Positions 1 to 64,000 of a DNA stretch of 64,000 nt are shown piece by piece. The stretch spans positions 4,227-68,226 of the forward strand of contig CAMYNM010000015.1 in the NCBI GenBank assembly GCA_947259725.1, given 5' to 3'. This DNA comes from Thermoanaerobaculia bacterium (GTDB lineage Bacteria; Acidobacteriota; Thermoanaerobaculia; Multivoradales; JAHEKO01). The notes under the pieces were generated by a model, which was given only the letters and a program-made list of their open reading frames with translations, was not told the origin of the DNA and ran no database searches. The position numbers and the translations under genes are program-made. Each line of letters begins with the position of its first letter. Position 1 is the stretch's first letter.

Positions 1-2421
1 GAAGTCGAGCTGAGCGATGGCTCGAACCTGGGCGAGGGCTTTCTGGTCTGGGAGTCCAATCGCACCGGTAAGTGGCGGATCTGGACGCGCGGGCTTTCGG
101 TGCCCGCAGCGCGCCAGCTCAGCCCGGACCAGGGAGCCAGCCCGCACTGCTGTCCGCACATCTCGCCCGATGGCGCCTGGGTCGCCTATCTGCGGCTCGA
201 CGGCGTCGGCGGCTACGCCGCCGGCGGCGCGACAGGCGAGCTGCGGCTGATCCGGCCGGACGGCACCGACGATCACGCGGTCGGGGGCCGCGCGCGAGCC
301 CTGCACGAGAATCGCGGTGTGGTCTGGCGCGACCCCAACGAGTTGATCTACCTGCGAGAGGATTTCAGCACCTGGTCGCTCGACATCCGCGACGGACGCA
401 CCGAAGAGCTCCTCGCAGCCTCTTCCGGCTTCGACACCCCCGAGCGCGGATGGCTCCTCAATCCGCAGCTTACTCACGCGGTCACAGGACACGCCGATTT
501 CTCACCGTACGACAGCTCGAGCCGGACGGTTGCGCGAAGAAACCCGCTGGGCGGCTGCCAGCCCTACTTTTCCCACGACGGCCGATGGGGATTCTGGACC
601 GCGGGAACCGGCGGGCCGATCTTCCGGATCGACCTCGCCACCGCAGAGCGGTCGACGATTCTTCGCAAGGCCGACCCGCGCGTGCCCCGAAGCCTCGGCT
701 ACGCCTACTTCCCGATGTTCTCCAAAGACGGCCGGCTCTTCACCTTCGCCGGCTCGCCGTACGTGCACGATCACTTCAAGGCCGACTACGAGGTCTTCGT
801 GGCGGAAGCCGACCCCGAGACCCTGGAGCTTCAAGGCAACGCGGTTCGCATGACCTTCGACCCCGGGACCGACCGCTTCCCCGACGTCTTCCTCGCGCCG
901 CTCGACCTGGGTCGCCATCGCGGCGAAGCTCCGTTCGAAGTTCGCTTCGCTCTCGCAACCGACCCGTCCGCATCCAAGGCGACCTGGACCTTCGATTTCG
1001 GCGACGGCTCGACCGGCGCCGGAACCACGATCAGCCACACTTACCGGAAGCCGGGCCGCTACGAGGTGCGAGCCGTGCCGGTGAATGGAAGCGACTCCGA
1101 GGCACGCCGTGGGCGAGTCGCCGTCGACGCGGCGGCCGGGCCGAAACCGGTCTCGGTTTCGCTCACCGACCGGGGGCGGACCGTCGTCGTCGGCTTCGAC
1201 GAAGCGATAACCGCGACCGAGCCCGAGATCGAGTTCGGCTCGGGTCGGCGGGTCACCGGCTGGTCGCTCGGGGTCGACGGACGTTCGCTGCTGATCACGC
1301 CGGAGACCCGAGTCGACCAATTCGAAACGATCACTCTGGGCCGGGTCGGCGACCACGCGCAGCGGGTCAACTGGATGGACAGGGCGTCGCTCGAGATCGA
1401 GCCGCCGCTCTGGCCGAGCAACCGCGACGGGCTGGTCTTCCTTTGGGAGACCGGCCGCGCCCCCAACCTGGTGGCGGATCCTTCCTCAGGCGCCGAACAA
1501 GCCTGCGTTGTCCACGCCAAGGGCGGCGCGCGTCTCGACCACGACTTCGCAATGGCACTCGGCGCCGGAAGCTTCGTCGCCGAGCAGAGCGACGCCGACC
1601 GGATCCTCAAGGCTTGCACCACGACCAACGCGTGCGGCGTCGAGGTGGTCATACGGCCGGAGGCGAGCACCGGAGACGGCCTCCGGGAGATCGTCTCGTT
1701 CTCGAACGGCAAGCCACACGGCGCCAATTTCGTCCTCGGGCAGCGGGGCGCGCGTCTGATCTTCCGCCCCCGATTGAGCGGCGGCGGCCCGGGCGCGCTT
1801 CCGGACGTCGATCTCGGCACGATTCCGGTCGGCGAAACCGCTCACGTCGTGGTTTCCTATGAAACCGGACGCTTGATCGCCTTCGTCAACGGCGTCGAGG
1901 TCGCCGACGAGGCTCCGCCCGGCGGCTTCTTCCACTGGCCGCGACGTTCTCTGATCCTCGGAAACGTCCCGTCCGGCGGCACTGCCTGGATCGGCGCGCT
2001 CGAAGGCCTGGCGATCTACGACCGCTTCATAGAGCGCGCCGAAGCGATCGAAAACCACCTGCGGTACCGCGAGACGCTCGCACAGCGCCCGGAGGTACCG
2101 CGCCTGGTGGTCGAGGCTACGCTTCTTACGAGCTCTCCGGCGCCGAGTCTGCAGGAGATCAGCCCCTACCGCGAGGCCCTTGCAGTCTCGGAGTACCGCA
2201 TTGACAGGGTGATCGAAGGACAGATTCCGGGCGAGCGGATCCGAGTCGCTCACTGGGTGATCCTCGACGGAGCCACGCTCGAAGCTGACACATTCGGCGT
2301 CGGGAGCCAGCGCACCTTGACGCTCGAGCCCTACGCCGACAACCCGCAGCTCGAGAGCACCTTCGTCGCCGACAGTCTGCCACCGGGGTCAGCGCCCCTC
2401 TTCTACGCCGTCTCGGACTGA
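1..2421 (+). CDS. Secreted multidomain protein with its 5' end outside the window: TolB-like beta-propeller repeats, a PKD domain and a LamG/concanavalin-like domain
   Basis: Frame 1 is open from base 1 (EVELSDGSNLGEGFLVWESNRTGKWRIWT, a TolB-type repeat), so the ATG at 100 is probably internal. PKD signature FDFGDGSTGAGTTISHTYRKPGRYEV. LamG-like LILGNVPSGGTAWIGALEGLAIYDRF. Stop at 2419-2421. Confidence 0.75.
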   Translation, partial: EVELSDGSNLGEGFLVWESNRTGKWRIWTRGLSVPAARQLSPDQGASPHCCPHISPDGAWVAYLRLDGVGGYAAGGATGELRLIRPDGTDDHAVGGRARALHENRGVVWRDPNELIYLREDFSTWSLDIRDGRTEELLAASSGFDTPERGWLLNPQLTHAVTGHADFSPYDSSSRTVARRNPLGGCQPYFSHDGRWGFWTAGTGGPIFRIDLATAERSTILRKADPRVPRSLGYAYFPMFSKDGRLFTFAGSPYVHDHFKADYEVFVAEADPETLELQGNAVRMTFDPGTDRFPDVFLAPLDLGRHRGEAPFEVRFALATDPSASKATWTFDFGDGSTGAGTTISHTYRKPGRYEVRAVPVNGSDSEARRGRVAVDAAAGPKPVSVSLTDRGRTVVVGFDEAITATEPEIEFGSGRRVTGWSLGVDGRSLLITPETRVDQFETITLGRVGDHAQRVNWMDRASLEIEPPLWPSNRDGLVFLWETGRAPNLVADPSSGAEQACVVHAKGGARLDHDFAMALGAGSFVAEQSDADRILKACTTTNACGVEVVIRPEASTGDGLREIVSFSNGKPHGANFVLGQRGARLIFRPRLSGGGPGALPDVDLGTIPVGETAHVVVSYETGRLIAFVNGVEVADEAPPGGFFHWPRRSLILGNVPSGGTAWIGALEGLAIYDRFIERAEAIENHLRYRETLAQRPEVPRLVVEATLLTSSPAPSLQEISPYREALAVSEYRIDRVIEGQIPGERIRVAHWVILDGATLEADTFGVGSQRTLTLEPYADNPQLESTFVADSLPPGSAPLFYAVSD

Positions 2422-2427
2422 CAGCTC

Positions 2428-3897
2428 GTGGTCTTCAGCTCGCACGTCTTCGTCTACGGCTTCCTGCCGATCGCGCTCCTTGGGTACTACCTGCTGCCGA
2501 GGGCGCTGAAGCATCTCGGTCTGACCGCACTGAGCTACGCCTTCTACGGTTGGGCCAACCCGGCCTTCATGGTGCTGATGCTCACCTCCACCGCGATCGA
2601 CTACGCTTGCGGGCTTACGATCGCGGGAGCGTGGGGGCGTCGGGGAAAGCTCGCGCCGCTCGAGCCGGCGAGCGAGGGCGGCTCGCGCACCAGGAAGCAG
2701 CGAGTCGCGGTCACCGTGTCGATCGTTTCGAATCTGACTCTCCTGGGCGTCTTCAAGTACTTCAACTTCGCCGTAGACAACTACAACGCGGTCGTCACCT
2801 GGTTGGACATGCCCGACCAGGCGTTGAGCTCGGCGCTCCATGTCGTCCTGCCGCTCGGCATCAGCTTCTACACGTTCCAGTCGATGAGCTATTCGATCGA
2901 CGTCTATCGGGGACACGCGCCGGCACTGCGCAACCCGATCGACTTCGCCTGCTACGTATCGATGTTCCCCCAGTTGGTGGCCGGACCGATCATCCGCTTC
3001 TCGGAGATTCACGACCAGCTGAGGCAGCGCACCCACACCCTCGAGAAGTTCTCCAGAGGCGCGGCATTCGTCTGCCTCGGACTGGCCAAGAAGATCATCC
3101 TCGCCAACCCCTGCGGCAAGATCGCCGACACGACATTCGATGCCGGCTCGGTGCTGGCCCTGGACGCCTGGTACGGCGTGACCGCCTACGCGTTTCAGAT
3201 CTACTTCGACTTCAGCGCCTATTCCGACCTGGCGATCGGACTGGGCCTGATGCTCGGTTTCGTGTTCCCCAAGAACTTCGACTCACCCTACAAGTCGGCG
3301 TCGATCACCGAATTCTGGCGGCGCTGGCACATCTCGCTCTCCACGTGGCTTCGGGATTACCTCTACAAGCCGCTCGGCGGCAACCGACGCGGCCCCCGTC
3401 GCACGTACCTGAATCTCGCCCTGGTCATGCTCCTCGGCGGACTCTGGCACGGCGCCGCCTGGAACTTCGTCGCTTGGGGCGCTCTCCACGGTCTGCTCCT
3501 CGCCCTCGAGCGATCCCGTGGGAAACGGTCCCTGTTCGATCGGCTGCCCCGCGGATGGGCGATCGCGGCGACATTTCTTCTGGTGCTCGTGTCATGGGTC
3601 TTCTTCCGCGCCGAGAATCTCCAGGCCTCTCTGACCTATCTGGCCGCCATGTTCGGAGCGACCGGAGCGACCGGAGCGGGGACCTCCGCCGTTCTGCTCG
3701 GCGGTCTGATCTACCGCCCCTACTACCTGCTCAGCTTTGCCATCGCGGCGGTGGTCGCGTTTGGCGCGCCCCAGACCTGGGACTGGACTCGCCGGCTGCA
3801 GCCGTGGAAGGCGATCGCCTGCCTCGCCCTCTTCTGGCTGTCGCTGGCGCTGCTGACCGGCCAGTCCTATAACCCCTTCATCTATTTCATCTTCTAG
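2428..3897 (+). CDS. MBOAT-family membrane O-acyltransferase (AlgI/DltB/PatA-like)
   Basis: GTG start giving MVFSSHVF. MBOAT motifs FYTFQSMSYSIDVYRG, WRRWHISLSTWLRDYLY and LWHGAAWNF. Multi-pass hydrophobic protein lying 6 nt after the upstream gene. Confidence 0.9.
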   Translation: MVFSSHVFVYGFLPIALLGYYLLPRALKHLGLTALSYAFYGWANPAFMVLMLTSTAIDYACGLTIAGAWGRRGKLAPLEPASEGGSRTRKQRVAVTVSIVSNLTLLGVFKYFNFAVDNYNAVVTWLDMPDQALSSALHVVLPLGISFYTFQSMSYSIDVYRGHAPALRNPIDFACYVSMFPQLVAGPIIRFSEIHDQLRQRTHTLEKFSRGAAFVCLGLAKKIILANPCGKIADTTFDAGSVLALDAWYGVTAYAFQIYFDFSAYSDLAIGLGLMLGFVFPKNFDSPYKSASITEFWRRWHISLSTWLRDYLYKPLGGNRRGPRRTYLNLALVMLLGGLWHGAAWNFVAWGALHGLLLALERSRGKRSLFDRLPRGWAIAATFLLVLVSWVFFRAENLQASLTYLAAMFGATGATGAGTSAVLLGGLIYRPYYLLSFAIAAVVAFGAPQTWDWTRRLQPWKAIACLALFWLSLALLTGQSYNPFIYFIF

Positions 3898-3899
3898 AT

Positions 3900-5192
3900 A
3901 TGAATACCCGCACCGTCGTCGAAACGCCAATCCCGGAGCGCGAGGCCCAGGCTCTGAGAGAGGTGGGTACGACCCGAATCGGTCCCTGGACCGCGATCCT
4001 GCTTTCCTTCGCGGTCCTCGGCACGATCTCGGCCGTGCCGTTGTTTCAGGCGCTCGCCGATCTGCGCAATCCCGCCGCCGATCGACTCGCCCCCCGGCTT
4101 GTCCGCCTCGCGTCGGACGCGGCCGGAACCGTCACATTGCTTCGAACCTCCGGGTTCTTAGCGGTCAACAGGGGGCTCCAGGACGCCGTCGACAGCTTCG
4201 AGACCCGGGTCGAGGAGGAATCGATTCTGCGTGACCGGATCCTGCCGCCGGCTCAGCGCGTTCTCACCGACTTTCTCGGCGTCGGCAACGAGCAAGCCTA
4301 CCTGGGGCGCGAGGGCTGGCTCTTCTATCGTGAGGACTTCGAGCATGTCGCCGGTCGAGCGTTTCTCGACGTCGAGGCCTTGGAAGACAGCGAACGGTCG
4401 GCCGATCCGCTGCCGGCGATCCGGGAGCTCCAGGCCGAGTTGGCGCGCCGCGGGGCCGCGCTGGTGATTCTCCCGACCCCGGTCAAGCCCACCCTTCATC
4501 CCGAGCGCTTCGCGGCGAGGGCGAATCCTCGAGCCGCGCTCCACAATCGGTCGTACCCCGAGTTTCTCGATCGGCTGCGATCCTCAGGCGTCGAGTTTCT
4601 CGACCCTTCCGCGCCGCTGCTGGAGGCGAAGCTTCGCTCCGGCGAGCCGCTCTTCCTGCGCAGCGACACCCACTGGACGCCCGAAGCCATGGATCTGGTT
4701 GCGCGGGCTCTGGCCGACCGCGCGAACCACCTGGTCGCCTGGAACCGGCCACGACGTGAGTTTCGCCGACGCGAAACACCGGTCGTGGGATCCGGCGACA
4801 TCACCGCGATGCTCAAGATGTCCCACATCGAGCGAAGGTTTCCATCCGAGCGGGTCGTCACGTCGCGAGTCGTCGGCTCCGACGGCCGCTCGTGGAGGTC
4901 GTCACCCGATGCCGAGCTTCTCGTCCTCGGCGACAGCTTCACCAACGTTTATTCGGATCCCGGACTGGGCTGGGGCGCGGGCGCCGGACTGGCCGAGCAG
5001 TTGAGCTTTCACCTCCAGCGCCCGGTGGACCGGGTCGCGGTCAACGCCGGCGGCGCGCTGAGCTCGCGACAGGCCCTCGCGCGGGCGCTCGAAGGCGACC
5101 CGGCGAGACTCGGCGCGACACGTATCGTCGTCTATCAGTTCGCCGCACGCGAGCTCTCGACCGGCGACTGGCAGGTTGTGCCGCTACCCTAG
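3900..5192 (+). CDS. AlgJ/AlgX-like O-acetyltransferase partner (SGNH-like periplasmic domain with one N-terminal TM helix)
   Basis: Starts 2 nt after the MBOAT stop. N-terminal TM segment WTAILLSFAVLGTISAVPLF. FLRSDTHWTPEAM matches the D-x-H-W motif of AlgJ/AlgX N-terminal domains. Confidence 0.7.
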   Translation: MNTRTVVETPIPEREAQALREVGTTRIGPWTAILLSFAVLGTISAVPLFQALADLRNPAADRLAPRLVRLASDAAGTVTLLRTSGFLAVNRGLQDAVDSFETRVEEESILRDRILPPAQRVLTDFLGVGNEQAYLGREGWLFYREDFEHVAGRAFLDVEALEDSERSADPLPAIRELQAELARRGAALVILPTPVKPTLHPERFAARANPRAALHNRSYPEFLDRLRSSGVEFLDPSAPLLEAKLRSGEPLFLRSDTHWTPEAMDLVARALADRANHLVAWNRPRREFRRRETPVVGSGDITAMLKMSHIERRFPSERVVTSRVVGSDGRSWRSSPDAELLVLGDSFTNVYSDPGLGWGAGAGLAEQLSFHLQRPVDRVAVNAGGALSSRQALARALEGDPARLGATRIVVYQFAARELSTGDWQVVPLP

Positions 5193-5309
5193 GAGCTTGC
5201 GCAAGAACCCGGCGAGTCGCGCAACCACTTGGCGCCCTTCGGGTTGCGGCGGCCGAGCGGGCCGGTGCGTTATGATATTTCGCAAGTCGGACCCAGGAGG
5301 AGTGGGCGT

Positions 5310-6164
5310 TTGATTACTGCAGTGACCTCGAGGAAGGGTGGTGTCTCCAAAACGACCACCGCCGTCAGCGTGGCCGCGGCCCTCGCGGGCATCGGCAAGC
5401 GAGTGCTCCTGGTGGACCTCGACAGCCAGGCTTCGGCCTCCCTGTCCCTGGGCGTGCCCCGCTCGGCGCTGTTTCCCTGTCTCGCCGACATCCTGATGGG
5501 ATCGCGACCGGCAGCCGACACGATCCGATCGACCGCAACTCTCGGTCTCGACCTGATCACCGCTTCCGCCGATCTGCAGAGCTTCGAGCTGCAGATGGGC
5601 GGCCAGCCGGGCCGGGAGTCGGCTCTGAAAGAGGCGCTCGCTCCAATCGCGCCGCGCTACGACTTCATCCTGCTCGATTGCCCGCCCAACCAGTCGCTCC
5701 TCGCCCTCAACGGGCTGGTTGCCGCCGACAACTTCGTGGTGCCCATCGTGCCGAACTATCTCGCCGTCCAGAGCCTCGAGCCCCTGTTGTGGGCCGCAAA
5801 ACGGCTACCCGCGGCGCACGGCGTGAGACCACGACTTCTGGGAATCGTGCTCACCCAGGTCGACTACCGCACGCGCTCCGCGCGCGATCATGTCAACCGC
5901 ATACGCGAGCGCTTCGGCGATGCGGTCTTCGCCGTCGAGATCCGGATCAACGTACGGCTGGCCGAGGCTCCCGAATCCGGCCAGACGATCTTCGAGTTCG
6001 ACTCGAAGTCGGGAGGCGCCAAGGCCTACCGGCTCCTCGCTGCCGAAATGCTGATGCGAGCCCGAGCCCCTGAGGTGCCGAAGACCTCCACTCCGGGACG
6101 CAAGGTCACCCGGGTGGGCTTCCCGACGACCCCGCAGTCCCTCGGACGGACCGACCTCAACTAA
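5310..6164 (+). CDS. ParA/MinD-family P-loop ATPase (orphan, no parB seen)
   Basis: Deviant Walker A SRKGGVSKTTTAVSVAAALA followed by LLVDLDSQASAS. TTG start at 5310 chosen because AGGAGG (5295-5300) lies 9 nt upstream and a TATGAT box sits at 5271-5276. The track start at 5229 lies upstream of that box. Confidence 0.85.
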   Translation: MITAVTSRKGGVSKTTTAVSVAAALAGIGKRVLLVDLDSQASASLSLGVPRSALFPCLADILMGSRPAADTIRSTATLGLDLITASADLQSFELQMGGQPGRESALKEALAPIAPRYDFILLDCPPNQSLLALNGLVAADNFVVPIVPNYLAVQSLEPLLWAAKRLPAAHGVRPRLLGIVLTQVDYRTRSARDHVNRIRERFGDAVFAVEIRINVRLAEAPESGQTIFEFDSKSGGAKAYRLLAAEMLMRARAPEVPKTSTPGRKVTRVGFPTTPQSLGRTDLN

Positions 6165-6177
6165 GAGCGACTCGCCC

Positions 6178-6194
6178 GCCCGCGTGAAGCGGGC
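6178..6194 (+). terminator. Hairpin in the convergent gap after the ParA-like gene
   Basis: GCCCGC-GTGAA-GCGGGC (6 bp stem) followed by TCTAAAT. The T-tract is weak. Confidence 0.35.
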
Positions 6195-6206
6195 TCTAAA
6201 TGCGGC

Positions 6207-6425
6207 TCAAGCCCTCCGCAGCGCACGCGTACGCGAGCGCCAGACCACAAGATACGCTGCGGCTCCGAGAATGTAGGTGCTCACGATCACCAGCACCCAT
6301 ACCAGCTTGTCGATGTCCTTTTCGTGATCCCGGATCGCGCAGTCAATCAGCGCCCAGAACCACAGCACGGTGAGCGCGACGCCCGCACCGATGATCAGAA
6401 TCTCCGTCCAACCGACGCCAAGCAT
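6207..6425 (-). CDS. PLDc_N-domain small membrane protein
   Basis: WFWALIDCAIRD and two TM helices are typical of the PLD-nuclease-N small membrane family. ATG at 6425 preferred over the track start at 6446 because GAGGAGGA lies 5-6 nt upstream of it. Confidence 0.75.
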   Translation of the reverse strand: MLGVGWTEILIIGAGVALTVLWFWALIDCAIRDHEKDIDKLVWVLVIVSTYILGAAAYLVVWRSRTRALRRA

Positions 6426-6540
6426 GTTCGTTTCCTCCTCGTTCACAGTACGTGCGAGAAGACTCCGGTATTCAGTCGGCGCCCCGAACTCGTCGAACTC
6501 CTAGTCCGAGCCGACGTATACTTTCACGAGGGTCGACCAC

Positions 6541-7842
6541 GTGCTCACTCAAGCCTCCGCCTTCCGACTCGCCGGCACTCTGGTGCTCTGCGGCCTGCTG
6601 TCGCCTCTCACGTCTTCAGGGGCGCTCCTAGCTCACGAACCGAGGCCGGAAGCAGTCGAGGAAGCGATCCGCAGGAGCCTCCCGATCCTGCAGTCCGACG
6701 GCGAGGCCTGGCTGGAGGGCCGGATCCCGATTCAGGGCGGACAAGGCTGCGTTTCGTGCCATCAGGTGCCCTTTGGCATCTGGGGCCTCGAGGAAGCCGG
6801 GCGTGCCGGCATCGTGCTCGACGCGGCTCGAAGCGCCGACTTGGCCCGCCGAGCCGCGGAATTCATCGCCTCACCAGGCACTGCGCGGGCGATGTCATGG
6901 GGGCCGTTGGTTTTAGCAGCAAGCGATTCGGAGCAGATGATCCACGCCGGTTTTCCGGCCTTCGCGCTACAAGCGCAGGGGCCCGACGGCCACTGGGACG
7001 CCAAGGGACAGTTCCCCGAACAGAGGCGACCGCTGGCCGAGACCAACGCGGTGGCGACCATGTGGACGATGCTCGCTTTGCGTTCGTTCGGCGCGCCTGA
7101 GGCGGCCGCAGATTCGTCCACAGATGCAATTACCAAGACGATCGAGCGAGCCTACCGGTCGCTCACCGGCCGCGAAGGCGGCGAGAGCACCGAGTACGTA
7201 CTGCTTCGCTCGCTGATCGAAGAGCGGCTCGGCCAGTCCGCCGCAGGCAAGGACCTCCTCGATCGCCTCCTCGCGCGCCAGAACGCGGACGGCGGCTGGA
7301 GCTGGCTGCCGAACGAGGAGAGCAATGCGCTCTCGACCGGCCAGGTCCTCTACCGGCTGAGTCTCGTGCGGCCGCCGCGGACTCCCGAGCAAGACAGAGC
7401 GGTCGAACGCGCGACGGCCTACCTGGTCGAGACCCAGGCCGAGGGCGGGCTCTGGCCGGTCGCCAGCGTCCTCACCAGCGAGGGCGCGAAGCCAAGTAAG
7501 GACTACGTGTACAGCTACTGGGGCACGGCCTGGGCCACGATCGGGCTGGCTCGCACGCGCCCTCCGGATGATCCGATCGCGCCACGCAGGCTGAGCGAGC
7601 GGATGACGATCTCGCTCGTCGAGGCGCCGTTGAGGGTCGTTGCGTCCTATTTCGCGGCTCGGCTCGGCGCCGAGCTCGATCTGGACACCGAGCTCCTGGC
7701 CCGACCGGTGACCATCGAGCTCGACCATCAGAGTCTGAGAATCGGACTCGACGCCCTGTGCGATCAGATCCGGTGTGCCTGGCGTCTGGACCTCTCGCGG
7801 CGGCCACCGCGGCTGCAGTTCGTTCGCCGAGAAGCCCTGTAG
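6541..7842 (+). CDS. Secreted protein with a CxxCH heme-c-type motif and prenyltransferase/terpene-cyclase-like (alpha-alpha toroid) repeats
   Basis: Signal peptide. GGQGCVSCHQVPFG (CxxCH). Repeats QGPDGHWD, QNADGGWSW and QAEGGLWPV resemble squalene-cyclase/prenyltransferase repeats. Confidence 0.6.
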   Translation: MLTQASAFRLAGTLVLCGLLSPLTSSGALLAHEPRPEAVEEAIRRSLPILQSDGEAWLEGRIPIQGGQGCVSCHQVPFGIWGLEEAGRAGIVLDAARSADLARRAAEFIASPGTARAMSWGPLVLAASDSEQMIHAGFPAFALQAQGPDGHWDAKGQFPEQRRPLAETNAVATMWTMLALRSFGAPEAAADSSTDAITKTIERAYRSLTGREGGESTEYVLLRSLIEERLGQSAAGKDLLDRLLARQNADGGWSWLPNEESNALSTGQVLYRLSLVRPPRTPEQDRAVERATAYLVETQAEGGLWPVASVLTSEGAKPSKDYVYSYWGTAWATIGLARTRPPDDPIAPRRLSERMTISLVEAPLRVVASYFAARLGAELDLDTELLARPVTIELDHQSLRIGLDALCDQIRCAWRLDLSRRPPRLQFVRREAL

Positions 7843-7847
7843 GCACG

Positions 7848-8324
7848 ATGGAGTCGACCGAGCGGGACGCCGCCGCGGTCAGAATCCCGCCGCCCCTCGT
7901 GTATCTCACCGCGATCCTCGCGGGCGTCCTGCTGCAGCGCTACGCGCTCACGCTGCCGCTGGGCCTCAGCGACACGCTCCGGATCACCGCCGGCGCCGGC
8001 GCGACGCTCTTCGGCTTCGGCCTGCTGGTCGTCGCCGCGGCGCTTTTTCGCCGCACCGGACAGGACCCGAAGCCCTGGACCAGCACGCCCGCGATCATCT
8101 CGACCGGCGCCTACCGGCTCTCTCGCAACCCAATCTATCTCGGCATGGCGCTGATCCAGGCCGCCGTAGGGCTGCTCGCCGCCAACGGCTGGATCCTGCT
8201 GTCGCTCCCGCTGGTTCTCATGGCGATCCAGGTCACCGCCATCCGGCACGAGGAAGCCTATCTCGAGCGCAAGTTTGGCGACGCCTACCTACGCTACAAG
8301 GACTCGGTCCGGCGCTGGCTCTAG
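7848..8324 (+). CDS. Isoprenylcysteine carboxyl / phospholipid methyltransferase-family membrane protein
   Basis: GAYRLSRNPIYLGMAL motif and a hydrophobic profile. ATG at 7848 lies just after the upstream stop (7842). The track start at 7758 overlaps the previous gene. Confidence 0.8.
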   Translation: MESTERDAAAVRIPPPLVYLTAILAGVLLQRYALTLPLGLSDTLRITAGAGATLFGFGLLVVAAALFRRTGQDPKPWTSTPAIISTGAYRLSRNPIYLGMALIQAAVGLLAANGWILLSLPLVLMAIQVTAIRHEEAYLERKFGDAYLRYKDSVRRWL

Positions 8325-8351
8325 GAGCTCTTGACCGGACGAGCCACCTGA

Positions 8352-8915
8352 CTACCGGGTACGCGAGCGCCAGTCCTGCTCGAGAAGGCCAAAAAACGCC
8401 GAATCGAAGAGCTCACCGGCCACCACCCAGCGCTCCCTGAGATATCCCTCACGCACGAAGCCGAGCCGCTCGAGCAGGGTGATCGACGCCTGGTTGCCCG
8501 GATCGACGTCCGCCTCCAACCGATGGAGACCCATGCCGGAAAAGGCGAACTCGAGGAGAGCCGCGAGTCCTTCCGTCATCCAACCCTTTCCCCAGTGGTC
8601 CCTGGCGAGCGCGAAGCCGATCTCCGCGCGACGGCTCTGGTGATTGATCTGCCAGATCGTGCAGGTTCCGATGACCTTGTCGTCTTCGGCACGGCATAGG
8701 CCCCACTGCAAGAACCGCTGGGTCTCAAGGCCCTTCGCGATGTCGTCCAGGTACTCTCCGACCTGCCCCTCGCGGGTGAACGGAGGATGACTCCAGTAGC
8801 GCATCACCTCAGGGTCCGAGAAGATGGCAAACAACGAATCGGCGTCGTCGCGGTTCAATGCCCGCAGCCGAACCCGCCCGTTTTCGAGGACCGGAAGAGC
8901 CTCCAACCGAGTCAT
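8352..8915 (-). CDS. GNAT N-acetyltransferase (RimJ/RimL-like)
   Basis: LRALNRDDADSLFAIFSDPEVMRYW, WGKGWMTEGLAALLEFAF and HRLEADVDPGNQASITLLERLGF are typical of Acetyltransf_3/GNAT proteins. Confidence 0.85.
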   Translation of the reverse strand: MTRLEALPVLENGRVRLRALNRDDADSLFAIFSDPEVMRYWSHPPFTREGQVGEYLDDIAKGLETQRFLQWGLCRAEDDKVIGTCTIWQINHQSRRAEIGFALARDHWGKGWMTEGLAALLEFAFSGMGLHRLEADVDPGNQASITLLERLGFVREGYLRERWVVAGELFDSAFFGLLEQDWRSRTR

Positions 8916-8931
8916 CGACTCCGCGCCCGCG

Positions 8932-9489
8932 TCACCCAGCTCTGTTCAGCAGCGGAAAGTAGCGTTGCTTGAGAAGCCGAAGATGATGCAGCTCGTGGCC
9001 CGCGATGTGAAACGCCAACCCTCGCACCGAGACCGGGTATCCTGAAACCACGCCGCGGCGCAGCCAAGTCGCCTCGGAGAGGCCCGAAAACAGGGCAATC
9101 GAGGCTCGCCGAACCGCCCGATACTCCGCGATCAGATCGGTGAGGCGGCGCGATTCGAAACCGGCCCCGCGCAGGTAGGCGTTCTCGTCGAAGCCCGGCA
9201 GGGGGCGCTCGTCTCCGCGAGCGATGCACAGGGCGCGGTACGCGAAGATGCGCTCGTCATCCGCGAGATGGCCCAGGATCTCCTTGACCGTCCATTTCCC
9301 CTGAGCGTAGGTGAGACCTGCGACCTGGTTCTCCCTGAGCTCGCCGAAAGTGCCCGAGACCGCCTCGAACTGGGACGCCAGCGCGACGACCGCGTCGTCG
9401 CCGGCGACGCTGCCGATGTCGGCCTCGGCGTACGGAGCGAACTCACCGGCCTCGGGGCGGCCGGACGGCGCTAGGGAAAACTCGCGCAT
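8932..9489 (-). CDS. DinB-family (DinB_2) metal-dependent four-helix-bundle protein
   Basis: KEILGHLADDERIF and HIAGHELHHLRLL His motifs. ATG at 9489 chosen as the start, with a CTAGAAA box 8 nt upstream. Confidence 0.8.
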   Translation of the reverse strand: MREFSLAPSGRPEAGEFAPYAEADIGSVAGDDAVVALASQFEAVSGTFGELRENQVAGLTYAQGKWTVKEILGHLADDERIFAYRALCIARGDERPLPGFDENAYLRGAGFESRRLTDLIAEYRAVRRASIALFSGLSEATWLRRGVVSGYPVSVRGLAFHIAGHELHHLRLLKQRYFPLLNRAG

Positions 9490-9528
9490 GCCCGTCGTTT
9501 CTAGCAGAACATTCGCCCGCCGCCTGTT

Positions 9529-9546
9529 CCCCGCTCCACAGCGGGG
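9529..9546 (-). terminator. Hairpin downstream of the peroxiredoxin gene
   Basis: CCCCGCT-GTGG-AGCGGGG (7 bp GC stem) lies 34 nt after the stop. There is no clear U-tract. Confidence 0.35.
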
Positions 9547-9579
9547 CCGGGCTTGTGCGACCGCCACCGTGAGACGACC

Positions 9580-10239
9580 TCAGTCCGGCTGCGGGACGAC
9601 CCGGATGTACGGCAGCGGCTGCTCCCAACCGTCCGGATACCGCTTCTTCGCTTCTTCGTCCGACACCGCCGGGAGAATGATGACGTTGTCCCCCTGCTCC
9701 CAGTTGGCGGGCGTAGCCACCTGTCGCGTGGCTGTGAGCTGGCAGGAATCGAGCAGCCGCAGGATCTCAGCGAAGTTGCGGCCGGTGCTCATCGGATAGG
9801 TGAGAGTCGCCTTGATCTTCTTGTCCGGGCCAATGATGAAGACCGACCGGGCCGTCGCGTTGTCGACCGGTGTCCGCCCCTCGCAGGTCTCACCGGCATC
9901 GGCGGGCAGCATGTCGTACAGCTTGACCACCTCGAGCTCGGGATCACCGATCAGCGGGTAGTTTAGGGCGTGGCCCTGTGAAACTTCGATGTCTTTCGAC
10001 CACCGCATGTGATCGTTCACGCCGTCGACGCTGATTCCCAGCACCTTGCAGTTTCGCTTTTCGAATTCAGGCTTGAGACCGGCCACGGTTCCCAACTCGG
10101 TCGTGCAAACCGGGGTGAAGTCCTTCGGATGGGAAAACAGAACCGCCCAGCCGTCACCGATCCAGTCGTGGAACTCGATCGAGCCTTCCGTCGTCTCGGC
10201 GGTGAAATTCGGCGCAGTGTCGTTGATTCGCAGCGTCAT
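9580..10239 (-). CDS. 1-Cys peroxiredoxin (Prx6 type)
   Basis: PKDFTPVCTTELG peroxidatic-Cys motif, with the whole sequence resembling AhpC/TSA plus the 1-cysPrx C-terminal region. ATG at 10239 is preceded by GGGAGGA. Confidence 0.92.
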   Translation of the reverse strand: MTLRINDTAPNFTAETTEGSIEFHDWIGDGWAVLFSHPKDFTPVCTTELGTVAGLKPEFEKRNCKVLGISVDGVNDHMRWSKDIEVSQGHALNYPLIGDPELEVVKLYDMLPADAGETCEGRTPVDNATARSVFIIGPDKKIKATLTYPMSTGRNFAEILRLLDSCQLTATRQVATPANWEQGDNVIILPAVSDEEAKKRYPDGWEQPLPYIRVVPQPD

Positions 10240-10321
10240 GACATCCTCCCGGTCGTGGTTTTTGGTGGCCCGGATTCTACAGCCCCAAGACTGCAAATCA
10301 AGTTACGGAACTGTTGCGTCT

Positions 10322-11056
10322 CTAGTCGCGAGGATTGCCCTCCCACGAGCCGTACAGGGGATTCGGCAGGATGAAGAAGCGATCGCCGAACTCCGCGAAC
10401 GACTCATCCGACGCGAACCGAAGCTCCTGATCGAGATCGGGAAAGTCGTGAATGTTGTCGCCGACCCACATCACGATATCGAGCGGAGGCAGGTCTTCAC
10501 GGGCTGTCCCGTCCTGGACGCTCTTCCAACGTGGCCTCTTGTCTCCCGTGTCACCCCGGCAGAGGATGACGTCAAAAGGCAGCTCGAGAGAGCGCAGATT
10601 GTCCTCGGTCGGAGCGCAGTGATGCTCGCGGCGATTGGTGACCACCGCGATCCGCCCGCCCAGGCTGCGCACGCGCTCGAGGAAGGCCGCGGCGCCCGGT
10701 AGAGCCGGAGCATCCCGCCGCCGCACCCATTCGTCCCACCGCTCCTCGAACGAGCCGCCGCCACCAAGCGCCTGCTCCTTGCTCTGCTGCGAGTTGCTGA
10801 TCAGGGTCTCATCCGCGTCGATCGCCACCGCCCAGCTTCCGGGCTCCCGATCCCCAATCCGCGCTTCGAGCACCTCGCCGGCGAGACGAAAGGTCTGTTC
10901 GTAGACCGCCCGGTACTCGGCCGAGTTGCGCACCCAGTGGATATGCAACGGCAGAGCGTCGGGCTCCGCGTCGGGGCGCGGCGCGGTGGCGGTCGATGAG
11001 CAGCCGCCGATGGAGGCGAGGAGAACTGCAAGGGTCAGTGCGATCCTGGGGTGCAT
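10322..11056 (-). CDS. HAD-superfamily class B/C acid phosphatase, e(P4)-like lipoprotein
   Basis: DDDD motifs AIDADETLISN and WVGDNIHDFP. Lipobox LLASIGGC. Start set at MHPRIALTL (11056) because the ATG at 11110 lies inside a CTAGAAT -10-like box. In-frame starts at 11074 and 11086 are also possible. Confidence 0.75.
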   Translation of the reverse strand: MHPRIALTLAVLLASIGGCSSTATAPRPDAEPDALPLHIHWVRNSAEYRAVYEQTFRLAGEVLEARIGDREPGSWAVAIDADETLISNSQQSKEQALGGGGSFEERWDEWVRRRDAPALPGAAAFLERVRSLGGRIAVVTNRREHHCAPTEDNLRSLELPFDVILCRGDTGDKRPRWKSVQDGTAREDLPPLDIVMWVGDNIHDFPDLDQELRFASDESFAEFGDRFFILPNPLYGSWEGNPRD

Positions 11057-11119
11057 TCGATCTGTCGGTTGCATCGCGGCCTCCATTCGTGAATCCGAAA
11101 GATTCGACATTCTAGGCCA

Positions 11120-11674
11120 TCATTCGATGCGCTCGCGCCTCGCGGCCAGGATCTCGCCGACTCTCGGCAGAGTCGATCCCAGCGCGCCCCGAGCCTCCGG
11201 CGAGTCGAAAGCAAACCAACGGGTCTCCAACTCGGCCGTGAGTCGCTGCTCACGCTCGGGCACTTCGAACAGGAACCTCAGATCCAGGTGAAGATGCGAG
11301 GGTTCCTCGCCCCAGGCCGGAATCCGGTGAGTTTCCAAGGCCATCGGAACCGCCGCGAGTGGGTCCACGAGCACCCCGGTTTCCTCGCCGACTTCTCGAG
11401 CCGCGGCGGCGACGACCGAGGTATCCGTCGGGTCGAAATGGCCGCCCGGCTGGAGCCACCTGTCGAGCTTGGGGTGGAAGATCAAGAGCAGGCGGCGCGT
11501 CGCGCGATCGGCGAGAACCGCGCTGGCGGTGAAGTGTCCGGGCTCGAAGTCGTTTCGCTCGAACTTCGAAGGCGTCGCCGCAAGCTCGAGGAGCACGCCG
11601 GGCTCGAGAGGGACTCCGTGCACCTGACCGCTCGTGATGAAGCCCCCGACCACCGCCTGGCCGTCCCGAATCAC
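11120..11674 (-). CDS. NUDIX hydrolase
   Basis: Nudix box GGHFDPTDTSVVAAAAREVGEETG. The GTG start overlaps the upstream stop as GTGA (11671-11674). Confidence 0.8.
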   Translation of the reverse strand: MIRDGQAVVGGFITSGQVHGVPLEPGVLLELAATPSKFERNDFEPGHFTASAVLADRATRRLLLIFHPKLDRWLQPGGHFDPTDTSVVAAAAREVGEETGVLVDPLAAVPMALETHRIPAWGEEPSHLHLDLRFLFEVPEREQRLTAELETRWFAFDSPEARGALGSTLPRVGEILAARRERIE

Positions 11675-13983
11675 TCGGCGGCGATCCCGGTCAACACTTC
11701 ATCGACCTCCCGCACCACCATATCGGCGTCGTCCCTATCGATCACCATTGGCCCCTTGATCTTGACGACGTTATGCAACGGACCGTCGATGCCGGTCAAG
11801 ATCCGGCGCTGACGCAAGCCTTCGACCAGGCTCGCGGTCTCCTCGGCGGCGGGCTCGAGCGTTTCGCGATCGCGCACCAGCTCGAGGCCGATGAAAAGCC
11901 CCGCTCCGCGAACTTCGCCGATCAAGGGATGCCGGCCGCGGAGATCGCGGAGCGAATCTCTGAGATAGGTCCCGACCTCGAGCGCGTTGTGTTGCAGGCC
12001 TTCCTCCTCGATCACGTCCAGCACCGCCATGCCGATCGCGCACGAAACCGGATTGCCGCCGCAGGTTGTAAAGAACTCCATGCCGGCATCCTCGAAGGAC
12101 CGTGCGATCTCCGGAGAGGTCACCACTGCTCCCAACGGGTGGCCGTTGCCGATCGGCTTGCCCATGACCACGATGTCCGGAACGACGTTCGAGAGCTCGA
12201 AACCCCAGAAGTGGCTTCCGACCCGTCCGAAGCCGACCTGGACCTCGTCGGCGATGCAAACGCCCCCGGCGTTTCTTACATGCTCGAAGGCCGCCTCGAG
12301 GTAGCCCGCCGGCGGTACCACCTGACCGGCGCAGGAAAGCAACGATTCGGTGATGAAGCCCGCGAGCGGGCGATCGCAGGACGAGAGGACCTCTTCGACC
12401 TCGCCGGCGTAAGCAAGGCCGGTCTCACGGCCCTGCCCCTTGAATCGACCGCGATAGCCGTCGGCGATCGGCACCACGTGGACCCAGTCCTCGGCCCGGC
12501 CGCTTCCCCCTTTGCCCATGAACTTGTACGGACTGATCTCGATCATGGTGTTGGTGTGGCCGTGATACGCGCCGTCCACGACCAGCATGTCTCTCGCGCC
12601 GGTGTGCGCACGGGCCAACCGCAGCGCTAGCTCGTTGGCCTCGGATCCCGAGTTGACGAAGAAGCACACCGCCAGAGGCTCGGGAAGCTTCGCGCACAAG
12701 CGATCGGCGTAGGCGACGATCTCGTCGTAGAGGTAGCGCGTGTTGGTGTTGAGGCGCCGCATCTGCCGGGCTCCGGCCTCCACGACCCTCGGATGGCAGT
12801 GCCCGACGTGGAGAACGTTGTTGTAGATGTCGAGGTACGGCCGCTCACGCTCGTCGAAAAGAAACTGCCGCCTGCCGCGCGCGAGCTTGATCGGCTCGCT
12901 GTAGGTCAACGACAGCGCGCCGGAGATGCGTCGTCGCCGGCCGGCCAGCACCCGCTCGCGAGACGCCGTCCGATCGGTGAACACCGAAACCCCGGTTTCC
13001 GCCGCCAGGCGGTCCACCGCGGTCATCGGGTCGATCTCGAGCCAGCGTTCGAGCGCGCTCCAGGCGCGGTCTTCGGTCACGAACCAATCCACTCGGGTCG
13101 AGTCGATCCGGCGCCGTTCGGCCGCGATCGCAAGCGACGCCGCGAGGCGGCCACAGATCAGCGGATACAAGACTTCCAGCTCACGGGCCACGAGCGGCCG
13201 CACCGAGTGATAGGCGGCGACGATCTCGGCTCCCGCGGCCAGCGGATCGGATGCGTCGAGGAGCGCGTAGGTGAGCGCGATGGCGAGCTCGCAGACCGGC
13301 GGATTCACCAGGCAGTCGCCGAAGTCCAAGAGACCCACCACGCGATCGCCTTCGACCAGCAGATTCTCGTCGTTGAGGTCTCCGTGAATGAGCACGCCGG
13401 GCATCTCGGCGAGCGCCGGAAGTCCCGACGAGACGAACTCGAGAAAAGCCCCGTCTAGAGCTCGACGCCGCTCCGGGCGATCGACCAGGCCGATGCTCCG
13501 GCGGTGAAACGACGCCCTGGTCAGGTCCCAGCGATGCGTTCGGCGCCAGTCTCCAGGCTGGGCCGCCGCCAGGGCGCTTGTAATCGAGGCCAGGGTCCGG
13601 CCGAGATTCCGGCGCAGCCGGCTCGACGCCGGCGGGCTCTCGCACCAGGGCTTCCCCGAGACGAAGCGCAGCAGCCGCCCGCGGAGCCCTCCATCTCCGG
13701 AGCCGTGCGCGGCCTCGATCGAGCCCTTGCGGGTCGGCACGAGCCGCGGCAGCTCGAGCCCGAGGTCCGCCACCGCCAGGGTCTCGACCGCCAGGTGCTC
13801 GAGCGCCAGAGACCTGCTCGACTGCTGATCGCCGTTGAGCTTGAGGACGTAGCGCGAGCCGTCCGGATCCGTCACCAGAAAGTTGTCGTTCTCGCCCGCG
13901 AGCCTGGCGAGTGATCCCCTGATGCCGTACTCCCGCTCGAGCAGCTCCGCGAGCCGGCTGTCGTCGGAGTCGATTCTCTTCAT
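11671..13983 (-). CDS. Fusion protein: APH/hydroxylysine-kinase-like phosphotransferase plus a class III PLP 'aminotransferase' of the ETNPPL/AGXT2L phospho-lyase type
   Basis: N-terminal half carries [14 protein letters not shown] and LLDFGD (Brenner/APH catalytic loop). C-terminal half carries [34 protein letters not shown] and [17 protein letters not shown], very close to the animal ethanolamine-phosphate / 5-phosphohydroxylysine phospho-lyase signature. Confidence 0.85.
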
Positions 13984-14011
13984 CGGGACGTGTCCAGCCT
14001 CGTGACCCTAC

Positions 14012-14548
14012 TCAAGGCTCCTCCACCGCTCGCGCCATGATCAGGTCGTTCTGCTCGTCGGAACCGAGCAGGAAGGTGTGCGATCCGACCTCTCGAAATC
14101 CCCAACGACGATAGAACTCGATCGCCCGCGGATTGTGCTCCCAGACTCCGAGCCAGACGGTGTCATGTCCCACCCGAAGCGCCTCTTCGAAGCAGGCGCT
14201 CAGGAGAGCGGCCCCGACTCCCAGCCCGAGAACGTCCCGGCGTACGTAGAGTCTCTCGAGCTCGATCGGGCTGGCGCCCGCAACGGCCCGGTGTCTCGTA
14301 TTTGCGCGAAGCTTCGCGTACCCGATCGGGCTCCGGCCGGCCTCCGGCAGAGCCAGCAGGAACGTGGTCTCCGAGTCCTCGAGCTCCGCGCGGAGCTTGG
14401 CCTCGGAAAAGGCCGAGGCCAGGTACGCCTCCAGATCGGCCGGGGTGTTGGCGTCCTCGAAGGTCTCCCGAAACGTCCCTGCCGCGAGCTCAGCGAGCGC
14501 CTCGGCGTCGCCGATCGAGCCTGCGCGAATACGAATTGATCCGTCCAC
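14012..14548 (-). CDS. GNAT N-acetyltransferase
   Basis: LERLYVRRDVLGLGVGAALL and NPRAIEFYRRWGF form the acetyl-CoA binding core. GTG start lies 6 nt after the upstream stop. Confidence 0.8.
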   Translation of the reverse strand: MDGSIRIRAGSIGDAEALAELAAGTFRETFEDANTPADLEAYLASAFSEAKLRAELEDSETTFLLALPEAGRSPIGYAKLRANTRHRAVAGASPIELERLYVRRDVLGLGVGAALLSACFEEALRVGHDTVWLGVWEHNPRAIEFYRRWGFREVGSHTFLLGSDEQNDLIMARAVEEP

Positions 14549-14554
14549 GAGCCC

Positions 14555-15025
14555 CTACCCGTTCATGGACCGATCGACGGTTTGATAGAGGTTGGCGACC
14601 GCGGCGACGTCACCGTCATGGTCGAGCATCGGCACCAGGATCCGCTGGTAGTCCGGTCCCTCGAATCGGTCGAGCCGGGGCCAGTGCCCGGGCAAGTCGG
14701 CGGAAACAAAAAGCTGCGCGGGCACCAGCGCACCGTCCGGTGACCATCGCAGGGCGGGAAAGCCGAGATGGATGCCCCAGCCTTGCTCCTTGAGCTCGCC
14801 GCGCACGGCGAGGTTCGCGATCCACTCCCCCGCGAGACCCGCGAGCTCACCGTGGTTCGACCGGCCCGGCGCCAGTGAGCCGTATACCGCGAGCCGGGTG
14901 CTCGCTTCGTACTTCGAATCGAGTTTCCGCCCGAGCGCAACGAGCTCTGGCGACGGTCCCCCGGAACGCAGCCGATTCAGCCGACGCAGCGTCTCGAGGT
15001 CCCGATCCGAGAAATCGACCTTCAC
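14555..15025 (-). CDS. AIG2/GGACT-like gamma-glutamylcyclotransferase-family protein
   Basis: VYGSLAPGRSNHGEL resembles the YGSL..G..N motif of the family. GTG at 15025 overlaps the decarboxylase stop as GTGA. The track start at 15121 lies inside the upstream gene. Confidence 0.7.
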   Translation of the reverse strand: MKVDFSDRDLETLRRLNRLRSGGPSPELVALGRKLDSKYEASTRLAVYGSLAPGRSNHGELAGLAGEWIANLAVRGELKEQGWGIHLGFPALRWSPDGALVPAQLFVSADLPGHWPRLDRFEGPDYQRILVPMLDHDGDVAAVANLYQTVDRSMNG

Positions 15026-16500
15026 GCCGGCTCCGAGGCCGACCGCGACTCGAGCTCGTGCTCTTTCGGCCCACCAGCATCCACCGCCTCCGCCGCAGAG
15101 ACGCGGATGTCCTCGAGGCACATCTCCATCCGGTCGAGATGGGTCCGGAAGTTGAGCACGCAGATGCGCAGAACGAAGCGCCCGTCGAGCACGGTCTCGG
15201 TCAGGAAGACCCGTTTCCTACCGTTGATCCGAGCCAGAAGATCGCGGTTGATTCGATTAGCCTCCTCGAGCCCGAACCCTGCAGGCGCCAGACGGAAGGC
15301 GACCAACGAGAGCTGCGGGGCGGCGACGATCTCGATTCCCGGGATCTCGCGCAGCCGCTCGTGAGCCCACTCGGCCAGATCGAGCTTTTCGTCGAGCAGC
15401 CGCCGGAAGGCGGCGAGCCCGTGGATCTTGATCGGCAGCCAGACCCGGAGGCCGCGAAAGTCTCGAGAAAGCTCCGGGGAGATCTCGCAGAAATCCACCA
15501 GCTCGTCGGAGTTCTGCATCGGCGGCATGTAGTCGGCCCGCACGGTGTGCGCCCGCTTGAGCGCCGTTCCGTCACGGACCAGAAGGCAGCCGGTTCCGTA
15601 GGGCAGAAACAGGCCCTTGTGAGGATCTAGGGTGATCGAGTCGGCGCGCTCGATCCCGGACATCCGCTCGCGGCCGCGCTCGGTGAGAGCGAAGAAGCCT
15701 CCGTAGGCGCCATCCAGGTGGAGCCAGAGGTTCTCTCGCTGGGCGACGTCGGCCAGCGCGTCGAGGTCGTCGATCGCCCCGGTGTTGGTGGTGCCGGCGC
15801 TACCGACGAGGAGAAACGGCTCGGACCCGGCCTGGCGATCGTCGCGGATCCGCCGCTCGAGTTCGTCGATGCGGATCCGAAAACGGCCATCGACCGGCAC
15901 GGTGCGAACCGCCGACTCGGGAAAGCCGGCGAGAGCCGCGGCCCGCGTGACCGAGTGGTGGACCTGATCCGAGGCATAGATCGCGCCGTTGAGAAAGTTC
16001 TCCGGCAGCCGCTCTCTCCGGGCCGTGAACAGAGCGCTGAAGTTCGAGAGCGATCCTCCGGACGACAAGAAGCCGCTCGCCGCCGCCGGGTACCCGACCA
16101 TCCGGCAAAACCACCGGACGACGTTGACTTCGAGCTGCACGAGGCCCGGCGCCGCGGTCCAGACGGTGACATAGCGGTTGATGCCGTTGGCGATGAAGTC
16201 GGCGATCGCCGATTCGTAGAGGCCGCCACCCGGGATGTAGGCCATGAAGCCGGGGCCGGGGTTGGTGAAACTGGTCGGCGTCAGCCGATCGAAGACAAGA
16301 TCGAGCAGATCTTCGAACGCGGCGCCGCTCTCCGGAGGGTCTTCGACCGCCGAGCGGGCGAGCGTATGGGCACCGTCGATGTCGAGCGAAGGCTGCTCGG
16401 GTAACGACCTGATGTGCTCGACGACCCTCTCCGCCGCCAAACGCGCCATCTCCCGCATCGTCTCGGGGGAGGGCTCCAACGCTCGCATGTTGTCCGGCAC
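15022..16500 (-). CDS. Group II pyridoxal-dependent decarboxylase (aromatic-amino-acid / DABA / glutamate decarboxylase family)
   Basis: PLP-lysine motif SITLDPHKGLFLPYGTG. Length and overall sequence fit Pyridoxal_deC. The start may be GTG at 16500 or ATG at 16488. Confidence 0.88.
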   Translation of the reverse strand: MPDNMRALEPSPETMREMARLAAERVVEHIRSLPEQPSLDIDGAHTLARSAVEDPPESGAAFEDLLDLVFDRLTPTSFTNPGPGFMAYIPGGGLYESAIADFIANGINRYVTVWTAAPGLVQLEVNVVRWFCRMVGYPAAASGFLSSGGSLSNFSALFTARRERLPENFLNGAIYASDQVHHSVTRAAALAGFPESAVRTVPVDGRFRIRIDELERRIRDDRQAGSEPFLLVGSAGTTNTGAIDDLDALADVAQRENLWLHLDGAYGGFFALTERGRERMSGIERADSITLDPHKGLFLPYGTGCLLVRDGTALKRAHTVRADYMPPMQNSDELVDFCEISPELSRDFRGLRVWLPIKIHGLAAFRRLLDEKLDLAEWAHERLREIPGIEIVAAPQLSLVAFRLAPAGFGLEEANRINRDLLARINGRKRVFLTETVLDGRFVLRICVLNFRTHLDRMEMCLEDIRVSAAEAVDAGGPKEHELESRSASEPA

Positions 16501-16580
16501 GGGCCGATCCTATCGGGCCGAACCTCGGCGGACGACAGCCGCGCCGAGGATCGCGAGGTGCGGCCCGCGCCCGTTTGACT

Positions 16581-17747
16581 CTAGCGACGCTCCGCGAAGG
16601 CCGCGTCGAACCGATCGCCCAGACCGCGAAGCCGCTCCACGGGCTCGTTCGAAAAGACCAGGCGCAGGAAACCCGCGCTCCGCTCGGAGCCCCAACCGTC
16701 CATCGGCGTGGCCGCGACCCGCGCCCGCTCGAGAAGCCGCTGGGAGGCTTGGGAGCCGGTCAAACCCAGCGCGGCGACATCGACCAGAAGCGACCAGCCC
16801 CCCTGGGGCTTGACCACCGGGTAGCCGGCCAACTCGTCGAGGACGACGTCCCGCCGGCGCCGCCACTCGGCGGTCGCGCCGGCGAGATCTTCTTCCGGGG
16901 CGCCGAGCGCTACCCTCGCCGCCGCCTGCGCGATGCCCACGTTGCAGACGACATTCGAGATCGAGACCAACCCGATGTCGTCGATGAGCCTCGGTGGGGC
17001 GACGATCCAGCCCACCCGCCAGCCGATCATCCGGTACTCCTTCGACACCGACCCGACCGTGATCGTCCGCTCGGCCATGGCCTCGAAGGAAGCTGGATGA
17101 ACCGGTGTCGGATCGTCGAAGAGGATCCGCTCCATGGCGCTGTCGTAGATCATCCATGCGTCGGCGCGCCGGCACGCCTGACAGACCACAGCCCAGTCCT
17201 CCCGCGAAAGCACCGCGCCCGAAGGCATCGCCGGACTCATCATCAGAAACGCCCGGGTTCGCTCGGAGACCGCATCGTGAAGGCTGGAGCGATCCAGGGT
17301 CCAGACGCCGTCGCGCACTTCGCAGCGAGCAAACCGCGGCACCCCGCCCGCGAGCCGAACGCGGTTGACCAGGCCGATGTAGATCGGATCCGGCAGGACG
17401 ACCTCGTCACCCGGCTCGAGCGTCGCCAGCAGTACGTTCAAGATGCCGTTGAGGCCGCCGGCCGAGATCAGCGTGGTCCGCCGCCACTCATAGGCGACAC
17501 CCGAGGATCGAGACACCCGCTCGGCGGCGGCCGCGCGCAGCGCGTCGAAGCCCGGAAACGGCAGATAGCTGTTGGCGTCATCCTCGGCCGCAGCCTCACG
17601 GGTGGCTTCCACCACCCCTTCCGGGGGGCGCAGGTCGGTGTCGAGATTCTCGAGCCGGAGAAGGCCGGCGTCCTCGGACTGATCGGCGAGCGACCCCATT
17701 CGGTCGACGCCGATGCCCGCCATTCCGGCGAGCCGGCTCACCGGCAT
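16581..17747 (-). CDS. Class I/II PLP aminotransferase
   Basis: SVSKEYRMIGWRVGW (SxSK PLP lysine motif). About 388 aa, typical of AspC/kynurenine-type transaminases. Confidence 0.88.
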   Translation of the reverse strand: MPVSRLAGMAGIGVDRMGSLADQSEDAGLLRLENLDTDLRPPEGVVEATREAAAEDDANSYLPFPGFDALRAAAAERVSRSSGVAYEWRRTTLISAGGLNGILNVLLATLEPGDEVVLPDPIYIGLVNRVRLAGGVPRFARCEVRDGVWTLDRSSLHDAVSERTRAFLMMSPAMPSGAVLSREDWAVVCQACRRADAWMIYDSAMERILFDDPTPVHPASFEAMAERTITVGSVSKEYRMIGWRVGWIVAPPRLIDDIGLVSISNVVCNVGIAQAAARVALGAPEEDLAGATAEWRRRRDVVLDELAGYPVVKPQGGWSLLVDVAALGLTGSQASQRLLERARVAATPMDGWGSERSAGFLRLVFSNEPVERLRGLGDRFDAAFAERR

Positions 17748-17769
17748 CGCGGCCCTTCCGTAGACCGGA

Positions 17770-18150
17770 TCAGAGCCGCTCGCCTCTCGGCGCGGTCAGC
17801 CGAGGATGCTCGACGTTGCCGGTGTTGACGATTCCCGCCGGCTCGAACAGAAGCAGCTCGACCTCGTGCTCCGCGACCGGCCGGTGCTCGACGCCCCGGG
17901 GAACCACCAGTAGCTCGCCGGGTCCCAGTTCGACGCTCCGATCCCGGAAGTCGATCCGTAGAGATCCTCCGAGGACCAGGAACAGCTCGTCCGCGTCGTC
18001 ATGGTGATGCCAGACGAACTCCCCTTGAACTTTCGCGACCTTGACTTCCTGACCATTGAGCTCGGCCACGATCTTGGGCCGCCAGTGCTCGCCGATCGCC
18101 GCGAGCGTCTCCGCAAGACTGACTTTGTTCACGGCCTGCGAGTCTACCAA
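17770..18150 (-). CDS. Cupin-domain protein
   Basis: GEFVWHHHDDADELFLVLGG...LVVPRGVEHRP shows the two-His cupin motifs. The start is uncertain (TTG at 18150 or GTG at 18132). Confidence 0.75.
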   Translation of the reverse strand: MVDSQAVNKVSLAETLAAIGEHWRPKIVAELNGQEVKVAKVQGEFVWHHHDDADELFLVLGGSLRIDFRDRSVELGPGELLVVPRGVEHRPVAEHEVELLLFEPAGIVNTGNVEHPRLTAPRGERL

Positions 18151-18222
18151 TGGCTGCTTACTCGAGCTCGCTGGTGGCCTGTTTCATTGCCGGCGCTCGG
18201 CCGGGCCGCCACCCTGGATGAG

Positions 18223-18450
18223 ATGTTCGCCCCCGAGGTTCTCGGGGCCGCGCGGCAGCGTCGATTCGCGACGCTCTCCACGACGAGCGCCCTCGTCCTG
18301 TCAGCGCTCTTGCAAGTCCCGGCCTTCGCTCAGCCCACCTTCACGCGGAATCATGTCGATCTCGCCTACGGCGGCGGCGACGGACCCGGCAAGTCCTACG
18401 ATCCGCTCTACGAGTGCATTCAGGACTGCAGTCTCTGTACGGGTTCGTAG
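18223..18450 (+). CDS. Candidate small secreted Cys-rich protein (75 aa), not resolved in the ORF track
   Basis: This is the 3' part of track ORF 18001-18450, beyond the cupin gene. MFAPEVLGAARQRRFATLSTTSALVLSALLQVPAFA|QP looks like an RR-containing signal peptide with an AxA cleavage site. The mature 39 aa ends in YECIQDCSLCTGS. Third codon positions are mostly G/C, as in neighbouring genes. No strong SD. An alternative TTG start lies at 18187. Confidence 0.4.
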   Translation: MFAPEVLGAARQRRFATLSTTSALVLSALLQVPAFAQPTFTRNHVDLAYGGGDGPGKSYDPLYECIQDCSLCTGS

Positions 18451-18581
18451 CGAGCGGCGACCTCACGATCGAGATCGACCGCCCGCTGCGATGAGCCGCG
18501 AATCGCAGTCTGCGAACGGCTCGACCCGAGCGCTGCCGGCGGTCACCGTCGGCCAGCGGGACTGGTAAGCTCTGCCGGTTC

Positions 18582-19391
18582 ATGCGCAAGGTCTCGGTGA
18601 ACGGCGTCGAGCTCGCTTACGTCGAGCTCGGACAAGGCGAGGAAACCGTCGTCTTCTCGCACAGCTACCTCGTCGACCACCGCCATTTCGAAGCCCAGAT
18701 CGAGGCGCTCAAGGACCGTTTCCGGGTGATCGCATTCGACCATCGTGATCACGGACAGAGTGGGCGGACGCCGGGTGCCTACACGCTCGACGATCTGGTC
18801 GCGGACGCCGCAGGTCTCATTCGGGCCACCCACTCCGCGCCCTGCCACTTCATTGGGCTGTCCACGGGCGGTTTTATCGGGCTGCGCCTCGCTCTAAGAA
18901 GTCCCGAGCTCTTGGCCAGCGTGGCGCTGATGGACACGTCGGCCGAGGCCGAACCGTGGCTCAAGCGCCTCAAGTACCGGGCCATGTTCCTGGTCCTGCG
19001 CACCCTGGGTTTCGACCCGCTCATGAAGAGCGTGATGGGGCTGATGTGCGGACCCGCCCTGCTCGATGACCCCCGCCGCGCCGATGAAGTGGCGCTCTGG
19101 CGCGACCGGATGCGCTCCAACGATCCGCAAGCTCTGATCCGGTTCGGCTCCGCGATCTTTGACCGACAGTGCTTGCTGTCCGAGCTCGGCGGCATCCGGA
19201 TTCCAACCCTGGTAATAGTGGGCGAGCATGATCGGCCGCAGCCGCCTGATCGCGCGCGCCGCATCGCGGCCGGCATCCCGGGCGCTAAGCTCACCATCGT
19301 GCCCGGTGCCGGACATCTCTCGACGATCGATGCGCCCGCCTTTGTGAGCTCGACGCTGGGCCGGTTTCTCGACGCCGCAGCGCCTGTCTGA
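18582..19391 (+). CDS. Alpha/beta-fold hydrolase
   Basis: Nucleophile elbow HFIGLSTGGFIG, HS oxyanion region VVFSHSYL, and C-terminal PGAGHLS His. Confidence 0.85.
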   Translation: MRKVSVNGVELAYVELGQGEETVVFSHSYLVDHRHFEAQIEALKDRFRVIAFDHRDHGQSGRTPGAYTLDDLVADAAGLIRATHSAPCHFIGLSTGGFIGLRLALRSPELLASVALMDTSAEAEPWLKRLKYRAMFLVLRTLGFDPLMKSVMGLMCGPALLDDPRRADEVALWRDRMRSNDPQALIRFGSAIFDRQCLLSELGGIRIPTLVIVGEHDRPQPPDRARRIAAGIPGAKLTIVPGAGHLSTIDAPAFVSSTLGRFLDAAAPV

Positions 19392-19410
19392 GCGCCCGAA
19401 GTCGCCGCGA

Positions 19411-19430
19411 CACCGCCTTTTGGGGCGGTG
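19411..19430 (+). terminator. Hairpin after the alpha/beta hydrolase gene
   Basis: CACCGCC-TTTTGG-GGCGGTG (7 bp) lies 20 nt after the stop. There is no downstream T-tract. Confidence 0.4.
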
Positions 19431-19485
19431 CCGTCCGGGCGCCGCGTCGCTAGACTGAAGAGCCGGCAACGGCAAGGAGGACGCC

Positions 19486-20208
19486 ATGGTTTGGAAGCTT
19501 ACAAGCGACAGCCGGATCTCGGCACGAGCCCTGGAGCGGCAGATGAACAATTGGGAGCTGGCTCGACGACAGCGCCTCGAGCGTTCGCGGGTGAGGGCCG
19601 AGGTCGAGGACTTCATCACGATCTCGAGGCAGCCCGGGATACCCGCCGAACGCATCGCCGACGTCCTCGCTACCCACTTCGGCTGGCCTGTTTTCGGTCG
19701 CGGCTTGCTCGAGGCCATGGCCGGCGACGACGCGGTGCGTCGCAGGATCTATCGATCGATGGACGAACGCGACTTGCACTGGTGGGAGGAAGCGCTTCGC
19801 GGCCTCCTTGACCGGGAGTTCAACGTCAACGACTACTTTCATCGCCTGAGCCACACGGTCTTGTCGCTGGCTCGTCAGAGCCCGTGCATCTTCGTCGGCC
19901 GCGGCTGCGATTTCATACTGCCGCGCCATCTCGGCCTCCGCGTCCGGCTGGTGGCGCCGCTCGAGCCTCGCATCGCCGCAGTCGCCGAGGAGCATGGCTG
20001 TTCGATGGAGGAGGCACAGCAACAGATCGAGCGCGTCCAGACCGGGCGCCTGGAGTACCTTCGCCGCCACTTCGGCGACCGCGCCTTCGCCGAGGAGAGA
20101 GCCGACCTGGTGATCAACCTCGGGCGCTGGGACGCGGACGGAACAATCGAGGTGATCCTGGAGGCGTATCACAAGCGCCTGCGGCCGGCGGTAGCGGCCG
20201 CTTCATAG
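19486..20208 (+). CDS. Cytidylate-kinase-like family protein
   Basis: FITISRQPGIPAERIADVLA and CIFVGRGCDFILP resemble the cytidylate-kinase-like (PF13189-type) family. AAGGAGGA SD and a CTAGACT box (19450-19456) lie upstream. Confidence 0.65.
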   Translation: MVWKLTSDSRISARALERQMNNWELARRQRLERSRVRAEVEDFITISRQPGIPAERIADVLATHFGWPVFGRGLLEAMAGDDAVRRRIYRSMDERDLHWWEEALRGLLDREFNVNDYFHRLSHTVLSLARQSPCIFVGRGCDFILPRHLGLRVRLVAPLEPRIAAVAEEHGCSMEEAQQQIERVQTGRLEYLRRHFGDRAFAEERADLVINLGRWDADGTIEVILEAYHKRLRPAVAAAS

Positions 20209-20253
20209 ATCGACCTTCACATCGTCGCAGGCGCCCGGCCTCGGCCCGCCGGT

Positions 20254-20697
20254 CTACGGGCAGTACTTGCTCCCCCGGTCGAAGATGACCCGCCAAGCGC
20301 CGCCCTCTTCGAGCCGCCAAATCGACGTAAAGGTCGAGACCCGGCCGCCCGCGGCGTCGTAGACCGGCCCGGTGCTGATCGCGAGCGTACCGGACTCCAA
20401 CACTTCCACGGTCTCCGGCTCCCAGGAGAACGGCGCGGCCGGGCCCTCGAAGAAGACCTTCCAGGCCTCCGCTACCTGCGCGCTCCCGCGCAGCGTCGTC
20501 GTGCCCAGGAAGACAGCTTCCTCCGACAAGAACGAAGCGAAGGCGTCGTGGTCACGGTCGGCCATGGTCTGGGCGAAGGCCCGCTCGACGGCTTCCACCT
20601 GGCCCTGAAGCTCGGCCGGGGCGAGATCGGCATGAAGTACCGAACTTCCGATCAGGAGAACCGACGCGATCGTCGAACTTTGGATCAAGACTGTCAT
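20254..20697 (-). CDS. Secreted SnoaL-like / DUF4440 (NTF2-fold) protein
   Basis: Signal peptide. VERAFAQTMADRDHDAFASFLSEEAVFLG is typical of the DUF4440/SnoaL-like fold. Confidence 0.7.
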   Translation of the reverse strand: MTVLIQSSTIASVLLIGSSVLHADLAPAELQGQVEAVERAFAQTMADRDHDAFASFLSEEAVFLGTTTLRGSAQVAEAWKVFFEGPAAPFSWEPETVEVLESGTLAISTGPVYDAAGGRVSTFTSIWRLEEGGAWRVIFDRGSKYCP

Positions 20698-20870
20698 TGG
20701 TGTCCTCCCGCGTTGGAGTCGTAGGCGTCCTAGCTTGCCACCGTGGATCCTACCGAGGTCATTCGTCGGGTTCGGTCAAGTCGAACCGCACCAGCGCCTC
20801 GATCGGGTCTGACCCGTTGCGACCGTTCTGTCCTCGACGCCTCCTCGCGCCGACGCGCCTTCCCGCGCTA

Positions 20871-22535
20871 CTAAGGCCGTACCTCGACTCTGGTCGAGAG
20901 GACGTTTCCGGTCGGCACATCGCGCACGGTCACGATCAGATCATGTTGCTCGCGACGAAGGGTGACTTTCATCTCGTAGTAGATGAAGCTGGTGTCCTCC
21001 GGGTAGACCGGGGCAAACAGCGGAGCGGCGAGCTTCGCCGGCAAAGTCACCACGTCCGAGAGCGTATCGCGACGGTCACGCACGCCGAGCGAGATCTCGA
21101 CGTTCGCCAGAAGCTTCCCGCCGACGGGCACCATCGTGATGCGGCGGGACGGGATCCCGATCGTGACCGGAAGCGTCATCTGGCGTCTGGAGGCGGGACG
21201 GGGCTCGCCGACCTCGATCGACAGCTCGCTCGCCCGGTCGCCTCCGGCGAGCAGCAACCCGCCTTCGACCAGCATCTTGGTCTCCGCGAATCGCGAGAGA
21301 TCGACAAATTCTCTCCGAGCGCGAACCTCGAGACCAGGCTCGAGGACATCGATCTCGACGCCATGGCGCCGGTCGTCGGCGCGCACCACGGCAGTGAAGC
21401 CGATCCAGTAGTACGACCGGGTATCGGCCACGGCCTCCTCCAGAGCGCGCGACCGAAGATCGTTGAGCAGCGCCCGGCCGCCGGTCCGGCGGGCCAGCTC
21501 GAGCAGCACGGCTTCCTCGCTTCGCTCCGAGGAACCGAAGCCGGCGCCCACGGCATCCGCGTCGGCTGCCGGCCCGCTCCAGCCCAAACCCGCGACGTCG
21601 ATCGGGTAGAGCGTGAAGCCGAGGTGATTGGCGGTGTCGGCGAGCGCCGCGTACGGGTCGAAACCGGCACGGAACCGAAGCAGCTCGAGCCCGTCTTCCC
21701 GGTCCTCGCGGAAGCCAAAAAGCGCAGGATCGCCGCGCTCGAGCCCCTCGGGCTCGAGCGGCCAACCTCCCGACAGCAGCAGCATCGCCTTGCGCCCCTC
21801 GGGCGCGGACAGGCCGCGCATCCCGGAAGCTGCGGCGTTGACCAGAACCTCGATCTGTCCGCGCAGCTCGGCCCGGCGATTCTCGATCATCGACGCGGGA
21901 ACCCTGTCCTCCTCCAGACCGAAGCGACTCGAATCCTCTAAGGCGCCGCGGCCGGGCAGCCGGGAAAGAAAGCTCCGCCTCTCCATCCGCCGCCATACGC
22001 CACCCGTAGCTCGTTCGGCGGCGCTCGCGAAGGCCAATCGCAACTGGCTCGCGGATCGGGTCCAGCCGCTCAGAATCTCCAGGCGGCGCCCGTCGAAGGC
22101 CAGGATCGCCATCTGGTCGCTCGGGCCGAGTCCCTCGATCTGCTCGGCCAACCGCTTCAAGACGACGTTTCGCTGTGCCTTGATCGCGAAGAAATCGTCG
22201 ACGAAAACCAGAAAGTGCGTCGGCACGGTGCGTCCGTTGCTTCCCTGGATCGTCAGATCGAGCGGGAGCCCACCGCCGTCACTCGGGTCTCCATCTCGAA
22301 TCTCCGAGAAGAACTCGATCGGTACCGTGGCGCCGTCCACGGCGAGACGAAAGCTCTCTCGGGTGAGGCCCTCGACCCGCTTGCCATCGCGATCAGAGAC
22401 CACCGCTTCGACGTTGATCACCCGTACCTCGATGGCCTCCTCGAAGACCGGCGGAAGCTCCTGTGCCGTGGAGCTAGCACCGATCAAGGCCGACAAAGCG
22501 TAGGCCACCAGCGAGTCGCGATTCATCCTGTTCAT
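20871..22535 (-). CDS. VWA-domain protein, acidobacterial TIGR03436 type
   Basis: N-terminal FEEAIEVRVINVEAVVSDRDGKRVEGLTRESFRLAVDG followed by the VWA-like core FLVFVDD...LAFDGR. Start set at MNRMNRDSLVAYALSAL (signal peptide); the ORF is open to 22610. Confidence 0.8.
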   Translation of the reverse strand: MNRMNRDSLVAYALSALIGASSTAQELPPVFEEAIEVRVINVEAVVSDRDGKRVEGLTRESFRLAVDGATVPIEFFSEIRDGDPSDGGGLPLDLTIQGSNGRTVPTHFLVFVDDFFAIKAQRNVVLKRLAEQIEGLGPSDQMAILAFDGRRLEILSGWTRSASQLRLAFASAAERATGGVWRRMERRSFLSRLPGRGALEDSSRFGLEEDRVPASMIENRRAELRGQIEVLVNAAASGMRGLSAPEGRKAMLLLSGGWPLEPEGLERGDPALFGFREDREDGLELLRFRAGFDPYAALADTANHLGFTLYPIDVAGLGWSGPAADADAVGAGFGSSERSEEAVLLELARRTGGRALLNDLRSRALEEAVADTRSYYWIGFTAVVRADDRRHGVEIDVLEPGLEVRARREFVDLSRFAETKMLVEGGLLLAGGDRASELSIEVGEPRPASRRQMTLPVTIGIPSRRITMVPVGGKLLANVEISLGVRDRRDTLSDVVTLPAKLAAPLFAPVYPEDTSFIYYEMKVTLRREQHDLIVTVRDVPTGNVLSTRVEVRP

Positions 22536-22946
22536 AATACGGATGGCGAGCCACTCATGGCTTGCCCTAGCGTCGAAGAGAAGAGACCGGACGCTGCGGG
22601 ATTCTCGCACGGATGACCGCCGGCGAGCATCAGCCGGGGCCGCTCTTCAATAGTTCCCTCAGACCCTTTTCACGAGTCGACGGTTGACGACCGGGCCGGA
22701 CCGCTCGCGATTCAATTTTCTGCATCGAGTGCCCAGAATCTTGAAGTCGCGCCGATCTCGTGTTGGGCTCGGCAACACCGATTGTTTTTGACGCTTCGCG
22801 GCAACTCAATGCCGCGACTCGGCATACGGGTGCATATTCTTGAATCGACTCGACAACATCGTCGAGCCTCAGCGCCCGATCTAGATCTCTAACTTGCTGT
22901 TCTAAAACGGTTTATGACGTTGTAAGAATTTCGTGGCAGTGGCATT

Positions 22947-23029
22947 CCGCTTGCGTCAAAAGCCGTTCATGAGGGTTCGACGTCCACTCAAGCTCCCTCC
23001 AGTCAAGCCGGGCGCTTGACGCGAAGCGG
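22947..23029 (+). promoter_or_regulatory. Candidate structured 5'-leader element upstream of the TonB-dependent receptor gene
   Basis: CCGCTTGCGTCAA (22947-22959) pairs with TTGACGCGAAGCGG (23016-23029), giving 13 bp with one bulge. This encloses an inner GAGGG/CCCTC hairpin (22971-22999). It lies about 105 nt upstream of ATG 23134 in a low-GC 520-bp divergent intergenic region. Confidence 0.35.
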
Positions 23030-23133
23030 CAGTCTTCATTCGAGCCCCGGCTTCCTCCCCTGAAACGCAGTCGGTTTCCACCAACTCTTCCGGCGCGTTC
23101 GCCGGCAGATGAAGAACTCAAGGAGGTATTGAA

Positions 23134-26100
23134 ATGAGTTGCAGACTCAACAAGCTGTATCTCGGCTTCGCCGTGGCTGCCCTCCTGCTCGTCTCGGCAC
23201 CCATCGGTGCTCAGGAGCAGACCGGCAGCCTCGAGGGAGTCGTGCGCGACGTCCAAGGCGAGATGCTGCCGGGCGTTACCGTCGAAGCGACGAGCCCGAA
23301 CCTGATGGGCACCGCGGTAGCCGTCACCGACGGTCGCGGCTCCTTCAGGTTTCCGGCCCTTCCCCCCGGCGTCTACACCGTGGTCGCCACCCTCGAGGGG
23401 TTCAACCCCTCAGGCGCGGCAGACATCGACCTCGGCCTCGGCGCGGTGCTCAAGCTCTCGATCACGCTCGAAACCGGCGCCATCACCGAGGCGATCACCG
23501 TGACCGGCGAGTCGCCGTTGATCGACGTGCGGCAGAGCGCCACGGCCACCAGCCTCAGCGCCGAGATGATCGAGGTTCTGCCCAAGGGGCGCGACTTCAC
23601 GTCGGTAGCCGCCTACACTACCCACGCGGCGGCCGAGAATGCGTCAGGGGGAATCCAGATCACCGGCTCGAGCGGCGCCGAGAACCGTTTCATCGTCGAT
23701 GGCATCGACACCACCGATCTTCAGATCGGCACTTCGGCCAAAGGCGTCATCACCGAGTTCGTCGAAGAGGTACAGGTCAAGGCCAGCGGTTACGCGGCCG
23801 AGTACGGTGGCTCGACCGGCGGTGTTCTCAACGTCGTGACCAAGAGCGGCGGCAATGAGTTCAGGGGCGACGTCCGGGCTCTCTACACCTCGGACTCGCT
23901 GATCGGCGACGCCCGGCCAGTCCTGCAGCTCAACGTCGACAATTCAGACATCGCCGAGCACATGACCTACCGCGACGACGGCTTCGATCAGCTGGAGCCG
24001 GGCTTCTCGCTGGGTGGCCCGATCCTGCGCGACAAGGTCTGGTTCTTCACCAGCTATCAGCCGCAGGAGCGGAGCATCGATCGCACGATCGACTTCACCA
24101 CCGGCGAGACACGGACCTTCAGTCAGAAACGGACGTTCGACTACGGTACCGCCAACGTCAGCGGCAACATCGGCTCGAAGGCTCTCTTCAAGGTGGGCGC
24201 CAATTTCAGCCCCTATGACGAGGACAACATCCTGCCGGGCCGCAACGGCCGGCAGAATCCCGACGCCAACTACGACATCAACGAGAAGCGGGACAATCAA
24301 GCCTTCTCGGGCTATCTCGACTACTTGCCGACCTCGAAGCTCATGCTGAGCGTCCGCGGCGGCCTGTTCGAGTACGACGTCCGCGAGACCGGTGTTCCCA
24401 ACGAGCTCTGGCAGAACTACTCGACGCTGGGCGCGAACGCCTGCGAGTCCTTCCCCGAGCTTCCCTCGACGCTGTGCAACCCGCCCGGCTGGAGCAACAT
24501 CTCGACCAACGACGGCACCGCGTACGACATCTTCCGTCGTAAGAGCGCCGCACTCGAGGGGTCGTATTTCGGCGAGGGCCTGGGCGACCATCGCGTCAAG
24601 GCCGGAATCCAGTACAACGAGATCTCCAATCTGGTGCTCGACGGCTACCAGGCGGGCCGGATTCTCTACTACTGGGATCGGTCCTACACGACCACCACGG
24701 GCGAGCAGGTGAGAGGCGACTACGGCTATTTCCGTCTGCTGCAGATCGCAACCCAGGGTGACGTCGGCAGCGAGAACCTCGCGCTGTTCCTACAGGACAG
24801 CTGGGCGGTCAACGATCGGCTGACCTTGAACCTCGGCCTCCGGGCGGAGGAAGAGAAGGTGCCGTCCTACGCCGGCCCTCAGGACCTCACCGGCATTCCC
24901 GAGACCGCGATCGACTTCAGCTTCAGCGACAAGTTGGCGCCGCGTCTGGGCTTTGCCTACGACGTCAAGGGTGACGGAGTCTGGAAGGCTTACGGCAGCT
25001 ACGGCGTGTTCTACGACATCACCAAGCTCGAGATGCCGCGAGGCTCTTTCGGCGGCGACAAGTGGGTGGACTTCTTCTTCACCTTCGACAACCCCGACAT
25101 CAGCCTCAACGACGTCGGAAGCTGTGCACTGGACACCAACACCCTGGGCGACAATCCGATCTGCGGAGGAGGCTCGCTCATCGAAGCGGTGGATCGCCGG
25201 CACCCGTCGAATGATCCGAACGATCCGACGATCGATCCCAACCTCAAGCCCATGGAGTCGCGCGAATACACCCTCGGCCTCGAGCGCGAGATCAACTCGC
25301 GCATGTCGGCGGGATTCCGCTACGTTCACAAGGAGCTGAGGCGCACCATCGAGGACGTCGGCATTCTGGTCCCCGGAGTCGGCGAGGTCTACTACATCGC
25401 CAACCCCGGCGAGGGCGTGGCCGAGAACATTCTCGGGCCGGAGTTCCCAAACCAGCCCAAAGCGGTGCGGGACTACGACGGTCTCGAGCTCGAGCTCACC
25501 CGGCGCTTCGCCGACAACTGGTCGTTGCATGCGAGCTACCTCTACAGCGAGCTCGAGGGCAACTACTCGGGCCTGGCGAGCTCGGATGAGGTCAGCGGCT
25601 ACGGCGCCGACACCGCCAACTTCGGCATCGGCCGCCGGTCCCCCAACGTCAACCGCTACTTCGATGCCCTGCAGCAGAGCTTCGACCAGAACGGTAACCC
25701 GGTCTACGGCAAGCTGTCGACCGATCGGCCGCATCAGTTCAAGGCCCAGGCCCTGTACCAGTTCCCGGTCGGCACCTCCTTGGGTGTCAATCAGTATTTC
25801 GGCAGCGGCACCCCGGTGTCGCGAGAGCTCAGTGTCGCTCCCGGCCTGCCCTTCTTCCCGGACGGGCGAGGCTCCGAGGGTCGAACGCCGACGCTCACCC
25901 AGACCGACCTCTACCTGGCCCACAAGTTCGAGTTCGACAAGTACGGACTCGAGCTCAGCCTGAACGTGCTCAACCTCCTCGACGAGGACACCCCGATCGT
26001 CGTCTGGAACCTCCAGACGACCTCGGAGGACCTGCCTCTTTCGGAGGAGGAGTTCTTCGCCGGTTTCGAGGCCGATCAGGTGATCGCCGACAACGATGTC

Positions 26101-26181
26101 CAGCTCGACCCGCGCTTCGGCCTGAACGAGGTGTTTCAGGCGCCGCGCGAGGTCCGGTTCGGCGTCAAGTTCATCTTCTAG
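23134..26181 (+). CDS. TonB-dependent outer-membrane receptor with an N-terminal carboxypeptidase-regulatory-like domain
   Basis: AAGGAGG SD. Signal peptide. CarboxypepD_reg-like GSLEGVVRDVQGEMLPGVTVEATS...PGVYTVVATLEGF. Plug region (ITVTGESPLID) and a beta-barrel ending in ...REVRFGVKFIF with a terminal Phe. Confidence 0.9.
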   Translation: MSCRLNKLYLGFAVAALLLVSAPIGAQEQTGSLEGVVRDVQGEMLPGVTVEATSPNLMGTAVAVTDGRGSFRFPALPPGVYTVVATLEGFNPSGAADIDLGLGAVLKLSITLETGAITEAITVTGESPLIDVRQSATATSLSAEMIEVLPKGRDFTSVAAYTTHAAAENASGGIQITGSSGAENRFIVDGIDTTDLQIGTSAKGVITEFVEEVQVKASGYAAEYGGSTGGVLNVVTKSGGNEFRGDVRALYTSDSLIGDARPVLQLNVDNSDIAEHMTYRDDGFDQLEPGFSLGGPILRDKVWFFTSYQPQERSIDRTIDFTTGETRTFSQKRTFDYGTANVSGNIGSKALFKVGANFSPYDEDNILPGRNGRQNPDANYDINEKRDNQAFSGYLDYLPTSKLMLSVRGGLFEYDVRETGVPNELWQNYSTLGANACESFPELPSTLCNPPGWSNISTNDGTAYDIFRRKSAALEGSYFGEGLGDHRVKAGIQYNEISNLVLDGYQAGRILYYWDRSYTTTTGEQVRGDYGYFRLLQIATQGDVGSENLALFLQDSWAVNDRLTLNLGLRAEEEKVPSYAGPQDLTGIPETAIDFSFSDKLAPRLGFAYDVKGDGVWKAYGSYGVFYDITKLEMPRGSFGGDKWVDFFFTFDNPDISLNDVGSCALDTNTLGDNPICGGGSLIEAVDRRHPSNDPNDPTIDPNLKPMESREYTLGLEREINSRMSAGFRYVHKELRRTIEDVGILVPGVGEVYYIANPGEGVAENILGPEFPNQPKAVRDYDGLELELTRRFADNWSLHASYLYSELEGNYSGLASSDEVSGYGADTANFGIGRRSPNVNRYFDALQQSFDQNGNPVYGKLSTDRPHQFKAQALYQFPVGTSLGVNQYFGSGTPVSRELSVAPGLPFFPDGRGSEGRTPTLTQTDLYLAHKFEFDKYGLELSLNVLNLLDEDTPIVVWNLQTTSEDLPLSEEEFFAGFEADQVIADNDVQLDPRFGLNEVFQAPREVRFGVKFIF

Positions 26182-26215
26182 GAGCGACCGGCCGCTACGC
26201 GGACGCGAGCTCAAC

Positions 26216-26248
26216 GGCGAGGGCCGGCCGGCCCTCGCCGTCTTGTTT
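26216..26248 (+). terminator. Rho-independent terminator of the TonB receptor gene
   Basis: Perfect 10-bp GC stem GGCGAGGGCC / GGCCCTCGCC with a GGCC loop, followed by GTCTTGTTT. It lies 35 nt after the stop. Confidence 0.7.
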
Positions 26249-26281
26249 GGCGGAGCCCGAGCCGATCCCGTCCGGGCCTTG

Positions 26282-26310
26282 TTGCCGGCGCTCGCTCTTC
26301 GGCTTATGAT
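26282..26310 (+). promoter_or_regulatory. Sigma70-like promoter TTGCCG-17-TATGAT
   Basis: -35 TTGCCG (26282-26287), 17-nt spacer, -10 TATGAT (26305-26310). The GTG start at 26322 is only 11 nt downstream, so the leader would be very short. Confidence 0.45.
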
Positions 26311-26321
26311 CGCTGCCTCTC

Positions 26322-27008
26322 GTGCGGTTTGTTTCTCGATCTCGATCCTTCCTGGGTGTCCTGGTTTGCCTGATGGCAGTCGGACTGCCCGCCGGCGCTA
26401 CAGCAGACGGACCGGACCTTCGACTTCTCTGGTACGACCCGGAGAACCTGCTTCCCCAGGGGTTCAACGCCATTTCTCGCAACTTCGAGACGATGTTCCG
26501 TGAGGTCGGCGCCGCGGTGACGCTCGAGCGCGCCACTGGAATCGAAGGAAGCTCCGAGCGCAGCGCCCTTCGAGTCATTGCAGTGAGCCGGATCCCCTCC
26601 GCCTGGAAGCTCGGGTCGGATGTCCTTGCGGTCGCGCCCGATCCCTCGGTCCGCCAGAAGAGCGTCTATGTGATCGTTCCACGAGTGCGCCGGGAGCTCG
26701 GCCACACCGGGCGGCGCGGCGCCGGCACGGATCTTCTCCAACGCCAGGTCGAGTTGGGGCGAGCTCTGCCGCGCCTCATCGCCCACGAGCTGGTTCACGC
26801 GGTGGCGCCCGCCCACCCGCACGCTAAGAGCGGGCTGATGCGCGCGCGCCAGGGGCGATCCTTCCTGCTCCGGCAGAAGATGCACATGGACCCCGCGTGC
26901 ATCGAAGCCTTCAGACAGGGACTCGCGAGCCGCGCGCGGGCGAGTCGCTACGAGGCCGATCCAGCGACCGAAGGCGCTTCGAATCTGGCGGCTTCCGCAG
27001 GCCGCTGA
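26322..27008 (+). CDS. Secreted putative zinc metalloprotease (minimal metzincin-like HExxHxxxxxH)
   Basis: Signal peptide MRFVSRSRSFLGVLVCLMAVGLPAGA. HELVHAVAPAH has metzincin spacing (Ala replaces the usual Gly) and is followed by SGLM, a possible Met-turn. Confidence 0.55.
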   Translation: MRFVSRSRSFLGVLVCLMAVGLPAGATADGPDLRLLWYDPENLLPQGFNAISRNFETMFREVGAAVTLERATGIEGSSERSALRVIAVSRIPSAWKLGSDVLAVAPDPSVRQKSVYVIVPRVRRELGHTGRRGAGTDLLQRQVELGRALPRLIAHELVHAVAPAHPHAKSGLMRARQGRSFLLRQKMHMDPACIEAFRQGLASRARASRYEADPATEGASNLAASAGR

Positions 27009-27191
27009 CGCCGCAACGCCGGCCCCGAGGGGCGATCCTGAACGTATTCCCGCCAATGGTAAGCTTCTCTTGGCGCTTGCGCTGGCAGTGGCCTTCAAAG
27101 TCTCGAGAATGTCATTTTCGTGACATTCTGGCCGAGGGTGGCTGCGGTCGCCTCGGGGCACTCGCCGCCGCGGGCGCCGCTTTTCCAGACC

Positions 27192-29033
27192 TTACCCGAG
27201 CCGACTAGCTTGCGCGTCGAGCTTCGTCGGCAGGTACATGAGAGGACTGTGCTTGCTCATCTCGGCCAGCAACTCCCTCCCGCACTCCAGACCCAGAGCG
27301 TCGTGCAACGCTTGGATGTGGACCTCGGAGCCCTCCGTGCATTGCTCCGACGGCTGCCAGTAGCGACAGTGCAGAAACCGCGGGTGCCCCACCGGAGCTT
27401 CCAGCGGGACATCCCGGACCCAGGCCCCGAACTGCCCCTTGACCGGGCCGCCCACCGGATCCTTGTGCAACCGGCTCGGGAAGTGGAGATTGGTCCACCG
27501 AGTGACCGCGAAGGGTGCCGCGTGGTGAAAGAAACTGAAACTCCTGTCCTTGCCCCCGAACCGGTCGTCGTACGGAGCGTCGAAGCAGACGAACCTGCGC
27601 TTTCCCTGTCTGACCGTTCGCTCTTCGCAGACCGGCGGACAGGTGGGGAACTCGCGATCCGTCTGTCTCTTCTTGAACTCCTCCGGGCTGCGCGCCATGA
27701 GAAACTCCGCCGCCGATAACGGGCTGCCAAGGGTCACGAGGTCCGTGATCAGCCACGGCTGGGAGTTGGCCCTGGCCATCTTCCAGGCCTCGTGCTGGAG
27801 CTTCTGGACCTTCTTGACGCCCGTCTTGTGCAAGCTTCGACCGATCTCGATTCCGGCCTTTCGAACTCTCGGCAAGCGCAAATGCCTGCGGTGCGCGCGA
27901 ATCCAGAAGTGCGTGATGACGTCGTAGGCGATGACGCTGCCAAGGCTGTGCCCGACGATCACGATGCGATCGAGGTCACCTCTCGTGTGCAACGCCTCGA
28001 GAAGATCGACGCCGGCCTCGCGAATGGCTTGCCGCTTCTCGATATTCGCGGGGCGGGGCGTAAGGTAACGCGCAGCATCGCCGAGGCTGCCGAGCACGAA
28101 CGACTTGCCGAGGAGTCGCCAAAGTGCGGTGGCTGCAAGCGCCACGATGCCACCGCTCACTAGATACGCGATCTGCGGCTGCCACCAGCCGACCGCTCTC
28201 GCGACCGCCAACGCCACGATTCCCAGGATCGCTCCCCAGGCGAGATACCAGGCGTCGACGAAGCGATCCGGCACCCGCCGCCGGAACAGAAGGTCGCGAA
28301 TCCAGGACACGACCTGGGTGAGGTTCGTGTCCTGGATTAGGTGGGCCCAGTAGAGCTCGTATACCTCGGTGCGCGGACGCAGCTGGCGGTCGCCCGCCTT
28401 GAGCGTCATCGAGCGCATCTCGAAGATCCGCGAGGCGCGGTCGGGCTTCAGCCAGCCCTCGGTTTTCAAGCTGCCGCTGACAAAGCTCTTGAGAGTCGCG
28501 CCGGGCTCTTGCTCGCCGATACCGTGAATGACCACGACGGCCTGCCTCGGATTCTCACGCCGCTTCTTGATCCGAGCGCAGAGATCTCTCAGCCTTTCAA
28601 GCGCCCGATGCCAAAACACCCGCGCGTCCTCGGACGGCGATCCATCGGTAGAATCTGCCGGCAGCCCGGTTTCCTCGACCTCGACCCGAGACCGCCCCTT
28701 GGGAAGCTCGCTGAGCCGGATCGCCAGCCGCGTCTGCGGCACACCGCTTCCCCACCAGGACGGGGGCGCCAGGAGACACTCGATCGAGGATTCAGCGGGC
28801 GCCACGGCGAACACCGTCCCACGACGCCAGTCGCCGGCTTCGTCGCAGAGACGGGCCCCGGAACCGGGAACGGGCAGCATGCACGATCCTGATCCGATCC
28901 ACAGCTGCTGAGCTTCGCAATCGACAACCAGCTGCCAGGCCTGTTCGGGCGACAGGCAGACATCGACGTGGTCGGTAATCGCCGACTCGCCAACCAGAGT
29001 CTGATCGAGAGGCTCACCCTGACGACTGGTCAC
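27192..29033 (-). CDS. SRPBCC-like N-terminal domain fused to a lipase-like alpha/beta hydrolase interrupted by TM helices
   Basis: N-terminus has an AHSA1/SRPBCC-like profile (SPEQAWQLVVD...RSRVEVEETG). AVVVIHGIGEQEPG, YELYWAHL, two hydrophobic helices (WYLAWGAILGIVALAVA and VSGGIVALAATALWRLLG), nucleophile elbow IVIVGHSLGSVIAYD, and LVTLGSPLS. GTG start lies 11 nt after the upstream stop. Confidence 0.65.
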   Translation of the reverse strand: MTSRQGEPLDQTLVGESAITDHVDVCLSPEQAWQLVVDCEAQQLWIGSGSCMLPVPGSGARLCDEAGDWRRGTVFAVAPAESSIECLLAPPSWWGSGVPQTRLAIRLSELPKGRSRVEVEETGLPADSTDGSPSEDARVFWHRALERLRDLCARIKKRRENPRQAVVVIHGIGEQEPGATLKSFVSGSLKTEGWLKPDRASRIFEMRSMTLKAGDRQLRPRTEVYELYWAHLIQDTNLTQVVSWIRDLLFRRRVPDRFVDAWYLAWGAILGIVALAVARAVGWWQPQIAYLVSGGIVALAATALWRLLGKSFVLGSLGDAARYLTPRPANIEKRQAIREAGVDLLEALHTRGDLDRIVIVGHSLGSVIAYDVITHFWIRAHRRHLRLPRVRKAGIEIGRSLHKTGVKKVQKLQHEAWKMARANSQPWLITDLVTLGSPLSAAEFLMARSPEEFKKRQTDREFPTCPPVCEERTVRQGKRRFVCFDAPYDDRFGGKDRSFSFFHHAAPFAVTRWTNLHFPSRLHKDPVGGPVKGQFGAWVRDVPLEAPVGHPRFLHCRYWQPSEQCTEGSEVHIQALHDALGLECGRELLAEMSKHSPLMYLPTKLDAQASRLG

Positions 29034-29044
29034 GTGTCTTCAGT

Positions 29045-29917
29045 CTACCCCGTTGGGCTTGGATTGAACCCACCAACCGGTTTCAATCTATCGTCGTCTT
29101 GGACCGCCAGGCTCCGCTCCTCGACCTCGTGGCTCGAGCCGACCTGCAGCAGCCGGCCCTCCCCGACGGCGTTCCAGCCGTTGCGCTTGGAGAGCGGCTC
29201 GGAGGCGACCAGAACCGACCGTTCGCCGGTATCCCCGTCAAAGACCCGCCAGTAGAGAGTCGGGCGAACGCCGTCGGTCAGAGCGAAGCGGGTGGCCACG
29301 AGCCGCACGCCGTCGGTCACACAAAAATTGAGCTCCACGGGCCGTGTGTCGTCCACCTCGCGGTGCCAACCGGCGATCCGCCGGACCGTCTCGTCCATCG
29401 CCTGGGAAAGCTGCGCCAGCGACACTTCGTCTTCGGGCGGCGCCCCAAGCTGGGTCAGAAAAAGCGTGAAGGCGAGCTCGCTGTCGGTCGTGCCCCGGAT
29501 CATGCCCATCAGGCCGTCGTCGGCGAGCAAGTTGACCTGGCGCGCGAGACGCACGCGGCCCGGTATGTCGCCATTGTGCATCCACAGGAGCCGCCCGCGC
29601 CGAAACGGGTGGCAATTCTCGCGCGACACGGGATCGTAGGAACGAGCCGCGCGAATGTGGACAACGATCGAAGGCGAGCGGATCTTGCCGGCGATCTCGC
29701 CCAGATTGTAGTTGTTCCAGACCGGGGTTACATCCTTGAACACGGCGGGCTCGGGGCTGATCTCCGGCGCGTACCAGCCGACGCCGAAGCCGTCCGCGTT
29801 GACCCGGGTCGGACTGAGGGTGGCATCGGTGGCCTGATGAACCAGGCTGTTGGCGGGCTTGTAGATCAGCTCGCTGAGCAGAAGCGGCGAGCCCAGGTAG
29901 GCAGCGTAGCGACACAT
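29045..29917 (-). CDS. Class II (Ntn-type) glutamine amidotransferase, YafJ/EgtC-like
   Basis: Begins MCRYAAYLG, with Cys2 as the Ntn nucleophile. Also VNADGFGVGWY, HIRAARSY...NCHPF and WMHNGDI. The track ORF start at 30382 is a false extension. Confidence 0.8.
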   Translation of the reverse strand: MCRYAAYLGSPLLLSELIYKPANSLVHQATDATLSPTRVNADGFGVGWYAPEISPEPAVFKDVTPVWNNYNLGEIAGKIRSPSIVVHIRAARSYDPVSRENCHPFRRGRLLWMHNGDIPGRVRLARQVNLLADDGLMGMIRGTTDSELAFTLFLTQLGAPPEDEVSLAQLSQAMDETVRRIAGWHREVDDTRPVELNFCVTDGVRLVATRFALTDGVRPTLYWRVFDGDTGERSVLVASEPLSKRNGWNAVGEGRLLQVGSSHEVEERSLAVQDDDRLKPVGGFNPSPTG

Positions 29918-30027
29918 TGGTCGAATCTCCCAGACGCACCGGCGCTCGACGCCGGAACGATTCGATCCAACCCTAGGATGGTTCCAAGGCCGCCGAAACC
30001 CCCTAACGGGTGGGCCTTTCGAGCCCG

Positions 30028-30555
30028 CTACTCGAGGCAGGCGGCGCGGATCTGCTCGTCGGTGAGCCCGGCCCGGGCCATGGCCGCCACCTGCTCCAGG
30101 GTGCAGGAGCCGTCCCGCAGATCGGTCTCGCCCGCCGCAGCGCCAGCGGATCCGACGGCCCGCTCGGGCTCTGGCTTCGGCGGCTCGTACGCCATCTTGA
30201 CGAGCTTGGCGCCAGCCTGCTGAATGTACTCCGGGTCCGAGTTCCGCTCGCAGCCGACTCTCTCGTCTCCATCCTCGAAGTAGAACTGAGCCCGAATGCT
30301 GGCATTCGCCGAATCGTCCGCCTGGCCGGTCTCGGATTCTTGCTCGAGGATCTTCATGTGGCTGAATCCCGCGGCGACGCACAGCGATGCGGTCTTGGTA
30401 TAGACGAGCTTCATCGCCTTGCCCCGCAGTCCGATGACCTTCACTCGGTGGCTCACGACAAAGACATCGTCGTCGAGCTGGGTGAAGGTAATGACGGCCA
30501 CCGCCGCCTGCGGCAGCAGAACCAGAACGAGCAACAGGGCGAAGATGTTTCTCAC
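30028..30555 (-). CDS. Secreted hypothetical protein
   Basis: Signal peptide MRNIFALLLVLVLLPQAAVA. AAGGAGA SD 7 nt upstream of the GTG start. A CTAGAAT box lies 35 nt upstream. No domain recognised. Confidence 0.5.
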   Translation of the reverse strand: MRNIFALLLVLVLLPQAAVAVITFTQLDDDVFVVSHRVKVIGLRGKAMKLVYTKTASLCVAAGFSHMKILEQESETGQADDSANASIRAQFYFEDGDERVGCERNSDPEYIQQAGAKLVKMAYEPPKPEPERAVGSAGAAAGETDLRDGSCTLEQVAAMARAGLTDEQIRAACLE

Positions 30556-30625
30556 AGGAGATCTCCTTCGGTCATCCGATCAACACCGACATTCTAGCGA
30601 ACCGTCGAGCCGAGCTCACTCTCCA

Positions 30626-30634
30626 CGCTAGAAT
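30626..30634 (+). promoter_or_regulatory. -10-like box CGCTAGAAT placed 6 nt before ATG 30641 (predicted leaderless mRNA)
   Basis: TAGAAT at 30629-30634, with no SD between the box and the ATG. It is the right arm of a 9-bp inverted repeat with ATTCTAGCG (30591-30599), which supplies the same box to the divergent gene. Confidence 0.45.
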
Positions 30635-30640
30635 TCCTCG

Positions 30641-31897
30641 ATGAAAGTCCGACTCGGTCTCGCCGCCGTCTGGATCGCCGCAGTCGCCGGAACCGCTTGC
30701 GATTCTCAAACGTCGACGTCCTATGGGCAGGCTCCGGGCGCTAGTGCCGGCAAGGTGCGCATCGCCCTCTTCAACATCCGCGAGCTGCGGACCGAAAAGA
30801 TCCTGGACGTGGACGTCGAGGGTCGCGGCCGGCACCCGCAGGCGCTCGCCGCCGCCCGGATCATTCGCCGAATCCGGCCCGACATCCTGGTCCTGAACGA
30901 GATCGACCATGACTACGGCGCCGACAGTTCGGATCTCGACCTCAACGCCCGCCGGTTTCGCGACGCCTATCTCGCCGGCGGTGACGACGGCCTCGACTTG
31001 CCCCACAGCTACGCCGCGGCGAACAACACCGGCATCCTCTCGGGTCTCGATCTCGACGGCGACGGCCGGGCCGCCACCGACACGGACCGCGGTGAGCGCG
31101 CCCACGGGAACGATTCCTGGGGCTACGGTTCCTATCCGGGCGAGTACTCGATGGCGGTGCTGTCGCGTTTTCCGATTCGAGCGGCCGAGGCCCGCACGTT
31201 CCAGAAGCTCCGGTGGCTCGAGCTGCCAGGAAACCACCTGCCCCGAGGGCATTTCGCGCCGGACGTCGAAGACGGCCTGCGGCTGTCGAGCAAGTCCCAC
31301 TGGGACCTGCCGATCGAGGTCGGCGGCGGCCTGCTGCATCTTTTCGTCAGCCACCCCACCCCGCAGGGGTTCGACGGTCCTGAGGACAAGAACGGCCGCC
31401 GCAACTTCGACGAGATCAAGCTCTGGGTCGAGTACCTGGACGCGGGCGAAGCGCTGGTGGACGATCGGGGCAGCACGGGCGGTTATGCCTCGCTGAGCCC
31501 ATTCGTCGTCATCGGAGATCTCAATGCCGCGCCGCTGAACCCGGAGCGAAGCGACGACGGACCGTTCCGCACCTCGGTCTACGACGGCATGGCCGCGATC
31601 GACCAGCTGCTGCGCCATCCCCGAATCCAGGATAGCGGCCCCTTCGCGGTGAGCTCGGGCGGCCTGGTCCACAACGCCGAGTTGCCCCGGACACCGGGCC
31701 CGCCCGCCTATCCGGAACGCTCGACTTCGGTCTTCGGAGACGGCGCGCGGATCGACTACATCCTGCCGAGCCGCGACCTCGAGATCCTCGCCGGCGGCGT
31801 CTTCTGGCCTACCGCCGAGGAGAATCCCGAGGAAGCGGGCTGGGCCGACGAGGCCTCCGATCACCGCCTGGTCTGGCTCGATCTCGGACTGGACTGA
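30641..31897 (+). CDS. Endonuclease/exonuclease/phosphatase (EEP) family lipoprotein
   Basis: Lipobox VAGTAC. EEP motifs VLNEIDHDY and SDHRLVWLDL. Confidence 0.85.
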   Translation: MKVRLGLAAVWIAAVAGTACDSQTSTSYGQAPGASAGKVRIALFNIRELRTEKILDVDVEGRGRHPQALAAARIIRRIRPDILVLNEIDHDYGADSSDLDLNARRFRDAYLAGGDDGLDLPHSYAAANNTGILSGLDLDGDGRAATDTDRGERAHGNDSWGYGSYPGEYSMAVLSRFPIRAAEARTFQKLRWLELPGNHLPRGHFAPDVEDGLRLSSKSHWDLPIEVGGGLLHLFVSHPTPQGFDGPEDKNGRRNFDEIKLWVEYLDAGEALVDDRGSTGGYASLSPFVVIGDLNAAPLNPERSDDGPFRTSVYDGMAAIDQLLRHPRIQDSGPFAVSSGGLVHNAELPRTPGPPAYPERSTSVFGDGARIDYILPSRDLEILAGGVFWPTAEENPEEAGWADEASDHRLVWLDLGLD

Positions 31898-31939
31898 AAC
31901 CGCTTGGGAAGAAGCGTCTCGCGGCCACTTCCGCCGCCG

Positions 31940-32155
31940 CTAGCTTTTCGAAAGTGCTCGGATGCCTTTGAGCACCAACAGCAGCCAGGGCGCCGCGTGG
32001 AGCAGCAGGTCGAACCAGTCGATCGGCCGGACCAGCCGGCCTTGGGCCAGCATCTGAAGCTTCTCAAAAAGATGCGGCGGCGCATAAGGCGCCAGCCCGA
32101 TGGTCAGGCAAAGAAGCACCAGCACCGACCAGGGCAGCGTATCCAGCCATCCCAT
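31940..32155 (-). CDS. Small two-TM membrane protein (a family often mislabelled 'RND transporter')
   Basis: MGWLDTLPWSVLVLLCLTIGLAPYAPPHLFEKLQMLAQGRLVRPIDWFDLLLHAAPWLLL matches a conserved small-protein family I recognise. It lies 9 nt after the upstream gene. Confidence 0.6.
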   Translation of the reverse strand: MGWLDTLPWSVLVLLCLTIGLAPYAPPHLFEKLQMLAQGRLVRPIDWFDLLLHAAPWLLLVLKGIRALSKS

Positions 32156-32164
32156 GACCGCAGC

Positions 32165-32641
32165 CTACCGTCCCGCGCCGGTCAGGGGCAGACCTCGGTA
32201 GTAGCGCGACAGTACGTAGACCCAGAGCGCCAGGACCCAATGAAAGTAGATCGGGATGGTGGCCGGCGACCAGGGCAGCTCCACCGGAGCCCAGACGGTC
32301 ACCACGTACCGCGCGAGCATCACCAGGAAATAGACGACGCTGAACCACTTCAAGCCGGCTCCGACGCGTCGGCGTCGGCCGGCGAAGCGGCCGTAGCCGG
32401 TCCACAGATGACGGACCGTCGCGGCCTGGTATGTCAGGATCGCGATCTGCGCCACGAGGAGAGCGGCGTACTGCAACAGCCCCGAGTCCCAGGCCTCCAT
32501 CGGCGGCAGCCACTCGACCCCGAGAAACGCAACGCTGAACTGGCCGGCGACCCGGCCGAAGAACGCAAGCGTCAAGATCGCCAGCACGATGGCGTAGGCT
32601 CGGGCCGGAGGCTGGGCCTCGAACCGATCTCTGGAGGTCAT
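32165..32641 (-). CDS. Integral membrane protein, function unknown
   Basis: Four predicted TM segments (AYAIVLAILTLAFF, YAALLVAQIAILTY, WFSVVYFLVMLARYV, IYFHWVLALWVYVL). The ATG at 32641 directly abuts the divergent ATG at 32642. An in-frame TTG at 32659 is an alternative start. Confidence 0.55.
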   Translation of the reverse strand: MTSRDRFEAQPPARAYAIVLAILTLAFFGRVAGQFSVAFLGVEWLPPMEAWDSGLLQYAALLVAQIAILTYQAATVRHLWTGYGRFAGRRRRVGAGLKWFSVVYFLVMLARYVVTVWAPVELPWSPATIPIYFHWVLALWVYVLSRYYRGLPLTGAGR

Positions 32642-33754
32642 ATGACGAAGTCTACTCAAATCGCGCCATGGCGCATTCTGGCGGGGGCAATGCTCCTCGC
32701 TGTGGCCGGCCCGAACGCGTCGAAGGCGACGCAGACGCAGGACGCTCCCCAGTTCGAGGAGCGGATGGACGTCACCGAGGTTCTGCTCGACGTCGTGGTC
32801 TCCGATCGGGACGGCAACCTGATCGCAGGGCTCGACAAGACCGATTTCATCATCACCGAGAATGGTCGCGAGATGGAGATCACCGGAGCGCAGTTCTACT
32901 CCACGCGCTACGGCGACTTCGGGTCCGGCACACCGACGACGGGCGAGATCCCCGCGAGTCGCTACTTCATATACTTCTTCGATGATCCGCGGACGATCGC
33001 AAACCGCTACAACCGGCTGATCCGGCAGCACCTCGACGCGACCCGGGACGCCAGAGACTGGATCGAAGAGGACATGATGCCTTCGGACTGGGTGGCCATA
33101 GCCGGCTACGGCCTGAAGCTCAAGATCTTTCAGGACTTCACCCAGGACCGCGAAGCTCTGCTTCTGGCGCTCGCCGACGCCTCACGGGGGATCGACCCGT
33201 CCAAGAGCGGCTGGACGCGGGAACCTGCCGCAGCGAGCGCCCCTTCGCTGCTTCGGCACCTCCCGGAGGGCCGCGAGCTCGGGCGCCGCACGCGTCGCAT
33301 CTACTCGGCAATGGAGCTTCTGGCGGACGCGACCGGCCACATCGTGGGTCGAAAGAGCCTCCTCTACTTCGGCATCGGCTTTGGAACCCTCGACGGGTCT
33401 GACGGCACCGCGAGACCGGATCGCCGCTACTATCGGGATCTCCAGCGCGCGCTCAACGACAACAACGTCGCGGTCTACCCGATCGATCTGACCGTCCAGG
33501 GAACCCGGCATGCGCAAAGCGGCTTCCTGAACACGCTGGCCTTCGACACCGGTGGCACCTATTTCCGCAACTTCGTTTCGTTCGTCACGCCGATGCGCGA
33601 GATCGCCGAGGAAAACGTCGCTTACTACCTCCTGAGCTACCGCTCGGCGCACCCGCGGGGCGAACGCGGTTACCAGAAGGTCAAGGTTGGGGTCCGCGCG
33701 CCGAATCTCAGCGTGCGAGCGGCCCGCGGCTACGGCTACGGCTACGACGAATAG
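32642..33754 (+). CDS. VWA-domain protein, acidobacterial TIGR03436 type (paralog of 20871-22535)
   Basis: GGAGG SD 4 nt upstream. Signal peptide MTKSTQIAPWRILAGAMLLAVAG. FEERMDVTEVLLDVVVSDRDGNLIAGLDKTDFIITENG followed by YFIYFFDD. The track start at 31904 is a false 246-aa extension. Confidence 0.8.
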   Translation: MTKSTQIAPWRILAGAMLLAVAGPNASKATQTQDAPQFEERMDVTEVLLDVVVSDRDGNLIAGLDKTDFIITENGREMEITGAQFYSTRYGDFGSGTPTTGEIPASRYFIYFFDDPRTIANRYNRLIRQHLDATRDARDWIEEDMMPSDWVAIAGYGLKLKIFQDFTQDREALLLALADASRGIDPSKSGWTREPAAASAPSLLRHLPEGRELGRRTRRIYSAMELLADATGHIVGRKSLLYFGIGFGTLDGSDGTARPDRRYYRDLQRALNDNNVAVYPIDLTVQGTRHAQSGFLNTLAFDTGGTYFRNFVSFVTPMREIAEENVAYYLLSYRSAHPRGERGYQKVKVGVRAPNLSVRAARGYGYGYDE

Positions 33755-34171
33755 GCGGGCGAAGTCGCCGGCCAACTCGGACCCCGCCCGGCATCTTCGG
33801 AGACCGGCCCGGCGCAGAGCGACTCCAGCGAATGGCGCCGCTGTGGATACTTGCCCCGATCCGCGAAGACCTCGCGAATCGTCCGCTCAGCAACGCTCGG
33901 TCGCGGAAGTCCACGGTAATACTCGAGCCGCGCCCGCACTCTAAGATCCTCGAAAACCCGGCAGTGGTGCTCGAGTCGGTTCCACACGAGCGACCCGCCG
34001 AGGCGGGTAAAGTGGTTGTTGTTGAAGCCCTCGTCGAAGGCCGGCGTTACGTAGTCGCGCAGGTCGATGTCACGGTCGAGCCACCAGGCGCCGTCTTGCT
34101 TTCGCAGATTCGCAGACTCCCCTTCGCACCGGTCTCGGGCAAAAGGTAACGACCGCCAGCCGAGGCGTCAT
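33742..34171 (-). pseudogene. Candidate frameshifted or start-less gene remnant
   Basis: A 142-codon open frame (34167-33742) with coding-like GC3 (…AWWLDRDIDLRDYVTPAFDEGFNNNHFTRLGGSLVWNRLEHHCRVFEDL…) has no ATG, GTG or TTG before 33987. An ATG at 34171, 11 nt after the DUF885 stop, is in another frame and terminates after 33 codons. Homopolymer runs (TTTT, GGGG) lie between the two. Confidence 0.3.
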
Positions 34172-34184
34172 CGCTCCGCCGAGG

Positions 34185-35960
34185 CTAGGATCGTTTTGCC
34201 GCGAGCCAACGCTCGACCTTCTCGGCCAAAACCCAGAGAGGAACGGTTCCATCCTCGAGAACCAGATCGTGAAAAGCGCGCAGATCGAAGCGATCGCCGA
34301 GCTCGCTCTCGGCCAGCTGCCGCAGCCGCCTGATCTCGAGATTGCCGAGCATGTACGCCGTCGCCTGGCCCGGAACCGCTATGTAGCGGTCGATCTCCGC
34401 CGTGCCCCGGGCGGTGGTCTCGGTGGTGTGAGACAGCAAGTAGTCGATCGCCTGCTGGCGAGACCAGCCCAGCGCGTGCATGCCGGAATCGACCACCAGC
34501 CGAGCCGCGCGCAGGGCCTCGTTCGAAAGCAGGCCGAGCCGGTCGACGTCGGCGCTGAACAGCCCGAGCTCTTCCGACAGACGTTCGGAGTAGAGCGCCC
34601 AGCCCTCCCCGAAGCCCGACAGAAAAAAGTACTGCGAGATCGGATGCAGGCCCTCGCGCTCGAGCGCGACCGCGACCTGCATGTGATGGCCGGGATAGGC
34701 CTCGTGAAACGCGGTCGACTCGAGCCCAGCGCGGCTCTGCTCGGTCGCCTTGTAGGCATTGATCATGTACTTGCCGGGTTTGCCGTCAGGTGTCGGCGCG
34801 ATCGCTTGACCGCCCGGCGCGGATTTCTCGAGAAACGACGGGTAAGGCTCGACAATGACCGGCGCTTTCGGAACCCGTCCGAAGGCCCGCGGCATGGCCT
34901 GCCGGCCGCGCTCGACCGCGCTCTCGGCGTAGGCGATGAGCTCCGCGCGGCTCCGGAATCGGTACTTGGGGTCGGTCTTGACCAGGTTCAGGAGGTTGGT
35001 CGGATCCGAGACGCCGAAGCTGCGTTCGCCGATCGCGCGCATCTCGGCCTGGATCATCTCCATCTGCTCCAAGCCGATCCGGTGCACTTCCTCGGCGGTC
35101 ATGTCGACGGTGGCGTGATACTTGACCGCCGCCGCGTAGCACTGCGCGCCCTCGGGATTGGCGCTCACGCCGACCTCCTCCCGCGCCCGCGGCAAGTAGG
35201 TCTCGGCGAGGAAGCTCCGGTACTTTTGAATCGCAGGGCGAATCGATCTCGTCTCGAACGACTCGAGTTGACTCCGATAGTCCGGCATGCCGTCCACTGC
35301 CATCTGAACGAAAGGCGATGCGCTCACCGGCGCGGCGAGCATCGCGTCCATCTGCTCGATCACCACGCGGACGTTGCCCGCCGGCGCGCTGTAGCCGACA
35401 CGAAGGCCTTCAGTGAGATTCGCGATCTCGGTTTCCAGGTACTCGGCGATACCGGAGAATCGAGCCAGCGCGTTGCGCTGGTCCTCCAGCGTGTCGACCG
35501 GCACCTGGCCGGCAATCAACGGCAGCTCGCCCTGCCATCCGGTCCAGGTTGGGCTGACGTTCCAAAGCTCCATCCTGCAGGCCCGAAACCCGCGCGAGGC
35601 CTCGAGCAGATGCCTCAAGAACTTGTAAGTCATCGCCTCCGGCCGGCCCTCGATCTCCGCAAGGTCGATCTCCTCGAGCTTGGCCAAGAATTTGTCCTCC
35701 CGGGACTGCCACCGCGCCAGCGCCTCGAGGCTGTGATCGCCCAGTTGGGTCGGGTGCCGATCCGGGGCGCCATAGGAGACCGCGTGGTACGGAAACGCGT
35801 CGAAGTAGGACTCGACGTAGTCATCGGCCAGCGCTGAGACCCGCGCGGCGACCCCGTCGCCTTCGGTCTCGGTCGAGCCGTTGCCCGATTCGCTCGACGG
35901 GCCGTCGCAGCCCGTAACCAGCACAACCATCACGATGAACAGGCTGAGCGATGAGCGCAT
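34185..35960 (-). CDS. DUF885-family lipoprotein (metallopeptidase-like)
   Basis: FHEAYPGHHMQ signature of DUF885. Lipobox VLVTGC. ATG at 35960 preferred because an AAGGAA/GGAGA SD lies upstream. Confidence 0.85.
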   Translation of the reverse strand: MRSSLSLFIVMVVLVTGCDGPSSESGNGSTETEGDGVAARVSALADDYVESYFDAFPYHAVSYGAPDRHPTQLGDHSLEALARWQSREDKFLAKLEEIDLAEIEGRPEAMTYKFLRHLLEASRGFRACRMELWNVSPTWTGWQGELPLIAGQVPVDTLEDQRNALARFSGIAEYLETEIANLTEGLRVGYSAPAGNVRVVIEQMDAMLAAPVSASPFVQMAVDGMPDYRSQLESFETRSIRPAIQKYRSFLAETYLPRAREEVGVSANPEGAQCYAAAVKYHATVDMTAEEVHRIGLEQMEMIQAEMRAIGERSFGVSDPTNLLNLVKTDPKYRFRSRAELIAYAESAVERGRQAMPRAFGRVPKAPVIVEPYPSFLEKSAPGGQAIAPTPDGKPGKYMINAYKATEQSRAGLESTAFHEAYPGHHMQVAVALEREGLHPISQYFFLSGFGEGWALYSERLSEELGLFSADVDRLGLLSNEALRAARLVVDSGMHALGWSRQQAIDYLLSHTTETTARGTAEIDRYIAVPGQATAYMLGNLEIRRLRQLAESELGDRFDLRAFHDLVLEDGTVPLWVLAEKVERWLAAKRS

Positions 35961-36073
35961 TTCCTTGGTCTCCAGGGTCGTTTTGACCGGACTCGTTGGC
36001 AAGGTCGAAACCGGAATCGTAACACCCGAGTTTCGACCTGCGGGCGAGAGCCTCTAGAATCAGCATCCGCGAG

Positions 36074-37396
36074 ATGCACGTGAGCGACATCATGAGCCGA
36101 AGCCCCTCGAACGAGCCGGTCCGATTTCCGCCTGGCCAAACACTCCTGCGCCCGGTCCCCTTCCAGGACGATGCCTTGTCGCTCGTCGATGACCGGCTCG
36201 CGATGGGAGACTGCGGTGAGGGCCGTTTCGAGATCACGACCCGCGAGTCCCGGCTCACATGCCTGATTCATCACTCGGCGCCCTACCTCGCCGGCCTGCA
36301 GGAGGGACACCTGTTTACCCAGGTTCCGCTCTACGATTTCGTCACCCGCAGCCGACAGCTCGAGGGCGCGATGTGCTCGCTGGTCAAGACCGATTCGCCG
36401 CTGGTCTTGCTGACCGCCGTTCATTTCTGCAAGCGACCGATGCTCCAGGGCTCGACGCGGCTAGTGGATCCGGCTCACGTTCTCGCCGTGCTCGCTCGCG
36501 AGCGACGAGACGCCGCGATCGCCTTCGAGCGCTCGGGAAGCCGGACGCTTCTCTTCCTGAAGGATGGCGAGCCCGCCCGGCTCTACTTTGGTGATCGGCA
36601 AGACGACCCCGGCGCGGGGAGCCTGGAGGAGCGGGTCCTGGCATTCGCCTTCGCGCCCGACACGGAGCCGTGCCGAGTGGAGGTCTTCACCGAGCTGCAA
36701 CTCGAGCCGGACCCCGACGCGCGGACCTCTCTGGTCAAGCTGGCGCAGTCGAGCCAGCCCGCGCCGCCCGTGGATATCTGCGTCCACTACCCTGATGGCC
36801 GGGAGCTGCGCCGAAGGCCCTACGCTGGCCCGGAGATGATCATCGGACGCGATCCCACGGTGGATCTCTACATCGACAATCTCGCGGTCAGCCGCAAGCA
36901 TGCTCGCATCACCTGGCAGCGCGGTGGCTTCGTGCTGGAGGATCTGGGCAGCGCCAACGGCACGTTCATCGACGGCGAGCCGGTGACTTCCGTCGTCCTG
37001 AGCGCCGGCCAGGAGGTGGAGATCGGCAAGTTCCGGCTCTCGATCTACGAGTATCCGATCGAACCTCAGGTGATGGAGACCATGTTCATGCCGTTGAAGG
37101 CCACCCCATCACTCGGGTACCTGATCGGCGCCGAGGAGACCGTGCGTCTGCGCAAGGACACCATCTTCGGCAAGGGTGACGGCGTCGATGTCCGCGTAGC
37201 CGGCTTTCGAGTGCAGCCGGTCCACGCCCGGCTCTCGTTTCAAGACGGCGAGTTCGAGCTGCGCTGCTTCGGCAAGGGCAAACTGCGGGTCAACGGCGAC
37301 ACCACGAGGGCGGCCACGCTGACCTTCGGCGACGAGATCCAGATCGGCCGCACGCGCTTCCAGCTCGCGCGCGAAGCCGGCAGTTCGACAGCGTGA
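36074..37396 (+). CDS. FHA-domain protein (two FHA domains plus an N-terminal domain of unknown function)
   Basis: IIGRDPTVDLYIDNLAVSRKHARI...GSANGTFIDGEPV forms FHA 1. TIFGKGDGVDVRVAGFRVQPVHARL...LRVNGD forms FHA 2. A CTAGAAT box (36054-36060) lies 13 nt upstream, and no SD is present. Confidence 0.8.
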   Translation: MHVSDIMSRSPSNEPVRFPPGQTLLRPVPFQDDALSLVDDRLAMGDCGEGRFEITTRESRLTCLIHHSAPYLAGLQEGHLFTQVPLYDFVTRSRQLEGAMCSLVKTDSPLVLLTAVHFCKRPMLQGSTRLVDPAHVLAVLARERRDAAIAFERSGSRTLLFLKDGEPARLYFGDRQDDPGAGSLEERVLAFAFAPDTEPCRVEVFTELQLEPDPDARTSLVKLAQSSQPAPPVDICVHYPDGRELRRRPYAGPEMIIGRDPTVDLYIDNLAVSRKHARITWQRGGFVLEDLGSANGTFIDGEPVTSVVLSAGQEVEIGKFRLSIYEYPIEPQVMETMFMPLKATPSLGYLIGAEETVRLRKDTIFGKGDGVDVRVAGFRVQPVHARLSFQDGEFELRCFGKGKLRVNGDTTRAATLTFGDEIQIGRTRFQLAREAGSSTA

Positions 37397-37436
37397 ACCC
37401 CGCGCCTGGTAGATCTGCAAGAGCAGGAGGCGCCGG

Positions 37437-37844
37437 TCAGGAGTGCGCTGTCGGCTGCGAGGGACGGCGGAAGATCGTCCACCCCAGACGCGCCAGCACC
37501 AGGAAGACGCCGATCGCCACCGTCGTCATGGCGACTACCCTCGCCAGGTCGAGGGGCAGGAACAGCCAGGCGAGGGCATAGCCCACGCCGGCGATCACCA
37601 GAGTCCAGCCGGTAAACCGCTGCAGGGCCTGCTTTTTCGACGGCTCGCAACGCTGGACGGAAAGCGGCTCCAGGGTCTTGGGGACCGCATTGGAATAGAG
37701 CACCAACACGATCCCCATGACCACGCCGACGGCGCGCTTCTGGGCGCCGGGCTCGATCAGGTCGGCGCCGACCGCGAGCTTGAGGCTGAAGGCGATCGCC
37801 AGAATCGCGGCCGCCAGAAGGAGCGAACTGCGTATTGTCATCAT
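37437..37844 (-). CDS. Small four-TM membrane protein co-translated with the SdpR-family regulator
   Basis: Hydrophobic 135-aa product. Its ATG overlaps the regulator's stop as ATGA (37841-37844). The arrangement resembles sdpR-sdpI, but I do not see the SdpI signature. Confidence 0.55.
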   Translation of the reverse strand: MMTIRSSLLLAAAILAIAFSLKLAVGADLIEPGAQKRAVGVVMGIVLVLYSNAVPKTLEPLSVQRCEPSKKQALQRFTGWTLVIAGVGYALAWLFLPLDLARVVAMTTVAIGVFLVLARLGWTIFRRPSQPTAHS

Positions 37845-38161
37845 GATCCGGATTCCTTCCTGTGTCTGTCGCCGGAGACGATACTCGCCTCCTTCGACTG
37901 AATTTCTAGTCCGAACGCCTGGGTGAATCCCAGGAGAGCGTCTTCAAGCACTGACATCTTGAGCCGGTAGATGATGGTCTTCCCGTTCCGCTCGGTCTCG
38001 ACGAGGCCGGCTCCCCGCAGGACCGCGAAATGCGCCGACATGGTGGGCTTCGAGACCTCGAAGTGCTCGGCCAGCTCGCCCGCGACCATCGGCCGCCGGC
38101 GCAAGAGCTGAAGGACCCTGCGCCGGGTCGGGTCGGAAAGGGCCTTGAAGACCTTGTTCAT
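37841..38161 (-). CDS. ArsR/SmtB-family transcriptional regulator, autorepressor SdpR subfamily
   Basis: FKALSDPTRRRVLQLL...GELAEHFEVSKPTMSAHFAVLRGAGLV...IIYRL wHTH. ATG at 38161 sits 7 nt after a -10 box. Confidence 0.85.
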   Translation of the reverse strand: MNKVFKALSDPTRRRVLQLLRRRPMVAGELAEHFEVSKPTMSAHFAVLRGAGLVETERNGKTIIYRLKMSVLEDALLGFTQAFGLEIQSKEASIVSGDRHRKESGS

Positions 38162-38197
38162 GTTTCGTAATTTAGCTAATCGTCTAATTGTTGTCAA
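38162..38197 (-). promoter_or_regulatory. Sigma70-type promoter TTGACA-17-TAAATT driving a leaderless SdpR-family gene
   Basis: On the minus strand: TTGACA (38197-38192), 17-nt spacer containing the direct repeat ATTAG-ACG-ATTAG, TAAATT (38174-38169), then 7 nt to the ATG at 38161. It is a sharply AT-rich patch in GC-rich DNA. Confidence 0.6.
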
Positions 38198-38241
38198 TCC
38201 CCAGCTCGCCGGCGCCGGAGGTCGAGGGTCGACGCGAATCT

Positions 38242-38763
38242 CTAGCTCACGAGCTCATACAGCAGCTCGTCGACGCGCTCGTCTCCGGCGGCAGCAGCCG
38301 CGCCAGCGGCGCCACCAGCGCCAGGTACCGCTTCAGATCGTTCAGCCGAAAGCGTGAATCCGCACTTCTCGAGTACCCGGATCGACCCGAGGTTGTGCCT
38401 GGCAACGTAGGCGTGGAGCGGTCGCTCCGTGACCTCGGTAAGAAACTCGAGCAGCGCCGCGGTGGCGATGCCCCGGCCCCAGAACTCCCGGCCGAGCCAG
38501 TAACCGACCAGCCGCCGGCCGGACTGCTCGAAGCACACGACATTCCCTGCGACTTTCTCGCCTCGAAGAATGGTCCGCGTGACCACCGCTTCGTCCGCCA
38601 CGATCTTCCCCCAGTGCTCCATGAACGCCGCGCGGCCGCGGGCCGGAAACGCCGCTTGACGATTGGCTTCGGGGTCGCGTTGGTGCTCGTAGAAGACCGG
38701 GAGATCCGCTTCGAGGACAGCACGCAGAAAGACCTCGCCGGCTCTTGGATCGGTGGGTGGCAT
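38242..38763 (-). CDS. GNAT N-acetyltransferase (RimJ/RimL-like)
   Basis: VGYWLGREFWGRGIATAALLEFL and ARHNLGSIRVLEKCGF. Start set at MPPTDPRAGEV. Confidence 0.8.
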   Translation of the reverse strand: MPPTDPRAGEVFLRAVLEADLPVFYEHQRDPEANRQAAFPARGRAAFMEHWGKIVADEAVVTRTILRGEKVAGNVVCFEQSGRRLVGYWLGREFWGRGIATAALLEFLTEVTERPLHAYVARHNLGSIRVLEKCGFTLSAERSEAVPGAGGAAGAAAAAGDERVDELLYELVS

Positions 38764-38847
38764 CGAGGCTCGCAACTCGCGTCGAGACTCTACTGCATGG
38801 CTTTGGGAACCGCCGGAGTACACTCTCCCCCACGGAGGACGCTGGCG

Positions 38848-40590
38848 ATGAAGAAGAACCCCCTGAATCACCTACTGGTTGGAGCGTTCGCAACCGGCCT
38901 GCTGGTCGGTTCCGCCGGCTGCAACCCGTCTCGCGCGCCGGACCAAATCGCCGACCTAGTGTTGCGTAACGGTGTCGTCGCGACGGTGGCCGAGGCTCAG
39001 CCCGAGGCCCAGGCGGTCGCGATCCGCGGGCCATGGATCGTCGCGGTCGGGAGCGACGACGACGTCGAGGCCTGGATCGGGCCGAAGACCGAAGTCCTCG
39101 ATCTCGCCGGCCGCCGCGCGATTCCGGGCTTCGTCGAAGGTCACGGACATTTCCTGAGCCTCGGACATGCCAAGACGATTCTGGATCTGACCAAGGCGCA
39201 GGCTTGGAACGAGATTGTCGCCATGGTCGCCGAAGCCGCCGAACGTGCCGAGCCCGGAGAGTGGATCGCCGGACGCGGCTGGCACCAGGAAAAGTGGGAG
39301 CGGCCGCCGTCGCCCGCGGTCGAAGGCAACCCCGTCCATCACTCGCTCTCCGCGGCGAGCCCCGAGAATCCGGTGCTTCTGGGGCACGCCAGCGGCCACG
39401 CCGCGTTCGCCAACGCCAAGGCGATGCAGCTGGCGGGACTGACCCGCGACTCCGAGAACCCGGCCGGCGGTGAGCTGGTTCGCGATTCGTCCGGAGAGCT
39501 CACCGGCCTCTTGCGCGAAACCGCGCAGCGCCTAGTCGCCGGCGCGCTGTCACATGCGCTCGAGACCAGAAATAAGCAAGAAGTCGAGGCCGAAACGCGC
39601 CGGTTCGTCGAGCTCGCCGGTGAGGACGCGCTCTCAAAGGGGGTCACCAGCTTCCACGACGCCGGCACGCCCTTCGAAGACATCGACTTTTTCAGGCGCC
39701 TCGAAACCGACGGCGAGCTGCCGATCCGCCTCTACGTGATGGTCCGCCGAGAGAGCAACGAGGTCATGGACGAGCTCTTGCCAAGCTACCGCATGGTCGC
39801 CGAGGGCAACGACTTTCTCACCGTCCGCTCGATCAAGCGCCAGATCGACGGCGCTCTCGGCGCCCACGGCGCCTGGCTGCTCGAGCCCTACACCGACATG
39901 CCCGAAAGCCGTGGTCTGGTGCTCGAGCCCGAAGACGAGATTCGCGGCACCGCGGAGGTCGCCATCAAACACGGCTTCCAGGTCAACACCCACGCGATCG
40001 GAGATCGCGCCAACCGCAGCGTCCTCGACATCTACCAGGGGGTCTTCGAGGCCAGCGGCAATCCGGCCGACCTGCGTTGGCGGATCGAGCACGCGCAGCA
40101 TCTCAGCCCTGAAGACGTGCCTCGCTTTTCCGAGCTCGGCGTCATCGCCTCGATGCAGGGCGTCCACTGCACCTCGGATGGCCCCTGGGTGCCCGACCGC
40201 ATCGGCGACCGGCGGGCCGCCGAGGGCGCCTATGTGTGGCGTTCACTTCTCGAAAGCGGCGTCACGATCATCAACGGCACCGATGTCCCGGTCGAAGACA
40301 TCGATCCGATCGCGAGCTTCTATTCCACCGTGTCGCGGCGGATGAACAACGGCGAGCTCTTCTACCCCGACCAGAGGATGACCCGCGACGAGGCGCTTCG
40401 CTCGTACACCCTCAGCGGCGCCTATGCGGCCTTCGAAGAAGATCTCAAGGGCTCGATCGAACCGGGCAAGCTCGCCGACATCGTCGTCTTGTCGCAAGAC
40501 ATCATGACGGTTCCCGACGACGAGATCCTGGCGACCCGAGTCGATACGACGATCCTCGGCGGCGAGGTTCGTTACCGACGCTCGGAATGA
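38848..40590 (+). CDS. Amidohydrolase-family lipoprotein (YtcJ-like, Amidohydro_3)
   Basis: GGAGGA SD. Lipobox LVGSAGC. Metal motif IPGFVEGHGHFLSLG. Also HAIGDRAN and INGTDVPVE. The track start at 38188 is a false extension. Confidence 0.85.
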   Translation: MKKNPLNHLLVGAFATGLLVGSAGCNPSRAPDQIADLVLRNGVVATVAEAQPEAQAVAIRGPWIVAVGSDDDVEAWIGPKTEVLDLAGRRAIPGFVEGHGHFLSLGHAKTILDLTKAQAWNEIVAMVAEAAERAEPGEWIAGRGWHQEKWERPPSPAVEGNPVHHSLSAASPENPVLLGHASGHAAFANAKAMQLAGLTRDSENPAGGELVRDSSGELTGLLRETAQRLVAGALSHALETRNKQEVEAETRRFVELAGEDALSKGVTSFHDAGTPFEDIDFFRRLETDGELPIRLYVMVRRESNEVMDELLPSYRMVAEGNDFLTVRSIKRQIDGALGAHGAWLLEPYTDMPESRGLVLEPEDEIRGTAEVAIKHGFQVNTHAIGDRANRSVLDIYQGVFEASGNPADLRWRIEHAQHLSPEDVPRFSELGVIASMQGVHCTSDGPWVPDRIGDRRAAEGAYVWRSLLESGVTIINGTDVPVEDIDPIASFYSTVSRRMNNGELFYPDQRMTRDEALRSYTLSGAYAAFEEDLKGSIEPGKLADIVVLSQDIMTVPDDEILATRVDTTILGGEVRYRRSE

Positions 40591-41795
40591 GCGAGATCCC
40601 GGCCAGCGAGCCGGCGTACCAAAGAAACCCGTACCTTACGACCCTGGAAGTCGAAGTCATCCGAGCCGGCGACGACCGGGGCCGGCCCTTTGCGGTCCTC
40701 GATGACACGGTCCTCTACCCCGAGGGCGGCGGGCAGCCGGCGGATCACGGCAAGCTCGGCGCGATCGCGATAACGGACGTACAGAGGGTGGACGGAGAGA
40801 TTCGCCACTACCTTGGCGTTTCCTGCGCGCCTGGACGCGCGGTCCTCACCCTCGACTGGGGACGCCGCTTCGACCTCATGCAGCAGCACACCGCGCAGCA
40901 CCTCCTGTCCGCTCTCGCTCTCAACCGGTTCGGCTGGGCTACTCGGTCGTTTCATCTCGGAGCCGAGACCAGCGACATCGAGCTCGACGCCGCCGAGCTT
41001 CCGAGGACCGAGCTCGACGCGCTCGAAGGAGCCGCGATGGCCGAGGTAGTCGCCGCTCGAGCCGTCTCGACCCGCCGGGTCACGTCAGAGGAGTATGCCC
41101 GACTCGAGGTTCGCAGCCGCGGCCTTCCCGCGAGCCACACGGGAGACATCCGGCTGGTCGAGATCGACGGAATCGACCGCAACACCTGCGGCGGCACGCA
41201 CCTGCGGACCACCGCCGAGATCGAAGTCGTCAAGATCCTCGACACCGAACGGCTTCGCGGCGGGACCCGAGTGCGTTGGGTGGCGGGTGGACGGGTGCGG
41301 CGTCGGCTGGCCACGCACGAAGCGCGCAACTCGGCGCTGCGCGAGCTTTTCGACAGCGACGACGCGAGCCTGGCCGAGATTGCAGGCTTGAAACTGGAGC
41401 AGCTAGCAAATCAAAGGCGCCGGATCCGTCACCTCGAGCTCGATTTGGCCGCCGCCCGAGCGACGGCTCTTGCGGCGAGCGACGATCCGGTAGTCGACGC
41501 GCACTACAAGAACGTCGACGGAGGCTTCCTACAACAGGTGGCGCGATCGCTGCTCGAGCAAGCGCCGGCGAAAGCGGCTCTGCTGACCGCCACCCGAGAC
41601 GCGAGCAGCTTCTTCCTCGTGGCGGCCGGCGCGGAGAGCCCGCTCGACGCTGCCGAGACCGGCGCGCGAATTGCCGAGACTCTCGGAGGAAGAGGCGGCG
41701 GCTCGGGAGGGATCCACCAGGGCAAGGCCGGCTCGCTCGAGCGCCGCGACGCGGCGGTCCAGATGCTCCGCCGGGGAAACGAGGGGTCACCATGA
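40587..41795 (+). CDS. alaX: Alanyl-tRNA editing protein, AlaX-L type (editing domain plus a DHHA1-like C-terminus)
   Basis: Zinc and editing motifs HTAQHLLSA and CGGTHL. C-terminal GGRGGGSGGIHQGKA. Its ATG overlaps the upstream stop (ATGA, 40587-40590). Confidence 0.85.
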   Translation: MSEIPASEPAYQRNPYLTTLEVEVIRAGDDRGRPFAVLDDTVLYPEGGGQPADHGKLGAIAITDVQRVDGEIRHYLGVSCAPGRAVLTLDWGRRFDLMQQHTAQHLLSALALNRFGWATRSFHLGAETSDIELDAAELPRTELDALEGAAMAEVVAARAVSTRRVTSEEYARLEVRSRGLPASHTGDIRLVEIDGIDRNTCGGTHLRTTAEIEVVKILDTERLRGGTRVRWVAGGRVRRRLATHEARNSALRELFDSDDASLAEIAGLKLEQLANQRRRIRHLELDLAAARATALAASDDPVVDAHYKNVDGGFLQQVARSLLEQAPAKAALLTATRDASSFFLVAAGAESPLDAAETGARIAETLGGRGGGSGGIHQGKAGSLERRDAAVQMLRRGNEGSP

Positions 41796-42988
41796 AGTCC
41801 AGCGGCTTGCCGCCGGCAGCTTGGCTGACGGTTGCGACTCTTCTCTTCTCGGTCGCGGTCGGTGCGCAAGCTACGGCTCCAAGATCGCTTTTTGGGGACG
41901 ACTTCGAAGGCGATCTCTCCGGTTGGGAGATCAACTCCGAGGACGCCATCACCATCATCGATTCGAGGGACGAGACTCACGGGCAGGTGCTCCGTCTTCG
42001 CCCCGAACACTCGACGCTCTTCGCGCTGATCCGGGGCTCGGAAAGCTGGCCCGCATACCGCATCGAAGGCGAGGTGCTCTTTCCCACCGACGAGCACAGC
42101 TATCTGGGTTTCATCTACAACCTGCACGACCACGACGGTCGGATCGACCTCGGCAGCCTCTACATCAAGGGCAACGGCAGCTATGTCCGAATCAACCCGC
42201 GCAGGGACTGGAACCCCGCCCGAATGCTCCACGAGGAGTTTCGTGTCGAGCTCACCGGTGACGACGCCATCGTCATCGGAGAGTGGCAACGCTTCGCCTT
42301 CGAGGTCGAAGGAGCCGTTTGCCATCTTTACGTCGCCGACATGAAGACCCCCAAGGTCACTTTCCCCTACTTCGAGTTTGACTCCGGACTGGCGGGCTTC
42401 AAGCCGCGGGTCGTCGGCGGCCCAGTTTGGATCGACAACCTCAGAGCGACCGCCATCGACGGGCTGAGCTACCGCGGCCCGATGCTTCCCGCAGGGATCG
42501 AGCACCGCCCGGAGAGGATGGTGCGCGACTGGCAGGTCTTGGGTCCACTCCGGGGAACCCACGGCGAGCTCGAGCGGCGCGCCTCGCCCCTGGTCGCCAG
42601 TGCCGTCGAAAACGGCGTCGAGCATCGGTGGCGTACATTCGCCACCGATCCGCGCGGCGCGGTTGTCACCGGTCGAGTGGTGGATTTTCTAGGCGACCGC
42701 ACCGTCGCCTACTTCCATACGACGATCGAGGTGGCCGAGAACGCCTCCGCCAAGCTCGAGTTCAGCACCATCGACGAGATGGCCGTCTGGCGAAACGGCC
42801 GTTTCGAGGGCTACAGCCGCGCCGATCAGTTCGCCTGGCACGACTTCGGCCTGAACCCGGATCATCCACCGTCACCGTACACCTCCCTGGCTCTGGACCC
42901 GGGCACTAATCATGTCTTGATTCGCATCCGCGGCGGCCGCTACGCAAGCGGCGGGTTTTTCGCCGCGGTGCGCTCAGAACCTCGATAG
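41792..42988 (+). CDS. Secreted protein with a LamG/DUF1080-like jelly-roll domain
   Basis: Signal peptide MKSSGLPPAAWLTVATLLFSVAVGAQA. FGDDFEGDLSGWEI...WQRFAFEVEG...VWIDNLR resembles the concanavalin-like fold. Its ATG overlaps the upstream stop (ATGA, 41792-41795). Confidence 0.6.
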   Translation: MKSSGLPPAAWLTVATLLFSVAVGAQATAPRSLFGDDFEGDLSGWEINSEDAITIIDSRDETHGQVLRLRPEHSTLFALIRGSESWPAYRIEGEVLFPTDEHSYLGFIYNLHDHDGRIDLGSLYIKGNGSYVRINPRRDWNPARMLHEEFRVELTGDDAIVIGEWQRFAFEVEGAVCHLYVADMKTPKVTFPYFEFDSGLAGFKPRVVGGPVWIDNLRATAIDGLSYRGPMLPAGIEHRPERMVRDWQVLGPLRGTHGELERRASPLVASAVENGVEHRWRTFATDPRGAVVTGRVVDFLGDRTVAYFHTTIEVAENASAKLEFSTIDEMAVWRNGRFEGYSRADQFAWHDFGLNPDHPPSPYTSLALDPGTNHVLIRIRGGRYASGGFFAAVRSEPR

Positions 42989-43021
42989 CTGTAGCTTCGG
43001 GGCCCTGCGGCGACAGCCAAT

Positions 43022-43042
43022 GCTCCCGCTCCTGTCGGGAGC
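43022..43042. terminator. Hairpin in the convergent gap (42989-43057)
   Basis: GCTCCCG-CTCCTGT-CGGGAGC (7 bp). There is no clear U-tract in either orientation. Confidence 0.3.
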
Positions 43043-43057
43043 GAGCGCCTGCCGCGG

Positions 43058-44581
43058 CTAAGCCGAAACCGCTTCCGGCCGCTCGCTGCCGGCCACTTCC
43101 AGACGATCGCGGCCGTGTCGCTTGGCTCGATAGAGAGCCGTGTCCGCCAACGCCAGCAGGCCGCGCCCCGCGTCAGGCTCCTCGACATCCGCCAGTTCCG
43201 CAATGCCGATGCTCACAGTTACCCGCACGTCCTCGCTCCCGAAGCTGAACTCCAGCTCGGCGATCATGCGCCGGATATCCTCGGCCAGGACGCGGGCACC
43301 CGCGACCTCGGCTTGAGGCATGAGCACCACGAACTCTTCGCCGCCGAAGCGCGCCAGAACGTCTTCCTCTCGCAACCGGCCGGCGATGAGCTCCGCCACG
43401 CTCACGAGCACGTCGTCGCCGGCGAGGTGCCCGAATCGATCGTTGATGTGCTTGAAATGATCTAAGTCGAGCATCAGGCAGGCCAGCGGGAGACCGTGCC
43501 TGAGGCTGGCGCTTACTTCGCGCGGCAGCACCTCGAGCAGGTGTCCCCGGTTGTAGGCGCCGGTCAGTGGGTCGGTGATCGCGGTGAGCTTGAGTTTCTG
43601 ATTCGTCGCCTCGAGCTCGGCGGCGAGCGCCTTGTACTGCGTGCTCCACGAGAAGCCGATTCGGAATCCGAAGAAAAGCGTCACGACCAGGAGAGTCATG
43701 AGCGTCCACTGCGGCAAGCTGAGGCCTTGCATGACGTTCTCGAGGTCCACGCGCAGTCCGACAGCTTCGGGCCGCCCCTCCAACACCTTCTCGAGAGCTG
43801 CGAAGGAAAACCTGCGCACGACGACCACGAACGCGACAATCGAGGCGATCACCGTCGATGCGCCGAGCATCACCGTTCCCCGGTTCCAGCTGCCGTTGCC
43901 GACTGTATGCACACCGAGCCCGCGTTTCCAGCGTTCGACCGTCGGACCGGCCGCTATCAGCAGCGGCATGCACAGCACCACTGCCTGGACGAACCCGCCC
44001 AGCCACCACCCCTGCCAAACCGGATAGAGCTGGTTGAGGCCGACTTCCTCGGTGTAGGCCCAGACGAAAGAGCCTGCCGAACCCACGATCGAGGCGATGA
44101 ACGCAACCATCACGAAGTAGAGCGCGGCCGGGATGGATCGCAGATCGGTACGCATCGGCAATGCCCGAAAGGCGAGAATCAGAGCCGCCAGCCCGATCGG
44201 GTTCGCCAGGGCGAACAGCAGGGTTCTCTCGAGAGGCATGCCGCTGAGAAGCGCCAGGACGAACGTCGAAAGATAGGCCGGCACGGCTCCCCACCAGTAG
44301 CCGAACCACAGCACCATCGGAACGCAAAACAGCAGGGGCAAATACACCGTGAGGTAGACCTCGGCCCCGCCGATGTGGACCGGAATGCCGGTCCAACCGC
44401 GCAGAGTCGTCAGCAGGCCACTCGGAACGACGACCAGCAAAGAGAGCAGCCAGAGGCCGACGAAGCGCCGATAGCCGGGTTCCCGGAATCGCCGGAAGGC
44501 CGTGGCGAAGGGCACCGGTGTCGGCGCCTCCAGAGTCACCACCGCCTCGACTATCTGCGTCAGCTGTCCGGACTCGTGCAT
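43058..44581 (-). CDS. Diguanylate cyclase (GGDEF) with a multi-TM N-terminal sensor domain
   Basis: Active site RFGGEEFVVLM. I-site REED lies five residues upstream at PleD-like spacing. About 8 TM helices occupy the N-terminal half. Confidence 0.9.
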   Translation of the reverse strand: MHESGQLTQIVEAVVTLEAPTPVPFATAFRRFREPGYRRFVGLWLLSLLVVVPSGLLTTLRGWTGIPVHIGGAEVYLTVYLPLLFCVPMVLWFGYWWGAVPAYLSTFVLALLSGMPLERTLLFALANPIGLAALILAFRALPMRTDLRSIPAALYFVMVAFIASIVGSAGSFVWAYTEEVGLNQLYPVWQGWWLGGFVQAVVLCMPLLIAAGPTVERWKRGLGVHTVGNGSWNRGTVMLGASTVIASIVAFVVVVRRFSFAALEKVLEGRPEAVGLRVDLENVMQGLSLPQWTLMTLLVVTLFFGFRIGFSWSTQYKALAAELEATNQKLKLTAITDPLTGAYNRGHLLEVLPREVSASLRHGLPLACLMLDLDHFKHINDRFGHLAGDDVLVSVAELIAGRLREEDVLARFGGEEFVVLMPQAEVAGARVLAEDIRRMIAELEFSFGSEDVRVTVSIGIAELADVEEPDAGRGLLALADTALYRAKRHGRDRLEVAGSERPEAVSA

Positions 44582-44681
44582 CGACCCAACCTACAAGCGA
44601 TCCAAGACGCCCACTGTGAGGTGGTTCTCACCCAAGACTCTGCTCCGAGCCTTACAAAGTGCCGCTCGGCGCCGGAGCCCG

Positions 44682-45209
44682 CTAACCGAACGCTTCCGGG
44701 TCCATCCCGGCGCCGGTCGCCAGCTCGGCGAGCCGCTCGAGTTGCTCGGGTCGGAGCTCGAGAAACAGGCCCGTCGAACGCGCCGCCACGGACCCGTCCG
44801 GAAGATCCAACCGGGCGCGGACGTGAACCTTGCGCCCGTTCACCCCCTCGATCCGCGCGTCGAGCGTTCCCACCGCTCCGAGCGGCACCAGCGCCAGAAA
44901 ATCGACTTCAATATGGGCCGCCACGACTCGGTGGCCTGCGATCCAGGCGCTAAAGCCCATCGCCTCGTCGAGCAGCGCCGCCAGCGCTCCGCCGTGAACG
45001 TGCCCGGGAGGGCCCTGGGACCCTGGTCCGAACCGCACCCGGGCCTTCAAAACTTCGGCTCCGATCGGCCTGAAGTAGCGCACCAGGAGGCGGCGACCGT
45101 CGCTTTCGCCCGAGACGTAGGACTCGGCCGTCCGAGCCTCGTTGAAGCGCTCGATCGATTCCCAGCCGGCTTCGCCGGCGAGGTCCGGGTGGGTGAGATC
45201 GTCGATCAT
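44682..45209 (-). CDS. PaaI-family hotdog-fold thioesterase
   Basis: PGHVHGGALAALLDEAMG motif. Start set at MIDDLTHPDL (45209). Confidence 0.8.
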   Translation of the reverse strand: MIDDLTHPDLAGEAGWESIERFNEARTAESYVSGESDGRRLLVRYFRPIGAEVLKARVRFGPGSQGPPGHVHGGALAALLDEAMGFSAWIAGHRVVAAHIEVDFLALVPLGAVGTLDARIEGVNGRKVHVRARLDLPDGSVAARSTGLFLELRPEQLERLAELATGAGMDPEAFG

Positions 45210-45347
45210 GGCGCTCGGCGCCCGGAGACGCAGAGCCACTATGCACTGCCGACTCTCGAAGACGCAACCCGTCGTCGCACGGGCTTCGGTCGGCCTCGGC
45301 CGCCCGCGATAGGATCGCCTCTTTCGAATCACCTTTGGAGGAACGCC

Positions 45348-45935
45348 ATGCCCTCACGAATCCAGCCGATCACCAAAGACGACACCGACGATGCCGATCT
45401 CAAGCAGCTTCTCGTTGACGGCGAGGAAGGCTGGTGGCATGACACCGAGATGTTCGGGGTCATCGCAAGGGTGCCGGATCTCTTGAAGAGCATCGTCCCG
45501 GTCTTCGGCTCGTTTTTCGGCGGCGGCCGAGTCGAGCCGCACATCTTCGAGATGATGCGGGTCAAGACCGGCCAGATGAACGACTGCCATTACTGAAGCA
45601 CCGTTCGCACCGCTGCCGTGCGCAGCGACGTGGAGCCCAAGGAAGAAGCGATCCTCTCCGGCGACTATTCGACTCTCTCGAGTCGTGAGGCGATCGCCGT
45701 CGAGCTGGCCGAGCGCATGGCCATGGACCCACATTCGGTCACCGATGAGTTCTGGCAGAGCCTCAAGGAGGAGTTCTCGGACGACGAGATAGTCGAGCTC
45801 GCTTTCGCGACCAGCATCTTCAACTGGGGCAACAAGTTCAACATCACCATGCGCCTCGACACCGACGGCAACGAGTATCCGAAGGGCATGAAGTACAAGG
45901 ACGCACCCACTTTCTGGCGGCGAGGCGAGACCTAG
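45348..45935 (+). CDS. Carboxymuconolactone decarboxylase / AhpD-like family protein with an in-frame TGA (45594-45596), a candidate selenoprotein (C-x-x-U)
   Basis: GGAGGA SD 5 nt before the ATG. Track ORFs ending at 45596 and starting at 45618 are in the same frame and are separated only by the TGA and sense codons. The joined 195-aa product reads ...RVKTGQMNDCHY[TGA]STVRTAAVR...DDEIVELAFATSIFNWGNKFN, so the TGA sits where the family's second CxxC cysteine lies. Confidence 0.7.
45608..45632 (+). promoter_or_regulatory. Candidate bacterial SECIS hairpin
   Basis: It starts 11 nt after the UGA. CAC-CGCUGC / GCAGCG-(AC bulge)-GUG gives 9 bp, with apical loop CGUGC (the G-U is in the loop). Confidence 0.5.
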
Positions 45936-45941
45936 GCGGCA

Positions 45942-46277
45942 CTATTCGGCGGGGGGCTCGACGTCGAGGTCGGTCTCGCCGCCGACGACCTGGAAATGGT
46001 CGATGGCATCACGGCGCTCGACGAGGAAGCGTTCGTCTTCCGGAAAGTAGATCGCCTGGCCGATGTCTTCGCCGGCGAATCCCCTGATCGCCTCATCCGA
46101 CTCCCAGAAGGAGAGCACCAGGAACTCCGCCCGATCGTCTCGGATTCGGCGCAGAACGAGCGATCCTCGGTTGCCCGGGGTCGAGCGGTGCGCGCGAACC
46201 CCCGTCCGTTCCAGGTACTCGACGTAGGACTCGGCGTCTTCCGGACGCGTGCTGCCGAACCAGAGCCTCGCGATCAT
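45942..46277 (-). CDS. ABM-like (dimeric alpha/beta-barrel) monooxygenase-fold protein
   Basis: About 110 aa. LVLRRIRDDRAEFLVLSFWESDEAIRGFAG is typical of the ABM fold. It lies 7 nt after the DyP stop. Confidence 0.6.
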   Translation of the reverse strand: MIARLWFGSTRPEDAESYVEYLERTGVRAHRSTPGNRGSLVLRRIRDDRAEFLVLSFWESDEAIRGFAGEDIGQAIYFPEDERFLVERRDAIDHFQVVGGETDLDVEPPAE

Positions 46278-46284
46278 GCCTGGG

Positions 46285-47778
46285 CTAGCCGCCTCCCGCC
46301 AGCGCGTGCAGACCGGCGATACTGGGCGCGAAAAAATACTCGCCGCCCAGGAGCCTCACGTGCTCATCGAACCGTATTCGCTTGCGGCCGCTCGAGCCGT
46401 GGCCGGTCGGCCAGTTCGGTGAGTCGTCGGGTCCCGCGGCGCCGCCGGCCTGCCCGACGATCGGATCCAGGCCGGTGCCCTGCTCGCTGAACTCGGGGTT
46501 GTTGGCCCACGAACGCTGAATGAACTCGAACTGATCTCGAATATCGTTCTGGAAGCACATGAAAAGCAGGCCGACCGTGCCGTTGTCCTCGTCGGTATAG
46601 GTTATCCCGCGGCGAGCGATCCGGCGCCGCTGCTCGCGGGCGAGGATGTTGACCAGGAAGCCGAGCGAGCCGCGCGGATTGACCTTTCGGACATGCGCGT
46701 GTAGAGGGCACTTGCTGCCGTCGGGATCCCGGTCGTAGTCGAAGTCCTCATCGCGGCGCGGATCGTAGCCCGGCTTCGGCCCCGCCTGCGTCGCCACCGG
46801 GGTTCCGTTCTTGAACCGGCCGATAGCCATCGCGCCAACCAGCTCCGGCTCCTGCCCGAGCTCGCGCGCCACCTTCTCGACCGCCGCTTCAAACGACTTC
46901 ACGTTCTGCTCGAGCTTGCGATAGACGAGATAGCTGCCGAATCCGCCCCGAGCGTGCCGATCCGGTTCCAGAACCAGATTCAACGGAGCCCGCTGGTCGT
47001 AGTGTCGGGCGGCGGGAGCTGCGTCATGAACGAACTGCGGCTGACTGACACCGTCGGCGTACCCGAAGTGCTCGATTGCCCGGCGCTTGGGAGAGCTGTC
47101 GCGCTCCTGCCGACCGCGCTCGTCGACCAGGATCGAACCGCCGGCCGCGGCGAGCTCGCGATCGATGGGCTCCTTGATGGAGTCCAGAGTCTCGGGATCA
47201 CGCGCGGCAACGATGACCAGAGCGTGAATCTCCGCGGCGTCGCGCTGATACCTGGGCTCCCAGGCTCCGACCGGAGCATCCCCGAGCCGGCGGCCGCGCT
47301 CCTGCATGCCTTCTCTGAAGGCTCCGTCTCTAGGTCTCTTCTCACCCAGAAACTCGTAGCCCCGGCTGCTAAGCATCAACGTCGTCAGGGTCGTCTCCCG
47401 GGCCCTGTCCTGCCACTGGGCCGCCGCCGAGGTAACCCGAGTGTCGGTCATCCGCCCGATCCAGGCTCTGATCCTGGGCACCGCCGCGGCGTGGGCCGCC
47501 TCGTCGCGAGGTCGGCCGAAGCAGACCAGAAGATGCATGGCGTGATCACGCCCGTGTCCCTTGAGGATGTTCCCCTGGAGGCCGGCGAGGAATGCCATGG
47601 CCTCCGGCGTCGTAGGGTCGAGCGGCCGGTCGGAGTCGATGCCGGGCGGAAGGCTCCTGCCTTCGATCAGCGCTTCGACGCTCTTCAGGCCGTCGGCGGC
47701 GGTTTCGAGCACGGTGACGCCCGTCCGCAGGTAGAGAACCATGGATTCTCGCCAGAGTTTCTCCAGCGGGCCTAGCAT
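46285..47778 (-). CDS. Dyp-type peroxidase
   Basis: LQGNILKGHGRDH, FGYADGVSQPQF (GxxDG) and IARRGITY (distal Arg region). ATG at 47778 is preceded by GGGAGGAAGGGGG. The track start at 47970 is a false extension. Confidence 0.85.
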   Translation of the reverse strand: MLGPLEKLWRESMVLYLRTGVTVLETAADGLKSVEALIEGRSLPPGIDSDRPLDPTTPEAMAFLAGLQGNILKGHGRDHAMHLLVCFGRPRDEAAHAAAVPRIRAWIGRMTDTRVTSAAAQWQDRARETTLTTLMLSSRGYEFLGEKRPRDGAFREGMQERGRRLGDAPVGAWEPRYQRDAAEIHALVIVAARDPETLDSIKEPIDRELAAAGGSILVDERGRQERDSSPKRRAIEHFGYADGVSQPQFVHDAAPAARHYDQRAPLNLVLEPDRHARGGFGSYLVYRKLEQNVKSFEAAVEKVARELGQEPELVGAMAIGRFKNGTPVATQAGPKPGYDPRRDEDFDYDRDPDGSKCPLHAHVRKVNPRGSLGFLVNILAREQRRRIARRGITYTDEDNGTVGLLFMCFQNDIRDQFEFIQRSWANNPEFSEQGTGLDPIVGQAGGAAGPDDSPNWPTGHGSSGRKRIRFDEHVRLLGGEYFFAPSIAGLHALAGGG

Positions 47779-47906
47779 GTCCCCCTTCCTCCCTGCACCG
47801 CGAAAACGCTGATGTTCATTGATTCTGGAGCGCAGTCTAGCAAAGCGATCCGCACAGGGCGGTGGTATGATTCGGTTTTCGCCAGATACACACCGAGGAG
47901 GAGCCC

Positions 47907-48455
47907 ATGAAGAGACTCTCGATCGTAATGTTGACTCTTGCCGTCGCCGCCACGACCGGCGTGCCGGCATGGGCCGGTGTCGACGCCGCGTCGGTGTTCG
48001 ACCAGCTCAAATCACTCGAGGGCACCTGGACCGGTACCCCTGAGGGCAAGGGCGAGGAGGCCGAGGCGGAAGCCCGGGCCAAGCCGCACGCCGTCCACGA
48101 GTTCGAGGTCTCGGCGGGAGGCACTGTGGTGATGGAGACCATGGCTCCCGGTTCGGACCACGAGATGATCAACATGTACCACCTCGACGGCGAAGACCTG
48201 CTTCTCACGCACTACTGCGCCGGCGGAAACCAGCCGCGCATGCGACTCGACCGGGAGGCGAGCTCTGCCGGCGACCTGGTGTTCGCATTCGACGGCGGGA
48301 CCAACCTCGACCCGGCCGTGGACGAGCACATCCATTCGGCTCGCATCCGCATCCTCGAAGACGGCGGCCTCGACAGCATCTGGTTCGCGCAGGCGAGCGG
48401 CGAGGCGGCCGGCGAGATGGCCTTCCGCCTGACCCGAGCGGAAGCCGAGAACTAG
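47907..48455 (+). CDS. Secreted hypothetical protein
   Basis: GAGGAGGAG SD. Signal peptide MKRLSIVMLTLAVAATTGVPAWA. Conserved-looking HYCAGGNQPRMRL. No family name that I can assign with confidence. Confidence 0.6.
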   Translation: MKRLSIVMLTLAVAATTGVPAWAGVDAASVFDQLKSLEGTWTGTPEGKGEEAEAEARAKPHAVHEFEVSAGGTVVMETMAPGSDHEMINMYHLDGEDLLLTHYCAGGNQPRMRLDREASSAGDLVFAFDGGTNLDPAVDEHIHSARIRILEDGGLDSIWFAQASGEAAGEMAFRLTRAEAEN

Positions 48456-50206
48456 TCTCCCGGCGTCGCGAGTTCTTCGAGCCGTGCGCGCTGATCTGGA
48501 GCCTGATTGTTGAAGGGATCGACCTCGAGCGCCTTGCGGTAATTCTCGATCGCCTTGAGCCGCTCGCCCTTGAGCCGGTAGAGATCCGCCAGGCTGTACC
48601 AGACTCGCCAATGGTTCGGATGTCGCCGCGCGTTCAGGGTGTAGGCGGCAATCGCGTCGTCCCAGCGCTCGGAGTCGCGAAACTCGTCGCCCAGATGGTC
48701 CAGCTCCCCGAGCGTGAACGGCGCCCACCAGTCCACCCCACCGTAGGCTTCGGCACGCTTCTCGTACTCGGCGACGCCCGCCGCGCCGCCGCGCTCGCGA
48801 AAGACGACCGCAAGCGGCGGCTCTTCGAAGCTCGCGCGAATCGCGGCGAGCGCCGGATCCCGACCGCCGAAGTAGTCCAAAGAGCTGAACTGCGCCGGTA
48901 GCTCGATGGGCATTTCCCGGGTCTCACCGACATAGCTCGAGAGCTGATGATAAATCGTCGAAACCCATACAACGAGACCGCTGTGGGGCAAGGTGAAGCT
49001 GGTGTTGTCGCCGTAGCTCTTGTAGTAGGCGCCCGGCGGTTCCCCGACGAAGGTCGCCTCGGTGTGCTCGTCCAGAGCATGAGCCAGCATGACGCCGGCC
49101 GAGAACGTCGCACGACCGACCACCACGAACAGGCGGCCCTTGCGATTGATGCGGTCGCGCTTGATCACCTCGTGGACCAAGTCGTTGACCAGACTGCCGT
49201 CGCCGCCGATGTTGTAGCGTAGATCGATCACCATGTGATCGATCGGCGCACCGTCGACCGCCTTCCAGGCCGCTCGGCTGAATTCCACGAAGGTCTGCTT
49301 GCGGCGGCCGCTGTCGCCCATGTAGTTGATCTGGACGTAAAAGAGCTTGGATGTCCGGTCGTACGTAAACCAGAAAGCGGATCGGTAGCGCAGATGGAGT
49401 GGGAGAGCCGAGGACTCGTTGTAGTGATCGTCCGACGAACGGCCGTCGGGAGCTGTGACGTAGTCAGCCTGCTCGGAAGCCGGCCCCCAGATCTCGCCCC
49501 AGAACTGAAACGAGAGATCGAAGCCGGCTTCGATTGCCGGAAGAACCAGCCGCTCGGCATCCCTACCCGCCCGCCGCACCAGAAGCACCAGCTCGTTTCC
49601 TCCTTCGGTCACCCCCAGGGCTCGCAACGCCCCCGCGTTCGAAAGGTAAAGGGGCGCACGCTCGAGCGCGCCGAACCGGTTGTCGGCGCCGAGAAGGGTC
49701 GCCGACAGGTCCCACGCCCGCTCGGCGGGCAGGCCGCCGACCTGGAGGACCTCGGCGCCGACGAATCGAGCGAAAGGACGATCGATCGCGGTGATGAAGA
49801 TGCCGTCGGAAAATCGAAAGAAGCGCACCGGGTACCAGCGCTCGAACGACGGGACACCGACCGGGTCGACCGAGCTGTGACCGTCTCCGATTCGGGCAAC
49901 GAGTTGCATCACCCGGACGGCGATCTCGGTCGAATCGAGGCTCGGAACCGCGGTTCTCAGAGCCCTAGCCTCGCCGAGAAGAACCTCTCGACCGACCCGC
50001 GCGTAGGGGTCGGGATGGACCGTCTCGAGAGTCGTCACAAGGTGGTCGAGGTCTTCGAGCCACTCCACAGCGGTCATTTCGCTGCCGATCGCCAAGGCCG
50101 AATCGGAGGCCGCGGTGGGCTTCGCGCCAAGGAAGAGCACACCGATCAGCAGAATTGCGAGTGCGGTCAAGTGGGCACATTTGTCTACTACCGTAGTCGT
50201 CATCAC
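48452..50206 (-). CDS. S41-family peptidase-like protein with C-terminal TPR repeats
   Basis: VIDLRYNIGGDG and GRATFSAGVMLA (Ser region) are typical of S41/tail-specific proteases. C-terminal TPR WRVWYSLADLYRLKGERLKAIENYRKALEVDP. Confidence 0.75.
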   Translation of the reverse strand: MMTTTVVDKCAHLTALAILLIGVLFLGAKPTAASDSALAIGSEMTAVEWLEDLDHLVTTLETVHPDPYARVGREVLLGEARALRTAVPSLDSTEIAVRVMQLVARIGDGHSSVDPVGVPSFERWYPVRFFRFSDGIFITAIDRPFARFVGAEVLQVGGLPAERAWDLSATLLGADNRFGALERAPLYLSNAGALRALGVTEGGNELVLLVRRAGRDAERLVLPAIEAGFDLSFQFWGEIWGPASEQADYVTAPDGRSSDDHYNESSALPLHLRYRSAFWFTYDRTSKLFYVQINYMGDSGRRKQTFVEFSRAAWKAVDGAPIDHMVIDLRYNIGGDGSLVNDLVHEVIKRDRINRKGRLFVVVGRATFSAGVMLAHALDEHTEATFVGEPPGAYYKSYGDNTSFTLPHSGLVVWVSTIYHQLSSYVGETREMPIELPAQFSSLDYFGGRDPALAAIRASFEEPPLAVVFRERGGAAGVAEYEKRAEAYGGVDWWAPFTLGELDHLGDEFRDSERWDDAIAAYTLNARRHPNHWRVWYSLADLYRLKGERLKAIENYRKALEVDPFNNQAPDQRARLEELATPGD

Positions 50207-50328
50207 ACAAAACTACTCGGGTAGTCGGCGCGTGTCAAACATCCGGGCGCTCCGAACTCATGCGCGATCCTCGATAACTCGATTCGTCCTTGACGCAAAG
50301 CTGACGGTTTGCAGCAACACTCGCCAGA

Positions 50329-51249
50329 GTGCCGGTCTCCATTACGAACCAGTCGACTGAGCGGCGGCGCGGCCTTCGATCGCTGCTGCGCAACCTGAGG
50401 GATCGTCTGCACGCCCGGTACACGCGCGCCGTGGTCACCTCGGTCGCGTGCACGATCATCTTTTGCAGCCTCGGCATGGCCGCGGTCGAGATCCGTCACG
50501 ATGTCTCCTTCGCGGCCGTCGCGAGGTTCTTCTCTCGCAGTCACTTCCGCGAGGCAGACCTCAGCCGCCTGATCTACAACCCCGAGACCATCGCTCGGCT
50601 CGAGAGTCTCTTCGCCACGTTCCGCGGCTTCGATTCAGGCGGTCTGGTCTACGCCGACGGTAAGTCCCTGAGGTTCTACCCACACTTGACCGAGCGCGCC
50701 GAATCGGCGCGACGCCACTACCTCGAGAATCTCGAGATCTACCCGCGACTCGTCAAGCACTACTTTGCCTCGGACCTCGAGTCGCTTGCCCGCGAGATGC
50801 GGGTGCCGCCGGTGCGAGCTCGTCTCGAGCGCGCGGGCGTCGACTCGGCTGCCATGCTCGACTTTGGGACCGAGCCCCTCGAGTCCCTCGATGCCGACGG
50901 GAAGAGGCGACTCTTGCGCCGAACCGGCCGATTCATCCATGCCTTCAACCCGTTGGATCGACAGCCCTACGAGCTCTCCTTCCGCGAGAAGCTCCATTTC
51001 TACGAATCGGAAAGACCCCAGGGGCGGTTCGTGGGGATCTTCCAGATCCGTATACGGGGTTGGGCGAATCCGCTCGACGACCCGGGCGGGCACGCCATGA
51101 GCGTGAACAACCACTACCTGACGATTACCCGAGGACCAGGCGGCCGGTTTGTCGTGCGCGACTATTACCAGGGCGAACGCCGCGAGCACGCCGTTCACGG
51201 TGCTCCGAACCGGGGCTTGGTGCCCGCGAACGCTTCCGACATCGGCTAG
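50329..51249 (+). CDS. Hypothetical membrane-anchored protein
   Basis: Coding-like GC3 and one TM segment (AVVTSVACTIIFCSLGMAAV). No recognisable domain. GTG start is uncertain. Confidence 0.45.
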   Translation: MPVSITNQSTERRRGLRSLLRNLRDRLHARYTRAVVTSVACTIIFCSLGMAAVEIRHDVSFAAVARFFSRSHFREADLSRLIYNPETIARLESLFATFRGFDSGGLVYADGKSLRFYPHLTERAESARRHYLENLEIYPRLVKHYFASDLESLAREMRVPPVRARLERAGVDSAAMLDFGTEPLESLDADGKRRLLRRTGRFIHAFNPLDRQPYELSFREKLHFYESERPQGRFVGIFQIRIRGWANPLDDPGGHAMSVNNHYLTITRGPGGRFVVRDYYQGERREHAVHGAPNRGLVPANASDIG

Positions 51250-51484
51250 CTCGCCGCCACCCGCGCGGAGCCCGCGCATCCGGGATGCGCCGAGCCGAAG
51301 GTGGACCTCCGGCCCGTTGTGTCCTATAGTGCGATTTGCCGAGGCGTCTCGGCACTCGGCGCACAACAGGATCCCGATCGCGCCGCCCAGAACTGCCCCC
51401 GACCCGCCGCTGTTGTGCGGGAAGGACCACGGCGGCTGATTGTCGTCCGAGCGACGACCCTGACCGCCGAAGAAAGCACTCTAT

Positions 51485-52741
51485 ATGTCGAACTCCAACT
51501 ACGAATCCGCCACCGGATTCTCCGATTTCAACCTCGACCCCGCGCTCCACCGTGGGATCGCAGCGGCCGGCTTTACCGAGCCCCGACCGATCCAGCTCGA
51601 GACAATCCCGGCTGCACTCGTGGGCCGCGACATTCTCGGCCTGGCCCAGACGGGTACCGGAAAGACCGCTGCCTTCGCTCTGCCGGTGCTCGAGCGGACC
51701 CTTGCGGAGACCAAGCTCGGCCCTCGGGTGCTGGTTTTGGCGCCAACGCGCGAGTTGGCCGCCCAGGTCAGTGAAGAGATCCGCACCCTGGCCCGGTTCA
51801 CACGAATCAAGGTCGCCACGATCTTCGGCGGCGTCTCGGTCCATCGCCAACGCAAGGCCCTGGCCGCGCGGCCGGAGATCGTCGTCGCCTGCCCCGGACG
51901 ACTCCTCGATCTGATTCAGCAGGGCATCCTGAGCCTCGATCGGATCGAGACTCTGATCCTCGACGAGGCCGACCACATGTTCGACATGGGCTTTCTGCCG
52001 GACATCCGCCGCATCCTCGCCAAGCTGCCCGGCGAGCGGCAGAACCTCCTGTTCTCGGCCACGATGCCCGCGGAGATCCGCGGTCTGGCCGACAAGATTC
52101 TCAGGAATCCGCACGTCGTCGACGTCGCGAGTAGCCAGCCTCTCGCGACCATCGAGCACGCGCTCTACCCCGTCGAGAGCAACGGCAAGCTGGCCCTGCT
52201 CCAGCGCATTCTGGCCGAGGACGCCCTTTCCTCGGCGATCGTCTTCACCCGCACCAAGCATCGCGCCCGGCGCATCGCGCAGCAACTCGACCGCTCAGGT
52301 CACCGAGCCGTGGCTCTCCAGGGCAACATGTCCCAGGGACAGCGCGAACGAGCCATGGACGGGTTTCGCAAGCGTCGTTTCGACGTGCTCGTGGCCACCG
52401 ATATCGCCGCCCGCGGAATTGACGTGCAGCAAGTCTCTCATGTCGTCAACTTCGACATGCCCAACACCACCGACGCCTACACTCACCGGATCGGGCGCAC
52501 CGGCCGGTCCGAGCGCCAGGGCAAGGCGTACACGTTCGTCACCGCCGAGGATCGAGGTTTGGTGGTTCAAGTCGAGCGCCGGCTCGGAGCGCCGATTCCT
52601 CGCCGGAAGGTGGATGGACTCGACAGCATCCCGTTCCCGGAGACCCGAGCTGCGAGCCAGTCCCGACCGAAGACCGAGCCCTCTTCGCCCGCCCGTCCGA
52701 GGCGCCGCCGACCGCGCCACGCGCGTCGACGCAGCGCCTAG
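51485..52741 (+). CDS. rhlE: DEAD-box ATP-dependent RNA helicase (RhlE-like)
   Basis: Q-motif region, AQTGTGKT, PTRELA, DEAD (LILDEADHMF), SAT, HRIGRTGR, and a basic C-terminal tail. Confidence 0.93.
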   Translation: MSNSNYESATGFSDFNLDPALHRGIAAAGFTEPRPIQLETIPAALVGRDILGLAQTGTGKTAAFALPVLERTLAETKLGPRVLVLAPTRELAAQVSEEIRTLARFTRIKVATIFGGVSVHRQRKALAARPEIVVACPGRLLDLIQQGILSLDRIETLILDEADHMFDMGFLPDIRRILAKLPGERQNLLFSATMPAEIRGLADKILRNPHVVDVASSQPLATIEHALYPVESNGKLALLQRILAEDALSSAIVFTRTKHRARRIAQQLDRSGHRAVALQGNMSQGQRERAMDGFRKRRFDVLVATDIAARGIDVQQVSHVVNFDMPNTTDAYTHRIGRTGRSERQGKAYTFVTAEDRGLVVQVERRLGAPIPRRKVDGLDSIPFPETRAASQSRPKTEPSSPARPRRRRPRHARRRSA

Positions 52742-52819
52742 GGCGGACACGACCGGAACGCGTGGAGCCGAGCTGGTCGCCGCCGACCGACTCGGGCTCT
52801 TCGCGCAGCCGGTAAACTG

Positions 52820-52840
52820 GCGCCTCGAGGCGCGGTTCCT
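52820..52840 (+). terminator. Palindromic hairpin plus T-rich tail after the helicase gene
   Basis: Perfect 14-bp palindrome GCGCCTCGAGGCGC (52820-52833) followed by GGTTCCT and then TTG. It abuts the next gene's TTG start, so its role is ambiguous. Confidence 0.4.
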
Positions 52841-53290
52841 TTGATTCGAGCATCGCAGCAACGGCAAGTCGGCAAGCTCTTCTCACGCCTGCGCGCTCTC
52901 CACCTGCCTGCCGGCGACTACGTCGTGTTCGGCAGCGGACCGCTGGTCGTTCGCGGCATCATCGAGGCGAGCGGCGACCTCGATGTCGTCTGCCGAAAAG
53001 CTGCTTGGGACGCTGTCTGCGCCCTGGCTCCACCCAAGAAAGTCGCGCCGTGGGGCGTCGAGCTCGTGAGCCTCGACCAAGATCGGCTCACCTTCGGGCG
53101 ATCGTGGGCGATCGGCGAAGTGGACCCAGACCTTCTCATCGATACCGCCGAGATCATCGACGGCCTACCCTTTGCGCAACTCGAGCACGTGCTCGGCTAC
53201 AAGAAGCTCTCCCGCCGCCCGAAGGATCTCGCCCACCTCGAGGCGTACCGGGCGTGGCTTTCGGGCGGGCCCGACCTTTCCGTGCCTTGA
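52841..53290 (+). CDS. Pol-beta-fold nucleotidyltransferase-like protein
   Basis: VVFGSGPLVVRGIIEASGDLDVV fits hG[GS]-x(9-13)-DhD. C-terminal RRPKDLAHLEAY resembles minimal NTase / AbiEii-like tails. TTG start. Confidence 0.5.
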   Translation: MIRASQQRQVGKLFSRLRALHLPAGDYVVFGSGPLVVRGIIEASGDLDVVCRKAAWDAVCALAPPKKVAPWGVELVSLDQDRLTFGRSWAIGEVDPDLLIDTAEIIDGLPFAQLEHVLGYKKLSRRPKDLAHLEAYRAWLSGGPDLSVP

Positions 53291-53327
53291 GATCTGACGG
53301 CGGTGGCTTCGACGGTATCCTCTCACC

Positions 53328-54122
53328 ATGCCCGACCCGGACAGCCCCTACAGCCGGCTCAACTACCGCCGTCTGATCGCCTGGCCGGCACGGATCGAGC
53401 GCGAGTGGCCGTTTCTCGCAACCACGCTGGCTTCGGCGCCGGCGGCGAACGTGCTCGACGTCGGTTGCGGCACTGGCGAGCACGCCCGGCATCTCGCCTC
53501 GCGGGGTTTCCGAGCCGTCGGAATCGACCGGTCCGAAGCGCAGATCGACGAAGCCGAGAGCTACCAACGCGAGTTCGGCGAGCTGGGTCCGGAGTTTCTT
53601 CTCGGAGACGTCGCCGAGCTTCCCCGGCTCACCGACGAGCGCTTCGGCGCGGCCCTCTGCCTCGGAAACGTGCTGCCCCATCTCGAAGACCATGACCTGG
53701 CGCGGTCGCTCGAGGTCCTCGCCACCCGTTTACTCCCCGGCGGTCGGTTCGTCGTCCAGCTGATCAACTACGAGCGCGTCTTTACTCGCAAGATCCGCTC
53801 TCTACCGATCAACTTTCGCGACGACCCGGACACGGCGGGCGCCGAGATCGCCTTCGTCCGGCTGATGACGAGAGACGGCGAGCGGCACGTACGGTTCTAT
53901 CCCTTGACACTCGCTGTGCGGCCCGATCAGGAGCCGCCCATCGAGCTCGAGGCGGCCAAGGAGGTGCGCCTGCGCGCCTGGCGACGAACCGAGCTCAGCG
54001 CGGTGCTGGAACGAGCGGGGTTCGAGATCGACTCGGTCCATGGCGACATGGTTGGCGGCCCCTACGCCGCCGAAGACTCCCCGGACCTCGTGGTCGTCGC
54101 GCGGCGATCTCGCGCCGACTGA
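53328..54122 (+). CDS. Class I SAM-dependent methyltransferase
   Basis: Motif I VLDVGCGTGEH, with post-I and motif II regions (AVGIDRSEAQI, FGAALCLGNVL). Confidence 0.85.
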   Translation: MPDPDSPYSRLNYRRLIAWPARIEREWPFLATTLASAPAANVLDVGCGTGEHARHLASRGFRAVGIDRSEAQIDEAESYQREFGELGPEFLLGDVAELPRLTDERFGAALCLGNVLPHLEDHDLARSLEVLATRLLPGGRFVVQLINYERVFTRKIRSLPINFRDDPDTAGAEIAFVRLMTRDGERHVRFYPLTLAVRPDQEPPIELEAAKEVRLRAWRRTELSAVLERAGFEIDSVHGDMVGGPYAAEDSPDLVVVARRSRAD

Positions 54123-56409
54123 GCGCGGGCTTCTCTCCCGTTTCGAGTATCCTGCTTTGGCTTTGCTCGATCCGAGGACCGAGGGTGGCGCGATCCGGAT
54201 AACCGGCGCGGCCGCCGTTTTTGTCTGGCTCGCCCTGTCGTGGCCGCTCGTGACCGGCCGGAGCGCGCTTTTTCTACGCGACAACTTCAATCTCTTCCTG
54301 CCGCTCAAGGCCTACGGAGCCGAGCAGCTCGCGGCCGGACGAGTACCGGCGGTCAACACCACGTGGGGCCTGGGACAGCCGTTTCGCGGCAATCCCAACG
54401 CCTCGGCGTTCTACCCCGGGAATCTGCTCTACCTCCTGCTTCCGTTCTGGTCCGCCTGGGGCGCTCACTTTGCCCTCCACTGGCTCCTCGCCGCTCTGAC
54501 CATGGCCGCGCTCGCCCGAGAGCTCGGTTCGAGTCGAGCCGCCGCCTGCCTCGCAGCGCTCGGCTACGCCGGTTCGGGCTGGATGCTCTCGAACCTGACC
54601 TTCTACACCACGACCGTGGTCGTTGCCTGGTGGCCGCTCGTGGTCTGGGGCGCCCTCCGCGGAGGCCGGCGCGGACTCGGCGTCGGCGCGATCGCTTGCG
54701 GCCTGGCGCTTCTCGGCGGCGAGGTGGTTCTCGCTGCGCTCGGAATGCTTCCGGTCCTGGTCGTGGCGATCTGGCGCGCGGGGATGCGTCACGGCGTCGG
54801 CCGCACGTTCGCCGTCGGAGGCGCCGGCGCTCTCGTCGCCTTGCCGCAGCTGGTCGCCTTCGCCCGCGTCCTCCCGTACAGCTTCCGGGCGAGTCACGGC
54901 GTCCCCGCCGGTCAGGTCGGAGCCTACGCCCTCAGCCCGGAGCGGTTCTTCGAGCTTCTGGTGCCGTTCCCCTTCGGAGACCCGCTCATCGGCTCGACCG
55001 GCCTCGCCGGCGTCACCCTGACCCGCATGCCGTACATCCTGTCGATCTTCTTCGGTCTGGTGGCGCTGGCGATGGCGCTGAACGCGCGCCCCGTACAGGC
55101 GAAGCCCGCCAGCTGTGCCGCTGCGTTCCGCCCCTGCGCGGGGCTGGCCCTCTCGGGCCTGCTTCTTGCCTGGGTCGGAGGGCCGCTGGCGCCGCTTCTC
55201 AAGAGCGCGACGTTCGGTCTTTTCCGCTACCCCGAAAAGGCGATCTTCTGGCTGGCGCTCTCGCTTCCGCTTCTCGCCGCCATGGGCTATGACCGTGCAA
55301 GGCAAGGCGACGTCGATCGAAAGACGTGGTGGCTTCTCGCGGGCGTCCTCTCGGCGACCTTGGTGGCGGCCTTCGTGGTCCGAGCGCCGGCGACCGCCGC
55401 CCGCACACAGCTTGCCCAGCAGATCGCCGTCGCTCTGCTCGTCCTGGCTCTCATGGCCTGGGCGCTGGCGCGCAGGAAGACCGCCTGGCTTCTCGCGCTG
55501 CAACTGGCCTCCCTCGTCCAGCTTCACCCTCTCTGGCTCACCGAAGACACCTCCTTCTACCGAGAGCCGCGAGGTCTGGCCGAACGACTGGAAGGCTCAC
55601 GCAGCGTGATTCCGGTGGGCCTTCTCTACCCGCCCTGGCAGGATGCCGCTCACACACCGGCAGGGAGTGAGCCCTTCGCGCTCGCCCGAGCCAACGCCGT
55701 GGCCCTGGGTCAAGGGCCGGGAGTACTCCACGGGCTCACGTATCCGGCGGCGCCGGACGTCGAAGGACTGCACCACGTCTTCTTTCATTTCGCGCTGTTC
55801 TGGACGTCTCAGGGAACTTGGCCGGAGCGGCTCGCCTGGAGTCGGCAGCTGGGCGTCGAGGCCATAGCGATCGACCGCTCGCTTCCCGACCAGCTGGGCC
55901 TCGAGCCCCGAGCCGCGATCGACGTCGGCGGAGTCGTGACACGGCTCTACCGCCTGGAGCAGTCTCCGGCCCTGGCCTGGTGGCCCCGACGAGTCGAGAT
56001 CGCCTCCAGCCCTCGCCAGGCGTTCGAGCTAGTCGCCGATCGCAGCCAACCCGCCGACGGGGTCGCCGTGCCGTTCGCGCTCGACCACGCCGCCGGCGGC
56101 CGCGTCACCGCGATCGAGCATGCGCCCGATCACGTGACTCTCGAGGTATCGAGCGGTGGCGGCATCGCGGTCGTCCGGCGCGCGTTTCAGCCCTTCTGGC
56201 GGGCGCACCTGGGCGACCAGTCGCTGCCGGTCTTTCCGGTCGATCTCACCTTCCTGGGCGTCCAGGTGCCCGCGGGCGACCATCGCGTGGAGCTCACGAT
56301 CGACGCGAGACCCGAACGCTGGAGCGCCGTCGCGGCTCTACTCGTTTCGGTCCTTCTGATCCTGCTCTCGGTCAGCGATCGAAAGCGACCGCCAGCGCGA
56401 CCCGACTAA
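54040..56409 (+). CDS. Large polytopic membrane protein (YfhO / GT-C-like)
   Basis: More than 12 TM helices over about 500 aa, then a soluble C-terminal domain and a final TM helix. The ATG at 54040 overlaps the methyltransferase by 83 nt. In-frame TTG starts at 54157 and 54163 avoid the overlap, so the true start is uncertain. Confidence 0.6.
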   Translation: MATWLAAPTPPKTPRTSWSSRGDLAPTERGLLSRFEYPALALLDPRTEGGAIRITGAAAVFVWLALSWPLVTGRSALFLRDNFNLFLPLKAYGAEQLAAGRVPAVNTTWGLGQPFRGNPNASAFYPGNLLYLLLPFWSAWGAHFALHWLLAALTMAALARELGSSRAAACLAALGYAGSGWMLSNLTFYTTTVVVAWWPLVVWGALRGGRRGLGVGAIACGLALLGGEVVLAALGMLPVLVVAIWRAGMRHGVGRTFAVGGAGALVALPQLVAFARVLPYSFRASHGVPAGQVGAYALSPERFFELLVPFPFGDPLIGSTGLAGVTLTRMPYILSIFFGLVALAMALNARPVQAKPASCAAAFRPCAGLALSGLLLAWVGGPLAPLLKSATFGLFRYPEKAIFWLALSLPLLAAMGYDRARQGDVDRKTWWLLAGVLSATLVAAFVVRAPATAARTQLAQQIAVALLVLALMAWALARRKTAWLLALQLASLVQLHPLWLTEDTSFYREPRGLAERLEGSRSVIPVGLLYPPWQDAAHTPAGSEPFALARANAVALGQGPGVLHGLTYPAAPDVEGLHHVFFHFALFWTSQGTWPERLAWSRQLGVEAIAIDRSLPDQLGLEPRAAIDVGGVVTRLYRLEQSPALAWWPRRVEIASSPRQAFELVADRSQPADGVAVPFALDHAAGGRVTAIEHAPDHVTLEVSSGGGIAVVRRAFQPFWRAHLGDQSLPVFPVDLTFLGVQVPAGDHRVELTIDARPERWSAVAALLVSVLLILLSVSDRKRPPARPD

Positions 56410-56423
56410 GCAAGCCAGTCCAC

Positions 56424-56429
56424 TAAGAT
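56424..56429 (+). promoter_or_regulatory. -10-like box TAAGAT placed 6 nt before ATG 56436 (predicted leaderless mRNA)
   Basis: It has the same box-to-ATG geometry as 30629-30641. There is no SD upstream of the M16 peptidase start. Confidence 0.35.
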
Positions 56430-56435
56430 GCGCGG

Positions 56436-59303
56436 ATGCGACGCCGTTTCCGCCCGCCCTGGGCGTTTCTCTGTCTCGTCCTGCTGGCCAGTTTCACTGG
56501 ATGCCGCGCTACCGTCCCGAATGACTCTCCGGCCCTGGCGCCGTCGATCGAGCCCGCGCCATTCGCGCTCGAATCGCCGATCCCGATCGATCCCGAAGTC
56601 ACGATCGGCGCGCTCGATAACGGCCTGACCTACTACATCCGCGCCAACCCGAAGCCCGAGAACCGGGCCTCGCTTCGCCTTATCGTCAACGCCGGCTCGA
56701 CAGTCGAGGACGAAGACCAACGCGGGCTGGCGCACTTCGTCGAGCACATGGCGTTCAACGGAACGCGGAACTTCGCCAAGCAGCAATTGGTGGACTATCT
56801 CGAGCGAATCGGCATGCGGTTCGGCGCCGACGTCAACGCGTTCACGAGCTTCGACGAGACCGTCTACATGCTCGAGGTTCCAACCGACGACGCCGAGATT
56901 CTCGAGACCGGCTTCCAGATCCTCGAGGACTGGGCCCATCAGATCAGTTTCGAGGGCGAGGAGATCGACAAGGAGCGCGGCGTGGTGGTGGAAGAGTGGC
57001 GTTTGGGCCGCGGTGCCTCTGGCCGGATCCGAGATCGCCAGATCCCGGTGACTTTCCACGGCTCGCGGTACGCCGAGCGCCTGCCGATCGGTAAGAAGGA
57101 AGTCCTCGAGGACGCCCCGTACGAGGCACTCAAGAGCTTCTACCGCGATTGGTACCGGCCGGACCTGATGGCGATCGTCGCGGTTGGAGACTTCGACGAA
57201 GCCGACATCCTGGCGACCATCGAGAGACACTTCGGTCATCTGAAGGCAGCCGAACAGCCCCGTCCAAAGATCGATTTCGACATCCCCGATCACGTCGAGA
57301 CGCTGACCTCGATCGTCTCCGACCCGGAAGCCACGGCGATCGACGTGGCGGTGGGCTACAAGCGCCCGCACGAAGACACCGAAACTGTCGGCGACCTGCG
57401 CCAGCAAACCATCGACGGCCTGTATCACGGCATGATGAACGCCCGCCTGGGAGAGCTGACCCAGCTGCCCGATCCGCCCTACCAGTTCGGATCGGCCGGT
57501 TCCGGGAGCCTCGGACGGACGAAAGCGATCTATCAGCTCTTCGCCCGCGTTCGCGACGGCGGCGTGGCTCGCGGGCTCCGGACCCTACTGACCGAGGCCA
57601 AGCGCGTCGAGCAGCACGGGCTCACCGAGGCCGAGCTCGATCGCGCCAAGACCAACCTCCTGCGAAGTGTCGAGCGCGCCTACGAGGAGCGCGACAAACA
57701 GGAGTCCGGGCGCTACGCAGCGAGCTATCTCCGACACTTCCTCGACCAAAGTCCGCTGCCGAGCATCGAATACGTCCGCGACGCCTACAACGCCCTGCTG
57801 CCGGGCATCGCGCTCGCCGAGCTCAACGCTCGGGCCGACCAATGGATCACCGAGAACAATCGGGTCATCCTGGTGAGTGGACCTGATACCAGCGAAGCCG
57901 GCCTCCCCGACGAAGAAGGCCTGCTCGAGATTTTCACGGAAGTCGGAGAGCTTGCGGTCACTCCGTGGATCGACAAGACCCGGGATGAGCCACTGGTCGG
58001 GCGGCGCCCGGTTCCGGGGAGCATCGTCTCGGTGGAGGACTTCCCCGAGGTCGGAGCGACCCTCTGGAAACTCTCCAACGGCATCGAGCTTCTGCTCAAG
58101 TCTACCGACTTCAAGAACGACGAGATCCTGCTACGGGGCTACAGCCCGGGTGGACACTCACTGGTGCCCGACAAGGACTACGTGACGGCCACTCAGGCCG
58201 CAGCCATCGTGTCCGAGATGGGACTGGGCAACTTCGATCAGATCGAGCTCGGAAAGGCTCTCGCCGGCAAGGCCGCCGGCGTGCGCGCGGTCATCGGAGA
58301 GATCAGCGAGGGAGTCAGCGGCGGCGCCTCGCCCAAGGACCTCGAGACCCTGTTTCAGCTGCTCTATTTGAAGTTCACCGCGCCTCGTCGCGATGAAGAC
58401 GCCTACGCGTCGTACCTGACCACGGCGCGAGGCCGTCTCGAGAATCAGACCGCCTCTCCCGCCTTCTGGTTCAACGAGAAATGGAACCAGGTCACCTTCG
58501 GGGACCACCCCCGGCGGCGGCTCTTCACGCTGGACACCGTCGATCAGCTCGACCTCGACCGAGCGCTCGAGATCTACCGGGACCGTTTCGCGGACGCGTC
58601 CGATTTTCTCTTCACCATGGTCGGGAGCTTCGATCTCGACTCGCTGCGACCCCTGGTCGAGACCTGGTTGGCGTCGCTTCCCGCGACGGACCGCGGCGAA
58701 ACCTGGCGCGACGTCGACGCCTATGCCGTGCCCCGGGTCACCGAGTTCGAGGTTCGCAAGGGCATCGAGCCGAGGAGCACCGCTCGCCTGGTTTTCTTCG
58801 GATTTACCGAATGGAGCCCGCTCGACGCCCACCTGGCTTCGTCTCTCGCCCAGGCTCTGGGCATCCGGCTGCGTGAGGTCATGCGCGAAGACATGGGAGG
58901 CGTCTACGGCGTGAACGTCTACTCGAACCTGCGCCGCTATCCCAGAGGGCGGTACAACTCCGGGATCAGCTTCAGCTGCGATCCCGAGCGAACGGCCGAG
59001 CTTCTGGCCGCCGCCTTCGCCGAGATCGAGCGATTCAAGGGGGACGGACCGACCCAGGAAGTCGTCGACAAGGTCCGGGAGATCCAGCGGCGCAACCGAG
59101 AGACGAGCCTGGAGCAGAACGGCTTCTGGTTAGCCGCGCTGCACCTGCAGCAAGTCGACGGGCTCCCTCTTGCCGAGATCCTCGAATACGATCGGAAAAT
59201 CGAAGCCGTCTCCATCGAGTCGCTCCGTGACGCCGCGCGGCGCTACTTCGACAGCGAACGCTACACCCAAGGCGTTCTGGTCTCGGAAGAGACGGCGGAG
59301 TAA
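56436..59303 (+). CDS. M16-family (pitrilysin/insulinase-like) zinc peptidase, double-length lipoprotein
   Basis: Lipobox LASFTGC. Inverted zinc motif HFVEHMAFNGT (HxxEH). About 955 aa, with two M16 active/inactive halves. Confidence 0.9.
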   Translation: MRRRFRPPWAFLCLVLLASFTGCRATVPNDSPALAPSIEPAPFALESPIPIDPEVTIGALDNGLTYYIRANPKPENRASLRLIVNAGSTVEDEDQRGLAHFVEHMAFNGTRNFAKQQLVDYLERIGMRFGADVNAFTSFDETVYMLEVPTDDAEILETGFQILEDWAHQISFEGEEIDKERGVVVEEWRLGRGASGRIRDRQIPVTFHGSRYAERLPIGKKEVLEDAPYEALKSFYRDWYRPDLMAIVAVGDFDEADILATIERHFGHLKAAEQPRPKIDFDIPDHVETLTSIVSDPEATAIDVAVGYKRPHEDTETVGDLRQQTIDGLYHGMMNARLGELTQLPDPPYQFGSAGSGSLGRTKAIYQLFARVRDGGVARGLRTLLTEAKRVEQHGLTEAELDRAKTNLLRSVERAYEERDKQESGRYAASYLRHFLDQSPLPSIEYVRDAYNALLPGIALAELNARADQWITENNRVILVSGPDTSEAGLPDEEGLLEIFTEVGELAVTPWIDKTRDEPLVGRRPVPGSIVSVEDFPEVGATLWKLSNGIELLLKSTDFKNDEILLRGYSPGGHSLVPDKDYVTATQAAAIVSEMGLGNFDQIELGKALAGKAAGVRAVIGEISEGVSGGASPKDLETLFQLLYLKFTAPRRDEDAYASYLTTARGRLENQTASPAFWFNEKWNQVTFGDHPRRRLFTLDTVDQLDLDRALEIYRDRFADASDFLFTMVGSFDLDSLRPLVETWLASLPATDRGETWRDVDAYAVPRVTEFEVRKGIEPRSTARLVFFGFTEWSPLDAHLASSLAQALGIRLREVMREDMGGVYGVNVYSNLRRYPRGRYNSGISFSCDPERTAELLAAAFAEIERFKGDGPTQEVVDKVREIQRRNRETSLEQNGFWLAALHLQQVDGLPLAEILEYDRKIEAVSIESLRDAARRYFDSERYTQGVLVSEETAE

Positions 59304-59500
59304 TGAAGGTAGACCCCGACGGCAACGGCGTCGAGCTCTACCGGGTTCGGCCGCCGGAGGAATGGCCGCGCGACGCGGCAGGCAACCTCGCGATGGTCAC
59401 CGAGCCGCTCGACCTGGAAGAACTCCTCGCCCAGGCCGAGCCTTCGTCTCCGCCATCGGACTGGTCGAGCGCCGGCGCTCCGAGAGCCCGAACGCGATAG
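59303..59500 (+). pseudogene. Probable 5'-truncated remnant of a VOC/glyoxalase (COG2514-like) gene
   Basis: The 65-aa ORF starts with ...DPDGNGVELYRVRPPEEWPRDAAGNLAMVTEPLDLEELL. This matches the last beta-strand and linker of a VOC domain, and the rest of the domain is absent. Its ATG overlaps the M16 stop (TAATG). Confidence 0.35.
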
Positions 59501-59513
59501 CCAGCGCGCTGAC

Positions 59514-60158
59514 CTACACGGCCGGGGCGGCAACCAGATCCAGCTTGACGAGGACATCGTCTCGAATCAGGTCCTCGGCCTTGCCGGGGTAGACGATGTC
59601 GAAGTCGAAGCGCTTGATCGCGAACTCCGCCGACGCGAGGATCTCGCCGTCGCCGACCTCGATCTGCGCGGGGAAGCTGATCTGTTTGGTCACGCCGTGG
59701 AGCTCGAGGTTCCCGGTCACCGTGTAGCCGCCTTCTTCGCCGCTCTCGATCGACGACGACGTGAAAGCCGCCATGGGATAGGTCTCGACCTCGAAGAAGT
59801 CGGCGCTCTTCAGGTGCCCGGTCAAGCGCTCGTCGTCGGCCCAGAGCGACGTCGTGTCGATCTCCACCTCGAAGCTCGAGCTCTCGGGGTCGCCATCGAC
59901 CAGCCAGATCGAGCCGGCAAAGCTCTCGAAGCCGCCCTCGTGGGATCCGGTGACCTTGGAGCCGACGAAACCGATGGTCGAATCGGAGGTCATGACGTAG
60001 GGAACGCCCTCGTCGGCCATGGCCATTTCGGCGGGCGGCGCCGCCTCTCCGACCGTGGCCTGGGGAGCGTCGGCAGCCGGATCGGCGCAACCGATCGCCA
60101 GCGGCAGCAGAAGAAAAGTGAAAAGGGTCAGTAACTGGCGGTTCCTGGATGCAAACAT
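59514..60158 (-). CDS. YceI-family lipoprotein (polyisoprenoid-binding)
   Basis: Lipobox LAIGC. GSKVTGSHEGGFESFAGSI and LELHGVTKQISFP are typical of YceI. ATG at 60158 has an AGGAGA SD. Confidence 0.85.
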   Translation of the reverse strand: MFASRNRQLLTLFTFLLLPLAIGCADPAADAPQATVGEAAPPAEMAMADEGVPYVMTSDSTIGFVGSKVTGSHEGGFESFAGSIWLVDGDPESSSFEVEIDTTSLWADDERLTGHLKSADFFEVETYPMAAFTSSSIESGEEGGYTVTGNLELHGVTKQISFPAQIEVGDGEILASAEFAIKRFDFDIVYPGKAEDLIRDDVLVKLDLVAAPAV

Positions 60159-60260
60159 GGGTGTGATTCTCCTGGTCTTGTTCTCCGAGCGCGCAAGTTT
60201 AGCCGGGAGGGGGCCGCACGACAAGCGGCGCGCTCGCTCCCGCCCACCGGAACCCGGACC

Positions 60261-61892
60261 CTACCCGGCTGCGTCGGAGTCGCCTCGCTCGGGCACCAGG
60301 AGGCCGTGGCGTTCGTGCGTGCGGCGGACGGCCGGATTCCCGAGCACCTGCTCATAGATCCAGGTGTAGTGCCTGAAGCCGGAGAGCACCCGTCGCGCCT
60401 CCTCCTCGCCGAGGAGTTTCGACAGCGCCTGGAACTCCAGGTCGCAGATGACCAGATGCAAGTAGGTGCTGCGCTCGTTGCGGGCGCCGGTGCTTCCCCC
60501 GGAGGGCACTTCGGGAAAGATCTCCCGAAGATCCGCCAGGGCGGCGTCCAGGCCTTGCATCCTGCCGCTTCGAAACCAATGAAACTGCTCGTGAAGAAGC
60601 GTCGCAAGCTGCGCCGCATCGTCGTCCAGAGGGTCCGTGTTGACCGTCAGGACCGGATGGCTGTGCGGAATCTCCTCGGCCTCGTCGATGAAGATTCTGC
60701 GGGTGAAGAGCCAGGGTTCGAGATCGTAGTTGCTCAAAAGGCGCGCGAGCTGCGCTCGGGTTCGTATCTCCCTTTCGGTGCCGTTGGCCATACCGATCTC
60801 GACCGAGCCCACCCGGATATAGACCCGTCGCCAGGGAAAGCCCTCGCTACTCTCCATGCCGGGCAGGGGATCGACCCAGGCGCCGTCGCGCCGGATTCGA
60901 AAGACGCCGCGCAGGCCGTCGACGCCTTGCCGAAAGAAAGTGCGTTGAAACTGCAGCGTGGCGCCGTTCGGTCCGGCCACGGCCCCCTCGCTGAACGGAA
61001 GCGAGTCGCCGGGCGCATAGTGAACGTTCATATTGAGACGCACCGCGCCGTCGTCGAGGATGTCGATGTCCCCGTCCTCGGTGATCCGGCCGCCGGAGAG
61101 GCGATAGACCGTGAGAAAGGTGAATCGCTTCCGAACCGGGTTCCAGACGACCATGCTCTCGTACTCTGGCTCGAGCCCGCCGTCGGCGGTCGGGCTCATG
61201 CCGGTCATCCGTAGATATGAGCGCTTCTGGTCACCCCATTCGAAGGCCATGGTCGGCGCCGCGGTTCCCTCGCCTCTCGGCCGAAAATGCGCCTGCCACT
61301 CCCCCACCAGCCAGGCGAGCGGCTCGAAGGCCGGGTAGACGTCTCTCGCAACGGCCTCGCTCTTGCGCTCGAGAGTAGCCCTGAACCTGGGCGCGGCGTG
61401 ACGCTCGAGGTCGTAGACGAGTTTCCGGCCGTCCGGATCGAGCTCGAGCGTCCAGACGTTCGTCGCGGCCTCCGGAATCAGCTCCTTCGTGTGAGCGTCG
61501 GCCGCGAAGGACTGCGACCCCGCGCTCCCTGCCTCCGTCGCCCAGCCACCGTACATCGTGATCTCGTCGGGCGTGCCGTCCTCGTGCCGGTGGTCGTGCC
61601 GGAGCAGTAAGCCCTCTTCGCTCCGCGTCAGGACCCATGTGCGCGACCGATCGTCGCCAACGGCGAAGGGAATCCGGATCTCGCTCGCTCCACAGTCCGC
61701 GATCTCGGCGCGCAGGAGCTTGCCCACGAAGGGCCCCTCTTCCGGGAAGCTCGAGTGGCCTTCGAAGACCGCGCCGCAGAGAGCGGAGAGCCGCTCGAAG
61801 AAGGCCTCGCGCGAATCCATGTCCTCGCCGGCGGCTCCCGCAGCCGTCGCAACGCCCAGGAGTACCAGAACCGAAAGGACTAGTGCCATCAC
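60261..61892 (-). CDS. Secreted three-part hypothetical protein with a C-terminal HExxH motif
   Basis: Signal peptide. Middle region LAWLVGEWQ is lipocalin/DUF1579-like. The C-terminal region carries PHSHPVLTVNT and LLHEQFHWF. A CTAGACT box (revcomp of 61899-61905) lies 6 nt before the GTG at 61892. ATG at 61889 is an alternative start. Confidence 0.6.
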   Translation of the reverse strand: MMALVLSVLVLLGVATAAGAAGEDMDSREAFFERLSALCGAVFEGHSSFPEEGPFVGKLLRAEIADCGASEIRIPFAVGDDRSRTWVLTRSEEGLLLRHDHRHEDGTPDEITMYGGWATEAGSAGSQSFAADAHTKELIPEAATNVWTLELDPDGRKLVYDLERHAAPRFRATLERKSEAVARDVYPAFEPLAWLVGEWQAHFRPRGEGTAAPTMAFEWGDQKRSYLRMTGMSPTADGGLEPEYESMVVWNPVRKRFTFLTVYRLSGGRITEDGDIDILDDGAVRLNMNVHYAPGDSLPFSEGAVAGPNGATLQFQRTFFRQGVDGLRGVFRIRRDGAWVDPLPGMESSEGFPWRRVYIRVGSVEIGMANGTEREIRTRAQLARLLSNYDLEPWLFTRRIFIDEAEEIPHSHPVLTVNTDPLDDDAAQLATLLHEQFHWFRSGRMQGLDAALADLREIFPEVPSGGSTGARNERSTYLHLVICDLEFQALSKLLGEEEARRVLSGFRHYTWIYEQVLGNPAVRRTHERHGLLVPERGDSDAAG

Positions 61893-62039
61893 CGGCGCAG
61901 TCTAGCAACGGCCGCGGGCCGCGGCTTTTGCGTCCGGCCGCCGTCCGGTAAACTTGTATATGCAACCTAATCGAGAAAGCACCGCATAAAGCTCGCAAGG
62001 AAACCGAATGAGCCACCCGCAAAGCTCCCCAACAAGAGC

Positions 62040-62068
62040 GCGGTAACGAGCAGTTCGGTAATCACCGC
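62040..62068 (-). terminator. Hairpin immediately after the DUF3592 gene stop
   Basis: On the minus strand, GCGGUGA / UUACCGC (7 bp including one G-U pair) with a 15-nt loop, followed by GCUCUUGUUG. Confidence 0.35.
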
Positions 62069-62069
62069 T

Positions 62070-63791
62070 CTATCCTATTACCCGCACCTCGAACGTCTCG
62101 TTGACGTCCGGCCAGAAGGCGATCTCGCCGTGAAGCATGAGCTTCCATCGGATCGCAACGTCACCGTCTGAGGAGAGCGGCGTGTCCGCGGGCACCTCGA
62201 AGCTCGCGGCGCCGTCGGCGAGCGGCTGATCCGGCCCGCGATCAAGGACTGGAATGGTCGGCGTGTCGAGCGCCCGGCTCTCGATGCTCAGGCTGGAACC
62301 GGTTTCTCTCGTTGTCGTTTCGGTCGCTTCGAGCCAGATCCTGAGGTGCCGGATGCGGCCACCGAATCCCCGGAATGCCCACTCGATCTGCGCCGATTCG
62401 CCCGCCTTGAGCGCACCCGGCGACAGCTGCACGCGGGGCCGCGGGTTAACCAGCGCGAGGATCGAGTACGGAACGCTCACGAGCAGCAGGAGGCCGATGA
62501 GAACGAAGGGCGCCAAAATGATGATCACGAACCACTCGGGGTTTCCGGCCCTCCAGCTCTTCACGACCTGCCACACGAAGATAGAGATGAATCCGTTCCA
62601 GAAGAGCGCTCCGACGGTCGCACAACCCAGCCTGCCCATCGGACCGATGCTCGGCTCGAGGACTATCGAGCCCGCCGGCGTCTCGATCGCCGAGCCACCC
62701 GATGCCCAGCCAAAGCCGCCGTAGGCTCCGCCGGCAGCCGCTTCCCCCGAGACAGCAAGGTCCGGCCAGGAGGCGATCGCGGCATCCTGCCTGGCGCCAC
62801 GCAAGACCTTGATCCCGAAAGCCAGCCCGCCCATTCCGATGAGGGCAAACAGGAGCGGAACCAGACCGAACAGGTAGTCGCCGGTAAATCCCCGTTCGAT
62901 GACCGCGTCGAAGGGATCCTCCGGGTTGACGTAGCACACGGTGGTCGCGCCCGCGGGGAGCGCCTCGACGATCCGGGCCTTGCCGTCGTAGGCTCCGGAC
63001 GAGCCGCCGATGAACTGATACCGGTTCGCTCGGTACTCGCGCCCTCCGAGCTCGTAACGGAACAGAGCATCGATGCTGTAGGTGGCGCCGTCGTCGCCGG
63101 GGTGCGACCGCACCTCGCTCGAGAGAATCTCGCAGGGGACCTCGGTCCAGAAGCGGGCCTCGACGACCTGAAGCGCGGGTCGGACGAAGAAGGGAATCAA
63201 GACCCCGGCTCCAAACAGGAAGAAGACGCCGGGCAAAAAGATCAGCGCCGCGATCTTGACGCCGGACACCGCCCTCTCCCGAACCGGTCCCCGATCGCCT
63301 GGCTCTTCTTCAACGTCGGATCGGGTACGAGGGCCATGCAACAGCCACAGCGCCCCGCCGCCCACGGCGACGAAGGCCAGGGGCACGAGGATCCAGAACC
63401 CCTGCCAAAGGTCGGCGCGGCGCAGATAGGATTCGCCGGGCTCGTCGGGATCGACCCAGCACTGCGACCGGCTACCCACCGCGTAACGGCTGACCAGGAT
63501 CTCCGCTTCGGAGGCGAGCTCGGAGCCGGCGTACCCATGGCGATAGCCGTCTCCGAGCTGCTGCTCACCGCGGTGGAAGTAGCGATAGGAGACCTGGAAC
63601 TCAGAGTCGCCGTAGTCTGGGCGCTCCACCGCCTCGGAGGACTCGATCGTGCAGGTCGACTCCTCCCAGAACCAGGTGTCGAGTCCCTGCACCCAGTCGA
63701 TCGCCACCGCCACCGCCCCCATCAGGCCGACGGCGGTAAACAGGCCGAGCAGGACGATCTGGACGAGCGCCGGCGCGCGCATCGCTCTCAC
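62070..63791 (-). CDS. Membrane protein with two DUF3592 modules and a C-terminal beta-sandwich-like domain
   Basis: Two repeats of the TM-[WxE..C.I..S......]-...Y.V....C.V.P..P-TM pattern (WFWEESTCTIESSE...SQCWVDPDEP and RFWTEVPCEILSSE...TVCYVNPEDP), which is the DUF3592 signature. Several TM helices. Confidence 0.7.
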   Translation of the reverse strand: MRAMRAPALVQIVLLGLFTAVGLMGAVAVAIDWVQGLDTWFWEESTCTIESSEAVERPDYGDSEFQVSYRYFHRGEQQLGDGYRHGYAGSELASEAEILVSRYAVGSRSQCWVDPDEPGESYLRRADLWQGFWILVPLAFVAVGGGALWLLHGPRTRSDVEEEPGDRGPVRERAVSGVKIAALIFLPGVFFLFGAGVLIPFFVRPALQVVEARFWTEVPCEILSSEVRSHPGDDGATYSIDALFRYELGGREYRANRYQFIGGSSGAYDGKARIVEALPAGATTVCYVNPEDPFDAVIERGFTGDYLFGLVPLLFALIGMGGLAFGIKVLRGARQDAAIASWPDLAVSGEAAAGGAYGGFGWASGGSAIETPAGSIVLEPSIGPMGRLGCATVGALFWNGFISIFVWQVVKSWRAGNPEWFVIIILAPFVLIGLLLLVSVPYSILALVNPRPRVQLSPGALKAGESAQIEWAFRGFGGRIRHLRIWLEATETTTRETGSSLSIESRALDTPTIPVLDRGPDQPLADGAASFEVPADTPLSSDGDVAIRWKLMLHGEIAFWPDVNETFEVRVIG

Positions 63792-63820
63792 AGCGTGTTC
63801 ATCTCGGGCATCGCCGCAGA

Positions 63821-64000
63821 CTACCCGGCATCGCTCACTTTCCTTGCCCCTCCCAGACCTACCTTCTCCAGGAGTTTCCGATAGCGAGGGTCCGCACGAA
63901 GGCTAGTGAAGTGCGGGTTGAGAGCTAGGTGACTCAGTCCGCTGTCGCGCTGAGTGTAGGCTCGGTTCAGCCATTCCCATGCGCGATCGGCATCCCCTCG
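63821..64000 (-). CDS. 3' end of a gene running out of the window: the C-terminal tail typical of TPR-repeat proteins
   Basis: Translating the minus strand from 64000 gives RGDADRAWEWLNRAYTQRDSGLSHLALNPHFTSLRADPRYRKLLEKVGL...*, a common TPR C-terminal module. Stop at 63821-63823. It is absent from the ORF track because the start lies outside the window. Confidence 0.5.
   Translation of the reverse strand, partial: RGDADRAWEWLNRAYTQRDSGLSHLALNPHFTSLRADPRYRKLLEKVGLGGARKVSDAG

Follow-up and report, generated by a model that had tools for sequence, protein, structure and literature searches.

Positions 45348-45935 on the forward strand of the 64-kb window (the whole stretch of DNA analysed here) very probably constitute one gene for an AhpD-fold selenoprotein, in which an in-frame UGA is read as selenocysteine (Sec). 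Several lines of evidence support this reading: the TGA aligns with a conserved cysteine of full-length homologs, interrupted homologs use TGA exclusively, the protein is conserved on both sides of the codon, an RNA hairpin downstream is specific to TGA forms, and in one relative selB and tRNA-Sec are linked to the gene. An earlier note on this DNA had called the locus a likely selenoprotein, and those of its tests for refuting the proposal that could be run all came out in favour.

The gene opens with an ATG at 45348, which follows a Shine-Dalgarno-like GGAGG (45337-45341, forward strand, read directly from the sequence) after 6 nt. This start is confirmed by the homologs, which keep the N-terminus M-[PAT]-[ST]-R-[IV]. 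Translation through the in-frame UGA at codon 83 (45594-45596), our putative Sec83, yields a 195-residue product that contains ...NDCHY[TGA]STVR... and ends at a TAG (45933-45935). The C-x-x-U redox motif is opened by Cys80 (TGC, 45585-45587), invariant across all homologs, and the Glu68 codon (45549-45551), 11 residues ahead of Cys80, encodes a residue invariant among the aligned Cys homologs. Arg87 (45606-45608) completes a U-x3-R motif and is invariant in Cys and Sec forms, within a stretch that gene callers treat as intergenic. The earlier note had placed the Shine-Dalgarno-supported ATG, an ORF end at 45596 and an ORF start at 45618 in a single frame, the TGA being separated from the second ORF by seven sense codons. 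These coordinates proved exact, as did the seven codons in the ORF list. The normal-length product that it expected on read-through agrees with the translation and with the 190-205 aa of full-length Cys homologs, and the two fragments that it expected from gene callers are what public records contain, as pieces of 82 aa and 105 aa.

Full-length Cys homologs show 45-60 % identity, and in their alignment the TGA column is the second Cys of an invariant C-x-Y-C. The proposed placement of the TGA at the second Cys of a CxxC motif thus holds as an exact alignment. Among the 79 genomes with a homolog, the codon at the Sec83 position is TGA in 69 (the window gene and 68 orthologs), TGC in 10 and TAA or TAG in none, as counted with genome-collection search patterns that were derived from Sec forms and are biased toward them. 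Hosts of TGA forms span at least nine lineages. They include Acidobacteriota/Thermoanaerobaculia, Alpha- and Gammaproteobacteria, Acidimicrobiia and Pseudonocardiales, and further Chloroflexota, Gemmatimonadales, Entotheonella, Polyangia and Chthoniobacterales. Cys and Sec forms are interleaved in a rough tree, which points to frequent switches between them.

Conservation continues across the TGA. The N-terminal half is conserved 5' of it in all loci with enough upstream sequence except L028, whose homolog has this half out of frame through an apparent frameshift. Every aligned Cys and Sec form has V86 and R87 right after the TGA, which shows that translation runs on past the UGA. Purifying selection is seen on either side of the codon in TGA-form orthologs.

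The TGA is followed by a SECIS-like hairpin on the same strand. Its core (45611-45627) pairs a 5' arm CGCUGC (45611-45616) with a 3' arm GCAGCG (45622-45627) around the loop CGUGC (45617-45621), and the 6-bp helix begins 14 nt past the UGA, a spacing that is the same in all 69 TGA forms because the alignment is gap-free. RNAalifold predicts exactly this helix. All 69 TGA forms keep the core, with 5.87 of 6 pairs formed, versus 2.40 of 6 in the TGC forms, which lack it. Compensatory changes occur at four of the six core pairs, with 52 double-change and 9 broken cells among 414, counted over phylogenetically related sequences. Several of these changes recode both arms, for example from GCU...AGC (Ala...Ser) to ACC...GGU (Thr...Gly). 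Shifting the pairing partners by 1-3 columns leaves 28-46 % of cells paired, compared with 84 % for the full 13-pair structure. The core loop has the consensus CGUG(A/C) with an invariant G-U, and the top of the helix and the loop show almost no synonymous variation: codons +7, +8 and +9 have third-position entropies of 0.32, 0.37 and 0.00 bits, where other codons have 1.3-1.9. Because the helix lies within coding sequence, some of its conservation may reflect constraint on the protein. The SECIS reading put forward earlier is thus backed by a covarying hairpin that is confined to TGA forms.

It is the comparison among sequences that gives this hairpin its significance. Folded alone, the GC-rich window sequence does not stand out from dinucleotide shuffles (z = +0.46; 127 of 200 shuffles fold equally well), so the fold by itself is not evidence. 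Comparative support is limited to the top six pairs, which join 45611-45616 to 45622-45627. The earlier note had described a 9-bp bulged hairpin at 45608-45632, with loop CGUGC, 11 nt past the UGA. The minimum-free-energy (MFE) fold does contain this extended form, adding three pairs (45608-45610 with 45630-45632) under a 2-nt bulge (45628-45629), but covariation supports only its upper 6 bp. The three extra pairs are formable in 38 %, 100 % and 81 % of the 69 sequences. Those at 100 % and 81 % show zero double changes, and the outermost, 45608·45632, has 10 double-change cells yet is unpaired in 43 of the 69 sequences. We accordingly regard this part of the hairpin as optional or unproven. 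We dropped the pair 45608·45632 from the proposed structure, together with an MFE lower stem (45603-45606 with 45633-45636), since these positions are unpaired in about one-third to two-thirds of sequences, an invariant outer G-C pair being the exception. Rfam searches of the whole window at gathering thresholds, and of 45500-45750 with permissive settings, returned no SECIS or other credible family. Rfam gave merely two chance-level matches, both on the opposite strand.

Genes for Sec insertion lie close to the TGA homolog in one cultured relative. In the actinomycete Haloechinothrix halophila YIM 93223, selB and tRNA-Sec are 1-3 kb from it (locus L030), and this selB scores 288 bits against TIGR00475 (cutoff 242). 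Within the 64-kb window we found no selA, selB, selD or tRNA-Sec. ARAGORN detected zero tRNA in the window; its 20 ORFs of SelD, SelA or SelB size gave no match to these proteins in NCBIfam; tblastn with the Haloechinothrix SelB gave no match in the window or in the other homolog loci; and SelA and SelD motif patterns, used without a positive control, matched nothing in the window.

Could the TGA instead be an ordinary stop that separates two real small genes, one for an N-terminal protein of 82 aa and the other for a protein of 105 aa initiated at GTG 45618, whose products form a non-covalently split AhpD-like enzyme? Gene callers yield exactly these two ORFs, the public record annotates them so, and restart codons are common among the TGA forms, with GTG at codon +8 in 46 of 69 and ATG at +1 in 16 of 69. 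Yet all 69 stops are TGA and none is TAA or TAG. The 44 ordinary genes of the window end in a mix of 24 TAG, 16 TGA and 4 TAA, and a true stop codon here would therefore not be TGA every time. The stretch from the TGA to the GTG (T-V-R-T...) is conserved as protein and matches the invariant V86 and R87 of the Cys forms. No purine-rich Shine-Dalgarno sequence precedes 45618, the position of the restart varies, and the only common restart codon is the conserved GUG that forms the apical loop of the covarying hairpin. A split would also remove the second active-site redox residue, because the N-terminal piece ends ...C-H-Y. The two independently conserved genes that the earlier note had named as grounds for rejecting its proposal were not seen, given that all 69 interrupted homologs carry TGA and keep the residues after it, and we consider this arrangement highly improbable.

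A pseudogene, or a sequencing or assembly error, would be created by a single base change, from TGC to TGA, if a TGC or TGT Cys codon had mutated or been misread, and MAG assemblies do contain errors, as the L028 homolog with its apparent frameshift illustrates. Against this, the identical 588-nt gene is present in two public MAG assemblies, TGA occupies the same codon in 68 other genomes from many phyla with purifying selection on both sides, and the hairpin co-occurs specifically with TGA. The assembly error that the earlier note had raised is ruled out in practice by the two assemblies and the 68 genomes, and we assign this explanation as a whole a next to negligible probability. Somewhat less improbable, but still improbable, is decoding of the UGA by other means: as Trp or Cys through near-cognate or suppressor read-through, by a Cys-loaded tRNA-Sec, or through leaky termination that maintains the gene in a lineage that has lost Sec synthesis. 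The empty search for Sec machinery within the 64-kb window and the frequent Cys/Sec switches suggested by the rough tree fit such decoding. The hairpin, however, has a constant distance from the UGA and a loop G-U that never varies, features to be expected of a SelB ligand, and the Haloechinothrix ortholog has selB and tRNA-Sec beside it. TGA is moreover the normal stop of 16 of the 44 window genes and so is not globally reassigned, and the codon falls at a catalytic Cys position where Sec is a documented substitute in the AhpD-like class (PMC1088965, PMC2398784).

The selenoprotein thus favoured is confirmed as a member of the AhpD/CMD superfamily, with an all-helical AhpD fold predicted from its homolog P0012. 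The AlphaFold model of P0012, a Cys homolog 57 % identical to the window protein, has a pLDDT of 88.6, and the 35 PDB structures that match it best are without exception of the AhpD/CMD type (highest TM 0.76). Searched against the PDB, the family profile matches PA0269 (2ijc; E = 1.7e-13) and also Bmp8, 2oyo, 6k40 and others, with the CxxC aligned ('INGCAYC' with 'INDCAYC'). The label of CMD family in the earlier note therefore stands for the superfamily, on the strength of profile and fold searches, but PF02627 remains under its gathering cutoff for the window protein (16 bits, cutoff 23, E = 0.012); some Cys homologs carry precomputed PF02627 matches.

For this AhpD-like clade, no curated NCBIfam model scores as high as its cutoff. 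Against TIGR01926 (cutoff 81.8) the window protein scores 56.6 bits and P0012 50.4, and all 22 Cys homologs match weakly, with a best E-value of 2.1e-18. These sub-cutoff scores make the clade a sister group of TIGR01926 and not a curated member. At JGI the homologs are labelled either 'alkylhydroperoxidase family enzyme' or 'uncharacterized peroxidase-related enzyme', which we take to be the names of COG2128 and TIGR01926. The window protein has E68-x11-C80-x-x-U83, followed four positions past U83 by an Arg (R87) that is invariant in the clade.

We propose that the gene product would be a 195-residue thiol/selenol oxidoreductase of AhpD fold with the active site E68-x11-C80-H-Y-U83-x3-R87. 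The mRNA hairpin 14 nt past the UGA would recruit a SelB-GTP-Sec-tRNA(Sec) complex, which would insert selenocysteine at 45594-45596, and the ribosome would then proceed to the TAG at 45933. That the organism does insert Sec, that SelB binds the hairpin, and what the substrate is, are the parts of this model that we infer. Sec83 would stand in for the second Cys of the CxxC pair, the residue that acts as nucleophile in M. tuberculosis AhpD. Presumably it shuttles from a selenolate to a Cys80-linked selenenylsulfide and back, and what it reduces may be a peroxide, a partner peroxiredoxin or some other substrate, oxidised or halogenated. It seems unlikely to us, though worth stating, that the clade forms a distinct, Sec-dominated sister family of TIGR01926 with its own signature E-x11-C-x-Y-U-x3-R and a chemistry perhaps unlike AhpC recycling, for example reductive dehalogenation or another small-molecule reduction by analogy with its best structural match, Bmp8. 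As a further possibility within this reading, the invariant GUG of the SECIS loop could also serve as a reserve start codon under selenium shortage.

Functional inference from the gene neighbourhood failed. A 4HBT thioesterase (44682-45332, reverse strand) is divergent, and an ABM protein (45942-46277) and a convergent DyP peroxidase (46285-47970) follow, also on the reverse strand. This arrangement is as the earlier note had given it, but the redox-themed context that it saw there is not conserved: the 4HBT, ABM, DyP and GGDEF neighbours are partly common to the nearest relative, L001, and absent from every other locus, so we reject the neighbourhood argument. We also considered a second selenoprotein candidate elsewhere in the window, at 2419-2421, the only other in-frame TGA with flanking coding signal. 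That codon is an ordinary stop, with a DltB-like gene starting two codons later.

AhpD-like CxxU selenoproteins are documented from the Sargasso Sea in 2005, from Global Ocean Sampling in 2008, in 2026 reviews and in BSepDB (PMC1088965, PMC2398784, PMC13188914), which bears out the earlier statement that Sec-containing AhpD-like proteins are a known class. TIGR01926 is the model cited for the family (PMC13188914). AhpD-like CxxU proteins are among the most abundant marine selenoproteins. Thermoanaerobaculia or Acidobacteriota hosts are not mentioned in these three papers. Because selenoproteins of this type have been on record since 2005, what we describe is an annotation gap and not a discovery, and the biological addition to a class already established and abundant in the sea is small. 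The practical consequence is that public records for this MAG, and apparently for dozens of genomes in at least nine lineages, break up a widespread redox enzyme into two pieces that mean nothing. The 69 TGA forms, the 10 TGC forms and the covarying 6-bp SECIS core suffice for a protein model and a SECIS model with which these annotations could be corrected, and Haloechinothrix halophila YIM 93223 is a cultured organism in which Sec insertion and enzyme function could be tested.

Among known systems, AhpD-like 1 (COG2128/TIGR01926-type) shares with the window gene the AhpD superfamily and fold, a C-x-x-U motif with Sec in place of the second Cys, an intra-ORF SECIS hairpin just past the UGA, and widespread Cys homologs; its Sec forms come mostly from marine metagenomes. 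The window clade falls under the TIGR01926 cutoff, and the likeness is drawn through the CxxU motif, the fold and the homolog names. Two curated selenoprotein families of the AhpD/YciW superfamily are also related, NF053654 ('GroundWater_YciW, YciW-related (seleno)protein') and NF041238 ('AhpD_rel_CFYUT alkylhydroperoxidase-related (seleno)protein'). NF053654 gives the window protein its best E-value (1.6e-15, full length). The window protein is a member of neither, with 57.3 bits against a cutoff of 310 for NF053654 and 18.9 bits against 175 for NF041238, and with scores so far under the cutoffs NCBI annotation leaves the gene split.

M. tuberculosis AhpD and the 'peroxidase-related' AhpD-core structures 6k40, 2oyo, 2prr and 3c1l share the AhpD fold (TM 0.72-0.76 over about 181-188 columns) and the E-x11-C-x-x-C spacing, but all are Cys enzymes, at 14-23 % identity. 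The E-x11-CxxC spacing is typical of AhpD-type active sites, and M. tuberculosis AhpD has the signature E-x11-C-x-x-C-x3-H, with His where the window clade has Arg87, four positions past the second Cys or Sec. Bmp8, a marine bacterial CxxC-dependent reductive dehalogenase (debrominase) of AhpD fold, gives the best Foldseek E-value (9.6e-06; 6ohi, 6ohj) and a near full-length profile match (E = 1.7e-08). It belongs to the same length class (about 195 aa) at 15-16 % identity; no bmp gene cluster, and nothing that indicates halogenated substrates, was found near the window gene. At the RNA level, the closest parallel drawn here is the SECIS of E. coli fdhF. It differs from the window hairpin in sequence, and the window element has a shorter core helix (6 bp) and a bulge not demonstrably conserved. 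Both, however, are intra-ORF hairpins directly past the UGA whose apical loop carries a G-U, essential in fdhF, and the UGA-to-loop distance of 20 nt in the window gene lies in the usual range for bacterial SECIS elements in bSECISearch.

The AhpD-like gene at 45348-45935 (+) very probably encodes a selenoprotein, in which an in-frame TGA (45594-45596, codon 83) is read as selenocysteine (Sec83). The frame opens at ATG 45348, six bases after a Shine-Dalgarno-like GGAGG read from the sequence (45337-45341, +), and closes at TAG 45933-45935. The ORF list breaks it into a same-frame pair, the first ending at 45596 and the second starting at GTG 45618, exactly the split that an earlier note had described from the sequence. 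Translation through the TGA gives 195 residues, including GQMNDCHY-TGA-STVRTAAV.

Protein searches returned two classes of relatives, full-length proteins of 190–205 aa at 45–60% identity and fragments. The nearest relatives (72–83% identity) were all "fragments" of 107–116 aa starting just past the TGA position. Aligning the full-length homologs placed the TGA column at the invariant second Cys of C-x-Y-C, bearing out the earlier assignment of the stop to the second Cys of CxxC. In a scan covering one genome per species, which returned 80 loci, the aligned codon was TGA in 69 (window included), TGC in 10, and TAA or TAG in none. TGA forms from Thermoanaerobaculia/Acidobacteriota, the lineage of the window, are 77–89% identical; others come from Alpha- and Gammaproteobacteria, Acidimicrobiia, Chloroflexota, Gemmatimonadales, Entotheonella, Polyangia and Chthoniobacterales, and one from the cultured actinomycete Haloechinothrix halophila. 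Wherever upstream sequence suffices, the N-terminal half is kept 5' of the TGA, except at one Acidimicrobiia locus where it is out of frame, and the x-T/A-V-R directly past the TGA corresponds to V86 and R87 of uninterrupted Cys forms. At that exception (L028, MAG OZ241390.1, ~9750-9990), translation is garbled before about codon 68 while the C-terminal part is conserved, pointing either to an indel error from long-read sequencing or to a genuine pseudogene. In a rough neighbor-joining tree without branch support values, Sec and Cys forms interleave: an actinobacterial Cys clade adjoins the Sec clade of Acidimicrobiia, and a Sec clade of Chloroflexota adjoins a large Cys clade. This pattern may reflect several independent conversions between Sec and Cys within the clade, with some transfer across phyla.

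A second line of evidence lies just downstream of the TGA. The minimum free energy (MFE) fold of 45588-45650 includes the 9-bp bulged hairpin with loop CGUGC proposed in the earlier note. At -16.4 kcal/mol (z = +0.46), this single-sequence fold does not stand out from dinucleotide shuffles of the GC-rich sequence, so the hairpin counts as evidence only with comparative support. Using a gap-free alignment of the 69 TGA forms from the TGA onward, RNAalifold independently predicted one helix, pairing columns 24-29 with 35-40 (45611-45616 with 45622-45627, loop 45617-45621, +). Compensatory double changes occur at four of its six pairs (in 8, 21, 16 and 7 sequences), the two pairs that close the loop do not vary, and pairing is broken in only 9 of 414 cells. 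Some compensatory changes recode residues on both arms (e.g., Ala...Ser to Thr...Gly), which selection on the protein would not be expected to yield. At codons +7, +8 and +9, the helix top and loop, third positions carry just 0.32, 0.37 and 0.00 bits of entropy, compared with 1.3–1.9 bits at other four-fold sites. The loop reads CGUGC or CGUGA in 65 of the 69 sequences, and the G and U never vary. Pairing at the helix columns averages 5.87 of 6 in TGA forms versus 2.40 of 6 in the ten TGC forms. Over all 13 pairs of the full structure, 84% of cells are paired; sliding the 3' partners by 1–3 columns lowers this to 28–46%, and none of 500 shuffles matched the observed covariation score. The three lower pairs of the proposed hairpin fared less well: 38%, 100% and 81% of sequences allow them, respectively, with no double changes at the latter two and a few at the outermost, which is unpaired in most sequences, and a further 4-bp extension in the MFE fold is not conserved. 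The supported element is thus a 6-bp helix and 5-nt loop, beginning 14 and 20 nt after the UGA, respectively. No Rfam model matches it, and its geometry fits that of bacterial SECIS elements in general.

Within the window, ARAGORN found no tRNA, and profile scans of 20 size-matched ORFs together with tblastn found no selA, selB or selD. The H. halophila YIM 93223 locus (L030) carries a tRNA-Sec with anticodon TCA (8787-8881, -; ARAGORN) adjacent to selB (6936-8702, -; TIGR00475, 288 bits, cutoff 242), and a single TetR-like gene separates this pair from the TGA-containing ortholog. The family is thus directly linked to the Sec apparatus in the genome of an isolate. What lies directly downstream of selB is not another sel gene but an IS256-family transposase (4936-6303; NF033543, 416 bits), and the sel locus is possibly disrupted or rearranged.

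Other explanations of the TGA fit less well. Assembly error and pseudogene are both excluded: the 588-nt gene is identical in two public assemblies, on contig CALZIK010000021.1 of GCA_945787635.1 and contig CALZGD010000107.1 of GCA_945786845.1, and TGA occupies the same codon in 68 further genomes. Window 35942-56277 matches the latter assembly at 20015 of 20050 bases and the former at 19867 of 20336 in an ungapped comparison. Global reassignment of TGA is excluded because it ends 16 of 44 window genes (24 end in TAG, four in TAA), and a non-Sec decoding of the UGA is unlikely in view of the SECIS-like element.

Public records of the locus call it as two separate genes, with products of 82 and 105 aa. 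This reading does not fit a family in which the interrupting stop is exclusively TGA, the supposedly intergenic codons before the GTG are conserved as protein, and the restart position varies among homologs. Moreover, GTG 45618 lacks a preceding Shine-Dalgarno sequence, the often-conserved GUG forms the hairpin's apical loop, and an active site so divided would lose its second redox residue. The selenoprotein reading yields mainly an annotation correction and a cultured organism in which Sec insertion is testable.

The only other in-frame window TGA with strong coding signal on both sides, 2419-2421, was rejected as a second selenoprotein codon. It is the ordinary stop of gene 100-2421, two codons before the same-frame GTG that opens a DltB/MBOAT-like gene (2428-3897).

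The neighbors, a divergent 4HBT thioesterase and a convergent ABM protein and DyP peroxidase, have the identities and orientations previously described, and a GGDEF protein lies further upstream. Their "redox-themed" arrangement recurs partially in the nearest relative (L001) and at no other locus, and so offers no reliable functional clue. Elsewhere, two VWA-domain proteins (20871-22610, -; 31904-33754, +) score above the cutoff of the Acidobacteria-specific TIGR03436, consistent with a Thermoanaerobaculia/Acidobacteriota origin. An EgtC-like (ergothioneine biosynthesis) ORF (29045-30382, -; TIGR03442, 173.7 bits, cutoff 218.65) matches over residues 156-420 only, so it has either some 155 extra N-terminal residues or a miscalled start.

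The earlier CMD/AhpD label holds for superfamily and fold, but not at the cutoffs of PF02627 (16 bits versus a gathering score of 23) or of curated subfamilies. The top NCBIfam matches, NF053654 "YciW-related (seleno)protein" and TIGR01926 "peroxidase-related enzyme", both reach E ~1e-15 below their cutoffs, and TIGR01926 likewise matches each of the 22 tested Cys homologs only weakly. The clade lies just outside the curated subfamily models, and membership of any one of them is not solid. The family profile aligns with solved AhpD/CMD structures at E = 1.7e-13, CxxC residue by residue. For an AlphaFold model of a full-length Cys homolog (57% identical to the window protein; pLDDT 88.6), the 35 top PDB matches are all of AhpD/CMD type, including D. 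radiodurans AhpD 6k40 and 2oyo at TM about 0.75. With these profile matches and the modeled fold, membership of the superfamily and fold is solid.

E68, C80, Y82, C/U83, V86 and R87 are invariant, giving the signature E-x11-C-x-x-U-x3-R, the AhpD signature with its final His swapped for Arg. In the proposed mechanism, SelB with Sec-tRNA(Sec) would bind the hairpin as the ribosome arrives at the UGA, and the inserted Sec83 would pair with Cys80 as the redox center of an AhpD-type oxidoreductase via a selenenylsulfide. Substrates could be peroxide, a peroxiredoxin partner, or another oxidized or halogenated molecule.

Compared with known systems, this gene is probably an unannotated instance of the AhpD-like CxxU selenoprotein class. 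A Sargasso Sea study described a CxxU "AhpD-like protein" (COG2128; 27 sequences) as a new selenoprotein family (PMC1088965). In GOS data, "AhpD-like 1" ranked fourth in selenoprotein family abundance, with 299 Sec sequences and 902 Cys homologs (PMC2398784). BSepDB has a page for the family, and a 2026 review places it under TIGR01926 (PMC13188914). The closest structural match by E-value is the debrominase Bmp8, but at only 15–16% identity. PA0269 has His four positions past its second Cys (C-A-Y-C-V-N-M-H), and M. tuberculosis AhpD likewise has His where the clade has invariant Arg87 (codon 45606-45608), four positions past the Sec/Cys, a difference in the alignment that may have mechanistic consequences.
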